Positions 1 to 64,000 of a stretch of 64,000 bases of DNA are shown one piece after another (position 1 is the first letter of the stretch; every line of letters begins with the position of its first letter). The stretch is taken from NCBI GenBank assembly GCA_002269645.1, contig NIVC01000578.1, forward strand, positions 448,549 to 512,548, given 5' to 3'. The position numbers and the translations under genes were made by a program. The DNA is from Macrostomum lignano. Lineage: Eukaryota. A model generated the notes under the pieces. The model saw only the letters and a list, made by a program, of their open reading frames with translations, made no database searches and was not told the origin of the DNA.

Positions 1-152
1 AGGAGGGAACAGAAGCACCTAAACAGTAGAATGTGGGGGGGGGGGCTGCAATTAAAGATGCAACTCAGGCTGGGGTGCTGCTGTGACGCAAAAAAGTTCT
101 GAACTCAGCCGGTTACACATTAAACAGACTGTCGGGTTGCTCCAAACCTACT

Positions 153-1745
153 CTACTTAGAAGTTGACGAGGACAATGCGGTGCCATTGGAGGCTCCGGA
201 ATTTTTCCTGCCGAGCTGCGAGCCGAGGTCCCAGCCCAGCCCGTTGTCCAGCGCGTGCAGGCACATCCGCAGCGCCTTCTCGCCCGGCGCCCGGACCACC
301 ACGCGGTGCAGGGGGACGTGGCCGGGCCGCCGCGCCCGCTGGAAGACGCCGATGTAGCAGCCGTAGCGCTGGCTGATGCTCTTCACCTTGCGGTCGCCAG
401 GGTCGCTGAGGATTTCGCGCAGGCTCGGGCTGTCCCGCACCGTGAAGGCGTGTACGAGGTGGCAAGCGGCCGCGGCGCTGGCGGTGGTGACGGATGTGGT
501 GGCGGCGGTGGCCGCGGAGGCCGTGGCGGCGGATGTCACGGCGGTGGTGCTGCGGGACCGCAGTGGCTGCTGCCGCGGGTGGCCACCGGCAGCTGCGGGT
601 TTCGCTGGCTCCGCGGCGATCAGCGCAGGCGGCGGCTTTGGCGCCGGTTTTGGCGGTGGCGGCGGCGGCGGTGACGAAGCCTTCACCAGGCTGGAGTTGT
701 TCCTGACTGTCAGCGGGGCCTGCTGGAACTGGCGATGCGCCGTCTGGGTGAGGAAGTAGGGCGATGACACCCGCTGCTGCTGCAGGCCGCAGGGCTGGTG
801 AAGCTGCTGCTGGTGCAGGTGGAGGAGAGGCGCAGACGGAGTTCGCGGCGGCGGCGGCGGCGGGGGCGGCTGCAGCGAGCTTCGAGTGCGCGGGTGGGCC
901 TGCAGCTCAACCGCTGATGGCTTTCTCAGGAGCCGAGGCGCGGGCTTTGGGGCCGGCTGCGGCGGCTGCTTCTGCGCAGTGAGCGGTCGCTGAGAAGTCT
1001 GGACCGAGCCGACCAGTCGCTGCTGCTTGCAGGAGCTCTCCGGCGTGCGGGTCCGCGAGCTGGTCAGCTGCGGCTGCTCCGCTGCCAGGAGGCCGGCGGA
1101 CATGAGGCCGCCCATGAGCCGCTGCTCGAAGCGCTCCAGGATGGGCGGCAGGACCCGGCTGAGCAGCAGCCTGAGGCAGCCGCTCTTCACCACCGAGTAG
1201 ACGCTGCCGTCAGCTGCCGGTGGAGCCGCCTGCGACCCGGCATCGCCGCCGCCGACCCGCTGCGCTACTGCCTGCTCGAGCTTGTCCAGGTCGGCCTCGA
1301 ACTGCCGCACGACCGTCGACCGGAAGGTGGCCCGGTCCTCGGACAGCTCGCTGAGGCTGCTGCCGCCGCTGCTGCTGCTGAGAGCGTCGCCCTCGCCCTC
1401 GTTCTTCAGCAAGAAATTCTGATCGGCGCCGCCAGCTTGGCCGAGGTGAAAGTCCGCGACGCTGTCGTCAAAATTGTCGCAACAGTCCGACGGCGGTGGC
1501 GGCAGAGAAGGCGACGGCGACCGCAGAGACGTCGGCGAGGCCCTGGCGGGCGGCGGTGGCGGCGGCAGGGGAGGCGAGTTCGAGGGCCGCTGCAGCTGGC
1601 GGCTCCTCCCGTGCGGCCGCCGGTGGAAGTTGCGGCCGCAGTCGATGAGTGAGCAGTCAGACAGGGTGCTGCAGACGCTGTCGCAGTCTTGAGTTGGTGC
1701 CACCGAGCTGCTCAGGAGCTGCTCGCGAGCTGCCACCCTGGCCAT
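153..1745 (-). CDS. Intronless Pro/Ser/Gln-rich protein (530 aa) with a compact C-terminal, possibly KH-like domain
   Basis: 530-codon ORF with ATG start, GC-rich codons and a ctttcag acceptor 9 nt before the ATG. Low-complexity poly-Pro body. The C-terminal ~85 aa (LVHAFTVRD...EILSDPGDRKVKSISQRYGCYIGVF...VVVRAPGEKALRMCLHAL) is ordered and patterned like a KH fold lacking GxxG. Confidence 0.6.
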   Translation of the reverse strand: MARVAAREQLLSSSVAPTQDCDSVCSTLSDCSLIDCGRNFHRRPHGRSRQLQRPSNSPPLPPPPPPARASPTSLRSPSPSLPPPPSDCCDNFDDSVADFHLGQAGGADQNFLLKNEGEGDALSSSSGGSSLSELSEDRATFRSTVVRQFEADLDKLEQAVAQRVGGGDAGSQAAPPAADGSVYSVVKSGCLRLLLSRVLPPILERFEQRLMGGLMSAGLLAAEQPQLTSSRTRTPESSCKQQRLVGSVQTSQRPLTAQKQPPQPAPKPAPRLLRKPSAVELQAHPRTRSSLQPPPPPPPPRTPSAPLLHLHQQQLHQPCGLQQQRVSSPYFLTQTAHRQFQQAPLTVRNNSSLVKASSPPPPPPPKPAPKPPPALIAAEPAKPAAAGGHPRQQPLRSRSTTAVTSAATASAATAATTSVTTASAAAACHLVHAFTVRDSPSLREILSDPGDRKVKSISQRYGCYIGVFQRARRPGHVPLHRVVVRAPGEKALRMCLHALDNGLGWDLGSQLGRKNSGASNGTALSSSTSK

Positions 1746-3505
1746 GCTGCGAGCCTGAAAGCTGCTTCGTCTTGTTCAAAGCAGCGGCAAGTCGGTGGCC
1801 GGTCTCGGCGAGGCCATGCAGGAGAATTGAAGGCGCGCTGTGGCCACCCGCGCTGAGCTCTCGGCGGTGAAAAAATGCGTGGGTCGGGGCGCAGCCGAGC
1901 TGCTCAGACTGATGCAGCAGCCAGCTGCCAGAGCTGCAGCAGCTGATCACCCAGGCGGATTCTCTTATGGTAGTCTATGGCCGAGAGCTCTTCTTTGGCA
2001 ATCGAATAAAAGTACTTCGTGAGGGTTAAATATAACCCCGTGACCCTAACCCTGCTGTGAGCTACTTGCTACTGACAAAGACGCTCGTAAATCGTTCGTC
2101 TGGAAAGTGAGGTTCTCAAATTCTACTCTAAAATATGGAGGACCATGTGCGATCGTGCGTGGATGCTCGCGACAATAATTAAGACTCTGGCTAATCACCC
2201 AAAAGGACACTAAATTAAAAATGAGATATTTGTTATTGCTGTACTCGTATGCTTTCTAAATGAGTCCATTGGGCACGAGTTTATTGGGCAAATTAAGCCG
2301 AGCTCCAGGTAAGTAAGGCAAGCATCACCTTGCCGTGATGGGGCAGTAGCTTGTCAATGCTCCACGCACTCACACACACACCATAGGCTGTTATCTCAGT
2401 TAGTATCGGTTGGTACATGGTTCTGCTGTTCAACCGAAAGTTTCGACCACAAGCTGTTAGGCCGCCAGTTTGCTCGATCGCAAGTTGGAAAATTGGAACA
2501 ATAAAATCTGCCTCAGTCAGCGCTATTTCAAACCAATAGCAAGAGATGCAAAAGAGTTCGAGAGCAACCCAATAGCAAGAAAGTCTGGGAATTATTTTTG
2601 GTGTGAAAGTTTGGATGCCTGCATGCCATGTGAACAGCGAGATCGGATCCGGCCGTTGTGCGTCATTCGGCGGCTCCACCAGTGTTGCAGCTGTATCGCT
2701 GTTGCAGGTCTTGGGCGCTGATCTCAGCAGTTTTCGTGGGAGCCCGACGTTCCCAGTGCAAGCCAACTTCAGCAGGCTGAACTTTCTAATTTTCACCTGT
2801 GCATCCCGTTAGGCGGGGCGAGCACAATGAACTCCTGCTGAACTGGTCTTGCTGTCCTGGGCTGATCGGCTGATTGTTGATGTTCGCACTGCTGAGATAG
2901 TTGATGCTGCTGTGAGCCGAGCTACGCTGGGAGCCTTAGACAAAGGATAGCGTCCGCAACGTTGGGGCCTACTTCTTAACTTTGGTCCCCTCGCTCCAGG
3001 CTCACCATTGTGTCCTCTCGTACCGTCCAGCCTCGGACAGGTGACACGACAAGCCGCAAATGAATGTGAAGGAGCGTAGAATGGAACGCGGCGTAAGAGA
3101 CTGCTTCTGGTCGCACAGCTGCTGAGACCAAATGGAGGAGAGCTGACAGCCTTCACAACAACTCAAATGAAAGTTAAACTCCATCAATAAAGTCGGTGCG
3201 TATTGAATTTAGACAGGCATTGCGAAATAAATGGGCCGCGTTTATTTGGAGAGCAGAAAGCTGCAGTCGCTCTGAAAACTGTAAAAACCACTCAGAGAAG
3301 CCGCAGACACGCTAAACCTCCGGCTCCATCAGAGTCAGGTAGGCATCCAGAATCAGCTCTTTCTAAAAAAGTTACGAGTATGAGTTCGACGAATTCTGAT
3401 CGAATATTTGAACGAATAAATATTTGAGGGAAATAAAAGTGGAAATTAAAATGAACTTAAGCAATGCCAATGTTTAAAAAAAAAACTATCTAAGAAAATC
3501 TGCAT

Positions 3506-6500
3506 TCAATGAGTATACACTTCACCAAAAAATTCTGGCGGGGCACGGGCCCTCTCACTTCGGCGCAATACAGGCTGTTCTGGATGCTCTGGAACATCAG
3601 CAGGGGCGCCGACCGGGGCGCCGATTGGGGTGCCGGCTGGGGCGCCGACCGGGGCGCCGACTGGGGCGCCGGCTGGGTCGCCGGCTGGGGCGCCGGCTGG
3701 GTCGCCGGCTTGGGCGCCGGCTGGGGCGCCGGCTGGGGCGCCGACCGGGGCGCCGACTGGGGCGCCGGCTGGGGCGCCGGCTGGGGCGCCGGCTGGGGCG
3801 CCGGCTGGGGCGCCGGCTGGGGCGCCGGCTGGGGCGCCGGCTGGGACGCCGGCTGGGGCGCCGGATGGGGCGCCGGCTGGGACGCCGTCAAATCTCAGGT
3901 CGTCCTCGTCAGGATTGTGCAGTTGCGCCGCTGGTTGCAATTGAGGTGCTGCAGCTGGACTGGCCGTGTTGCATGGCTTCAGGCGATTGAAATGCACCAC
4001 CCTTCGCCGTCGTGCATTGGCCTCGTGCTGAATGCGGTAGGTGACGTCTGAGATCTGCTTTTTAACGCGCCATGGCCCAGTCCACCATCGATGAAATTTT
4101 CGGCTCTCGCCTCGCTTCAGCGCCGGATTGTGCAGCCAGACCAGATCGTTCTCGCTGAATGCCTTGCCGTGGCACCTCCTGTCGTACGCTGCCTTCTGGT
4201 GCAGTTGCGCTGCCTCCAAGTTTTGTCGCGCCCTCTCGTGCGATGTCTGCAGCCGGCTCCGCAGCTCGGCCACCCATTCACAAGGACGTTGCCTATCCGG
4301 CGCCAGACCTCCGTATGCCAAGTCCAGTGGTAGTCGCAGTTCCCGGCCGAAATGCATCGCCGAAGGTGTCTGACCAGTCGACTTGTGGACTGAAGTGCGG
4401 TAGCCCATCAGTGCAATCTGCAGATGAAGATCCCAGTCTCGCTGATTCTCGTTCACCCATGCTCGCAGCAGCTGCACCAGTGTCCGGTTCATCCGTTCGC
4501 AACCGCCGTCTCCTTCAGGGTGGTAGCCTGTCGTCCGAGTCTTGTCGATTTTCAGCAGCCGCATCGTCTCTTGAAACAGCTGTGACTCCCAGTTCCGACC
4601 CTGGTCGGTGTGCACCGACTGCGGGACTCCAAAGCGAGCCACCCACTCGTTGACAAACGTCCGGGCTGTGGTCTCAGCGTCTTGAGACGGCAGTGGAAAG
4701 GCCTCAGTCCACTTGCTGAAGGTGTCGATGACTACCAGGATGACTGAATTTCCACGATCGGTTCTCGGCAGGCCCACCATGAAGTCCATTTCCAGTCGCT
4801 GGCCAACGCTGCCGACCGCCATGCTCTGTAGAGGTGCCCGCCTGTGCTGGTCAGAATCTTTCAGTGTCGCGCATTCGAGGCACGCAGCACACCAGTCAGT
4901 CACATCTGCTGTCATTCCAGGCCAGTAGAGTCGCGCCCTGATCTTTTCAATGGTCTTCTGCGGTCCGCAGTGGCTGCCGCTCGTTCCAGCATGAGCTTCG
5001 ACAAAAACATCGCGCTGTAGACTCTCTGGCACCAGCAGCTGCTGACAAAAGGCGCTGCCATCTTCGGATTCCCATCGGCGGCACAGCAGTCCGTTCACCA
5101 GTGTCAGCCGCTTAAACTCGGACAGCAGTTGCCGCTGCCGATTGCTCCAGCCATCCGTCTCTGCCTTATCCGGTGGTTGCCCATCTCGCAAGCAGTTCGC
5201 CAGCTTCTGCATGCACCGATCCTCTGCCTGTGCTCGTCGAATAGCGCTGTCGTCATTGAACTCGACAGCGAGCGCAGAGCCACTGCACAGGCAAGGTCCT
5301 TTTCGACACGGTCGCCGACTAAGTGCGTCTGCATTTCCATGTTTCTCGCCCTTGCGATACTCCGTCTGGTAGTCGAATTCGCTTAGCTTATCCAGCCACC
5401 GTGCCAGCTGACCATCGGGATCTCGAAAGCGCAGAAGATGGATCAGCGAGGCGTGATCAGTACGTAGTGTGAATCTTTTTCCTAACAAGTAGCTGCGATA
5501 GTGACCGACGAAGTGCACAATTGCCAGCAGCTCACGCCTCGTTGTGCAGTAATTTCTCTCTGCTTTGGACAGAATGCGACTGCCGTACGCCACCACCTGC
5601 GTCCTGCCACCACGGCGCTCTTGAAGAACTCCGGAGATGGCCACGCCAGAGGCATCAGTATCTAGCACGAACTCAGCGTCTTCTGCGAAAGTCGGCATGA
5701 TGAGGACTGGGCTGGAAGTAAGGCACTGCTTTAGGCGATTAAATGCTGCTGAGCATTCGAGAGTCCAGCTGAAGGTCACGTCCTTTTGCGTTAGCTTGTA
5801 CAGCGGTTCAGCAATCTCACTGTAGTTTTTAACGAAATGACGATAGTAGCCACATAACCCCAGGAATTGTCGCACTTCTGAACGATCTTCGGGCGTTGGC
5901 CACTCCTGCACTGCTTTCACCTTGTCCGGGTCAGTGGTCACGCCATCTTTTGAGATTCGAAAGCCAAGAAATGAGATCTCCTGATAGCACAAGTGGCACT
6001 TGGTCGGCTTCAACTTCAGGTTAGCGGTTCTGAATTTCTGCAACACAAGCTCAAGACGCCGCAGATGCTCCTCGAATCCTTTCGAAAAGATGACAACGTC
6101 GTCAAGAAATGACAGGCACACTTCCCATCGGAGGCCCTTCAGAACGAGTTCCATCAGCCTTGAAAACGTGGCAGGACCATTGCACACACCTTGCGGTAGT
6201 CTCTTGTACTGGAATAATCCTTGTGGCGCAGGAAATGCTGTTTTTGCGCGACTCTCTGAGTCCAGCATCACCTGGGTGTACCCGCTAGTGAAGTCGAGCG
6301 TTGAGAACATTGTGGATCCTGCGAGAGCATCGATCAGATCGCTGGTGTGAGGCAGTGGATGACTGTCTTTGACGGTCACGGAGTTGAGCAGTCTGAAGTC
6401 GTTCACGAAGCGCAAACTGCCGTCCTTCTTCTTCACCAGAATGACCGGGCTCGACCACGGAGAATTCGAAGGCTCTACGATGTCGTCTCTCACCATCTGC

Positions 6501-7533
6501 TCGACCATCTCTGACACAGCTCGCTGGTTCGGCGGCGACAATCTACGAGGAGGCACTCTGATAGGTTTCGCCGACCCGGTGTCAATTTTGTGGTCAAGGA
6601 GTGAAGTGCAGCCCAGGTCGTTTGGACTTTTCGAGAACACATCCTGGTACTGATGCAGAAGATCTTTGACACACTGAACTTGATTGGCTGTAAGATTTTT
6701 CTCATCAATGTGCACATTTGGTACATACTCGGCGATTTGACCTTTCACTGTCTCAACTTGCATTGACAACTCTGCATCGGCACCATCTGACATCGGCTCA
6801 AAAGTCCCCAGTCTTGTTCCGGGGTAAAATGTATGCGGCTTGGTGTCCGTATTGACATAGTGAACAGCGATGAGTCCTCCTCGCAACACCGAGAGGCTGC
6901 GCGCTCCACACATGACCGTGGAGATGTCCTTCGAATTGTCAGGCTCAAAAATGCCGCACTCACCATCAACAGCTGCATCTGACTCACTTGCCAATCTCGC
7001 TGGGAAGACGATTTCGTGACCAGCGGGCACGGTTGTCCTGTCTGCTACCTCAACGGCGAATACACAGCTACTTGCTGCCGATGACTCCATTTTTACTTGC
7101 TGACCGCACACAGTGAGCGTTTGGCGATTGCAGTCGATGACGCAGCCGCAGTTTGCCAGGAAATCTGCACCCAGCAAAAAATCCTTGGCCAGATTGTCGA
7201 CAACTAAAACTCTTTGTCGAACCGTTGCCACACCGAAACTTAGCTGCACTTCCTGCCAACCACAGGCAGCCAAATAGTTACCGTCTGCCAGCTTCAACTG
7301 CACCGGAGTCGTCAAAGGCAGGAGCCTCTCATTCAGCTTGCGAAACAGGGACTTGACATCAAAGACTGGGAACACCCAGTGTCAACTAGACAGCTGGCAG
7401 GGATACACATTGGCAGGATGCGACAGTTTACCAGCATGTTGGCACCAGTGGCTGAGCAGGACACCTCTACGACTGGTTGCGCCGGGATTCTCACTTGCGG
7501 AACGGCACCCCGGCGGTCGCCGCTCCATCGAAG
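3506..7533 (-). CDS. pol: Pol of gypsy 1 (PR-RT-RNaseH-IN) with one 1-bp break just after the protease active site
   Basis: LVDTGCSQSLMS in ORF 7333-7554, continuing in ORF 3506-7375: RT (FLDD), RNase H (LDTDASG), integrase HHCC and D-D-E (MDF, TDQG, ERMN), GPW motif. Confidence 0.9.
3603..3887 (-). repeat. 12-bp coding minisatellite (PAGA)n in the integrase tail
   Basis: About 24 copies of GCCGGCTGGGGC-type units, in frame. Confidence 0.9.
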
Positions 7534-8333
7534 TTTCCCGACTTCTGAGTGCAAAATCTTTGAACATGGCCCGGCTTACCGCACTTCCAGCATGTCACAA
7601 CTCTGCGTCTGTCGCCGCTCTGACGATGATCCTGGTCCTTTGACTCCCAGCGGCTGAGCTTGTTGGACAGCTCCTTCAGGGACCGTTGAATTCCGACTGC
7701 AAAGGCTTCGGGAACCTCAGCAGCTAGAGCCGTAGCAGTGCCTCCTTGCGACTGTATCGATTCCACGAATCGCGCTGTTTCAACTGTATCAGCGAATGTC
7801 GCCTTTGCCTGCATCTGCGTCTGCATTCGCACAGCTGGGTCCCTCAATCCGGATAGAAACCGACCTTTGAGAAGCTCGTCCTTCGCTGTCACCGACGTCT
7901 CCTGCTCGGCACCTGCTTTCGTCTCCATCAGACTCGGGAACGCACGCTTTGCCGCAACGACCAGGGCATCGGAATAGTCTGCAACCGACTGACCGTCCTT
8001 TTGAGTCAGATTGAAGAACTGCGCCTGCAGCTCAGCAGAGGATTTTGATGGCCGAAATCGATTTTTCAGAGCCTTCTCAAAGTCGTCGTAGGACAGGGCA
8101 GCATCCAAATTGTTGGCCGCTTGATATGATTTGTCGTCGAGGAATGACAGCAGAGCATTCTTGCGCTGATCCACAGGAAGAGATGATGCGAAATTGTTGA
8201 ATCGTGCCAGCCAAAGTTCAAAGTCTTGTCCATGCTGGTATTGAGGCGGCCGCAAAAACATGTTGACAAAACTAGCTTGGGGCTGAGTCACCGCCACTGT
8301 AGGGCTCTCTGCACTGCCTTCATTTTCAGTCAT
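7491..8333 (-). CDS. gag: Gag of gypsy 1
   Basis: ATG at 8333 (MTENEGS...), Gag-like core, C-terminal zinc knuckle CWKCGKPGHVQRFC. Confidence 0.9.
   Translation of the reverse strand: MTENEGSAESPTVAVTQPQASFVNMFLRPPQYQHGQDFELWLARFNNFASSLPVDQRKNALLSFLDDKSYQAANNLDAALSYDDFEKALKNRFRPSKSSAELQAQFFNLTQKDGQSVADYSDALVVAAKRAFPSLMETKAGAEQETSVTAKDELLKGRFLSGLRDPAVRMQTQMQAKATFADTVETARFVESIQSQGGTATALAAEVPEAFAVGIQRSLKELSNKLSRWESKDQDHRQSGDRRRVVTCWKCGKPGHVQRFCTQKSGNFDGAATAGVPFRK
7505..7539 (-). promoter_or_regulatory. -1 programmed ribosomal frameshift signal (gag-pro)
   Basis: Slippery heptamer G GGA AAC at 7539-7533 in the gag frame, 6-nt spacer, then stem GGAGCGGC/GCCGTTCC. The -1 frame leads into the protease motif LVDTG. 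Confidence 0.8.
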
Positions 8334-8338
8334 AGCCG

Positions 8339-8350
8339 CCGCTGCCACCA
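8339..8350 (-). promoter_or_regulatory. Primer binding site, tRNA-Leu type
   Basis: TGGTGGCAGCGG is complementary to the metazoan tRNA-Leu(AAG/UAG) 3' end (...CCGCUGCCACCA). Confidence 0.8.
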
Positions 8351-8351
8351 A

Positions 8352-8516
8352 TGTAAGAACAAGCGAAAACGAGAAATTGGCTTAAGGCGTAGACCGACTC
8401 TTGGCTGCCCAGGGCGCCAAGGCATTCACTTATATATTATCATTGTACAGCGAGCAAATGTACATAAGAGCTAGTGAACGTGCGCACACGCAATCAACTA
8501 AGCAAACCATCTTACA
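8352..8516 (-). repeat. 5' LTR of gypsy 1 (165 bp)
   Basis: Bounded by the inverted termini TGTAAG...CTTACA, contains TATATAAG on the minus strand, and is followed 1 nt later by the PBS. Confidence 0.85.
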
Positions 8517-9080
8517 GATACAACAATTTCAAGCAAATTGAATAAAAGCTATAAAAATGCAATCAAATGTCTCGGATACAAAGCAAACTGCAGGCTGGGA
8601 CCACAACTCATGTCCTGATCTGGATAGAGAAAAGCAACTCAACCGTATAATAATAAGATTTTGATTACAACTGAATCAGTAGATAATATGCCTACTTTTC
8701 AGTCCTACCTCTTTAGTTAGGCATAGCATAAGCCAATAAAAAGTATTCTCATTATTGTTAAATGTAAGTTTCGTTTTTAGCAACAAAAACTTTTTATGTG
8801 CAGCGCCAGCCATTTTAGGAATTAAGAATATTTAGATAATTTCAATATAGTATCAATGAAATGAATGAAAGAAACTTATAATTTCTAAAAAATTATCATT
8901 CCAAGCTGTAGAAAATTAGCATGCCTAAAAAATGATAATAAATTATTTTTAGCTGATTTTTTTGCTTCATGAAGGATGAAGGACTTCAAGGTTTTGGGGA
9001 ATTTTGGCCTTCAGGCTTCAGTTTTTTCAGGATTTTAAACATTGTTTTCTATTAGTCTTTTCCACAGCGCCGACACCCCG

Positions 9081-9566
9081 TGAAGGGAGGCAGTTGCAGA
9101 GCTGAGGGGAGACAGTTGCAGAGCTGAAGGGAGGCAGTTGCAGAGCTGAAGGGAGGCAGTTGCAGAGCTGAAGGGAGGCAGTTGCAGAGCTGAAGGGAGG
9201 CAGTTGCAGAGCTGAGGGGAGACAGTTGCAGAGCTGAAGGGAGGCAGTTGCAGAGCTGAAGGGAGGCAGTTGCAGAGCTGAAGGGAGGCAGTTGCAGAGC
9301 TGAAGGGAGGCAGTTGCAGAGCTGAAGGGAGGCAGTTGCAGAGCTGAAGGGAGACAGTTGCAGAGCTGAAGGGAGGCAGTTGCAGAGCTGAAGGGAGACA
9401 GTTGCGAGGCTGAAGAGAGGCAGTTGCAGAGCTGAAGAGAGGCAGTTGCAGAGCTGAAGGGAGGCAGTTGCAGAGCTGAAGGGAGGCAGTTGCAGAGCTG
9501 AGGGGAGGCAGTTGCAGAGCTGAGGGGAGGCAGTTGCAGAGCTGAAGGGAGGCAGTTGCAGAGCTG
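9081..9566. repeat. 22-bp minisatellite 3' of paralog A
   Basis: Unit GAAGGGAGGCAGTTGCAGAGCT, ~22 copies; same unit at 22603-22848 and 41726-42072. Confidence 0.95.
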
Positions 9567-10025
9567 CAAGTTGCTACGGTTGAAGCCAGCAAGCAGTCAA
9601 GTCGATGCTCAGCTCGAAGGCCGCCTCGATGCGCTCATCGCGGGGTCTCGCCTGAAGCCCTCCAGCTGGAGCTCAGTGAGCCACGGGCAGCCGCTGGCGA
9701 TGCTGGCGAGGGCGGCGGCAGTCCACTGGCTGCAGTCGGACAGGTGGAGCCGCCGCAGGCCCCTGGCAACCGGACTGGCGCACAGGTCGGCCACCGCCTC
9801 ATCAGTGAGGCTGGATCCAGTGCAACCGAGGGCCCGGAACTCCATCAGATCGAGTGGCCAGGCTGCGAGGCTTCGCAGATTCGCCCAGGCCTGGCGGGTC
9901 AGAAGGCTGCAGTCGTGGATGCGGAGGCAGCGCAGGCGCGGCAGCCGGGAGAGCAGAGCCGCCAGCAGATCGTCGGTGCTCACCTCCAACTCAACATGGG
10001 TCAACTCTGCAGTGAATGGAACTTA

Positions 10026-10260
10026 TAGCAGCAGTCTGAGCATCTGGAAGAACAGCAGTCTGAGCATCTGGGAGAGCAGCAGTCTGAGCATCTGGGAGAG
10101 CAGCAGTCTGAGCATCTGAGAGAGCAGCAGTCTGAGCATCTGGGAGAGCAGCAGTCTGAGCATCTGGGAGAGCAACAGTCTGAGCATCTGGGAGAGCAGC
10201 AGTCTGAGCATCTGGGAGAGCAGCAGTCTGAGCATCTGGGAGAGCAGCAGTCTGAGCATC
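10026..10260. repeat. 24-bp intronic minisatellite (paralog A intron 2)
   Basis: Unit GAGCATCTGGGAGAGCAGCAGTCT, ~10 copies. Confidence 0.95.
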
Positions 10261-13200
10261 AATCCGAGTATCTACCAAAGGAGCGGCAAGGTGAGCGGGA
10301 CTCACCTGGACAGCCACTCAGAGTGTCAGCCAACTGTAAGTCCCATGGCACATCAAAGAACAATCCCGTGAGCTGCAGCCGCTGAAGCCCCGGTGGCAGC
10401 GGACTGCCCGGCTCAGCTCCGATAGAGCACCGGCTTCCGTGAATCTCCAATCGAAGGTCCGCAAGGCCGGCCGGCAGGCAGGCAGCGGAGGATCTGGCGG
10501 AATTGCTCATCTGAGGCTCGAGACACAAACAGTAAATCGAGGCTCTCAAGCGAAGGCAGGGTGGGCAGCAGCCACAATGCTATCTTCTTATTCTTGTAAT
10601 GTGATCCCCAGTAGTGAAGGCTCAGATGCCTCAGGCCGGGCACGGGCGCAGGCGGCTGGTCGGTCCTGAGATCGAAGGTCCCGCCGAAAATTTACACTCG
10701 TATCTCCGTCAGGTTCGGCGCGATGCTCAGCACGCGGGGCAACTCTGGAGGGCGGCGAGTTCAGCGAGGGCATTCAACGAAGGACCGCCGGCAGTCAAGC
10801 AGTTCAATAATTCTAAAGAAATTTATTTAAACCCAACTGTTGCTTGAAAATGCATCAACGGCTTCAACTGTTTCCAATTTATCAGCTCAAAACTTGATAT
10901 TTTTTACCGCCTGAGCTTCCGAAGATGAAGTGAAGCCAGTGTGGCTCGGGTCCCCAATGGTTTCACAAGTCCATCGGCCTGGATTCAGAATAAGCACTGA
11001 TACAGACGAGTGGCAAGCGCAAAGTCCTGCAGTTGCCGCTCTTCCACTCTTTTTAGCCGTCTTTGAAACTGATTTTCCAGATAGTGACTCTAAAGGCGGG
11101 GCGGCCCGTGCTGTGAAATGGGGAATTCAGCAGCGCGTATGCATTTTTAAGCAGTTTGAGCCATTGATGTGCTAAAGAGCGCCCACCCCATTTTTCCAGC
11201 TCCGTACGTCAGCCGGCTTTCTCTCTCCAACCCTGGCCGCTTAGTAGTAAGCATAGTGTACATTTACGACCACCACCCCACGCAATGCAGTAGTCGACTA
11301 AATATTAAATAAATTGCATCGCTTCGCCCACTGTGGCTTTCGTACTTCTTCGTGCAACTGCCAAATCATGCATTGAACTCTTACATGGCGTCGCAAGCCA
11401 TAGCACTTATCGCCACCTGGCGCTTTCGATGAAGAAGGTGAGCCGCATACCATCGCTTAAAAGTGGAAAAATTGGACTCGGCGCTTCGAGAGCTACCTTG
11501 TCGCGGCCGGCATTAAAGATGAAAATCAAGCTCAAGAAATCCTACTCTACTCAGCCGGCGAATTCATCCACTTGCTCGTCGAAGCATTGCACGAGGCGAA
11601 TCAGCCAAGAAACTAGCACAAAACATCCAGAGCCACCTGGACAAGAAAAACAACATCGTCTTCCTACGATACATATTTGAGACCTGCCGACAGCTAGAGG
11701 GCGAAGGAATCGATGCCTGGTATGTCCGACTGAAGAAACTGGCGGAGCCATGCAAGTTCGGCGACTTGAGCAACTCGCTAATCCGGGACAAGGTTGTGGC
11801 GTACTGCCAGTCTGAGAAAATGCGGCGCGATCTGCTGCATTCAGGCGACATCAGCCTGGCGGACACGCTGACCAAGATCCGCGCCAGAGACAGCGGAGCG
11901 ACAGGCGCAAGCAATGGAGCTCGGAAGCCGACCGGTGCCGGAGGACGTGGCAGCAGTGAGCAGCAGCGGCCGCGGCTCGAGAGCGGCAGACGGAAAGTCA
12001 CAAGTCACCTGCAACCGGTGCGGCAGACAAGGGCATGCTGAATGCGACGCCGCCCGGGGCAAGTCCTGCAGGAAATGCGGCAAAATCGGACATTTCGCCC
12101 GTGTGTGCAGGTCCAGTAAAGCCGGCCAACTCAAGGCCATCCCGAGCGAGCAGGAGAACGTGACCTACCTGCTGGACAAAGACTCCGCTCCGTCCAGAAG
12201 GGAATCTTCCACGTGGCCAGTGATCCGGCGTCAGCGAGAGTGACCGCTCAAATCGGCGGCACCTCCATGGACATCCTTATCTACAGCGGGGCCGGCTGCA
12301 ACATCATGGACGTCAGCAGTTTCAATGGCCTGCCACACCGACCCCCACTGCAGCCAGTCAGCAGCCGGCTGTTTGCCTACGGAAGCTCGCACCCACTAAA
12401 GCTGGTCGGCAAGATGACTCTGCCTGTAAATGTTTTTTGTGTATCCAGAGAAGCGCCTTTTTTATACCCGCCCAGCAGTCAGCCGGCAGCCGAGGTTCTC
12501 GCCGTCCACCGATCAGAGGGCCTCATCGACCAACTGCTGAAAGGAAATCGATCAGCGGACGAAGGCCTCCCAGAGCAACTGCAGCTGAGCCACATCCTCA
12601 CCAAGCACGCTCAAGTGTTCAGCGGCATCGGATGCGTCAAGAACTACACGGCAACGATCCACCTGACCGGTCTGCCACGCGCCCTCAAGGGTTCCTGTCC
12701 ACCTGGCCGCAGCGGTCGACAAGGAGCTCAAGCTGCTCGAGGACCTGGACATCATCGAGCCTGTCAACGGCCCGGCACCCTGGGTGGCTCGGATGGTCGT
12801 AGTGCCAAAGGCGCAGACCGGCGAAGTTCGAATCACCCAGGACCTCCGAGCTGTCAACAGGTTCGTCATCAGGGAGCGACATCAAATCCCAACTTTCGAG
12901 GAGGTGACTGGGTGCATGGCAGGCGCCAAAGTCTTCTCGGAGCTGGGTGTTGCCAAGGCTTTCTACCAGATCCTTGTGGCGGAAAGCTGCAGGAACCTGC
13001 TAACCTTCTCGACACCACGGGGGCTGCGACGGCTCAAGCGGTTGTGCATGGGCCTCTCCACGGCTCAGGAAATCCTCCAAGTCGTCATGTCAGGCATCCT
13101 GGCTGGACTCGACAAGGTCAAGTGGATCCATGACGACATGCCTCGCCCGCCTCCAGCAACACGGCGTCACGCTCAATCCCGGAAAGTGCAAGCTGGCCAG

Positions 13201-14908
13201 AGACAAGATCACATTCATGGGCATGCAGCTCTCAGCCAGTGCAGTGCAGCCCACCGAAGACAAGATCGAGACAGTCAAAGCATTCAAAGCTCCAGAGACC
13301 GCCAGCCAGGTGAGGTCATTTCTAGGCCTTGTCAACTACCTGGCTGTGTTCACACCGCAGCTGTCAAAAATCGCTGAGCCACTGCGGCGCCTGACGAAGA
13401 AAGGCGCGGTCTGGAGATGGAGCGAAGCTGAAGACGCCGCTTTCAAGCAGCTGAAACAGCAGATCACGGAAGCCGGCGCCCTTAGCTTCTTCGACCAGAG
13501 GCTGCGAACCGAGCTCATAGTCGACGCCGGTCCGAGGGGACTCGGAGCCATCTTGGCGCAGCGGCGAGAAGATGGCACTTCAAGACCAGTGGCTTATGCC
13601 AGCCGGTCGCACTCCGATGTAGAGTCCAGATACTGCCAGACTGAAAAGGAGGCGCTGGCAGTGAAATTCGGATGTCTCCGATTCCAATACTACCTCGATT
13701 CGATGTGATCACGGACCACAGGCCGTTGGTCAACATGCTGGCGCGAGGGTCGAGGCCGCCTCCTAGAGTCGAGCGAATGGCTCTTCAGCACATGAACTTC
13801 AAGGTGGTGTACTGCCCAGGGCCCCAGAACGCGGCAGACATCCTCAGCGGACAACCGCTAGCGACGTCCGGGCACAACAAAGATGCACAGCAGGACTCCG
13901 CCAGCATCGGTGCGGTACTGCAGGCCGCGGTGCCGAGAGCGCTCACGGTAGAGGACATCAGGCGGCACTCGCAGGCTGACTCGCTGATCAGAGCCGCAAT
14001 CGCCGCCATCCAGGGAGCCAGGTGGGACCTCAGCCACCCAGAGCTGAGGTCACTGCATCCACTACGAGACGAGCTTGCTGAGGAGGACGGAGTGCTGCTT
14101 CGACGGGACAGGATTGTGGTGCCAAGCAGCCTCCGGGAGACGATGTTGCGCCTCGCACATGCCGGACACCTGGGACTGCGGAAGACACTGGCCAGGCTGA
14201 GCAGCAAAGTCTGGTGGCCAAAGATGAGCGCAGATGCGGACAAGGCCGTCAGCAGTTGCCGCAGCTGCATCATGGCGTCACATAAGCCGACAGTCAGCGC
14301 GACGCCACTGCACCCGTCGAGCATCCCAAAGGGCGCCTGGCTGTCGATTGGCGCCGACTTCCTCGGTCCGGTGCAGAACAAGATGCTGCTCGTTTGCGTG
14401 GATCACTACTCCCGGTATCCCGAGGTGCAGGTCATGCAGTCTACTACAGCGGAGGCAGTCATCCCGAAGCTGCGGGAATCATTTGCAGGTTCGGCATCCC
14501 GGAGGAGCTCGTTACGGACAACGGGCCTCCATTCTCGTCGGAGCAGTTCAAGGACTTCCTCAGGAGCTTCGGAATTCGACACCGGGCCATCACTCCGCTC
14601 TACCCTGCGACCAACGGCATGACCGAGCGCCTGAACAGATCGATCAACAAGGTCGTCCGCGCTGCAATCGCGGAGAGCCGGGACTGGCGCGAGGCTATGG
14701 ACGAGTGGATTCTGGCGTACGGGACGGCGCCACATGCCACAACCGGACGCGCATCCGCGCAGCTGCTGATGGGCCGCGCTATGGGCAACGGCGTCCCTGG
14801 CCGGCGGCCACTAGCGCGGTGCGCATCAACGACAAGGAGCTGCGGGAGCACGACCGCAAGCAGAAGCTGACGATGAAGCGGCACGCCGACGCTGCTCGGA
14901 GACCAAGA

Positions 14909-16223
14909 GCTTGCTCATGCTGCACCTACCTTCTAGTGGTAGCAAGTGAAGACCGCACGCCTCGGCTGTGCGGAAACAAAAAGGGAGCAGCAAATGCAAT
15001 GGAGGCCAAAAAAGATGTAAAAATCTGCAGCGGCTGATGCACTCTAATATCAAAAACTCATTGGCAAAGAGCGGTGACGTGGAGCGGAACCCGGGGCCGA
15101 AGACTTGGCCCAAAGAGAGACGGCAACGACGACAACAAAGAAGAAAGGCAGGCGAGGAAAGAAAGAATAAGAAGAAGAAGAAGATACAGGCCAGGGTCGT
15201 CGAAGCCGGCGTGGAATCTACCGCCCTCTTCGACTCAGCGATGCGCCCATGGCACAAGAGAGAGATCAAAACACTACAAGCAAACATTGACAAAATATAT
15301 CGGCACATCTGGAGCAGCAAAACGAAACAGCCGTTTCGCGAGATGGAAGAACGGGGAGTGAACATGTTCGAAGTGCGTAGGCAACTACAAGTAAGGAGCA
15401 TAGAAAGCAAAATAGAAGTCAGAACGCTAGAAAGGATCGGCCACCTACTCCGGATGGAGAACTCCCGGATCACGAAGCAGGTAACCCTAGGATGGCCAAA
15501 GAGAAAACTACCAAGGACGACAGCAAGAAAGCGCAAACAAATAACCATCGACTACTGGCGAAAAGTAATAAGAAAAGCTGGATACGAACCGGACGATATC
15601 GAGCAGATCGCAAGGGACCGAAGATCTTGGAAAGCGGCAGTGAAGGCAAGATTGGATTACGTAACTAAATGGGAAGAGATGAAAGCGACGAACAAGAACA
15701 CGACCATGCCAAGGGACCAGACAGGACGTCAAACAGAGGACAGATACTGCACCATCTGCAACAGAGAGTTCAAGACTCACACGGGATTGAAGATACACAA
15801 CACCAGAATGCATCGTGAACAAAGAAAAGAGGAGAAGAAGTGCCAAAGATGCGGAGACATCCTAAACAACAAAGCCAGCGAAACGAACCACCTGAAGACC
15901 TGCAAAGGCGCCCCGAAAGGGACATGCCCGTACTGTCTCCAGTCCAGAAGCGCCAGCAACATGGCGAGACACATACGCACCTGTGCGCAGTACAACGACT
16001 TACAAATAGGATACCAACAAGAGGAAGAGGACCAAGACGCCGAAACGACGGACAAGCCTGTACCAACCGAAGCATCGAGTAGAGCGAAGACTGCTTGCCC
16101 AGGCTGCAACAAGAGTATCTCGAATACAAATTTAGCAAGACACCGGAGAGTGTGCACCGAGGAAACCAATGAGTGCCATGCCTCTTAGGAGGTCGATTGG
16201 CCATACAAGACAAGACAAGACAA
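14909..16223 (+). mobile_element. Internally deleted non-LTR (RTE-like) retroelement nested in the gypsy 2 integrase
   Basis: TSD GAGACCAAGA at 14899-14908 and 16224-16233, (CAAGA)n 3' tail. The integrase reads ...HADAARR before it and HNYAVGDQVLW after it. Confidence 0.85.
15037..16188 (+). CDS. 383-aa ORF: 2A-like peptide, basic linker, post-RT LINE domain, zinc fingers
   Basis: GDVERNPGP at 15073-15099; LERIGHLLRM...KQVTLGW...DRRSW (C-terminal LINE ORF2 region); one C2H2 and three C2HC-like motifs; no APE or YxDD core. Confidence 0.7.
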   Translation: MHSNIKNSLAKSGDVERNPGPKTWPKERRQRRQQRRKAGEERKNKKKKKIQARVVEAGVESTALFDSAMRPWHKREIKTLQANIDKIYRHIWSSKTKQPFREMEERGVNMFEVRRQLQVRSIESKIEVRTLERIGHLLRMENSRITKQVTLGWPKRKLPRTTARKRKQITIDYWRKVIRKAGYEPDDIEQIARDRRSWKAAVKARLDYVTKWEEMKATNKNTTMPRDQTGRQTEDRYCTICNREFKTHTGLKIHNTRMHREQRKEEKKCQRCGDILNNKASETNHLKTCKGAPKGTCPYCLQSRSASNMARHIRTCAQYNDLQIGYQQEEEDQDAETTDKPVPTEASSRAKTACPGCNKSISNTNLARHRRVCTEETNECHAS

Positions 16224-17871
16224 GAGACCAAGAAAGCACAACTACGCGGTCGGCGACCAGGTGCTGTGGAAACGCGTCAACCCGCTGAAGGGCCAAACCC
16301 CATTCGAGAGCGAGCCCTGGACTGTGACCAAAGTGCAAGGCAACTCGCTGAAGCTACGGCGCGGTCAGGCCACCTGCCGGCGGCACTGCACGGCCCTGAA
16401 GGCGCTGCCACCGGAGCCCGACCTGGTGGAGCCGCAGGCGGCGGCACCAGACGCTACCGGCCCCGCCGACGTCGAGCAGGACGTGCCGATCGCCCGCACC
16501 CCGCATCCGAGAGCGGCGAAGGAGGGAATCAAAGCCTACATGTGATTGAGGGGGGTGATTTGATAGTCTTGAAACCCGTTGACCAGTTAACCAGTTTTAA
16601 AAGATGGTTGAAACTGTTACATGCCTTTTGTAACCTTTGCGATTTTTTCGTTTCTCGAAATGCTTTTATTTCGGATGCGTCCGTTGTTATTTTTCAATGG
16701 CAGCGGCAACCAATATTTTATTTTCCCTGCGATCGGTATGTCGTTCGAGTCTCCCCGCGCTTCGAATGCAAGCATCAAGTTTTCAAAAACTTATTTTCTT
16801 TTCTGCGTTGAGGAGAGATGTGAGCCATTGATTTGCTATAGAGCGCCCACCCCATTTTTCCAGCCCGTACGTCAGCCGGCTTTCTCTCTCTAACCCTCGC
16901 CCCCTTATCTGTACTCGTAGTAAGCAAAGTGTACATTTACGACCACCACCCCACGCAATGCAGTAGTCGACTAAATATAAATAAATTGCATCGCTTCGCC
17001 CACTGTGGCTTTCGTACTTCTTCGTGCTACTGCCAAATCATGCATTGAACTCTTACAAGCAGCACCGGGGCTTCAAGCAGATTCCCATGCACGGGTGCCA
17101 GGTGAATATTTAAATAAGCCAAGTGAAAAGGGGAAGGCACTGACGGTTGACTGACAGCTGCACCGACAACACGGAGAGCCGGGGACACTGCCAGATCAGC
17201 AAGGAGCTTAGAAGCATCCATGTCCGGCAGGTGCAGCGCCGAAAGGCGGCCGACGAGCTCAACGAACAGCTGGCGTACCTGATGATCGCCCAGCCAGCCA
17301 TACATAGGGCTGTCAATTTCCAGCAGCGAGAGGCGCGGGCAGCCGGACAGCAGGCAGCTCAGCGATTTGTCTGACAGCCTGCTTCTGCTGAAGCCGAAAA
17401 GACGAAGCTGCCGCAGGTTTGGGCAGCAGCGGCCCGCCACGGTCACGGCAGAGTCTCCGTCAGTGTTCCGCAGGCTGAGGCAGGTGAGGCTCGCTGATGC
17501 GGCCAGCAGCACTGGCTGCCGCAGAAGTGGATCGGCTGTCGACCGCCCTTGCTTAGGTGTCTCATAGCAGGCCGAAATCTCCCGCACGCTGCCGCCCAGC
17601 GAGTCTCTGAGCCGCTCCATCAGCTCAGCTTCCATGGCGTCGACATCAATGCGGATTTTGACTTTCCGCCACAGCCGCGGCTGCATGGCAAGCCGCCGCC
17701 AGCGCCTGCTCAGCTGAGCGCACCGGCCGAGGCTGGTCTGGTCCAGCTCGGACAGGATCTGCGTGAGCAGCTCCTCTGGCAGCTGCTCGATCAGACAGGG
17801 ACTGCCGGACTGCGAGAGTTCGGATTGGAAACAGAAGGGAAACTTCCGGATAATTCAGGACTGCCACAGTC

Positions 17872-18095
17872 TCACCCGCTGCTCAGCCCAGATCCCACAT
17901 CAGGTCGCAGCTCACACTCAGCCCATATTCCACATCAGGTCACAGCTCACACTCAGCCCAGATCCCACATCAGGTCACAGCTCACACTCAGCCCAGATCC
18001 CACATCAGGTCACAGCTCACACTCAGCCCAGATCTCACATCAGGTCACAGCTCACACTCAGCCCAGATCCCACATCAGGTCACAGCTCACACTCA
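17872..18095. repeat. 35-bp minisatellite containing the paralog A exon-0 splice donor
   Basis: Unit CTCACACTCAGCCCAGATCCCACATCAGGTCACAG, ~6 copies; the minus strand repeats CTGAGT|GTGAGC. Confidence 0.9.
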
Positions 18096-18464
18096 GCGCG
18101 GACTCCGAGGTCCCCCGCTCGTCTTCACCGGCCGCCTCAGCCGCCTCCAGCCGCAGAGGCTTTGGCGCCGGACCCTCTTGACTCGCGCAGGCCTCCGCCA
18201 TGGTGCGGCTGCAATGATGAAGCTGCTCTCCAGTCTCTGCGAGCTCAAAGCAGGAAATCAAAACAGTTTCGAGCTTTGCCTGATCTGGGAATTAAAAATA
18301 TGCAGAAACGCCAAGTCCTCGGGACCTTAATTATCTTCATAGGAGAATTAATTCAAGTTTATTTATTTTATTGATAGACAAATTTAGCAAAAATTTAAGA
18401 GACTTTAAAGCCCGTGATGACAGAAAACATAATATTAAAAAGTTTTTGAATTTTTGCCCAAGTC

Positions 18465-19520
18465 TGCCGTTCATCAGGCTCTCTATAATTCAAGAAGGCC
18501 TGAGTCTCCATGCCGTTCATCAGGCTCTCTATAATTCAAGAAGGCCTGAGTCTCCATGCCGTTCATCAGGCTCTCTATAATTCATCAAGGCCTGGGTCTC
18601 CATGCCGTTTATCAGGCTCTCTATAATTCATCAAAGCCTGAGTCTCCATGCCGTTCATCAGGCTCTCTATAATTCATCAAAGCCTGAGTCTCCATGCCGT
18701 TCATCAGGCTCTCTATAATTCATCAAGGCCTGAGTCTCCATGCCGTTCATCAGGCTGTCTATAATTCATCAAAGCCTGAGTCTCCATGCCGTTCATCAGG
18801 CTGTCTATAATTCATCAAGGCCTGAGTCTCCATGCCGTTCATCAGGCTCTCTATAATTCATCAAAGCCTGAGTCTCCATGCCGTTCATCAGGCTCTCTAT
18901 AATTCATCAAAGCCTGAGTCTCCATGCCGTTCATCAGGCTCTCTATAATTCATCAAGGCCTGAGTCTCCATGCCGTTCATCAGGCTGTCTATAATTCATC
19001 AAAGCCTGAGTCTCCATGCCGTTCATCAGGCTGTCTATAATTCATCAAGGCCTGAGTCTCCATGCCGTTCATCAGGCTGTCTATAATTCATCAAAGCCTG
19101 AGTCTCCATGCCGTTCATCAGGCTGTCTATAATTCATCAAAGCCTGAGTCTCCATGCCGTTCATCAGGCTCTCTATAATTCATGAAGGCCTGAGTCTCCA
19201 TGCCGTTCATCAGGCTCTCTATAATTCATCAAAGCCTGGTCTCCATGCCGTTCATCAGGCTGTCTATAATTCATCAAGCCTGAGTCTCCATGCCGTTCAT
19301 CAGGCTGTCTATAATTCATCAAAGCCTGAGTCTCCATGCCGTTCATCAGGCTCTCTATAATTCATCAAAGCCTGAGTCTCCATGCCGTTCATCAGGCTCT
19401 CTATAATTCATCAAGGCCTGAGTCTCCATGCCGTTCATCAGGCTGTCTATAATTCATCAAAGCCTGAGTCTCCATGCCGTTCATCAGGCTGTCTATAATT
19501 CATCAAAGCCTGAGTCTCCA
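18465..19520. repeat. 46-bp minisatellite 3' of paralog B
   Basis: Unit GCCTGAGTCTCCATGCCGTTCATCAGGCTCTCTATAATTCATCAA(A/G), ~23 copies. Confidence 0.95.
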
Positions 19521-19642
19521 TGCACTGCCTACAAAAACAGAAGCAGAAAGACGCAGCCACAAGAAGGCAGATTTGCCAGAAGCAGCAGTGCATTCAGTTC
19601 ATCTCAGCCAACTTTATAAAAATATGTAAATGGACACACAAG

Positions 19643-21845
19643 TCACCAGGGAAACTCGTCCTCAGACCAGCCACCGTTCAGCTCAACGCTCTGCTCGAAG
19701 GCAGCCCGAAGGTCTTCAGCTTCGTCAGCGCAGGAGCGCCACCGGAGGTTCAGGCGGGTCAGCAGCGGGCAGCCGCTGGCGATGCTGGCCAGCGAGGCGG
19801 CCGTCAGCTGACTGCTGAGCTCAGACGACAAAAGCAGCCGCCGAAGTCGCCTGGCAACCGGACTGGCGCACAGGTCGGCCACCGCGTCATCGGTAAGGCT
19901 GGAATAGGCGCACTGGTGAGCCTGGAGCTCGTGCAGGTCGGATGAGGAGGCGGCGAGGCCCTGCAGGTCTCGGAGGTTCGCCCAGGCCTGGCGGGTCAGG
20001 CGGCTGCAGTCGAAGAAGCGAAGGCAGCGCAGGCGGGGCAGCCGGGAGAGCAGAGCCGGCAGCAGGTGGTCATCGCTGCACGCTTGGAGAGCGAGGTGGG
20101 TCAGGCCTGCAGAAAGGAGAGAGGTGGGTCAGTGCTGCAGAAAGGAGTGAGGTGGGTCAGGCCTGCAGTGGGGAGTGAGGTGGGTCAGGCCTGCAGAGGG
20201 GAGTGAGGTGGGTCAGGCCTGCAGTGGGGAGCGAGGTGGGTCAGGCCTGCAGTGGGGAGTGAGGTGGGTCAGGCCTGCAGAGAGTGAGGTGGGTCAGGCC
20301 TGCAGAGGGGGAGTGAGGTGGGTCAGGCCTGCAGAGTGAGTGGGTCAGGCTTGCAGCGGGGAGTGAGGTGGGTCAGGCTTGCAGAGGGGGAGTGAGGTGG
20401 GTCAGGCTTGCAGCGGGGAGTGAGGTGGGTCAGGCCTGCAGAGGGGGAGTGAGGTGGGTCAGGCCTGCAGAGAGTGAGTGGGTCAGGCTTGCAGCGGGGA
20501 GTGAGGTAGGTCAGGCTTGCAGAGGGGGTGAGGTGGGTCATGTCTGCAGAGTGGGGTGGGTCAGGTCTGCAGAGAGTGAGGTATGTCAGGCCTGCAGAGA
20601 GTGAGGTGGGTCAGGCCTGCAGAGAGTGAGGTGGGTCAGGCCTGCAGAGAGGAGAATGTGAGCAGTGTGAGCAACGTGAGTGACACCTGCACAAAGAATG
20701 AGCATCCTCTTGACTCACCTGAGCAGCCTGACAGCGGATCTGTCTGCCGCAGGACCCAGCCGGTGTCAAAGGCGGACCCAGTGAGCTGCAGACGCCGCAG
20801 GCTCAAAGGCAGCGGGCCGCTCACCTCGGCCTCATCCACTGCCAGCTGCTCCAGAAAGTGCAGCCGAAGGTCCGCCAGGTCGCCGGGCAGGCAGCGGACG
20901 ATACGGCGGAAGTCCTCGCCGAGTAAGCCGGACGAGACGGTGCTGAAGCTGCTGAGTGCCGGGAGGCTGGGCAGCAGCTCCAGCAACATCTCGGGGACTC
21001 GGACTCGACCGCCAGGCGGGCCGCCGCCGATGCTGAGCCGCCGCAGGCTGGGGAAGGGCGGGAAGTTCAGCATGGCGGCTTCATCCTGGCTGCTGAGCGT
21101 CTCAACATGCAGGTCGGTCAGGTTCCGGGCGCTGCTCAACACCGTCTGCAGCTCTGGGTGCAGATGGGCGGAGAGGTGCGGGGCTCGCGAGCTGAGACCC
21201 TCAGGATCGGCAGGCTGGGGACTCACCAGGCAGGCTGAGCTGGTAAACAGACAGGCTGAGCAGCAGCGGGCATTCAGGCAGCTCGCTGATGAGTTCCGCA
21301 GCTTCATCAAGAGATATGCTGAGGCTGCTGAGGCGGCCAATCAGATCAAAGAGCAGCCAGCGAAAGTCCGGGTCCCACCAGTCGCTGAGGACCCCCTTGT
21401 CGCTGAATTCCAGCAGCGAGAGGCGCGGGCAGCCGGAAAGGAGGCTGCTCAGCGAGGCGGCCGACAGCGACTTCTGGCAGTCGGTGAGGCGCAGCTCCAG
21501 CAGGCCGGGGCAGCTGCGGCCCGCCTCCGTCACCTCAGCGTCGCCGTGAACCTCCCGCAGGCTCAGGCAGGTGAGGCTGGCGGATGCGGCCAACAGCAGT
21601 GGCAGCCGCTGCTCGGCTGTCAGCCCGCAGGCCGAGATCTCCCGCACGCTGCCGCCCAGCCAGTCTCTGAGCCGCTCCATCAGCTCGGCATCTGCGGTGC
21701 ACCCTTCAATGTGGATTTTGCACCACAGTCGCGGCTGCGTGGCGAGCCGCCGCCAGCGCCTGCTCAGCTGAGCGCACCGGCCGAGGCTGGTCTGGTCCAG
21801 CTCGGACAGGATCTGCGTGAGCAGCTCCTCTGGCAGTTGCTCCAG
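19643..21845 (-). CDS. F-box/LRR paralog B (exons 21227-21845, 20719-21153, 19643-20106); start uncertain
   Basis: Exon lengths 619/435/464 give consistent phase-1 junctions with no stops (~505 aa). It begins at a ttacag| acceptor; an unspliced in-frame ATG exists at 21959. Confidence 0.75.
20107..20650. repeat. ~28-bp minisatellite built from the paralog B exon-3 acceptor junction
   Basis: The minus strand repeats CTGCAG|GCCTGACCCACCTC roughly 18-20 times. Confidence 0.9.
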
Positions 21846-22602
21846 CTGTAAGAAAGAAAACAGAATATTTGAAGAAACAGACAGAAGCGACTGCCTCCTG
21901 TTGTCAAGAAGCAACAAAATTGAACAATGGTTCAAAACTGCAGCAACACAGCCCAGCATACGGTGCAGGCACCAACACTGGCTAATCCAGAAAATGCATT
22001 TATTTTTAACCTGGCTGTCCGCTGGCTTTACAGGCTAACAGGATAACAGGATACATGGTACTTGAAGTAATCATCAGATGTTAGGGAATGAGTCAGTAAT
22101 ACGTGTAGGAGTGTTACTTGAAAACTGCTCAAAGGCGCAACAGCAGATTTTTGAGGGACTAGTCTCTTGTCTAGGAATTTAGTTTCTCTGGGCGGTCTAG
22201 CGCAGGCTCTGGTATGCCAGCGACCCAGGCTCGATTCCAAGTGCAGTCACATTAATTTGGGGCTGAATTGCAATCTCGGCTTGGCTCTGCTCGTGCAATT
22301 AACGGCCTTGAGAGCCAACCCCCCGAGACGCAGTAAAGTGTACATGTGTAACGATAAAATAAAGTTAGGGCCGCTGTACACTCCTGTGTGAGTGTGTGCC
22401 TGCGTACGTATCCGCGCGCTTGTATGCCTGCTCAGGGGAGTCGGCGGAATGGGCAGTAATGCCTCTCGCCGATTGTGTGCCTACCTGTATGTCGCTTAAA
22501 GTGCGCCTGACCCTGCCTCTAATAAAAAAAACCCACTGAGTTGAACATTTTCCTTCTTCTCTGAATGAGAGATGCAAAGCCGAAGTGAGTCAGTTGAAGA
22601 GC

Positions 22603-22848
22603 TGAAGGGAGTCAGATGCAGAGATGAAGGGAGGCAGTTGCAGAGCTGAAGGGAGGCAGTTGCAGAGCTGAAGGGAGGCAGTTGCAGAGCTGAAGGGAGA
22701 CGGCTGCACAGCTGAAGGGAGACAGTTGCAGAGCCGAAGGGAGACAGTTGCAGAGCTGAAGGGAGGCAGTTGCAGAGCTGAAGGGAGGCAGTTGCAGAGC
22801 TGAAGGGAGGCAGTTGCAGAGCTGAGGGGAGGCAGTTGCAGAGATGAA
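22603..22848. repeat. 22-bp minisatellite 3' of paralog C
   Basis: Same unit as 9081-9566, ~11 copies. Confidence 0.9.
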
Positions 22849-22853
22849 AGTTG

Positions 22854-25851
22854 CTACGGTTGCAGCCAGCAAGCAGTCAAGTCGATGCTCAGCTCAAAGG
22901 CCGCCTCGATGCCCTCATCGCGGGGGACTCGCCTGAAGCCCTCCAGCTGGAGCTCAGTGAGCCACGGACAGCCGCTGGCGATGCTGGCGAGGGCGACGGC
23001 AGTCAGCTGGCTGCAGTCGGACAGGTGGAGCCACCGCAGGCCTCTGGCGACCGGACTGACGCACAGGTCGGCCACCGCCTCATCAGTGAGGCTGAAGCCA
23101 GTGCAATCGAGGGCCCGGAACTCCATCAGATCGAGTGGCCAGGCTGCGAGGCTTCGCAGATTCGCCCAGGCCTGGCGGGTCAGGAGGCTGCAGTTGTTGA
23201 TGCAGAGGCAGCGCAGGCGCGGCAGCCGGGAGAGCAGAGCCGCCAGCAGGTCGTCGGTGCCCGCCTCCAGCTCAACATAGGTCAACTCTGCAGTTGAATG
23301 GAATTTATAGCAGCTGAGCAAGTCTGAGCATCTGGGAGAACAGCAGTCTGAGCATCTGGGAGAGCAGCAGTCTGAGCATCTGGGAGAGCAGCAGTCTGAG
23401 CATCTGGGAGAGCAGCAGTCTGAGCATCTGGGAGAGCAGCAGTCTGAGCATCTGGTAGAGCAGCAGTCTGAGCATCTGGGAGAGCAGCAGTCTGAGCATC
23501 TGGGAGAGCAGCAGTCTGAGCATCTGGGAGAGCAGCAGTCTGAGCATCTGGGAGAGCAGCAGTCTGAGCATCTGGGAGAGCAGCAGTCTGAGCATCTGGG
23601 AGAGCAGCAGTCTGAGCATCTGGGAGAGCAGCAGTCTGAGCATCTGGGAGAGCAGCAGTCTGAGCATCTGGGAGAGCAGCAGTCTGAGCATCTGGGAGAG
23701 CAGCAGTCTGAGCATCTGGGAGAGCAGCAGTCTGAGCATCTGGGAGAGCAGCAGTCTGAGCATCTGGGAGAGCAGCAGTCTGAGCATCTGGTAGAGCAGC
23801 AGTCTGAGCATCTGGGAGAGCAGCAGTCTGAGCATCTGGGAGAGCAGCAGTCTGAGCATCTGGGAGAGCAGCAGTCTGAGCATCTGGGAGAGCAGCAGTC
23901 TGAGCATCTGGGAGAGCAGCAGTCTGAGCATCTGGGAGAGCAGCAGTCTGAGCATCTGGGAGAGCAGCAGTCTGACCATCTGGGAGAGCAGCAGTCTGAG
24001 CATCTGGGAGAGCAGCAGTCTGAGCATCTGGGAGAGCAGCAGTCTGAGCATCTGGGAGAGCAGCAGTCTGACCATCTGGGAGAGCAGCAGTCTGAGCATC
24101 TGGGAGAGCAGCAGTCTGAGCATCTGGGAGAGCAGCAGTCTGAGCATCTGGGAGAGCAGCAGTCTGACCATCTGGGAGAGCAGCAGTCTGAGCATCTGGG
24201 AGAGCAGCAGTCTGAGCATCTGGGAGAGCAGCAGTCTGAGCATCAATCCGAGTATGTAGGGTGAGCGGCAGGGTGAGCGGCAGGGTGAGCGGCAGGGTGA
24301 GCGGGACTCACCTGGACAGCCACTCAGAGTGTCAGACAACTGTAAACTCCATGGATCATCAAATAATGATCCTGTGAGCTGCAGCTGCTGAAGCCCCGGC
24401 GGCAGCGGACCGCCCAGCTCAGCTCCGAACGAGCACCGACTTCCGTGAATCTCCACTCGAAGGTCCGCAAGGCCGGCAGTCAGGCAGCGGAGGATCTGGC
24501 GGAATTGCTCATCTGAGACTTCGGAAAACACTAAATCGAGGCTCTCAAGCGAGGGCAGGCTGGGCAGCAGCCACAATGCTATCTTAGTATTCTCGCCATA
24601 TGACCAGTTCCAGTCAAGGCTCAGGTGTTTCAGCCTGGGAACGGGCGCAGGCGGCTGGTCGGTCCTGAGATCGAAGTTCCCGCCGCAAATTTCCACTCGC
24701 AGCTCTGTCAGGTTCGGCGCGATGCTCAGCACGCGGGGCAACTCTGGAGGGCGGCGAGTTCAGCGAGGGCATTCAATGAAGAACCGCCGACCGTCAAGCA
24801 ATTCAATAATTCTATGGAAATTTGTTTAAAGCATGTCTGAACTTAAGAAGATAAAGTACAGCCAGTATGGGTTGAGTTGAGTCCTGGGTGGTTTCAAAAA
24901 TTTATCGACTAGGATTCAGAATAAGCACTAATGCAGAAGAGTGGCAAGCGCAAAGAAGTTAAGTTGTCTTAAGAACAGATTTTTCTAGACTGCAAAGCCT
25001 TTAGCTGGGGAGCTGAGATGGGGAATTCAGCAGCGCTGATGCATTTTTAAGAAGCTCATGGCTTCAAGCAGGTGCCTGCATTGGATTGGAACGGCGGTCC
25101 CTGCATACAAAAAGCCCAGTGAAAACATACCGCAGTGACCGCCGCGGCTGGCAGACAGCCCCATCGACAACACGGAGAGCCGGGGACACTCTGCCAGATT
25201 ATCAAGGAGCTCCAAAGCCTCGATGAACGGCAGGTACAGTGCCGAGAGGCGGCCGACGAGCTCAACGAACGGCTGGCGCACCTGAAAGTGCCGCCATTCA
25301 TCGAACGCTTCATCGCTGTCAGTTTCCAGCAGCGAGAGGCGCGGGCAGTCGGACAGCAGGCAGCTCAGTGAGGCGGCCGACAGCGCGCTGTTGCAGCCGC
25401 AAAGGCGAAGCTCCCGCAGGTTGCGGCAGAAGCAGGCAGCCACGGTCACTGCAGTGTCTCCTTTAGCGTGCCACAGGCTGAGACAGGTGAGGCTGGCGGA
25501 TGCGACCAGAAGCAGCGGCAGCCGAGGGAGGAAGGAGGCCGAGATCTCCTGCACGCTGTTGCCCAGCCAGTCTCTGAGCCGCTCCATCAGCTCGGCATCT
25601 GCGGTGCGGCCGTCAATGTGGATTTTGCGCCACAGCTGCGGCTGTGTGGCGAGCTGCCACCACCGCCTGCTCAGCTGAGCGCACCGGCCGAGGCTGGTCT
25701 GGTCCAGCTCGGACAGGATCTGCGTGAGCAGCTCTTCTGGCAGCTGCTCCAGGTGAAACGGAGAGCTGCCGGGTTCGAATTCTCCAGCCGCCTCCATTTG
25801 CAGGCGTTTCCGGACCGGAGCCTCCAGATCGAAGGTCACAGAATGAGCCAT
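22854..25851 (-). CDS. F-box/LRR paralog C, apparently intact (~528 aa; exons 25131-25851, 24312-24743, 22854-23287)
   Basis: ATG at 25851, basic VRKRL motif, F-box, LRRs. Exon lengths 721/432/434 are in phase (alternative exon-1 donor at 25140 is also in phase); TAG at 22854. Confidence 0.8.
23322..24243. repeat. 24-bp intronic minisatellite (paralog C intron 2)
   Basis: About 38 near-perfect copies. Confidence 0.95.
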
Positions 25852-26252
25852 CTGTAAAGCTGGGAAGTGGCAAAGGCAGTCAGTCATTGAAGCATTTATC
25901 TCTACAAAGTGCTCTGCATTTTATAATGCAAAATTACCAATTCATTTGCAAGGGTGGGATATGCTAGAATTATATCCACAGCGCACAGCGATATATTTAA
26001 TACCTGCAAAAACTGCAATTCAGTGATTTCATTCAGAGCTCCGAACACTGGAGGTAGAGAGACAAAAAACAAATGACTGAAAATGAAAACTATACTGTAT
26101 ATAACTGTTATTTCCCCTGGTGCTCGCTTCACTGCGCATCAACATGCACAACTCCCAGGCTTGCGGGCCTTCATGGTGGAGACGACTGCTCTGACTACCT
26201 GCCGCCTGGTTGCTTTGGAGTCACGCAACGAAATGGTTGGCTTGTAATCTGT

Positions 26253-26847
26253 TTATTTATCTAGTGTCTGCCTCCCAGCCTGCCCGTCTGTCTGCCTGTT
26301 TGTCTGTCTGCCTGCCCGTCTGTCTGTTTGTCTGTCTGCCTGTCTCCCTGCCTGCCCGTCTGTCTGTCTGTCTGTCTCTGTCTGTTTGTTTGTCTGTCTG
26401 TCTCCCTGCCTGCCCGTCTGTCTGTCTCTGTCTGTGTATCTGTCTGTTTGTGTCTGTCTGTCTGTTTGCTGTCTGTCTGTCAGTCTGTCAGCATGTCTGT
26501 CTGCTATCTACTGCATCTATCTAATGAAATTTACAGAGGCCACAGTCATGCTGTGTGACTTATTACTGTATATTTATCTAGTGTCTGTCTGCCTGTCTCC
26601 CTGCCTGCCCGTCTGTCTGTCTGTCTGTCTCTGTCTGTGTATCTGTCTGTTTGTCTGTCTGTCTGTCTCCCCGCCTGCCCGTCTGTCTGTCTGTCTGTCT
26701 CTGTCTGTGTATCTGTCTGTTTGTGTCTGTCTGTCGTCTGTCTGTCTGTCTGTTTGCTGTCTGTCTGTTAGTCTGTCAGTCTGTCAGCATGTCTGTCTGC
26801 TATCTACTGCATCTATCTAATGAAATTTACAGAGGCCACAGTCATGC
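26253..26847. repeat. (CTGT)n-rich region present as a ~300-bp tandem duplication
   Basis: Both halves start ATTTATCTAGTGTCTG and end ...GAAATTTACAGAGGCCACAGTCATGC. Confidence 0.85.
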
Positions 26848-26899
26848 CTGCTGGTCTACTTCGCTGCACACCGAAGTTCATTAAAAAGCGAGCAGCCAA

Positions 26900-27327
26900 G
26901 GCCACAGTCAGCACGCGGACAAGTCGATGCTCCTCAGCTCGAAGGCCGCCTTGAAGTGGTATAGCGTCAGTTCAGCAAACCGCAGGCAGCCGTCGGCGAT
27001 GCTGGCCAGGGAGGCGGCGGTCACTCGGCCGCACTCGGCCGCCGCAGGCCTATAGCAACCGGACTGGCGCAGCTAGGGGAGCTGCGCCCCGGGGCCCTGG
27101 GGCGCTTTCATTAGACCGAAATTTCACTTCGCCGAAAAACACTCTTTTTCACTAGGCCGAAACTTCACTAGGCCGAAACTTTACATTGCAGAAATTACTA
27201 GCACGCTCTTTCATAAGGCCGAAACTTCACTAGGCCGAAACTTCACTTTGCCAAAAAATCATTTTAGCAGCATCCTTACTATGGTCTAAAGGGGATGTGA
27301 ACTTAAGCCTCCAAAATAGATAGACAA

Positions 27328-27388
<61 letters not shown>

Positions 27389-27810
27389 GAGATAGATAGA
27401 TAGATAGATAGATAGTGCCAATTTACAGTTTTACATTTATGCTACTGTGAAATCGGCTGCTGGTCTGGATCTGGATCGTACATGGAGACGTAATCAAGTT
27501 AATTAAATTAATTTTGTTAGTTTTGGCCTAGTGAAAGAGGTTGCTAAAATGATTTTTCGGCAAAGTGACATTTTGCCTAATGAAGTTTCGGCCTTGTGAA
27601 GGAAGATGCTTTCGGCAAAGTGAAATTTCGGCCTAGTGAAACCCCCCCCCCCAGCTCTGAGACTCTGCAGGTCAGCTAGGGGAGCTCTGAGACTCTGCAG
27701 GTCAGCTAGGGGAGCTCCGAGACTCTGCAGGTCAGCTAGGGGAGCTCCGAGACTCTGGACATCAACAGGCAGCGCAGGTTTGGCAGCCGAGCAAAGAGTC
27801 GGCAACACTC
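26900..27810 (-). pseudogene. Relic G of F-box/LRR exon 3, split by a foldback element
   Basis: Degenerate ASPVAIGLRR...VTAASLASIADGC...AAFEL at 26900-27070 and PNLRCL...QSLGAPLADL at 27650-27810 (with a 30-bp tandem repeat). Confidence 0.7.
27106..27641. mobile_element. Foldback/MITE-like element with a central (ATAG)n
   Basis: Imperfect ~31-bp terminal inverted repeats (TTTCATTAGACCGAAATTTCACTTCGCCGAA / TTCGGCAAAGTGAAATTTCGGCCTAGTGAAA), further internal inverted blocks, (ATAG)n at ~27316-27414; no clear TSD. Confidence 0.65.
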
Positions 27811-28699
27811 TGTGCTGTTATTTAGACTATAGTGAAATTGGTCCATTGTGTGATAGTTGAGGAATTAGCAACTAAATTCAGCCATTTTATTAACACTGTC
27901 CACTTGATCCTCTATAATAATCTTGGCCTGATGGCCTGACTAAGCAGCAATGATTTTTCATTGGGATAACGAACCTATTTATTCAATAGAAAACATGAGG
28001 AGTTTTCTAGAGAGATATTTAACCCATGTACTTTCTTATCTGCCATACTTGCCAGATCTGGCTTCTACAGACTTCTGCCTCTCCTAAAGTAAAAAGAGTT
28101 ATCAGGCATCTAGTCTAGCTTGCTAGAAACTCAGTCAAAAAATGAGTCACAATAGGTTATGAGAAGTCTCCTAGCAGAAGCCTTTGTCTTGGCTTTTAGA
28201 AAGTTGATAGATCCTTGCAAAAATTGCATCAAAATTGGAGGGGACTATGTTGAAAAAGTGTAAAAATGAATTGTGTACCTGCTTAGGGAGCTGAGATAGG
28301 TCACTAATATTTGTTTTTAAAAATATCTCATAGCATTCAATCTTTCTTAGAGATCTAATCAAGAAGAGCAAATGACTTTCACACTAACTTATCCATGGGA
28401 TTTTTCTCTTTATTAGTTACACAAGCTGTTGAAACCCGCGGATTTTGAACCCGGGGAATTCCAATCCCCGGAACTACTTTTGCATGTATTCTGAAATCTA
28501 AGGCCATACACAAACAAATTAATAGTAGGATAGAAGTAGACATAAAATGGAGCACATTCGTGTAAAATTAGGGGTTGAGACATTGTTGGCTGGGGTACTG
28601 CGCAGAATGTCAGGCAATGTCTGTCTGACTCTAAAACATATATTGCTAAACTCTGGTCTCTCCCTGACTCTCCCTACGTCCCTTGGATCCTTTAAAATT

Positions 28700-29950
28700 T
28701 CTATCGTCTCTTTGTTTCCTCTCATCTCTCTCGTCCCTCGTCTCTCCTCTCTCCTCTCTCCCCTCTTCTCTCGTATCTTTCCTCATCTCTCTTATCTCAT
28801 CTCTTGTCTCTTCTTTTCTCTCTCCTCTCCTCTCTCCTCTCTACTTTTTTGCTTTCTCTCTCCTCTCCTCTCTCCTCTCTCCCCCTCTCCTCTCTCCTCT
28901 CACCCCCTATTCTCTCTTTTCTTCCTTCTCCTTTCTATTCTTTTCTCTCTTCTCTTAACTCTCTCATCTCTCTCTCCCCTCTTCTCTCGTCACTTCCCTC
29001 ACCTCTATTCTCTCGTCTTTGCTCTCTCATCTTTCCTTTCTCTTCTTTTATCTTTTCTCTCTTCTCTTAACTCTCTCATCTCTCCCCTCTTCTCTCGTCT
29101 CTTTCCTCACCTCTTTTCTCTCTCGTCTTTGCTCTCTCATCTTTCCTTTCTCTTCTTTTATCTTTTCTCTCTTATCTCTCTCATTTCTCTCTCCTCTCCT
29201 CTCTCCTCTCTCCCCTCTTCTCTCTTATCTCTCCTCCTCTCTCTACTCTCTCCCTCTCCATTCTCTTTCCTCTCCCTCTCTCCTCCTCTCTCTACTCTCT
29301 CCCCTCTCCTCTCTCCTCACTCACTTCTCTACATTTGTCTCTCCTCTCTCCTCTCGTCTCTGTAATCTCTTCTCTCTTATCTCTCCTCTGTTCTCTCTAC
29401 TCTCCCATCTTTCATCTGTTCACTCTCGTCTCTGCTCTCTCACCCCCTCTTTAATCTGGCATCTCTGTCTTATATGTTCTCTCACCTCTCTCCTCTGTAC
29501 TCTTTTCTTACCCCTCTTTTGACTCCTCACTTTCCTTTCTCCTTTCTTTTTTTCTCTTTTCTTCCCTTTTCTATACTCTCTCTCCCTCTCTTCTCTCACT
29601 CCACTCTCCTCTCTCCTTTATCTCTCATCTCTCATTTCTCATCTCTCCTTCCACCTCTCTCATCTCTACAACCTTAGAGATGTAGAGATGTATCTTTATC
29701 TCTTCTCTCTTCCCTTTACTCTCTGCTCTCCTCTCTGCTCTCTCATCTCATCTGCAGCTCTCTGCTCTCTCATCTCTACTCTCTCCTCTCGCTTTTCCTC
29801 TCTCCCCTCTTTTCCCCCTCTCTCTCATCGTCCTCACCCCCTCATCTCTCCTATTATCTTTTATCTTTTCTTTTATCCCCTCTTTCGCTTCTCCTCTCTT
29901 CGAATCGTCTATTCCTTCTTCTTTCCACTCTCATCTGCCCCTCAGCCATG
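28700..29950. repeat. Polypyrimidine (CT-rich) low-complexity tract
   Basis: About 1.25 kb almost entirely C/T on the + strand. Confidence 0.9.
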
Positions 29951-30599
29951 AGCTGGATTCTTTATCTGGCCTTTGAGGTAAAAGTCTGCCCATCCCTGCT
30001 TGAAAAGCCAGTTTGTGGGACGTAGTACTCTTATGGTTGTTCTCATGCTTTGATCACGTCATCTTTCTTGCCAATTTGCAGCCCTGAAAGGAATTTGTGT
30101 ATCTTCAGCTCCACTGCAGTCTGCATCAGTCTAACAACCAAGGAAATACGCATTTCTTAGAAGGCCATTTAATATTTACACAGTACCTTTAAAAGAAACC
30201 TAAAATTTCCATGGTGTGCCTAATTTAGTAGGGTTGTATTGCATTGCATCGCATCGCCTTTTCATAAATCTTTCGCTTTTACAAACCATGCTGGATTCCC
30301 TCGATTTGCCAATTACCATCCACTGTTAAACTGCTGAGTTTGCCAATACAGAGGGCATTGGTTGGAATTTCTCACTAAACTGTTATGGCTAAACGTAGCC
30401 TCTCCACTCTCGGGGTGCAGAGAAGGAAGGCTATAAATAAAGTTATTCCAAAACACTGTACATTTGCTATGTACATTCAGTCCTATCGCCTGACCCTTCG
30501 TCTGGCTCTGGGGGAATGAGTGAGTGAGTGGCACAAACAACAGAAAAGCAGACAAATTTCACATGCTTAGTTTCTTTTTCGGTTGAGTTACAGAGTTGA

Positions 30600-31146
30600 A
30601 ACTTTACATGTAGACAGAGAATGAGTCAATGAAGAATTGTGTCAAGTTTGAAGTCAATCGCTTTACGTGGAGCAAACTTATGGCAGCTGAAATTTAGTCA
30701 ATTTTGAAACCCTTTTACACATCTGGGCCCAGCCAGATCGGGAAAGAGGGCAGGCGGGCGGAGGTTGGGGTGGCTACCACGCTGAAAAAAACAGCCAAAC
30801 TTTAAAAGTGCACAGCACCGTTCGGGATCAACTTTGAGACTTGAAATTTTACACGATTGTGTCAAAATAGTTGAAGATTGTCTGTGTCAAATTTAAAGAG
30901 AATTGGTAGAAGTGGAGCGGCGCTATGGAGGATTAAGTGAAAAAATCGCGCATTTTGAGCAGTTTTTTGTACTTTTAGGTAGGAAGACTTGAGTCTAGGA
31001 AATTAAAAGGTAGCCTAAGACATTCTCCGTAGTTTAGGGTGGGTGTAAAGTTTGGTGTCATTTGGTTGAGCGGTTTGAGAGTCCATAGCGAAGTAATTTG
31101 TCCACAGACAGACAGACAGAGTTTTGATTTTTATATGTAGAGATTA
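30600..31146 (+). mobile_element. Possible non-autonomous Helitron/HINE-like element
   Basis: Ends ACAGACAGACAGACAGAGTTTTGATTTTTATATGTAGAGAT, resembling DINE/HINE-type 3' ends; boundaries uncertain. Confidence 0.3.
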
Positions 31147-33779
31147 TTGGCAATTACCTAGTCCTGTCTAGGTCTACTATAGGCAAATCTATATACTGCA
31201 GTAGTTTTCTACATTGGCAAAATCATTTTACCTGACTAGCATTCTAAAACAATATAAATTTTAAACATTTAGTTAGTTATGTAGATATGGTATATATTCT
31301 TGCTAATGCTACCTTTTGGCTATTGTTTCATATTGTTAGACCTAGCTATCTTAAAAAAAATAAATTCTTTAGAAATCTTAAATCTAGACACAATAGACAT
31401 AGTTGTGTCTGGGCCTAGAAGATAGACAAAGAAGATGGGCTAGACCAAAACATAGTCTATAATATAGATCAAGGCTACCATAGGATAGGCCTATCAATAG
31501 GCCTACCATTTGCTTTAGGTAAAAATTCTCATAGGCCTAACTAAGATGAAAAATGTGAAATACATTAGGCCTATATTTATTATATATTAGGCCTAAAGTT
31601 TAAAATGTTAGGAACTTTTAGATTAGGGCCTACTTTTAGTGTTATTATTATCATAATGTACTGTACAATAACAATATTAATAAACCTAGCTCCTAGCCTC
31701 CAAAATTATTCTTTGGCTTGGTCTAGGCCTATGCTTTATTATTAAGGAAATCATTCTTATAAGTTATAGAATCAAAGACTCAAAGTCTGTTAAAATAAAG
31801 CAATAAACTTGTTGAGGTTTCCTCTGTTTTCTATATTTGAGTTGCATAACTAAGTCTTATACAGTCTAGATCATGATCATTTTGAAGTATGGGCTCAAGT
31901 GATTGATGCTTGAATTAAACTTATCCAAGTCAGGAACAGCTTCAAGCATGGCATGGGCCGCCAGTCACTTCGATAAACTACTATAAATTTATTAAAGCAA
32001 AATGATGCGGTGATGTTAAACAAAAGCCAAAAGGAAATCAATTATTACAGAGTTTTGAAGCAGAGTAAATATTATTATTTCGAACTTTCTAATTTCTTCA
32101 TAAAAATTTATATTTTAAAATTTACTTTACAATTTACTTCTTTTCTATTTTGTGATAACTGGTGAATTTGAAGTGACAAACTTGAACGAAATTATTAAAT
32201 TGCGTATGTATAAACTATGATTAAGCACCATGACCATCCTTGATCATTTATTGACCCATGGGATGATCTAAGCTAAGCTTGGTGTGTAGGGCATAGGTAT
32301 AAAGGCCTATATGCAGCTTAAGGCATTACAGCAGGTAAAAGTAATGTAATATTTAAATTACAGAAATTGCGATAGGGAATTACGGCCCTTTACAAACCTA
32401 ATGGAGCGATTTGGAGATTTTAAATCTGCACTCGTATAACTCCTATTTACCTATCGCCGGTCAGAGTACTTTCTCCATAGTCGCAGGTACATGTATGGTA
32501 CAAACAAGTACATGATCGAATAAACACGATTTTTAATAGATTCGATTGAGTGTTACTCAGACTTGATAATACTGCTGCTGACAGTAGATTTCGACTTGAA
32601 TGTACTTTGATTATATAATTACACCGGATTCAGATAAATTGATTCTTAGTTAACGCTTAATAATGCGAAGCAAATTGGAGCAATTTCGAGCACTGCCCCG
32701 ACAAATCCTATCGTTTAGCACACCTTTTGCCAAATGGTATGCAGAGTCTCCGAAGAGAGCACGTACTGACTTCGACAACAGTCGCCTATCTACGAGTAGA
32801 CCACCCTTGACCAGCGGTGCACCTTCAAGACGCGGAAAGCAGAAAGCTGCCAGCTAGCCGAATGAGGTCGAGCTCGGTTGGAGCAAAGAAAGAGCTGTAT
32901 AGTAGGGCTGTGTCACACGCTTAAAGCGCGACAATTAACCTTAGCTGATCAGACGATTGCGAGGCGGAAAACTTTGATGTGAGGCCTGGCTGCTAAAAAC
33001 AATCGTCCCAATCGTCCAAACCTCCCTCAGCCGGGTGGCTGGCAAGCCAGTCGAGAATCCCGATTGCACTGGACCCGCAGCCCGCTCACGGGCCTGGTAG
33101 ATTTCGCCTTGCAGCCGCACCACGTGCCCGGGGTCCAGCCCGGTTCTGATTGGCCAGCCGCGTAAGCCGGGGTGAACTATTTCGCAACAATGATAAATTC
33201 TAAACTGACTTGGCGTACTTAAGAAAAGAAAAAGAGCTAAAATAGAATAACAAATAACAAATAAAATAATTGCAACAAAAAATACAGTTCGCGTAAGATG
33301 CTCACATCACAGTAGCTATATACGAGTACTAGGCCCTAATTACTATTTTTTTGTTTCTTTTGTTTTTGCTATGTTTCTATTGGCCCTAATTGCGTATTTT
33401 AATAGGCGGCCAAACGGGCGAAAGTTTTCTGGGTGGTGAAGCGTTCTGCCGCTCCAGCAGCCTCATGCGCTCAGCGGTCCGCCAAGCCATGCTCAGAGTG
33501 TTGCCAACATGCAGCATCACCAAGGCGGCATCAAAACCAGATAACGGCAAGACAATTCAGTTTAAAGAGGGCTGTACCAGGCTTTTCTGCCCAGGCTATA
33601 GCGAGGTCACCCGGTCATCTTCACCTCAGTAATCTGGGAGCTCCGTTTTTTTGCGATAGGGATCGATGCTACGGCATCCTGACTCACCAAATCATATTCT
33701 TAGAATCTAAACGTTGGATGCGATTTTGCAACCTATGTAAAAACCCAGTCCGGGAGGTTCATTCGCGAGCCTGCGATGA

Positions 33780-34230
33780 TTCTGTCAGCATCCGGATTCA
33801 GATGATTCTGTCAGCATCCGGGTTCAACGGCGAGCCGGCGATGATTTTGTCAGCTTCCGGATTCAGATGATTCTGTCAGCATCCGGATTCAACGGCGAGT
33901 CGGAGATGATTCTGTCAGCATCCGGATTCAACGGCGAGTCGGAGATGATTCTGTCAGCATCCGGATTCAACGGCGAGCCGGCGATGATTCTGTCAGCATC
34001 CGGATTCAACGGCGAGCCGGCGATGATTCTGTCAGCATCCGGATTCAGATGATTCTGTCAGCATCCGGATTCAACGGCGAGTCGGAGATGATTCTGTCAG
34101 CATCCGGATTCAACGGCGAGCCGGCGATGATTCTGTCAGCATCCGGATTCAACGGCGAGCCGGCGATGATTCTGTCAGCATCCGGATTCAACGGCGAGCC
34201 GGCGATGATTCTGTCAGCATCCAGGATTCA
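33780..34230. repeat. 39-bp minisatellite
   Basis: Unit ATGATTCTGTCAGCATCCGGATTCAACGGCGAGCCGGCG, ~11 copies, some truncated. Confidence 0.9.
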
Positions 34231-34929
34231 ACGTCTTCTTGAAGCGCTCTTGGCGGCGGCGGCAGGCTCCCGAACGGGTTCTTTGTCTGCCGATGGCTTA
34301 CGCAGAGGACGTGGGCCCACCGATCAGGCCTGCCGTCGAGGAGATCCAGCGCATCGGCCATTGGAGGAGTGACGTAATCGGTGTATTTGCTTGCGTGCCC
34401 ATTTAGGCTCTGACATTGCGTTTCGAGCGGTTTTGAGCAATTTTGTCTTGTTTGTTTTTCACGTTTCTTTGTTCAACTGTGCATTTTTCACTCTTGCTTA
34501 AAAGGTACCCTTTCGCCCTGTCTGTATTTCTTTTCTTTGGCGTTTGGGGGAGTTCGTGCCTGCTTGCGCCCCAGCTGCTTCGTCAATTGTCTGCTTTCGC
34601 CTTTATCACCTCACCAATTCCCTGTCCTAAGCGCTACAGAGAGCGAGATTATCCATGTATCCCGAGAAGGGTCTGCGTCAGCGCTTAGTCTTGCTAAGTG
34701 GGTTTGAATAGCAACAACTTACAATTTGCTCATAGATTCAGCCTTACTTAAATCTGCTTCTGAAGTATCTTTCCTACATACTACTACATGTACATGTTCG
34801 TACCGCATAACAGGGGCATAGCCAGGAAGAGATTGGCAAGTGGGCTCAAAAACCTCTTTACTGCAGCTGTGGCGCCCCTTGGTGATGGCGCCCTTGGTGA
34901 TGGCGCCCCTTTGGTGCTAAAGCTTCTCC

Positions 34930-35102
34930 TTCAGTGACATTTGCTTCTCCTTCAGTGACATTTGCTTCTCCTTCAGTGACTTTTGCTTCTCTTTCAGTGA
35001 CATTTGCTTCTCTTTCAGTGACATTTGCTTCTCCTTCAGTGACTTTTGCTTTCCATTCAGTGACATTTGCTTCTCCTTTAGTGACATTTGCTTCTCCTTC
35101 AG
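34930..35102. repeat. 21-bp minisatellite
   Basis: Unit TTCAGTGACATTTGCTTCTCC, ~8 copies. Confidence 0.9.
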
Positions 35103-35285
35103 CAGTGCTCCTTAGAAATAAAAGTCAAGATGTCGCTAAATCAACCCAACGATTTGGTGCAGATAAAAAATTTCTAACGTGAAGAAATAAGTCAGTAAGG
35201 CACTGAGTATATTTAGCATAAAGATTCTTCTACAAGCCAAGATTTTTTGTTTGATAGAGATTTCTGCGTATAGAAAATATTTTTG

Positions 35286-36617
35286 CACAGCCAATCAGTC
35301 ACTGTCACAGCCAATCAGTCACTGTCACAGCCAATCAGTCACTGTCACAGCCAATCAGTCACTGTCACAGCCAATCAGTCACTGTCACAGCCAATCAGTC
35401 ACTGTCACAGCCAATCAGTCACTGTCACAGCCAATCAGTCACTGTCACAGCCAATCAGTCACTGTCACAGCCAATCAGTCACTGTCACAGCCAATCAGTC
35501 ACTGTCACAGCCAATCAGTCACTGTCACAGCCAATCAGTCACTGTCACAGCCAATCAGTCACTGTCACAGCCAATCAGTCACTGTCACAGCCAATCAGTC
35601 ACTGTCACAGCCAATCAGTCACTGTCACAGCCAATCAGTCACTGTCACAGCCAATCAGTCACTGTCACAGCCAATCAGTCACTGTCACAGCCAATCAGTC
35701 ACTGTCACAGCCAATCAGTCACTGTCACAGCCAATCAGTCACTGTCACAGCCAATCAGTCACTGTCACAGCCAATCAGTCACTGTCACAGCCAATCAGTC
35801 ACTGTCACAGCCAATCAGTCACTGTCACAGCCAATCAGTCACTGTCACAGCCAATCAGTCACTGTCACAGCCAATCAGTCACTGTCACAGCCAATCAGTC
35901 ACTGTCACAGCCAATCAGTCACTGTCACAGCCAATCAGTCACTGTCACAGCCAATCAGTCACTGTCACAGCCAATCAGTCACTGTCACAGCCAATCAGTC
36001 ACTGTCACAGCCAATCAGTCACTGTCACAGCCAATCAGTCACTGTCACAGCCAATCAGTCACTGTCACAGCCAATCAGTCACTGTCACAGCCAATCAGTC
36101 ACTGTCACAGCCAATCAGTCACTGTCACAGCCAATCAGTCACTGTCACAGCCAATCAGTCACTGTCACAGCCAATCAGTCACTGTCACAGCCAATCAGTC
36201 ACTGTCACAGCCAATCAGTCACTGTCACAGCCAATCAGTCACTGTCAGCCAATCAGTCACTGTCACAGCCAATCAGTCACTGTCACAGCCAATCAGTCAC
36301 TGTCAGCCAATCAGTCACTGTCACAGCCAATCAGTCACTGTCACAGCCAATCAGTCACTGTCAGCCAATCAGTCACTGTCACAGCCAATCAGTCACTGTC
36401 ACAGCCAATCAGTCACTGTCAGCCAATCAGTCACTGTCACAGCCAATCAGTCACTGTCACTGTCACAACCACTCAGTCACTGTCACAACCACTCAGTCAC
36501 TGTCACAGCCAATCAGTCACTGTCACTGTCACTGTCACAACCACTCAGTCACTGTCACAACCACTCAGTCACTGTCACAGCCAATCAGTCACTGTCACTG
36601 TCACTGTCACTGTCACT
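35286..36617. repeat. 20-bp satellite abutting the stop codon of paralog D
   Basis: Unit ACTGTCACAGCCAATCAGTC, ~48 perfect copies then degenerate copies grading into (ACTGTC)n. Confidence 0.95.
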
Positions 36618-38823
36618 GCCAGTTTCCACTTCACAGCCGTCCTCCGCCAGAGCTGCCGTCTCCGACCTCCACAAGCCGCTGAGGTTCACCCGCTGCCCGA
36701 AGGCCGCCTCGAGGCGCTCGTCTCTGGCGATGCAGTCGAAGCCGCAGAGATCCAGGTTGAGCAGCCACGGGCAGCCTCTGGCGATGCTGGCGACAGAGGC
36801 GGCGGTCAGCCGGTCGCATTTTGACAGGCTGAGCCGCCGCAGGCCCCTGGCGACCGGACTGGCGCACAGGTCGGCCACCGCCTCTCTCCGTGAGCACGGA
36901 CTTCCTGCAGCAGATGGCCCAGAACTCGTGCGGGTCGGGCATGGCAGCTCCGAGGCTCCGAAGGTCTCGCAGGTTCGCCCAGGCCTGGCGGGTCAGGCGG
37001 CCGCAGTCGTAGAGCTGGAGGCGGCGAAGGCGGGGCAGCCGGGAGAGCAGAGCCGGCAGCAGCTCGTCGTTGCAGCCTCCGAAAGCCAGGACGGTCAGCT
37101 GGGCTGCGGGCGAGGGTTGCAAAATGGGCGGCTTCGACACACACACTGATAGTGCCTTGAAAGGACCTATTTGTCTCATCTCCCCAAGCTCTCCCATCTC
37201 TCCAACCTCTCATCTACCCCAACCTCTCATCTCCTCCAACCTCTCATTTCCCCAACTTCTCATCTTCCCAACTTCTCATCTCCCCAACCTCTCATCTCCC
37301 CAACCTCATCTTCCCAACCTCTTATCTCCCCCACCTCTCATCTCCCCAACCTCTCTCATCTCCAAAACATCTCATCTCCCCAACCTCTCATCTCTCCAAC
37401 ATCTCATCTCCCCAAGCTCTCATCTCCCCAAGCTCTCATCCCCAATCCCAATCGCCTCCCGAGCTCAGGCAGCTCACCCGAGCAGGCACTCAGGCCGGTC
37501 AGCTGCAGTTTTGTAGTTTTGCTGCAGGGGTGGCCGGCCAGCTGCAGCAGGCGCAGACTCAGCGGCAGCGCTCTGTCCAGGCCGTCACACAGCGCATCCT
37601 TCAGCTCCAGCTCCTGAAGGCCCTGCGACAGGCGGGAGACAACCAGGCGGCAGCCCGCGGCGTCCAGCGCACTGCAGGAGGTCAGCCGTAGCCGCCAGAG
37701 CAGCGGGCTACGGTCGAGCAGGGCCGCTCAGCTTCATGCACCAGGAACCGGCACGGGAGTGGAGGCGGCCGCCGCAGCCGTCTGCCAGCACAGCGGCCAG
37801 GCTGTCCGAAAATTTCTGGTTCATCGTCAGCTCGGACAGGCGGGGCAGCCGACGCAGCAGCTCGCGCAGTTCTTGTGAATGAGGAGACCAACAGCTTCGG
37901 CTTCAGGATGGGACTGGAGCTTCAGGATGGGACTGGAGCTTCAGGATGGGACTGGAAGCTTCAGGATGGGACTGGAAGCTTCAGGATGGGACTGGAAGCT
38001 TCAGGATGGGACTGGAATTTCAATATGGGTGCTGGAGCTTCAGGATGGGACTGGAGCTTCAGGATGGGACTGGAGCTTCAGGATGGGACTGGAGCTTCAG
38101 GATGGGACTGGAGCTTCAGGATGGGACTGGAGCTTCAGGATGGGACTGGAGCTTCAGGATGGGACTGGAGCTTCAGGATGGGACTGGAATTTCAATATGG
38201 GTGCTGGAGCTTCAGGTTGGGATTGGAAGCTTCAAGATGGGACTGGAAGCTTCAGGTTGGGACTGGAAGCTTCAGGATGGGACTGGAAGCTTCAGGATAG
38301 GACTGGAAGCTTCAGTATGGGACTGGAAGCTTCAGGATGGGACTGGAGCTTCAGGATGGGACTGGAATTTCAATATGGGACTGGAATTTCAATATGGGAC
38401 TGGAAGCTTCAAGATGGGACTGGAAGCTTCAGGATGGGACTGGAAGCTTCAGGATGGGACTGAAATTTCAATATGGGACTGGAAGCTTCAGGATGGGACT
38501 GGAGCTTCAGGATGGGACTGGAAGCTTCAGGATGGGACTGGAGCTTCAGGATGGGACTGGAAGCTTCAGGATGGGACTGGAAGCTTCATAATGGGACTGG
38601 AAGCTTCAGGATGGGACTGGAAGCTTCAGGATGGGACTGGAGCTTCAGGATGGGACTGGAAGCTTCACTCAGCTCACACTCAGCCCAGGTCCCACATCAG
38701 GTCGCAGCTCACACTCAGCGCGGACTCCTAGGTCTCCCGCTCGTCTTCACCGGCCGCCTCAGCCGCCTCCAGCCGCAGAGACTTCGGCGCCGGACGCTCT
38801 TGACTCGCGCAGGCCTCCGCCAT
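36585..38823 (-). pseudogene. LRR paralog D (exons 38711-38823, 37478-37871, 36585-37103); F-box exon missing
   Basis: Exon 0 nearly identical to that of A but TCG>TAG at 38728-38730; exons 2 and 3 out of phase; only a repeat array lies where exon 1 should be. Confidence 0.8.
37900..38665. repeat. 20/21-bp minisatellite inside paralog D
   Basis: Unit GCTTCAGGATGGGACTGGA(A), with variant ATTTCAATATGGG units. Confidence 0.95.
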
Positions 38824-39084
38824 GGTGCGGCTGAAATGGTGAAGCTGCTCTCCAGTCTCTGCGAGCTCAAAGCAGGAAATCAAACACAATTTCGAGCATC
38901 GCCTGCTCTGAGAATAAAAAAAAAACATGCAGGATCTTTGTTGTTCTCATAGGACACTCTGAGCAAGTTTATTTTGCTCATAGACACTCTGAGACTTGAA
39001 AGGCAGTCCGCAATGACAGTTTACATAAAAAATGTGACGAATAATGAAATTTTGATTGCGAGTCACCCTCATGAGTCACCCACT

Positions 39085-39366
39085 ACCCACCTCATCAGTC
39101 ACCCACAGCCCACCTCATCAGTCACCCACTGCCCACCTCATCAGTCACCCACTGCCCACCTCATCAGTCACCCACTGCCCACCTCATCAGTCACCCACTG
39201 CCCACCTCATCAGTCACCCACTGCCCACCTCATCAGTCACCCACTGCCCACCTCATCAGTCACCCACTGCCCACCTCATCAGTCACCCACTGCCCACCTC
39301 ATCAGTCACCCACTGCCCACCTCATCAGTCACCCACTGCCCACCTCATCAGTCACCCACTGCCCAC
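39085..39366. repeat. 23-bp minisatellite 3' of paralog E
   Basis: Unit CCACTGCCCACCTCATCAGTCAC, ~12 copies. Confidence 0.95.
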
Positions 39367-39511
39367 TGTCGCTACAAATTAAAAATCTGAGCTTTACAGA
39401 GTAAAATGAGCAGCAAAGCCAGGAAGCGGCAGCTCAGTGCCAACAATAGAATCATAAAAACAGCCATATTGGAGCCGGCAAGCTGGTGAAGAAGTTGCTA
39501 ACAAAATGAGT

Positions 39512-41328
39512 TCACAGGGGCCCGTGATTCGTCACCGTCACGCAGTGCTCAAAAGACAGCCGGAAAGCCTGCAGGTCGGCCTGCCCGAAGCCGCTCCCGG
39601 CCAGGACCAGGCGGGTCAGCAGCGGGCAGCCGCTGGCGATGCTGGCCAGCGAGGCGGCGGTCAGCTGGCTGCAGTCAAATGACAGGCTGAGGCGCCGCAG
39701 GCCCCTGGCAACCGGACTGGCGCACAGGTCGGCCACCGCCTCATCAGTGAGGCTGCGCCTGCTGCACCTGTGAGCACGCAGCTCGTGCAGGTCGGGGGTG
39801 GCAGCTCCGAGGCTCTGCAGACGTCGCAGATTCGCCCAGGCCTGGCGGTTCAGGCGGCTGCAGTCGGTGAGGTGGAGACAGCGCAGGCGGGGCAGCCGGG
39901 AGAGCAGAGCCGGCAGCAGGTCGTCAGTGCAGAAGTCCAGGGTTAAAAAAGTCAGGCCTGCAGATATGAGCAGGTTATGACTGGTTCCTAACATGCATGA
40001 GCAGCCACCAGCCCACACCAGCAACAGACCCGCTCACCTTAGCAGCCACCAGCAACAGACCCGCTCACCTTAGCAGCCACCAGCAACAGACCCGCTCACC
40101 TTAGCAGCCACCAGCAACAGACCCGCTCACCTTAGCAGCCACCAGCAACAGACCCGCTCACCTTAGCAGCCACCAGCAACAGACCCGCTCACCTGGGCAG
40201 CTGGCCAGCAGCTCCATCAGGCGCAGCTGATCCGCACGTGGCGGGAGTCCCTCCAGCCGCAGCCGCCGCAGGTTCGGCGGCAGCACAGCAGGTGGGCCGA
40301 CGCCGGCTCGGCAGCTCCAATCCGCGTGCTCAAAGCTCAGGCCCAGGTCTGTCAGACCCGCCGGCAGGGCTCGCAGGATCGCGCAGGCATGGCAGTCCAA
40401 CACGAAGACCCTGGCTGACGACTTCAGCCGGAAGCTTCGCAGCTGCGGCATGCGGGCCAGCAGCGGAGGCACCGAGGCGGCGTCCACAAAGCGGCTGTCG
40501 ATGCGGAGGCAGCGAAGCCGGGCCGCGCCGCCTAGCAGCTGCAGGTCGCTTGCTGAGCGGCACCAGTTCCGGCACCGAAGCCGCAGGTCGGTCAGCTCTG
40601 GCATCCGGGACAGCGGAGTCAGCAAATCTTTAGGAGCGATGGAAGTTCAGGTAAAGTCCGTCAAACAGGTCTCAGAAACCCCTGAAAGACTCACTGGACA
40701 GCTCAGCGCCGCAGGTGGCGAAGCTGGTGAGCAGCGGACACTCGGGCAGGTCTCGGAGCATCGGAGCAGCGCTGCTCCAGCTTCTCACTGACAGGCTGGC
40801 GAGGCGGCAGACCTGCTCAGCCAACAGCTGCTGGCTGCAGCTCCACCCGACCGCATCGCAGGCGGCTGTTCGGCTGTCCATCTGCAGCAGCGAGAGGCGC
40901 GGGCAGCCGGTCAGCAGGCAGCTTAGAGACTCGTCAGACAGGCCGTTTCGACAATCAACGAGGCGCAGCTCCAGCAGGCCGGGGCAGCTGCGGCCCGCCT
41001 CCGTCACGGCCAGCTGGGCGGGTGGTTGATCCATGTCCCGCAGGCTGAGGCAGGTGAGGCTGGCGGATGCGGCCAGCAGCAGTGGCAGCCGCTGCTCGGC
41101 TGTCAGCCCGCAGGCCGAGATCTCCCGCACGCTGCCGCCCAGCCAGTCTCTGAGCCGCTCCATCAGCTCGGCATCTGCGGTGCGGCCGTCAATGCGGATT
41201 TTGCGCCACAGCCGCGGCTGCGTGGCGAGCCGCCGCCAGCGCCTGCTCAGCTGAGCGCACCGGCCGAGGCTGGTCTGGTCCAGCTCGGACAGGATCTGCG
41301 TGAGCAGCACCTCTGGTAGCTGCTCCAG
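39512..41328 (-). CDS. F-box/LRR paralog E (exons 40695-41328, 40193-40627, 39512-39957); start uncertain
   Basis: Exon lengths 634/435/446 in phase with no stops; begins at a ttacag| acceptor; no in-frame upstream ATG. Confidence 0.75.
40019..40192. repeat. 31-bp minisatellite repeating the paralog E intron-2 donor
   Basis: Minus unit GTGAGCGGGTCTGTTGCTGGTGGCTGCTAAG gives five extra AAG|GTGAGC sites. Confidence 0.95.
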
Positions 41329-41725
41329 CTGTAACAAAGAAAACAGAATATTTGAAGAAACAGGCAGAAGCAACCGCCTCCTGTTGTCAAGAAGCAACAA
41401 AAATGAAAAAAATTGATCAAGAACTGCAATAACGCTGCGCACGCATCAAATACTGCCACATCGAGAAAGTGCATTGATTTCCTATCATTATTTCTAATTG
41501 GTGGTTGGCTCACCACAACAGGTTTACAAGTAAACAGGTTAACATGTTACTTGAAGTAAATATAAGATTAGGGGGTTGCGTCAGCAATACTATTTTGAAA
41601 CTGCTCACTCTGCTCATGGGGCACAACAGTGCGCATTTTTGAAAACAAGTCCCTTATTGGGGAATGCAGCTTCTTTAGATCAAAAAAAAACAAATTTACA
41701 CATTTTGCTGGTCCAAGTTGTGAAA

Positions 41726-42072
41726 AAGTTGCAGAGCTGAAGGGAGGCACTTGCAGAGCTGAAGGGAGGCAGTTGCAGAGCTGAAGGGAGGCAGTTGCAG
41801 AGCTGAAGGAAGGCAGTTGCAGAGCTGAAGGGAGGTAGTTGCAGAGCTGAAGGGAGGCAGTTGCAGAGCTGAAGGGAGGCAGTTGCAGATCTGAAAGGAG
41901 GCAGTTGCAGAGCTGAAGGGAGGCAGTTGCAGAGCTGAAGGGAGGCAGTTGCAGAGCTGAAGTTGCAGAGCAGTTGCAGAGCTGAAGGGAGGCAGTTGCA
42001 GAGCTGAAGGGAGGCAGTTGCAGAGCTGAAGGGAGGCAGTTGCAGAGCTGAAGGGAGTCAGTTGCAGAGCTG
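41726..42072. repeat. 22-bp minisatellite 3' of paralog F
   Basis: Same unit as after A and C. Confidence 0.9.
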
Positions 42073-42079
42073 GGAGTTG

Positions 42080-44423
42080 CTACGGTTGCAGCCAGAAAGC
42101 AGTCAAGTCGATGCTCAGCTCGAAGGCCGCCTCGATGCGCTCATCGCGGGGGACTCGCCTGAAGCCCTCCAGCTGGAGCTCAGTGAGCCACGGGCAGCCG
42201 CTGGCGATGCTGGCGAGGGCGGCGGCAGTCCACTGGCTGCAGTCGGACAGGCGGAGCCGCCGCAGTCCCCTGGCAACCGGACTGGCGCACAGGTCGGCCA
42301 TCGCATCATCAGTGAGGCTGGAGCCAGCGCAACCGAGGGCCCGGAACTCCATCAGATCGAGTGGCCAGGCTGCGAGGCTTTGCAGATTCGCCCAGGCCTG
42401 GCGAGTCAGGAGGCTGCAGTTGTGGATGTGGAGGCAGCGCAGGTGGGGCAGCCGGGAGAGCAGAGCCGGCAGCAGGTCGTCAATGCCCGCCTCCAGCTCA
42501 ACATGGGTCAACGCTGCAGTTAAATGGAATTTATAGCTGTCAGTGTGAGCATCTGGGAGAGCAGTCAGCAGTCTGAGCATCTTGGAGAGCAGCAGTCTGA
42601 GCATCTGGGACAGCAGTCAGCAGTCTGAGCATCTGGGAGAGCAGCAGTCTGGGCATCTGGGAGAGGAGCAGTCTGAGCATCTGGGAGAGGAGCAGTCTGA
42701 GCATCTGGGAGAGCAGCAGTCTGAGCATCTGGGAGAGGAGCAGTCTGAGCATCTGGGAGAGCAGCAGTCTGAGCATCAATCCAGGTATCTACCAAAGGAG
42801 CGGCAAGGTGAGCGGGACTCACCTGGACAGCCGCTGAGAGCGCCAGACAACCGAAAGCTCCATGGCGCATCAAAGAACGACCCCGTGAGCTGCAGCCGCT
42901 GAAGCCCTAGCGGCAGCGGACCGCTCTGCCCAGCTCCGAACGAGCACCGATTTCCGTGAATCTTAACTTCAGGTCCGCAAGGCCGGCAGGCAGGCAGCGG
43001 AGGATCTGGCGGAAGTGCTTTTCTGAGGCTTGGTAAGACACCAAACGCAGACTCTCAAGTGAGGGCAGGCTGGGCAGCAGCCACAATGCTATCTCCGTAT
43101 TCTCGTCACGTGACCCCTCGCAGTCAAGGCTCAGGTGCCTCAGGCCGGGCACGGGCGCAGGGTGCCGGTCGGGCTCGAGGTCGAAGGTGTTGCCGCAACT
43201 TGTCACTCGCAGCTCCGTCAGGTTCGGCGCGATGCTCAGCACGCGGGGCAACTCTGGAGAGTGGCGAGTTCAGCGAGGGCATTGAATAAAGGACCACCGG
43301 CAGTCAAGCTATTCAATAATTCTATGGAAATTTGTTTGAAAGCCTGTCTGAACTTAAGAAGATAAAGTAAATCCAGTATGGGTTGAGTCCCGGGCGGTTT
43401 CACAAGTCCATCGAATTGGATTTAGAGTAAGCACTAGTATAGAAGAGTGGCAAGCGCAAAGAAGTCCAGTAGATATCCGTTCTTCTTATCTTTCGAGTTG
43501 TCTTTAGAACAGGCTTTTCTAGACAAATGCCTTAAAGTAAAGGTGGGGCGGCCCGTGCTGTGAGATGGGGAATTCAGCAGCTCTGATGCATTTCTAAGCA
43601 GCACCGGGGCTTCCAGCAGATTCCCATGCACGGGGGTGCCAGGAGCGTGACTGTATTGGATTGGAACGGCGGTTCCTGCATACTAGCCCAGTGAAAAACT
43701 AGCGGCACTGACCGAAGCCGCGGCTGGCTGACAGCCCCACCGACAACACGGAGAGCCGGGGACACTCTGTCAGATCAGCAAGGAGCTCAGAAGCATCGAT
43801 GTCCGGCAGGTGCAGCGCCGTGAGGCGGCCGATGAGCTCAACGAACAGCTGGCGCACCGAACGGTCCTGCCAGTCAGCAAACGCGTCAGTGGCACTGCCG
43901 AGAATTTCCAGCAGCGAGAGGCGCGGGCAGCCGGACAGCAGGCTGCTCAGCGAGGCGGCCGACAACGACTTCTGGCAGTCGGTGATGCTCAGCTCCAGCA
44001 GGCCGGGGCACCTCCTCCGTCACCGCAGCGTCGCCATGCACCTCCCGCAGGCTGAGGCAGGTGAGGCTGGCGGATGCAGACAACAGCAGTGGCAGCCGGT
44101 TCTCGGCTGTCAGCCCCCAGGCCGAGATCTCCCGCACGCTGCCGCCCAGCCAGTCTCTGAGCCGCTCCATCAGCCCAGCATCCACGGCGTCGCCATCAAT
44201 GCGGATTTTGCGCCACAGCCGCGAGCCGCCACCAGCGCCTGCTCAGCTGAGCGCACCGGCCGAGGCTGGTCTGGTCCAGCTCGGACAGGATCTGCGTGAG
44301 CAGCTCCTCTGGCAGCTGCTCCAAGTGAAAGGGAGAACTGCCGGGTTCGAATTCTCCAGCCGCCTCCATTCGCAGGCGTTTCCGGACCGGAGCCTCCAGA
44401 TCGAAGCTCACAGAATGAGTCAT
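42080..44423 (-). pseudogene. F-box/LRR paralog F (exons 43713-44423, 42823-43253, 42080-42513)
   Basis: Closest to C; frameshifting deletions in exon 1 (after the F-box and near 44010) and a 1-bp deletion in exon 2; degenerate 24-bp repeat in intron 2. Confidence 0.85.
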
Positions 44424-45236
44424 CTGTAAAGCCATAAAGTGGCAAAGGCAGCCAGTGGCTGCTGCAGCCCCAGTGGTTAGAAAAATTGGGGCGTACCCTC
44501 TAGGCCGGCGCCCCGGCGGCCCTCAAGGGTACGCCCCATCCCGCAAGATAAAAGTTTGTAGGTTTTCTTCTTTGTGCGTATGAAATATTTTTGTGAGGAA
44601 ATTATGTAAAGAGCAGAATTTTTAAAGTTGATTTTTTTAGTTTCGGGTGTTTTTGTGCTCAAACCTGACAGTACGCCTTTCAGTACGTGCAGTGGACAGT
44701 GGGGCGAACTATTGATATCCTTATTAATTATTTTCTTGTATAATGAGCTCATTATTTATTTGCATTGACCAATCCTCATACTACAGCTAACTTGAACTTT
44801 TAACCCTTTGAGCAGCCATCTCTTTGAAAAAATTGCTGCAAGCTCCAAAGTGGGGTATAGGCGACTCGTGCAAATTTTTCTGAGTTTCATACACTTCAGA
44901 AATTGGATGTGAACGCAAAAGTGTGCGTTTTAGCCTACCTACTTATAAGTAATACCTTTTGATCTTCGAAATCAACGCAACAAAAAATATATTTTTAATA
45001 CTCCACTACTTAAGCACTAGCGCATGTACAATGTTGCTTGTATTCTTAAGTTTTCATTTAGATGAGTCCGATTTGGTGGTCAATTCAGGATTTTTAAAGT
45101 AGTGGGGGCAGATTTGCCCAAATTTTTGTTTTGGCCTAAAAAGCCAAAGTAAGCTCAAAATTTACCCCCCTTATATGCAAGTCTAGCCATGGCAAAGGGG
45201 GCGGCCGCCGGGTCTACTACATCTACGAGTACATTT

Positions 45237-45462
45237 GACCGCCACAATTTGATCGCCGTTCTATTCAAGGTGAAATAGGGCGGCGGGCAAATTGTCTGGC
45301 GGGCAAATTGTCTGGCGGGCAAATTGTCTGGCGGGCAAATTGTCTGGCGGGCAAATTGTCTGGCGGGCAAATTGTCTGGCGGGCAAATTGTCTGGCGGGC
45401 AAATTGTCTGGCGGGAAAATTGTCTGGCGGGAAAATTGTCTGGCGGGCAAATTGTGGCGGTC
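45237..45462. mobile_element. MITE with 15-bp TIR and 16-bp internal repeats
   Basis: GACCGCCACAATTTG / CAAATTGTGGCGGTC perfect inverted repeat; ~10 copies of GGCGGGCAAATTGTCT; no TSD seen. Confidence 0.7.
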
Positions 45463-46338
45463 TCCGCTGTCGGTCTCCCGCGGCCGCGCCCCCCCCCTTG
45501 GATAGTGGCGTAAATAAATACTCATTTCAAAGTTTTACATGTAAGTAGGCGGCATACCCTTGCACAAGGTTGCATAATTATTTGAAAGCCGTATGCTTGT
45601 ATGGGGTGGACAGTTGACAGTCAAAATGCCTATATCTACATGTACCTCCATACAGTAATACTTTTCCTATTAAACAACAATTAAGGTCAAAGATAACATA
45701 TGCGTATGCCAGCAAAGGTTTAAAATTTTCAATAATTAATTGTACGGTACAATGCGATAGCAAAACAAACTAATCTTAGATGCAGCTATTATCTAGAATC
45801 TCGATTTATCTTCCAGAATTTTAGAGAAATACAACTAGGACAGGGGAAATCCCGGAAAATCAATCAGGTTTGCCAAGCTGTATTAAAGGGGGACCAAGCG
45901 CATTTTTACCAAAATACAGAGCCACCCCTCCGCCCCCCTTGGGTCTTTACCCTTCAGAATCCGCCCCCCCCCCACATAAGAAATTTCTGCTTGCGCCACT
46001 GCTAACAGTTCAAGTAATTCTGGAGAGCACAGAGTGCTGTCTAGAGAAGCTGTTCAGGCTTGGCACAACGCGCCCGCCAAAATTTTGTTAATGTCAACTT
46101 TTGCTCATTGTAATGTTCGAAATTCCTTGCCAGGGATTGGCTAACTATTTTACTTTAAGTGCCAGATAGAGAATCTAGCTCAAGACTGCGGGCCAGAAGG
46201 AGGAGAGTGGAGGGGAGAGGGGAGAGATGTGAGATGTGAGAGGAGGGAAGAGAGGAGAGAGGCGAGATGAGAGAAAGAAGGGAGATAAGGGGAGAGAGGA
46301 GAGAGGCGAAAGGAGAGATGTCAGAGGAAGGGAGCAAG

Positions 46339-46533
46339 CAGTAGCGCAACCAGAAATTTTTTGAGGGGGGGCGGATTCTGGAAGGTAAAGTCCCGTGAGG
46401 GGGGCGAATGGGAGGCTCTGTTTTTGGCGAAAATTCGCTTGGTCCCCCTTCAATTTTTTCTGAGTCTCCGCCTAAGGGGGGGGACCGCCCCCCCCCCCAC
46501 GCCCCCCCCCCCCCCCCCCTGGTTGCGCCACTG
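46339..46533. mobile_element. hAT-type MITE
   Basis: TIR CAGTAGCGCAACCAG / CTGGTTGCGCCACTG (14/15 match) and 8-bp TSD GGAGCAAG. Confidence 0.85.
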
Positions 46534-47602
46534 GGAGCAAGGAAAGAGGGGAAAGGAGGAGAGAGGGGAGATTTTGATGAGAAAAGGAGAAGAAATTAGC
46601 AAAAAGCTGAGAAGAGATGCAAACCTTGAGCGGGCTGGATTGTTATTGGCATGGGAAGTTAGAAAGGACCCGAGGGCCGGATAGAGAGACTGCGGGCCGC
46701 ATGTGGCCCGTGGGCTGGAGTTTGCTGACCCCTGCAGCCTGCAGTAGGCTATGCATGACGGGCCCAGTTAAGTGCATAATGGCAAATAAGAGACATGGGA
46801 GATTGGAGATAGGAGACTGTCTCCCCTGTCTCCCCTTCATTTATCTCCCCGATTACGAGTAGGGCACAGTCACTCAGTCACATTTTGATACATAGACATA
46901 GATATTTTCTCAGTTTTCATATTCATAGGCGGTCAGAGCTCAAATGGGACAGGTCATGAATAAATAACAATCTAACCCCCGCCTTGTCATTTTTCCGGAT
47001 GAATAAATCCACTGAATCATAAAGGTTTCAAAGTGCATTTGCGTTCTCATGACAGTTTTTGCCACTCAATTATTCTAGTCTTACTGAATCCCCGAGTTAA
47101 CAGAAAATTATAGCTCGGCGCACGTCCGCCAGCTTGAATATTCTCGCTATATTGTTCTCTATTTGCGATCGTCTTTTACAACCCGACATCAATAAAACCT
47201 GTGTGGGCTTTATCTCTCATTAACAGAAATCTCTCATCAATTATAGCCTGTATAAAGCTTACTCATTTAGAGTTGCTCTTAGAAAAATGTTTTGAATTTC
47301 CTGGCCAGTGGCAATAACCCGTAATGACAGGGCAATGCAAGGAATTATTTTAACCTAGAGGTGACAGCTAATTTTGGCCAATTCATTTCAGTTGGGGTGG
47401 GGGGGTTAGAAGAAAGGCTAGAGAAGTGATATGGGAATTTCTACGTTGTACCGTTCTTGCCTGCTTAAGCGAACCTATGCGAAACAAACAAACTGTCCTG
47501 ACTCCTTATCAGTGCAGGTCATCAAGTTTTTTCTATTCCCATATTGCACCAAAGATAAAGGAAGAACAAAGACGAATTTCGTGCGAGGCTTGACAAGGTC
47601 TG

Positions 47603-47605
<3 letters not shown>

Positions 47606-47656
<51 letters not shown>
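47606..47656. repeat. (TA)n microsatellite
   Basis: About 25 TA units. Confidence 0.95.
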
Positions 47657-47661
<5 letters not shown>

Positions 47662-48415
47662 GTTACAACCTAGCATAAACACATAAATACTTTGATACGG
47701 AAAGTATTGATTCGATCTGACCTAAAATAGGTGCCAGCAAAAGAAAGAAAATATTCATAGCATTTTATATGTGCTTAAAAGTAAAACCAGATGGTAACAG
47801 ATGGAAATTGCAGTTGTGCAGCTAGTTGATTATTATCAATGGGATAAGTAAAATATTACAAAAATTCTGTTGGCTTGAATTGGAGGTAGGAATACTGTAT
47901 ACAATACCATTAGTATTTCATATACTGGGGTTTAAGAAAATAAATCCCCCATTTCAGCCGCATCACCTCCCACTAAGTTTCCGGCCCCTCCACCCCTCCT
48001 ACACAGTTTTGAGCTAAATTACCCCTCCGGCCTCTATAACACCGAATTTTAAGCTGTACCTAATTCTAGGGTTCAAGAATGTAAACAATAAAGATAGAAG
48101 CAATATAATCAGTCTCTAAAATAACTCCAGTTCATGAATGACCGATCGCCAGGCTTGTAGTAAACTCGTGAAACTGCGGATCCTAAAAGTAAAGATAAAA
48201 TGGCAGTTTGCGATCGAGTATGCATCGTAATATACTAATATTTAACTCACAATCTACAATCATGTCTGCGTGTTGAAGCTGAGAACATATACAGGAAGAA
48301 ATTGCAGAATTGCAGAATACAGGGAATACGAGAATCGAGATAGAAGGAAATCGGATTGATATAAAAAACAGAGAAAGATATTTTTAGTACTCACTTGCGA
48401 CTCACGCGTCCTACA

Positions 48416-50442
48416 TCAGGCCTCCTCGGAGTCACCTGTCAGAGGAATGACAAAAAAATGGCTTGCTGGATCCCTGTCCGCTCCAGCAAGATTGGCAAGC
48501 AGATTCGCAGGCAAAATCCAGCACTTTCGCTCAGGTGTGCCAGTTAGAACACCAGATGTCATCCTGTACAAGCCGATTCCCAGACGCAAAGATGGATATG
48601 GGTTGGCGTAGATGTTGTCAACTGGGTGTAAAATCCTGCCAGTGACTTGATTAGCTTCACTTACAGCTTCGATTAGGACGCATACTTTGTCGATTATGCA
48701 ACAATTATCACCTCGCTTTGTGCTGAATTTCAACGGTGGAATGCGCTGCTCATTCAACAGAAGATCGCGAACTCTGAGCACCTGCTTAACTGAATGCGCT
48801 GCCATGTGCCTTGTCACCTTTACGCGGCGCTTTACAGATCCAAGAAAGTTTTCGAAAGGGAAAGTCGAAAAGTTGTTTAAACTGCCTAGCTTTCGGACAA
48901 ACTCATCCAAATGAAGAATAGTGTGAAGATTGAAACTTATAAACTTCTGGCCGTAAAGATGGGCAGCCCGTTCAACAAAAACTTCAATGCAAGTTTTTGC
49001 CTGCGTCCACCACTTGGAGTACCTTTCGTTGGAGTATGCGTAAATGGCGAAATGGAGGTAAAGAAAGTGGTTATACCTTTCTTCATTTAAAATGCCTTTG
49101 AAGAGGACAGGTCCTAGGTACAGCAAGTACTGTCTGAATTCAGTAGCCTTCATGTGCTTTAGTTCCAAGTCGATTTTCCGGGGTCTTCGTTGAAAGTTTG
49201 AAGGTGTCCAACCGGCAGCCATAGTAATTCGGTCGCCCAATAGGCTCATCGGACCGGGATAGACGAGACACTTCTTGCCATTAGATTTGTCGAAAAATAG
49301 GTAAAAAGCTTCCTTGTGACTCCAAGGCAGACGGCATGCTGGTAGTCAGGGGGAAAAGCATCGACAAAACTAATGTTAGGCAAATTTAGAAGGGGCGATA
49401 GAGCGATTTTTTTATTTTCCTGGTTAGACTCCTTTCCCTCTCGGTATTGTTGGCTGCTACGAGACTCCCCGACGCTCGTTGAAAATGTTACTCTGTTGTC
49501 GGTATAAGGTCCAGTAGCCCTGCAGTACATGCAACCGACGTACGACATGTGCCCTTGAGTTACTGAGACCCAGGCTCGAGCAGGCGCATCGCAAACAAAT
49601 CGGATAGTCGAGAAGCTGATGCTTAAATTTTCGATAATTTTAATGGGACCCGTAAGAAAACGTTTAGCCTCGTCGCAAAATTGTCGAAGATAATCATTCA
49701 GAGGTGGCTTGCCACAACCAGCCCATACGGCTACTGGAAAAGGTCTGCTGAATACGCTGGGAATAGACATTAGTATGGGCCAAAGACCGAAGTGGCTTGC
49801 TCGGTACAAAGGCAAGCCGTCAAAATTAACGATGGCTTCAATTTTGTAAACCTTCTCAGTTTCACTATCGTGTTGTAGATATTCTGGCTTCATGTGCAGC
49901 TGGTTTTTGCGAAACATTAGTTCTAGATTTTTCAGAATCGAAATGTAGCGAAAATGGCCTTTTCCCATGGACTCCAATTTTTCCGTTGGATCGCCAGCAT
50001 TGATGACGGCCTCAATAGAGTTGACAGACTTCGGCGCAGGCAAGCCTATGTCTCTTAGACCATCAACAAGGAATTTTTTAGATCCACGACTTAGGTTGAA
50101 ACAAGAAAAGTAGACTACCAGCAAGGCGAATATTTTATCTTCTAAAGAGCGGTCATCCTCTTTCTTGTCAATCTCCTCATCTTCATCGCTGCAAACTCGC
50201 GCGAACTCGTCAAAATCAGGATAGCTGCCATTGTCGTTGCCAAGATCTGGATCAGTACCTTCATTGATTTCTGCTACAGAGGACTCCGAAGCGATGAAAC
50301 CGGCGACTCTCCCAGAATCATCTGCTTCGACTACTTTTCTTTTTTTCTCTTGCAGTGCGATGTCTTCCAAAGCTTCTTGTTCTCCTTCCATGAACAAGCC
50401 CAGCAAATCCTTATTTGCTTGTCGCCTCAATTGCCTTGTCAT
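48416..50442 (-). CDS. EnSpm-type transposase (~675 aa), one 1-bp frameshift in the A5 run at 49293-49297
   Basis: Motifs NFDGLPLY...WPI, VCDAPARA, GCMYC, PDYQHAVCLG, KATEFRQYLLY, FNLHTILHL, FPFENFLG; adding one base fuses the two ORFs. Confidence 0.85.
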
Positions 50443-50800
50443 TGTTTTCGTCCGAATCAGACTTTGATGATAGTTGACTGTTGTAATAAAGTAATTACTA
50501 CGATTGCTTATTTCGTATTAAAGAAAGTATATGAACAAAAGCTGGGAAGAATTGAAAACTATTCCTTTGGGGGTTTGTGCGCGCTGATTGGACAGGTATG
50601 GGTGCGGGGACGGTAGGGCCAATGAAATTGGAAAAGCCATTGCGGCCTTTTTCATTCGAAGAACTATAGAAGACAATTGCTTCTAGAAGCAACCTAAACC
50701 ACTGAATCATTAAATAAGCATAAACTATAGTGTGAGCTCCAAACTCTTGCTTTATTTGGTACTCAGTTTTGCACTAGCATAGTCTAGTCTGCATGCTACA
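50443..50800. promoter_or_regulatory. Bidirectional promoter between the two EnSpm genes
   Basis: 360-bp head-to-head gap with opposed CCAAT boxes (CTGATTGG 50584-50591, GGCCAATGA 50617-50625). Confidence 0.5.
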
Positions 50801-53747
50801 ATGAAGTTTTTAGTGATCTTTAAAGACGACCGTCAAATTGTTGAGGTCCCGGAAAGCGAACTGAAGCTTCCTGAAGGCTTTCAAAACCTTAAGGAAGAGG
50901 AATGGTTAGAAAAGAGGGACTCCACTGAGAAGTGGAAGTGTGAAGCCTTGTATGAAGGCTGTTTTTACTCTGCTCTAATTATTCAGGTAAGCAACCGATC
51001 CCAACGATATTTGAAATGTTAAAATTCTTGAATCGATCTAATATTTGTACGCTCATATTTTCTCATTAATTTAAAGGTAATACTAAGCAACAACCTAGAG
51101 CCTGGGAGCTTCCGCTTTGTGCGTGAATTGGTGGCCAAAAAGACCCGACTGAACCGAATTCTCGAGTTGGTTCAACCCAGAGTCTTTCAGGAGCGTGACA
51201 TGAAGAAAGCACGAAGGCATTACCAGACTAAGGTAAAATTAAGCACAGCCCATATAATTTTTATCGAGAACTTTGTTTTCTCCGTTTTACCTTTTAAACT
51301 AATTTTTAAGAAAAGGGAAGAAATTAAATGTGAGAATAATCTTTAAAACTGACATTACCTTGATAATTTCTCATGCCGTAACCATCCCAAACAGAATCTG
51401 TCAGACGGCTCAGCCACCGATTCCGAGGCAATCTTCGAAGATAAGAGCAGCCGCTGTTTGCAACCTCCAGCTTTGCTGCCTAAACAACATCCGCCTACGA
51501 TTGCACAGTTAGCGCCAATGCCTCCTATTAGTGATGATGAAGCAGAAGCTGGCGTAGACGCCGATATGGAAGCTGAGGCGGAAGCTGAAGTGGAAGCTGA
51601 GGTGGAAGCTGAGGTGGAAGCTGAGGCGGAAGCTGAAGTGGAAGATGAGGCGGAAGCTGAAGTGGAAGCTGAGGCGGAAGCTGAAGTGGAAGCTGAGGTG
51701 GAAGCTGAGATCGGAGCTGAGGTGGAAGCTGAGATGGGAGCTGAGGCGGAAGCTGAGGCGGAAGCTGAGGTGGAAGCTGAGATGGGAGCTGAGGTGGAAG
51801 CTGAGGCGGAAGCTGAAATAGAAGCTGAGTTCGTAGCAGATGATCGATCGACGATTCCTAAGTCGCCTCCCACCATTTCATCTTTTAATTTTGGTTCTGG
51901 CTTTCTTAGAAAACTAGAAGAGCAGATCCAAGCCGGTGTTAGCTTTGAGCTGGAAAGTCCAAGAGGCATCAAGTTTCTGTCCTTATATGCCCTACGCGAA
52001 CTTACTATGCGCAAGAATGAATTGAAAGCATTAGAAAATGGTTTGACCAAACAAATCACCGCAATGCGCACTGAAGTGCAGAGCGTGCTACGCTTTTTGG
52101 TACCGGTTGGCGCTGACATTCCAACTGATAATTCTGAGCCTTCATTCTGGCCGATCAACTCCTGGGAAAAATATGTGCAATTCGCTTCCAATCCAAATGA
52201 ATATATTTCTACTTTGGTAAGTTCATGACTGAGTTTTTTATTTTCTTTTCATTAAAAGAAATGCTCTAACTACTACTCAAAGCGCACTAGTACTATCACT
52301 GTGAAATAACAATCTATAAGTATTCTCACCTGTAAAAATCTAAACAGAAGAGCCTGCTACGTTCATGCAAGCGAGACAAGTGGTCCGATGCTTTAATGGC
52401 AATGCTTAACGAGAGCTTGTCGAAAGAGATGCAGGCGGTTATTAATTTAATCGGGTCAGACATGCGAAGCCGAGCTGTTGCTGCTGGAGTTGCGACCAAC
52501 CTTGCTGATGCGCAGCTTGGATTTCAGAGCACTCTGCTCAGCCATTTCCAAAGTAAGTCTACTTAATCAACGTTCAATGAGACTTTTAAAGCTAAATATC
52601 AAGAAATTAGTCGAGCACAGCGCATGCTATTCATAGTAACTTTCAACTTTTTTCCTAACAGAAGCAATCACATTCATCTATGGCGCGACCGCTGAAGCCG
52701 GCAGGCCCTCTGAACAATCTGTAAGAAATACTTGCAGACAGCAGCTAAAGCATGGCGGTGACCGATTAAAGGGGCGGTCGCATCGCACAGGAAGCCAGCT
52801 GCTTTCCGGAGTCCAGACTCAAAGCCCCGCTTCTGACAGCACCGTACAAAGACAGTCTCTGGTGGCAGCGACTCCAAGCCCCGCTTCTGGCAGCGCCGTA
52901 CAAAGACAGTCTCTGGTGGCAGCGACTCAAAGTCCCGCTTCTGGCAGCGCTGTGCAAAGACGATCTCTGGTGGCAGCGACTCAAAGTCCCGCTTCTGGCA
53001 GCGCCGTACAAAGACAGTCTCTGGTGGCAGCGACTCCAAGCCCCGCTTCTGGCAGCGCCGTGCAAAGACAGTCTCTGGTGGCAGCGACTCCAAGCCCCGC
53101 TTCTGGCAGCGCCGTGCAAAGACAGTCTCTGGTGGCAGCGACTCCAAGCCCCGCTTCTGGCAGCGCCGTGCAAAGACAGTCTCTGGTGGCAGCGACTCAA
53201 GCCCCGCTTCTGGCAGCGCCGTGCAAAGACAGTCTCTGGTGGCAGCGACTCAAAGCCCCGCTTCTGGCAGCGCCGTGCAAAGACAGTCTCTGGTGGCAGC
53301 GACTCAAAGCCCGCTTCTGGCAGCGCCGTGCAAAGACACAGCCATTCATCTTCTTTTTCCCTAGTGAGTAAAAACGTATCTAAACTGAATAATGAACGAT
53401 GAATACGATGATTGATAAGCATTAAATACTACTGTCAGTAAGATAAAATGTGCATGCAGTAATTTTTTGTTTTCTTTCCAATGTCACAGACACCATCGCG
53501 ACTATCAGCGGGAGAAGTGCCGCCAGCGGTGACAGCAAAGCCGAGCTCCCAATCCAGAAAGCGAGCGAGTATTCAGTTGGATTCTCAGCCTCGAAAGCGG
53601 AACAACCATCGCCCCCGTTCAGCAAAGTCAAAAAACAACTACCGCACTGACTGCTCTCTCGAATCTGATGACGAAACCGAATCAAGTGGATCAAACTGGT
53701 CCGAAGATCAGCGAGAGCTGGGTGATGGACAATTTAAAATCTTCTAA
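50801..53747 (+). CDS. Second (TnpA-like / DUF4806-like) gene of the EnSpm element, six exons: 50801-50986, 51077-51232, 51395-52216, 52348-52552, 52662-53363, 53490-53747
   Basis: All junctions GT-AG and phase-consistent (~775 aa) apart from two 1-bp deletions in the exon-5 repeat. Contains an (EAEV/EAEA)n acidic tract, a helical domain ending QQLKHGGDR, and 18-aa repeats. Confidence 0.7.
52815..53340 (+). repeat. 54-bp coding minisatellite ([18 protein letters not shown])n
   Basis: About 10 copies in exon 5 of the EnSpm second gene. Confidence 0.9.
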
Positions 53748-55061
53748 TTATGAGAGCACGTATTTTACGAGTAAATGCTGTCACAAAATGATTCTAAAAC
53801 TGACATTCTTTCAACACCTTTGTTGCCAACTATTTTTCGTTCTAATATTGTGTTTTAATATCAGTTCCATTTAACTTCGCTAAATAAATTCAAATTTCAT
53901 TAGATTTAAGTTTCTTATTCGATTTCATTCATAGACTCAAACTAATTTTCTAAAAAACTGCAAAAAATTCACAAAAGGCAAACTTCGTAAGCAAGTAGCA
54001 GCAAGGTTGTTTAAATTTATAATGGAAGAGACAATTGCTTAAAAAAATCAGATAGCTCTGAAAATTATTTGGAAATAAATTCAATTTTGAAACAACCAGA
54101 AAGCTAGCCTGCTGCCAGAGAAAAATATATCAGTAAAAGCCATGCATACTACTGTTAGTAGAGTAAACCAATTCTTGCCTTAATTTATTGGGCAGTCCAC
54201 CGGGCGCCGGGTATAAGGCCGGCGCCCCGACTGGACAAAGAGTGCGCCCCGCTACCGGCCACAGGCCACCGGGCGCCGCGGTCTGCGCACCCTTGGGCGT
54301 ACCAGAATTTCCCACTGGGGCAATCAGTCAATGAAGCATTTGTTTCTACAAAATACTCTGGATTGTAAAAGGCTAAGATGGAGTCTTCAAAGCTAATTAA
54401 TTATCAATGTAGTTTAAAATGTAGGATATACTAGAATTATACTCATAGCGCACAGCTGTATATTGAATTTTTTAATATCTGCTTTTTGTACAACTACAAT
54501 GCAGAAGAAAGGAAAAGGCAAAACAAAACAAGAAGCAAAGAATGGCCCTAAAAACAAAGCAAGTTGCAAATGGAACAAACTAAAAAAGTGGAATTTTTTA
54601 ATTTAAGAAATCTACATTTACTTTAATATCTTATCATGACATGACATACATGTAGTCATAGGCATTAAATTTGCTATTTTACTTGATGAGGGCTTAGCTA
54701 TATTACATATAATTTTAAAATAGACATATTAGTTTAGTCTATTTTATAATTTTTAGACAACACCTAGACTTAGTTAAAGTCCAAGCAACATAGACTAGAT
54801 AGATCTTAGATCAATCTAGTGTATTTGTTATGTTATATTAATACTAGTGATGTAGTGTGCCTCGTTTTGTAATATAGAATGCCTTCCAGTCCAGTATAGA
54901 TATTACGTTTGCGAACTTTCTTAGAAAATGTGTATTTGAATTTACGCTAAAAAGAAATTAAGTTATACCTTTTGTTTAAATGTTGTAAAAGCAAATAACA
55001 TTTTACGAAATAAAATTTTGTTTTAAATATATACGTGCAAGCAATATACATAGAGGGCCAG

Positions 55062-57870
55062 TGAGGTGCGGAGAAGAGCAACTCGTCCCGAGCAACTCGT
55101 CCCGAGCAACTCGAGCAACTCGAGCTTAGACGATTTTGTCTGTTGCCTCTTCTGCAAGCCTTGCGAGTACAATCAATTCAGTCTTATTATTAAATCGCTA
55201 TTTGCAGAGTTTGAAAGACTTAGTCATTTCCCTTAGAATATCAGAAGTCTGCTGGAAGCGAGAACCGAGGAAAGTCGCCTCAGGGCAGGGAGAAGCACAT
55301 AAAAGGCTGTGACCCTAGCTGATCCCGGGAACGCCCAGGACTGAGAGAGAAAAACCTCTATAAGAGTAAATATTAAGAATAGAGTAGGCAGTGCCATTAG
55401 ACCGTTTTGTCTCGCATAGAGACGCCGAACCGCAGTACCCCTGTGACACTTGTCTCTGCCTGGCTGAAAGCTTGTAATGAGTTAGTAGGCTGAGTTAGAG
55501 GGTAATAGTCGATCAGGAGGGGCTGTGGGTAGCTGTACTCGTATAGGAAGGCAGGCCTATACTCGTTCCAGTTTATGCTCTGACGGTTTCCCTTGGAGTG
55601 TTTGCTGGTGAACGGCTAGCTTTAAGCTGGAGTGTGCCAAAACCAGGACTGAGTCTGACCAGGACGAGGCCGTTGGCACGGCCCCTAATCTAAATGGCGG
55701 TTGGCGAAGCAAAGGGTGAAATAGTCCCGGCGAATAGCTCTCCTGCCGCTTCAAAGATAAGAGACTGTCTTGGCAAAGAGTACGTGGGGTTTAGTAGGTG
55801 GGGAGGCTCCTCCGGGTAGCCACGGCCGTGGGGAGGTCTTAGGACCAAATTATATGGAGGTACACTATCGCATGAGAAGGCGGGCTGCCCCGAGGTTCAC
55901 TCGACCCCTGCTAGCCCTGGGGAGGTTTAGTTTTGTGCTTGGAGTGGTGCAACGCCCCGACGGTAGGGGGTAGGGCCCGCCCTCAGCCCGACTGGTGTCG
56001 CCTGCTCGGCTTGATGGTCACAGTCTCTTTTAGCCCAGCTTAGAAACCTAGTGTACATTAGTACACTCCCAACCTGGATCCTAATTCATTCCTAGTGGAG
56101 TAAGAGCCTGTTCAATGGCTGAGGTGCCTTATTACTTATTTAGTGTAGTAGTGTAGGCCGAGAAGAGCAACTCGTCCCGAGCAACTCGAGCAACTCGAGC
56201 TTAGACGATTTTGTCTGTTGCCTCTTCTGCAAGCCTTGCGAGTACAATCAATTCAGTCTTATTATTAAATCGCTATTTGCAGAGTTTGAAAGACTTAGTC
56301 ATTTCCCTTAGAATATCAGAAGTCCGCTGGAAGCGAGAACCGAGGAAAGTCGCCTCAGGGCAGGGAGAAGCACAAAAAGGCTGTGACCCTCTGATCCCGG
56401 GAACGCCCAGGACTGAGAGAGAAAAACCTCTATAAGAGTGAATAAGTAAGAATAGAGTAGGCAGTGCCATTAGACCGCTTAGGCCAGAAGGTACAATACA
56501 TACAGGCGCTACCAGTAGAAATAAGTAAAAGTACATGCAAAAGTACATATTAACTATGAATAGGAGAACATAGGTATCACCATAGCACAACTTGGTGGCA
56601 GCAAATAAGATTATCCCAGAGAAAAGGAAGAGAAAGCCCTGGGACAACTTTGGTGGCTAACCGGTGGGATAGTTCCTAGAAGACAGAACAGTTAAAATCT
56701 AGCCCTGTTACTAGACTTATATTGAATATTGTGGAAGGCTTTCCTTTTTCAGATTACGGTATTAAAAAAGTAAATCTTTTTTTCCAATTGAATCCGCGGG
56801 CTATTTATTTTACTACGATAAATAATTGGTTTTAATACGCAACATTTTAATTAATTTGTATTTTTTTAATTTGAACCCATTTTTGGTTTGTTCAGTGAAA
56901 TCAGATATTCAGACACTTTCGTGTTCAAGTTAGGCATTGCAGAGCGGGTCTGTAGTCGGTGATCGAGTGGAGCTGCAGGTGTTGCTGGTGTTAATTGCTG
57001 GCCACCTGTTAAAATGGCGGGTGGTTTGCGACCTAGGCATATCAACGTGCCTAGGTCGCTGTCTAACAGTGATAACAGTAGTTACCGTCTGGAGAGATAA
57101 TCCGCGGGCTTCGTTGCCCAGGATATTGCTTTGACCGGGATGTCTAGATAATTCTAATCCTTTTAAGGACTGAGAGAGATTGCACACAGCCGCAGCATTG
57201 AGATACTCTAGCTGTTTCAGCGGAATTTTGGCCTGTTTAAGGCCTTGATAGCGGCTTGGCTATCAGTGTAAAAATGAATATTGAAAGTTCTGAAATCTGG
57301 GCACACTGCTCAATGGCAAAAATTTATGTTTGGAAAACCGAGATGTTCTCACCAAGGTGTAGACTTTCCTGAAAGAGCTTCTTACCCTTGTGAAGATGAC
57401 GATACCCGCTCCAGCGCGGCCGTTAAACAGCGAGCCGTCAGTAGAGCAGGGAAGCCCTGGCTGTCTGGAAACCCCTTCTGATGTTGACAGTGAGGAGGCG
57501 ATCCTATCCCATCGCCTGGGTCGATGTGGATGTTGATATAAAGTCTCGGCGGGCGAAATCCATATGCGGGATTAGAGTCTTCATCGACATATAGCCAAAG
57601 TTGTGTTATTTATTGTTTTATCTCCGACAAGTCGAGAGGCCTTCCGTCCTAATAAATAGGTGAAGCGGTGGTAAATGAAGGATAGTTGTTCAGCCTAGCT
57701 CGAATAGTAAAAACTCTACCCTCTATAACTTTATGTATTATATATAACTTTATGAAAGTACAACGATAATCAGACTGCTACAAAGAACTGCTGTACATCA
57801 GCAGTAGAAATTTATACGAGACAGGGGAAGCCCCTATAGAACAACTTTGGTGACAGCGGTGGGATGAAAG
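55062..57870 (+). mobile_element. Decayed LTR retrotransposon debris
   Basis: ~330-bp direct repeat (55070-55404 / 56160-56477). The second copy lies in a TGT...ACA block (56152-56589) followed by TGGTGGCAGC. Eroded RT-like KWRVVCDL and KFMFGKP motifs; another PBS at 57848. Confidence 0.45.
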
Positions 57871-59099
57871 AAAGATCTCCCCTGTGACAATACTGTTAAA
57901 CATGTATTCGAACTATGAAGCTTTACAATAAAGCTGACACGCTACTAAAAGATGAATATTTGATCGATATGTATCAAATATGTCTAAATATATCACGATT
58001 TCTGTGACCGAAAATCTATGAAGCTCTTATCTCCACCAGTGTTGAACAAACCCAATCACTGAATCTCATACCTTATCTGAGTTATATCGTATTTTCTACA
58101 TAAATATTTTCCAAGAAACAAACTTTCCCGTCCTTACATATGCCCCTCAGCATCAGAATATATTGAGTAGTTAGCCAGCTTAGCAGCTTAAAAAATCGCA
58201 GGTAGCATCTTAGAATATTATTACAGGTTTGGGTCCAGGAAAGTATTATTGGCCTAGCCTAAGCGGTTTCTGTTGTTGGACAAAACAATGAGTTGAGGCC
58301 GTAAAGCCAGCCAGCATTCTATTCAAGCCGCCATATTGTGTTCTCTCACAATTCTAACCGCTTTTCCAGCAGGAGCTGAAAAGATGAAGATGGCCTGGCT
58401 CCCTGCAGCATCTGGGTTTGAAATTTCCTGTTGTGTTGGAGATCCAACCCTGACGGAAGCTACAAATGCAAATTTTTTCTTCCCTTTATCCTGCCATTTT
58501 CCTGAAAAATTTTAGTCAAGGACGACTCGAGCAAGGAGTGCTGAGTTCCAAATTTGTCCTTGCATTCTTACAATAAAAAATCGATGACACGGTGCCCAAA
58601 CCTGATGAATAACCTGCAGCTGAACACGATTGCAAATTCCTAATGGATTGGTAATGCATTGACATTCTGCGGCCTAATCTAGCTATAGGCTAATTTTAGA
58701 CACAATTTTCGAAGTACGAGCTATCATGGATTTCACGGCAATACACATAATGCAGTGTGTAATAAATTGAAGCTAAAGGCTGGTAGTGAATGCGTAGGAA
58801 AGTTAAACGTGGAGAGCCAGTACACACAACTGGGCTCTTATATGACTTGTTTATTCTTATTCATCAACCCTAGGACTAAAGAGGGTGGTTGGCCTGACTG
58901 CCCAGACCCCACCATGCTAGCCACGCGTAAAACGCAAACAACCCGACGCAGTGCACATGCACTGAAACACACTAGCCAATCAGCGCGCACGCAATACTAA
59001 CTAACTAAGAATGCACAAAGCATAATATTGCAATAATAAAAATACACTAGCATATCGCCACAATGTCACACAGTGGATACACGCCGGTTTTATCCAGAA

Positions 59100-60010
59100 C
59101 TTAAACTGTTCGCTTTATTTACGAGATAAGGAGATCACTTTGTCAAATGACTGAGCCGTTTCTTCACCCACAAAAACAGCATAGAGGCGAGACTGAAAGT
59201 CCTGACAAAAACCGATGCTTGCAGATACTGATTTTTCCCCAACGGACAAGTAAAGTACATGTAAGAGGAGGCTAAACTTGCAAATCATGCTGGAGGCTTC
59301 TTTGGAGGCAGCAGTTTGCTACAAAATTCATTACGGAATTAGGAATCTTTCAATCGACATGCAGTCTGGACCACGGCTGCGATCGAAAGGGCGATGGGTG
59401 CACTGACGCTTTGGACGGATTCGTCTGGTTGAGCCTGGCCCTGACGGAGGTTTTGCATGACTTGACGGAGTTCTCCACGTCCTTGTACTTGCGACCACAC
59501 GTACGTACTTGCAGCTGCACGAACGTGTGCATTCGGACGGAGTGCGGGCGGAACGACGATCCTGAATCCCCACAGCAAGCAGCCCTGTTCATTGAGAGCT
59601 TGTTTCTCTCGGTCATGTAGAGAAGCTTCGAGACTGTGCAATGACCTTGGCAGTCAGAGCCGAGCCGACCTCTTCGTCGATTATTAAAAAGTTCACGGCT
59701 GTCGGTCTGAACTCCAGTAAAGTAGCGAAGGCTTCTTCCGGCCAGCTGCACCCTTTTTGATGTAACCTGGACTGAGCCGCAATTTCGGAGGGAGTAGGGC
59801 ATGGCGATCCTGCAAGATTTTCTTGAGGTCGTCGTAAGACTTTCCAGCCACCTTTTCTGGCTGGCAAGTTTTGAAGTACTGTGTAGGCTTCTTCTCCTAT
59901 GAGCATGGCGGTGCTGTGTGGCCATCTTAGCGGTGTCCTCTGTATTCTTAGCGTAGACTTCGAAGTCGGAGTCCTTGGACAGTTCCGGAACGCGCCTACA
60001 AGCTGAACTC
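59100..60010 (-). mobile_element. Heavily deleted gypsy (Mag-like) remnant
   Basis: Gag-like LIGEEAYTVLQNL; integrase-like QGCLLWGFRIVVPPALR and KDVENSVKSCKT in shifting frames. Confidence 0.55.
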
Positions 60011-60902
60011 TTCGCCGTTATGATAACTCAAAACGAAGTCCGATGGTGAGTCTTTGCGAGCACTTTAACTGGGAAGTGGTCATCGAGTGGCAGACGGACA
60101 ATGAGGCGTGACCATAAGTCGAGTGTCCAGTTTTACATTTGTGGGCTCCTGGGCCCCAACTTAGCCTTAGCTGTGGTACGAAAAGAAAAGCGTGCAGGCG
60201 GTGCATGCATAGCATGGGGGAGTTGTTTAGATTGGGTGAAGAGAAAAGTGAGGGGAACAAACAGGGTGCCGTAGTCAATGGGAGCAAGCAGACTCTTGGC
60301 CAAGGCTGCGGAGGGATCCACAGCTCAGGCCATCACAATCTTTTCCTGAAATGTTACCAAAGACCAAAAAGCAAACAGTAGCAGAAAATCTGTTCTTCCT
60401 GTCACCTTTGTGTATTTTTTCTGATATGATTTTTCTTGATTTAATTTGCATATGGTGAAACCCAATCTATCGCGCTACGCAAAATCGCTAATCTTTGTGA
60501 AATCCATTTAAAAAGCTCAGCTGTATTGCGAGTGTTGCCGCTCTCCTATAGCACTTTCTTAATCCTTTCACTCGAAAAAACTATTGAAGCCACCTCAGAC
60601 AAAAAAACAAATTGTTTGCATTTCGGACGAGCAGAGGGTGAGATGCTGTAAATTTAACTTTCCCATCACGCTAAAGCATTTTGCGGCAAAGAAAACAGGA
60701 TTTTAGTGTAGCTTTCTATTCGAGCGTATTAAGATTTCCATGGCTCCACCAAAAACGCCAAGCAAGACTCAATACATCAAAGGAGTTGCAATTCACAGTT
60801 AAACAGAGGCATTCACACCTTGCTTCAATATCAGGTCACCTCAATTCCAGATCGCTGTTAAACTGTTTTCAATATTGCCCTTCGCGTGCTTGTCCAGCTC
60901 GA

Positions 60903-61931
60903 TCAATCAAACGGCGACACGCACTCGCAGAGGGCGCCGTAGGCTCCCGAATCCGTGATGTCCACCAGCTTCGGCAGTGTCGGGTACCGAGCCGTGGCCT
61001 TCTCCCCAAACGAATTGGGCTCGCCAGAGCCCCAGAGCGTATCGTCCACCGTGATGTTGCAGGCCGTCCAGAGCCAGCCGTCCGTCTGAGCGGCCCCACG
61101 AAACATGCGGTAGCCGCCCAGGTAGACAGCGACTCCCGGGCTGAGCGCGGTGTACATGGCTTCCACGTGGCTCATCTCAGACGAGTCGGTGACGTCGGCC
61201 AGCATCGCCAGGCCGGAATCCGACTCGCACCTATCAGTTCAGGCAGTTCAGGCCGTGAGACGTTTCTGCTACCATTGGACACATGGATACGGACACGGAA
61301 ACACCCTCTGAGTCTAACTCTGCCCTGAGTTTCATCCTCCGGCAGTGTGCTCACTGTGCGTCTTGGGGTTGGCTCTTACTAATGAGTGGCAATTGCACAT
61401 AATTCAGGCCAACATTCCACGAGAACCCCGAACTAATGAGGCCGCCATACCACGAAATCGAACTCGCGGATGCGGCATTTCAGCCCAACCCATTTCAGCC
61501 ACCCACCTGAGCTTCTGGGTTGACCAGGTGGCGGTGCTGTTGATCAGGCGGTACTTCACTCCGCACAGCTCGTCTCCGTAGCCAGGAGGGCACAGCGCGC
61601 CCGGCTCGAGTCCCGGCTGCCGCTTCACGAACAGGCGGCCTCTCCGGGAGCAGCCGCAGTCCCGCACCGACTTGCTGCACCTGTCGAACACGAACAGCTG
61701 GCACGGACCGTCGGCGGTGGTGAAGGCCTGGCAGTTCGACTCTCCGCCGCACTCGATGGAGCACTGCAGCTCTGATGTGATGCCGGGCAGCGTGCGGGTG
61801 AAGGCGCTGCGGATGCACAGGGAGCCGCTGCTGACCTCCCTGAAGGCTGTGTGGCACAGCTGCTGGCTGCTCTGGGCTTCCGCCAGAGAAACTGAGAAAG
61901 CCAAGATGAAGAGCGCAGCGATTGGATGCAT
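60903..61931 (-). CDS. Secreted PAN/Apple + C-type lectin domain protein (250 aa; exons 61507-61931, 60903-61230)
   Basis: Signal peptide MHPIAALFILAFSVSLAEA; PAN-like QCSIEC..CQAF..CQL; CTLD CPPGY...ATW..RC...YLGG..W.W...W..GEPN...D...ALCE; phase-2 GT-AG intron gives an uninterrupted frame. Confidence 0.85.
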
Positions 61932-63519
61932 TCAGCTGCTTTGGACAACTCAGGGGTTAATTCTATACTGTTCGCGATTTGGCTGGTACCGTTTTTTACA
62001 TGTAGGTACGCGTCAGTTTTGTTTTAAACAGCTTTCCCGGCTTTTGATTTGCTGTGACGAGACGGGACCTGCATGCGAGCCTGCTGACTGCTGATTGGCC
62101 TGCAGCCGATACTGGAATTCGACTGGAGTTTCCATTCTGTTCGAGCTTAAGTGTGCGAGACAGACTATTTCGATAACCAATAATTGCGCACGTAGAAATG
62201 TCAAATCATGAGAAAATTACGGAATAGTACATGTACTTTGACTGCATTTATCCCAACTTGAGTCTAAGAGAAGCAAGGATAATCTGCATCGCTCGACTGT
62301 CAGATAGCAATACAAAGTGTGTGATGAATCACGTCAACTCTGATAGTTAAGTTGGAATGTAACGAAATGCTTCAGCAACTGCTTTGTGAGTGCGCGCGTC
62401 TGTATAGATTAAATAAGCTCGCGATGAACATTAATAGTGCAGGTTGTGGCAGAAGTTGAGCTGCTGTCATTCGTCGAGCTTGCATGGTTGCTTCTCATTT
62501 ATTTTGTCGGGGCGATTGGGAGAGCGCGCCATTTTCTCATGGGAGATCATGCTGGAAGAGTTTGGTTGCCAAGGGTCGGACGGTCCCCTCAGCTCTGCCT
62601 CCTCTCGTGATGCCCTCTAGTCAAGTAGTTAAGATGACAAACGTCCTTAAGACAGCTCGGACTACTTACCTGTAAGTGCTTTTTACATATTCTTGGATGC
62701 GATCCTTGAGAATAAAATTTTCTAAGCACCCTGCTGCAAAAACGATGCTTTTAATGTATGAGCAACACCTGCCTTGAATCTGGAGCCGAGATCGTGTAGA
62801 TCTACACGATTTTTAAGTGTTGCGTCTTTTACATCTGTGCTGTATTTGTAAATGAATCCAAGCTAGTGGAGGAGGCAATCTTCAGGTGCAAATTACAATA
62901 ACCGGATCGATATTATGGCATGCTCCTCCGAAGCAATGTATCCGCTTCAATTCCAGACAAATAACAAATAAAATGAAAACATAATTCTCACTACACTACT
63001 ATGAGCAGAGATAATTCCTTGACCGCTATTTTAATAACAAAAAGGCCGATAAAACTGCAGCATATTGTGCGGCGCAGCACAGCTGAGCACTAAACTCAGC
63101 ATGGCGTGACTGGGCTGCACCGAACACAGGCCGGCCGCAATCCATTCCTTCCAGCCAGCTGTCTGAACTTGGCAGTTAAATAAAGTTAAATGTCAGAGCC
63201 GCCCAGCATAGCTGCTAAGTGCACCGGGGGTAGCAAAAGTGCTCACTCACTCCGCACAGTATGGACTCGTGCACTCCAATGGCCTGGCAAACTGCCTGAG
63301 ATGTCCGATATGGACTGTCTGAATCTCTTCTGGTGTCTCTTCCGGATTCTTTCAGTCTTGCTCCCACATCTACCATCTTTTCTTCTTCCTGACTCCCAGG
63401 TTTCTGTTTATTACTCCCATACACTTTACAATGTGTACATGTATCTCTCTCTTCCTGATTCCCCTGGCTCTCTCCCTGACTCCCCTATTAATCTCCCTGA
63501 TTCCCCCCTCAATCTCCTT

Positions 63520-63810
63520 GGTTCTCCTCCAAATCTTTCCTGATTTCCTTCTCAATCTCCATTATTCCCTTCTCAACTTCTGGATTCCCCTCTCAATCTC
63601 CATTATTCCCTTCTCAACTTCTTGATTCCCCTCTCAATCTCCATTATTCCCTTCTCAACTTCTGGATTCCCCTCTCAATCTCCATTATTCCCTTCTCAAC
63701 TTCTGGATTCCCCTCTCAATCTCCATTATTCCCTTCTCAACTTCTGGATTCCCCTCTCAATATCCATTATTCCCTTCTCAATTTTCTGATTTCCCTATCA
63801 ATCTTCCTGA
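63520..63810. repeat. 41-bp minisatellite
   Basis: Unit CTCCATTATTCCCTTCTCAACTTCTGGATTCCCCTCTCAAT, ~6-7 copies. Confidence 0.85.
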
Positions 63811-64000
63811 TTCCCCTCTCAATCTCCCTGACCCCACACCTCGCCTCAAATGAACTCCAAGAAAGCCTACATGCAACATTAATTAAGTACACAATAAACT
63901 TTGCGCAAATTTCAAATTCAATGATGTATGATTCAATAAAGCATATTAGATTTACTCAGACAGAATCTGAAACTGATTTAATTGTTACAGACGGCGGTAA

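What the first reader, a model, noticed from the sequence alone, without database searches (positions are those of the whole stretch)
14909..16223. Compact non-LTR derivative with a 2A/StopGo-like peptide and an intact RT-less ORF
Seen: a 1315-bp unit with a 10-bp TSD and (CAAGA)n tail. Its ORF runs MHSNIKNSLAKSGDVERNPG/P, a Lys/Arg-rich stretch, then jumps in frame (at an AAG run) to the post-RT domain and zinc fingers; APE and RT are absent. The ORF is undamaged while the host gypsy is riddled with frameshifts. Known: D(V/I)ExNPG/P mediates ribosomal skipping and 2A-like motifs occur near the ORF2 start of several non-LTR clades. Inferred: a non-autonomous bipartite LINE derivative mobilised in trans that may still make a ~363-aa nucleic-acid-binding protein, either a helper or a dominant-negative regulator of its parent. 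Caveat: the residues upstream of GDVE are less hydrophobic than in strong 2As.
Basis: partly seen in the sequence, partly recalled or inferred. Interest (0 to 1): 0.8.

Follow-up and report, generated by a model that had tools for sequence, protein, structure and literature searches.

The report
Internally deleted flatworm LINE copy with 2A leader
This is a 1.3-kb copy of a jumping gene (a LINE) in the flatworm Macrostomum lignano that has lost its endonuclease and most of its reverse transcriptase but kept both ends and an open reading frame; each feature is of a known type, and I could not test whether it is a one-off or a spreading family.

Summary
The unit 14909-16223 has a perfect 10-bp target-site duplication and an (ACAAG)x4 tail. 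Removing it restores the integrase reading frame of an old Gypsy element. Its 383-codon ORF starts MHSNIKNSLAKSGDVERNPGP, continues through 28 Lys/Arg-rich residues, and joins in frame, at an AAG run, the RT thumb, C-terminal domain and four zinc fingers of a LINE protein. Full-length relatives from other organisms (35-40% identity) have the order 2A-like motif, basic linker, APE, RT, thumb/CTD, four zinc fingers, a short 3' UTR and a simple-repeat tail. About 830-850 residues, roughly 2.5 kb covering APE and RT fingers/palm, are missing here. The window comes from Macrostomum lignano. N-terminal 2A motifs in single-ORF LINEs and internally deleted ("bipartite") non-autonomous LINEs are both already described. 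The intact ORF needs no selection to explain it: the element is the youngest layer of a three-level nest. The key test could not be run, because the source genome is in none of the searchable collections: do other copies share this junction with different TSDs? Verdict: real, well-formed, a new member of known kinds, modest interest.

The parts
14899..14908 (.). Left copy of the target-site duplication, GAGACCAAGA
   Evidence: It is identical to 16224-16233. The empty-site reconstruction restores the Gypsy integrase ORF.
14909..15036 (+). 5' leader (UTR) of the element, 128 nt, with four upstream AUGs. The last uORF (14999-15037) ends in UGAUG, overlapping the main start codon.
   Evidence: There is no Rfam match and its folding is not exceptional.
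15037..16188 (+). Intact 383-codon fusion ORF: 2A-like leader, basic stretch, RT thumb/CTD and four zinc fingers
15037..15099 (+). 2A/StopGo-like leader M1-P21, MHSNIKNSLAKSGDVERNPG|P. The core GDVERNPGP is canonical.
   Evidence: Homologous N-termini in relatives are HDIETNPGP (P0012, P0018), TIHPNPGP (P0036), TIESNPGP (L007) and DIHPNPGP (L001). The same core occurs in viral 2As (PMC8623073).
15100..15183 (+). Lys/Arg-rich stretch K22-K49. It is the remnant of the basic linker that lies between the 2A motif and APE in full-length relatives.
15163..15184 (+). (AAG)n run containing the in-frame deletion junction. The 5' part ends ...KNKKK; the 3' part starts (S)KK-IQARVVEA.
   Evidence: period 3, 7.3 copies; homology to relatives starts at query aa 42-50.
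15184..15690 (+). RT thumb plus conserved helical C-terminal domain (I50 to about aa 218; motifs QARVVEA, YRHIWS, LERIGHLLRM)
   Evidence: invariant columns; helices 25-218, pLDDT mostly 75-93.
15748..16155 (+). Four zinc fingers: C2H2 at aa 238-259; C2HC at aa 269-289, 297-316 and 354-373
   Evidence: (PF00096). The Foldseek search gave only weak matches to zinc-finger arrays.
16189..16204 (+). 16-nt 3' UTR containing GGTCGATTGGCC (16191-16202), a possible 4-bp mini-hairpin. The same motif (GGCCGAnTGGCC) sits right after the stop codon in relatives L004-L006.
   Evidence: read directly from the sequences. Folding of the larger 3' region is not exceptional.
16205..16223 (+). Simple-repeat tail (ACAAG/CAAGA)n. 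It merges with the first 2 nt of the TSD.
   Evidence: Relatives end in (CCAGA)n, (AAG)n, (ATTTGG)2 or (AAAAGG)2.
16224..16233 (.). Right copy of the target-site duplication, GAGACCAAGA
11157..17057 (+). Host: an old Gypsy LTR retrotransposon (LTRs 11157-11385 and 16821-17057, 92% identical). Its integrase region is interrupted by the LINE derivative.

Best explanation
The unit is a young, non-autonomous, internally deleted copy of a single-ORF APE-type LINE of Macrostomum lignano.

**The parent type.** It encodes one polyprotein in this order: a short leader ending in a 2A-like NPGP motif, a Lys/Arg-rich linker, the APE endonuclease, the reverse transcriptase, the thumb/C-terminal domain, and four zinc fingers. 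A roughly 16-40-nt 3' UTR and a short simple-repeat tail follow.

**What happened here.** About 2.5 kb is missing, from the end of the basic linker through APE and the RT fingers/palm. The two breakpoints lie in Lys-codon AAG runs, so the join is a microhomology junction that happens to be in frame.

**Shown.** The copy was integrated by target-primed reverse transcription into the integrase region of an already old Gypsy element: it has a 10-bp TSD and a tail, and the empty site can be restored. It cannot move on its own.

**Inferred.** I lean to the deletion having been present in the RNA template, or having arisen by template switching during reverse transcription, rather than arising after integration. 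The 2A-like start, the basic stretch and the zinc fingers are inherited parts of the parent, not new acquisitions. The ORF is intact because the insertion is recent, not because it is under selection. If transcribed, the RNA keeps the 3' UTR motif and tail that the parent's RT presumably recognises, so it could be copied in trans.
For: - **Anatomy and TPRT hallmarks:**
- **Both ends match one kind of full-length element.** P0012 (1293 aa; APE 101-335 and RT 645-899 by Pfam) aligns with residues 50-100 to window 15076-15228 (E 3e-4) and with residues 927-1283 to 15115-16164 (E 4e-73).
- **Same architecture in other relatives:** an intact 1318-codon ORF in L007, plus P0018, P0036 and L001.
- **Position of the junction:** homology of 543 representative proteins starts at about aa 42-50 of the ORF, which is the AAG-run junction.
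- **Tails and 3' UTRs of relatives** are of the same type.
- **Youth:** the TSD is 10/10 identical and the tail 100% perfect. The element lies inside a Gypsy whose LTRs are 92% identical and whose pol has at least 4 frameshifts, and that Gypsy is itself inserted in a repeat unit.
- **Composition:** the sense strand is A 37% / T 13%, as is usual for LINEs.
- **Literature:** N-terminal 2A in single-ORF LINEs (PMC3708506); internally deleted non-autonomous LINEs (PMC5786205).
Against: - No parent from the same genome was seen. The closest relative is only 48% identical (P0001) and the closest full-length one 40% (P0012), so the exact breakpoints and the AAG microhomology in the parent are inferred, not observed.
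- Only one copy is available, so the timing of the deletion (before, during or after integration) is undecided.
- The contrast with the Gypsy is statistically modest. At the Gypsy's coding frameshift density (about 1.7 per kb), an equally old 1.15-kb ORF would still be intact about 15% of the time.
Confidence: 0.8

Rival explanations
1. This is one member of an established non-autonomous family: a 'bipartite' LINE derivative that is transcribed from its retained 5' end and repeatedly mobilised in trans by the parent's protein. Many loci would then share this exact junction and have different TSDs.
For: - It retains a complete 5' end with leader and start codon, and the 3' UTR motif plus tail.
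- It has a clean TSD around a 'full-length' short unit, whereas LINE copies are usually 5'-truncated (general knowledge).
- Internally deleted families are known for RTE, Ingi, Vingi and R2 (PMC5786205).
- A second, independent in-frame deletion derivative with its own 13-bp TSD exists in another metazoan assembly (P0022/L009).
Against: - There is only one copy in 64 kb and no parent in the window.
- The ORF and its N-terminus are absent from a collection of about 15 billion proteins.
- The P0022 derivative is a singleton cluster, and it was found through a protein database, which only sees ORF-bearing copies.
- One-off internal deletions during reverse transcription would give the same picture.
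Confidence: 0.35
2. The roughly 363-aa product released after the 2A skip (basic stretch, thumb/CTD and four zinc fingers) is made and has a function: either a helper that binds the element's RNA, or a dominant-negative competitor of the parent's protein.
For: - The ORF is intact and all 30 family-invariant residues of the thumb/CTD are retained.
- The predicted structure is a folded helical domain plus zinc fingers.
- The 2A core is canonical.
- From my own knowledge: the C-terminal C2H2 region of L1Tc has nucleic-acid chaperone activity.
Against: - Youth alone explains the intactness.
- An in-frame junction has a 1-in-3 prior.
- Four upstream AUGs precede the start codon.
- The upstream 2A context is weak: L at -12 only (PMC13405545).
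- There are no expression data and no second copy with which to measure constraint.
Confidence: 0.07
3. A full-length element inserted here, and the 2.5-kb interior was lost afterwards by a microhomology-mediated genomic deletion between two AAG runs. The junction would then be unique to this locus.
For: The junction lies in a simple AAG repeat, which is a plausible substrate for slippage or microhomology-mediated repair. There is only one copy.
Against: This needs two rare events: a full-length insertion, then a large deletion confined to the element that also happens to be in frame. The rest of the element shows no decay (perfect TSD and tail, open ORF), so there was little time for a second event.
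Confidence: 0.2
4. An assembly artefact: reads from a full-length copy were mis-joined or collapsed at the AAG low-complexity run.
For: The M. lignano genome is exceptionally rich in repeats and simple repeats and hard to assemble (PMC5730564). The junction is low-complexity.
Against: A clean in-frame 2.5-kb skip, with both flanks in one nested, internally consistent structure, is not a typical long-read error. Independent deletion derivatives exist elsewhere.
Confidence: 0.03

Closest known systems
RIME (from ingi) and NARTc (from L1Tc) in trypanosomes: bipartite non-autonomous LINEs
   Same: They keep only the 5' and 3' parts of a single-ORF APE-type LINE (PMC5786205). That LINE starts with a 2A-like sequence (PMC3708506) and, from my own knowledge, ends in C2H2 zinc fingers. 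They depend on the parent for movement.
   Different: From my own knowledge, RIME and NARTc are short (about 0.26-0.5 kb), non-coding and poly(A)-tailed. This unit is 1.3 kb, keeps a 383-codon in-frame fusion ORF, has a pentanucleotide-repeat tail and lacks any RNase H remnant. Relationship to the Ingi clade was not tested.
Non-autonomous derivatives of Vingi-1_EE (hedgehog), Bov-A (from Bov-B/RTE) and R2 SIDE-type elements made by internal deletion
   Same: They were generated by internal deletion of an autonomous LINE and keep both termini (Kojima 2011 as cited in PMC5786205 and PMC4494074; PMC3414825, listed).
   Different: Those are documented multi-copy families and are non-coding. Here the copy number is unknown and an ORF survives.
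Single-ORF APE-type LINEs with an N-terminal 2A-like sequence (Rex1, L2, CR1, Crack and Ingi clades; Odon et al. 2013)
   Same: A D(V/I)ExNPGP motif lies close to the N-terminus of the only ORF, upstream of APE, with variable conservation of the key Glu among relatives (PMC3708506).
   Different: That paper lists vertebrates, cephalochordates, molluscs, echinoderms, cnidarians and trypanosomes, not flatworms. Here, and in relatives P0036 and L001, the motif is only 15-20 aa from the first Met rather than the 40-80 aa reported. This copy has lost APE and RT.
Protein-coding non-autonomous LINEs: HAL1 (L1), HeT-A (Jockey), Ag-Sponge
   Same: They are non-autonomous LINE derivatives that still encode a protein (PMC5786205).
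   Different: They encode ORF1p/Gag-like proteins. This one encodes an N-terminus-to-C-terminus fusion of the ORF2-type polyprotein (thumb/CTD/zinc fingers), so it fits neither of the two categories in that paper ('ORF1-absent' or 'ORF1-present').
P0022 / L009:2703-4579, an unannotated element in ENA assembly ERZ25074608 (a metazoan)
   Same: It belongs to the same LINE lineage. Its leader, ending ...ETDIESNPGP, is fused in frame to a downstream part of the polyprotein, and it is flanked by a TSD (13 bp, GTTATATGTAATA).
   Different: The junction is different (NPGP|GFNIYHQ, in mid-RT, so FADD and the thumb are retained). The 5' region is tandemly duplicated, there is a frameshift before the last zinc fingers, and it is a singleton cluster.

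Membership tests
APE-type non-LTR retrotransposon (LINE) insertion | Target-site duplication flanking the insert, and an empty site that can be reconstructed | tested here: met
   The 10-bp TSD is identical on both sides. Removing the insert restores the Gypsy integrase ORF. The chance rate is 0.2%.
APE-type non-LTR retrotransposon (LINE) insertion | 3' end with a poly(A) or simple-repeat tail directly before the TSD | tested here: met
   (ACAAG)x4.2, 100% perfect. Relatives carry (CCAGA)n, (AAG)n or hexamer repeats at the same place.
APE-type non-LTR retrotransposon (LINE) insertion | Encodes an APE endonuclease and a reverse transcriptase (autonomy) | tested here: not met
   There is no APE or RVT_1 in the ORF, and none in the window by tblastn with six full-length relatives. 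Only the RT thumb, CTD and zinc fingers remain. It is therefore a non-autonomous derivative, not an autonomous LINE.
Bipartite / internally deleted non-autonomous LINE family (RIME, NARTc, Vingi-derived and Bov-A type) | Retains the 5' and 3' parts of an autonomous LINE with the interior missing | tested here: met
   P0012 residues 50-100 and 927-1283 both align, and about 830-850 residues between them are absent. This was tested against distant relatives (35-40% identity), not against the true parent.
Bipartite / internally deleted non-autonomous LINE family (RIME, NARTc, Vingi-derived and Bov-A type) | Several genomic copies share the same deletion junction but have different flanks and TSDs | not testable with these tools
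   There is a single copy in the window. The M. lignano genome is in none of the searchable collections.
Bipartite / internally deleted non-autonomous LINE family (RIME, NARTc, Vingi-derived and Bov-A type) | An autonomous partner with matching 5' and 3' ends exists in the same genome | not testable with these tools
   None is present in the window. The nearest full-length relatives come from other organisms.
2A / StopGo ribosome-skipping peptide | C-terminal core D(V/I)ExNPG|P | tested here: met
   GDVERNPGP at aa 13-21, the only instance in six frames and 0 in 300 shuffles. The same core is listed for viral 2As.
2A / StopGo ribosome-skipping peptide | Suitable upstream context: helical and hydrophobic, Leu-enriched at -13 to -10 | tested here: inconclusive
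   Upstream is MHSNIKNSLAKS. Between -19 and -10 the hydrophobic residues are L-12, A-11 and I-16. Relatives P0012 and P0018 have much stronger contexts (FVGLKLL, IAQLKLM). Criteria are from PMC13405545 and PMC3708506. In the AlphaFold model residues 1-21 have pLDDT below 50.
2A / StopGo ribosome-skipping peptide | Demonstrated skipping activity in a reporter | not testable with these tools
   An experiment is needed.
Protein-coding non-autonomous LINE of the HAL1 / HeT-A / Ag-Sponge type | Encodes an ORF1p/Gag-like protein and lacks ORF2 | tested here: not met
   The ORF is homologous to the C-terminal part of the APE-RT polyprotein, not to an ORF1.
A specific LINE clade (CR1/L2/Rex1/Crack group versus Ingi/Vingi) | Placement of the RT domain in a reference RT phylogeny (RTclass1) | not tested
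   This copy has no RT, and no reference RT set was available. Relatives have APE plus RT without RNase H, C-terminal zinc fingers and simple-repeat tails. These features are compatible with several clades, so the clade is left open.

The most novel reading that the evidence does not exclude
The unit is a member of a propagating, protein-coding class of bipartite LINE derivatives not covered by the current split into 'ORF1-absent' and 'ORF1-present' types. It would be an in-frame fusion of the 2A leader and basic linker to the RT thumb/CTD/zinc-finger module. Its product would bind the family's RNA 3' end and modulate the parent's retrotransposition, either as a parasite's helper or as a dominant-negative brake. 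The independent derivative P0022 in another animal would then hint that this lineage produces such forms repeatedly.
Probability: 0.08. Interest if true: 0.65.

Novelty: new member of a known kind. Interest (0 to 1): 0.3.

Why it matters
As it stands, this is a clean, well-delimited example of how LINEs shed their enzymatic core yet keep the ends needed to be copied. It also extends 2A-leader LINEs to a flatworm, Macrostomum lignano, a regeneration model with transgenesis.

It would matter more if the M. lignano genome holds many copies with this junction. That would define a non-autonomous LINE family that still encodes part of ORF2, and would give a tractable system for three questions:
- what the LINE C-terminal domain and zinc fingers bind;
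- whether such truncated proteins help or inhibit the parent;
- whether a 2A placed only 20 residues from the start codon skips at all.

Tried and rejected
**Searches for further copies or the parent**
- blastn and tblastn within the window found nothing.
- An exact-protein look-up found nothing.
- Protein-guided scans of metagenome, prokaryote-genome and viral contigs found no close relative. An alignment-guided metagenome scan gave only three distant loci.
- A search with the N-terminal 72 aa found nothing.

**RNA features**
- An Rfam scan of 14700-16400, looking for 5' HDV-like ribozymes or known LINE 3' elements, gave only two sub-threshold chance hits.
- Folding of the 5' leader (z = -1.8) and the 3' 146 nt (z = +1.2) is not exceptional.

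**Structure**
- The AlphaFold model (pLDDT 70) searched with Foldseek against the PDB gave only weak zinc-finger-array matches, none with E <= 0.001. The helical thumb/CTD part could not be tied to a solved RT.

**Clade assignment**
- No reference RT set was held. The supplements of PMC3708506 are not held and Kojima 2011 is not held. The clade is left open.

**Readings rejected**
- An ORF1-type coding element (HAL1/HeT-A-like): rejected because the ORF is ORF2-derived.
- A host or domesticated gene: rejected because of the TSD, the tail, and nesting inside a dead Gypsy.
- Selection as the reason for the intact ORF: not needed, given the nesting order.
- P0002 and P0004 start at M-SKK-QARVVEA, exactly at the junction position, and so looked like similar RT-less forms. 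In its contig P0004 is just the C-terminal piece of a stop-interrupted full-length element; in the short P0002 contig the frame continues upstream with thumb-preceding residues seen in full-length relatives, not a 2A/basic leader.
Full report

Yes. Window 14909-16223 is bounded by two identical copies of GAGACCAAGA (14899-14908 and 16224-16233). It ends in (ACAAG)x4.2 with 100% matches at 16205-16225. A 10-bp flanking repeat occurs by chance around only 0.2% of random 1315-bp segments of this repeat-rich window. Cutting out 14909-16233 joins the flanks into one open Gypsy integrase C-terminus...KRHADAARRPRKHNYAVGDQVLWKRVNPLKGQ.... This is therefore a true insertion with a reconstructable empty site.

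The ORF runs from ATG 15037 to TAG 16188 (383 aa; 406 aa from an upstream GTG). It begins MHSNIKNSLAKSGDVERNPGP. That is the only D[VI]ExNPGP in all six frames of the window, against none in 300 composition-preserving shuffles. Next come 28 Lys/Arg-rich residues ending in an (AAG)x7 run, then IQARVVEAGVES... Pfam finds only C2H2-type zinc fingers in the ORF, with no APE and no RT.

**2. What is the C-terminal part?**

- A search of 5.8 billion proteins returned 11 relatives, the best 48% identical. All are C-terminal pieces of non-LTR RT proteins (FADDTT motif, PF00078).
- An exhaustive HMMER search of 1.84 billion representatives found 543 relatives (42 at E<=1e-30). Nearly all matches begin at residues 42-50 of the query, which is the AAG run.
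- In alignments the window's ...KKKKK-IQARVVEA lines up with SKK(W/T/M)QARVVEA of the relatives, about 95 residues after their FADD motif.
- The retained block is therefore the RT thumb, a conserved helical C-terminal domain (YRHIWS, LERIGHLLRM) and four zinc fingers at aa 238-259, 269-289, 297-316 and 354-373. 'Post-RT' is slightly inexact.
- AlphaFold gives a helical domain over residues 25-218 plus the fingers (mean pLDDT 70). Foldseek against the PDB found only weak zinc-finger arrays.

**3. What is the N-terminal part?**

Full-length relatives show the whole plan. L007 is a 4.2-kb metagenome contig with an intact 1318-codon ORF that reads ...RLQTIESNPGP, a 40-aa K/R-rich stretch, IATWNVQ (start of APE), RT, thumb/CTD and four zinc fingers. 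The following relatives repeat this order:

| Relative | Length | N-terminal motif |
|---|---|---|
| P0012 | 1293 aa | ...FVGLKLLHDIETNPGP |
| P0018 | 1323 aa | ...IAQLKLMHDIETNPGP |
| P0036 | 1161 aa | MSLVKIQLRTIHPNPGP |
| L001 element | frameshifted | MVIRWCLRDIHPNPGP |

Pfam places APE at 101-335 and RT at 645-899 of P0012, with no RNase H. By tblastn, P0012 residues 50-100 hit window 15076-15228 (E 3e-4) and residues 927-1283 hit 15115-16164 (E 4e-73). Nothing in the window matches the 830-850 residues between them. The unit is thus an internal-deletion derivative lacking about 2.5 kb. Relatives have Lys codons on both sides of the break (basic linker; S-K-K before QARVVEA), so a microhomology junction within AAG repeats is the natural reading. 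The true parent was not seen, so this remains an inference.

**4. The 3' end**

Relatives have very short 3' UTRs followed by simple repeats: (CCAGA)n in L010 and L008, (AAG)n in L001 and L007, (ATTTGG)2 in L005 and (AAAAGG)2 in L006. The (CAAGA)n tail is therefore genuine for this lineage.

The window's 16-nt 3' UTR contains GGTCGATTGGCC. L004, L005 and L006 have GGCCGA(C/A)TGGCC at the same place, directly after the stop codon. This is a possible 4-bp hairpin, with a C-to-U change that keeps pairing as G-U. I take it as a candidate RT recognition site that the derivative has kept. This rests on reading four sequences; no covariation test was possible.

**5. Context and age**

- ORF 153-1745(-) is 99% identical to NCBI 'hypothetical protein BOX15_Mlig008300g1 [Macrostomum lignano]'. 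The window is therefore from that flatworm, whose genome is known for an unusually high load of simple repeats and TEs (PMC5730564). This fits the 143 tandem-repeat rows in the window.
- The host Gypsy spans 11157-17057. Its 229/237-bp LTRs are 92% identical (7 mismatches and 4 indels over 239 columns). Its pol is broken into at least 3 frames by at least 4 frameshifts.
- That Gypsy is itself inserted into a repeat unit that occurs three times in the window.
- The LINE derivative is therefore the innermost, youngest layer, which is enough to explain an open ORF, a perfect TSD and a perfect tail.
- At the Gypsy's coding frameshift density (about 1.7 per kb), an equally old 1.15-kb ORF would be intact about 15% of the time.

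**6. The 2A-like motif**

The core GDVERNPGP is canonical, and the same core is listed for viral 2As (PMC8623073). N-terminal 2A-like sequences in single-ORF APE-type LINEs are established for the Rex1, L2, CR1, Crack and Ingi clades. Their activity depends on the upstream context and on the Glu (PMC3708506). Recent screens find them widespread in non-LTR elements, but only a minority are highly active (bioRxiv 10.64898/2026.09.24.754024).

Counting G as -1, this copy has L-12, A-11 and I-16 as its hydrophobic residues between -19 and -10. Active eukaryotic 2As are enriched for Leu at -13 to -10 and for a helix over -19 to -10 (PMC13405545). The first in-frame Met is only 20 residues upstream of the skip site, as in P0036 and L001. 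The 128-nt leader holds four upstream AUGs, and the last uORF ends in UGAUG on the main start codon. Skipping activity is therefore possible but unproven, and I would not predict it to be strong. In any case the motif is inherited from the parent.

**7. Family or one-off?**

This is the crux, and I could not test it. There is no second copy and no parent in the window. Neither the exact ORF nor its N-terminus is in the protein collections. Scans of the metagenome, prokaryote-genome and viral contig collections found no close relative.

One related observation came from ENA assembly ERZ25074608, which is a metazoan (a Fritz gene lies nearby). There, P0022/L009 is another element of this lineage in which the leader ...ETDIESNPGP is fused in frame directly to mid-RT (GFNIYHQ...). 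It is flanked by a 13-bp TSD. This shows that the lineage throws off internal-deletion derivatives. However, P0022 is a singleton cluster, and finding it through a protein database biases towards ORF-bearing copies.

**8. Comparison with known systems**

Internally deleted 'bipartite' non-autonomous LINEs are known from Ingi (RIME), L1Tc (NARTc), Vingi, RTE (Bov-A) and R2. Protein-coding non-autonomous LINEs (HAL1, HeT-A, Ag-Sponge) encode ORF1p (PMC5786205). This unit works like the former group. It differs in keeping an ORF2-derived fusion ORF, which fits neither category of that paper. With one copy, that is a curiosity rather than a new class. The clade of the lineage could not be assigned.

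**9. Verdict**

- The identity as an APE/RT-less internal-deletion derivative of a 2A-leader LINE is secure (about 0.95).
- A trans-mobilised family is plausible but untested (about 0.35).
- A functional protein is unlikely on present evidence (about 0.07).

It is a new member of known kinds, and interest is modest.

Noticed in passing
window 153-1745 (-): A 530-aa GC-rich, Pro-rich ORF is 99% identical to NCBI 'hypothetical protein BOX15_Mlig008300g1 [Macrostomum lignano]'. This identifies the source organism of the window.
   Followed up: yes
window 11157-17057, with 9081-11154 + 17057-17808 versus 41727-44344 and 22570-25884: Three-level nesting. A repeat unit that carries minisatellites and occurs three times in the window was hit by a Gypsy element (LTRs 11157-11385 and 16821-17057, 92% identical; TSD about AAGCAG). 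That Gypsy was in turn hit by the LINE derivative.
   Followed up: partly
window 3506-7375 (-): An uninterrupted 1289-aa Gypsy pol ORF (protease, RT, RNase H, integrase and a C-terminal SH3/p58 domain). It belongs to a different family from the host Gypsy (24-35% aa identity) and may be a young or active element.
   Followed up: partly
window 14909-15039: The element's 128-nt leader has four upstream AUGs. The 12-codon uORF at 14999-15037 terminates in UGAUG, overlapping the main start codon. This arrangement resembles stop-start coupling reported for some LINEs, but it may be chance.
   Followed up: no
window 16191-16202; L004, L005 and L006, directly after their stop codons: A shared 12-nt 3' UTR motif, GG(T/C)CGA(T/C/A)TGGCC, lies just before the simple-repeat tail in elements whose proteins are only about 36% identical. 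It is a possible mini-hairpin recognised by the RT.
   Followed up: partly
L009:2690-4592 (ENA ERZ25074608, contig ctg181254): An independent in-frame internal-deletion derivative of the same LINE lineage (P0022, 580 aa). It has a tandemly duplicated 5' region (two copies of about 210 bp), the junction ...DIESNPGP|GFNIYHQ in mid-RT, a frameshift before the last zinc fingers, and the 13-bp TSD GTTATATGTAATA.
   Followed up: partly
window 14899-14908 / 16205-16233: The TSD (GAGACCAAGA) ends in CAAGA, the same pentamer as the tail repeat unit, and the tail/TSD boundary shares 2 nt (GA). This could reflect a target preference or priming microhomology, or it could be coincidence.
   Followed up: no
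window 48416-50442 (-): Two adjacent ORFs of 398 and 277 aa have no Pfam match. They look like the remains of an unclassified mobile-element protein.
   Followed up: no
window, many sites, e.g. 35286-36621, 23321-24244, 18465-19523, 37900-38667: Minisatellite density is exceptional: a 20-mer x67, a 24-mer x38, a 46-mer x23, a 20-mer x39 and others, giving 143 TRF rows in 64 kb. This is consistent with the published difficulty of assembling this genome.
   Followed up: no
L010:3987-4030 and L010:4085-4516: The closest full-length relative (P0012, ENA ERZ893895) ends in (CCAGA)n, and a called gene with an RT_RNaseH (PF17917) hit lies about 100 bp downstream of it. It may therefore also be next to or nested in LTR-retrotransposon sequence.
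   Followed up: no
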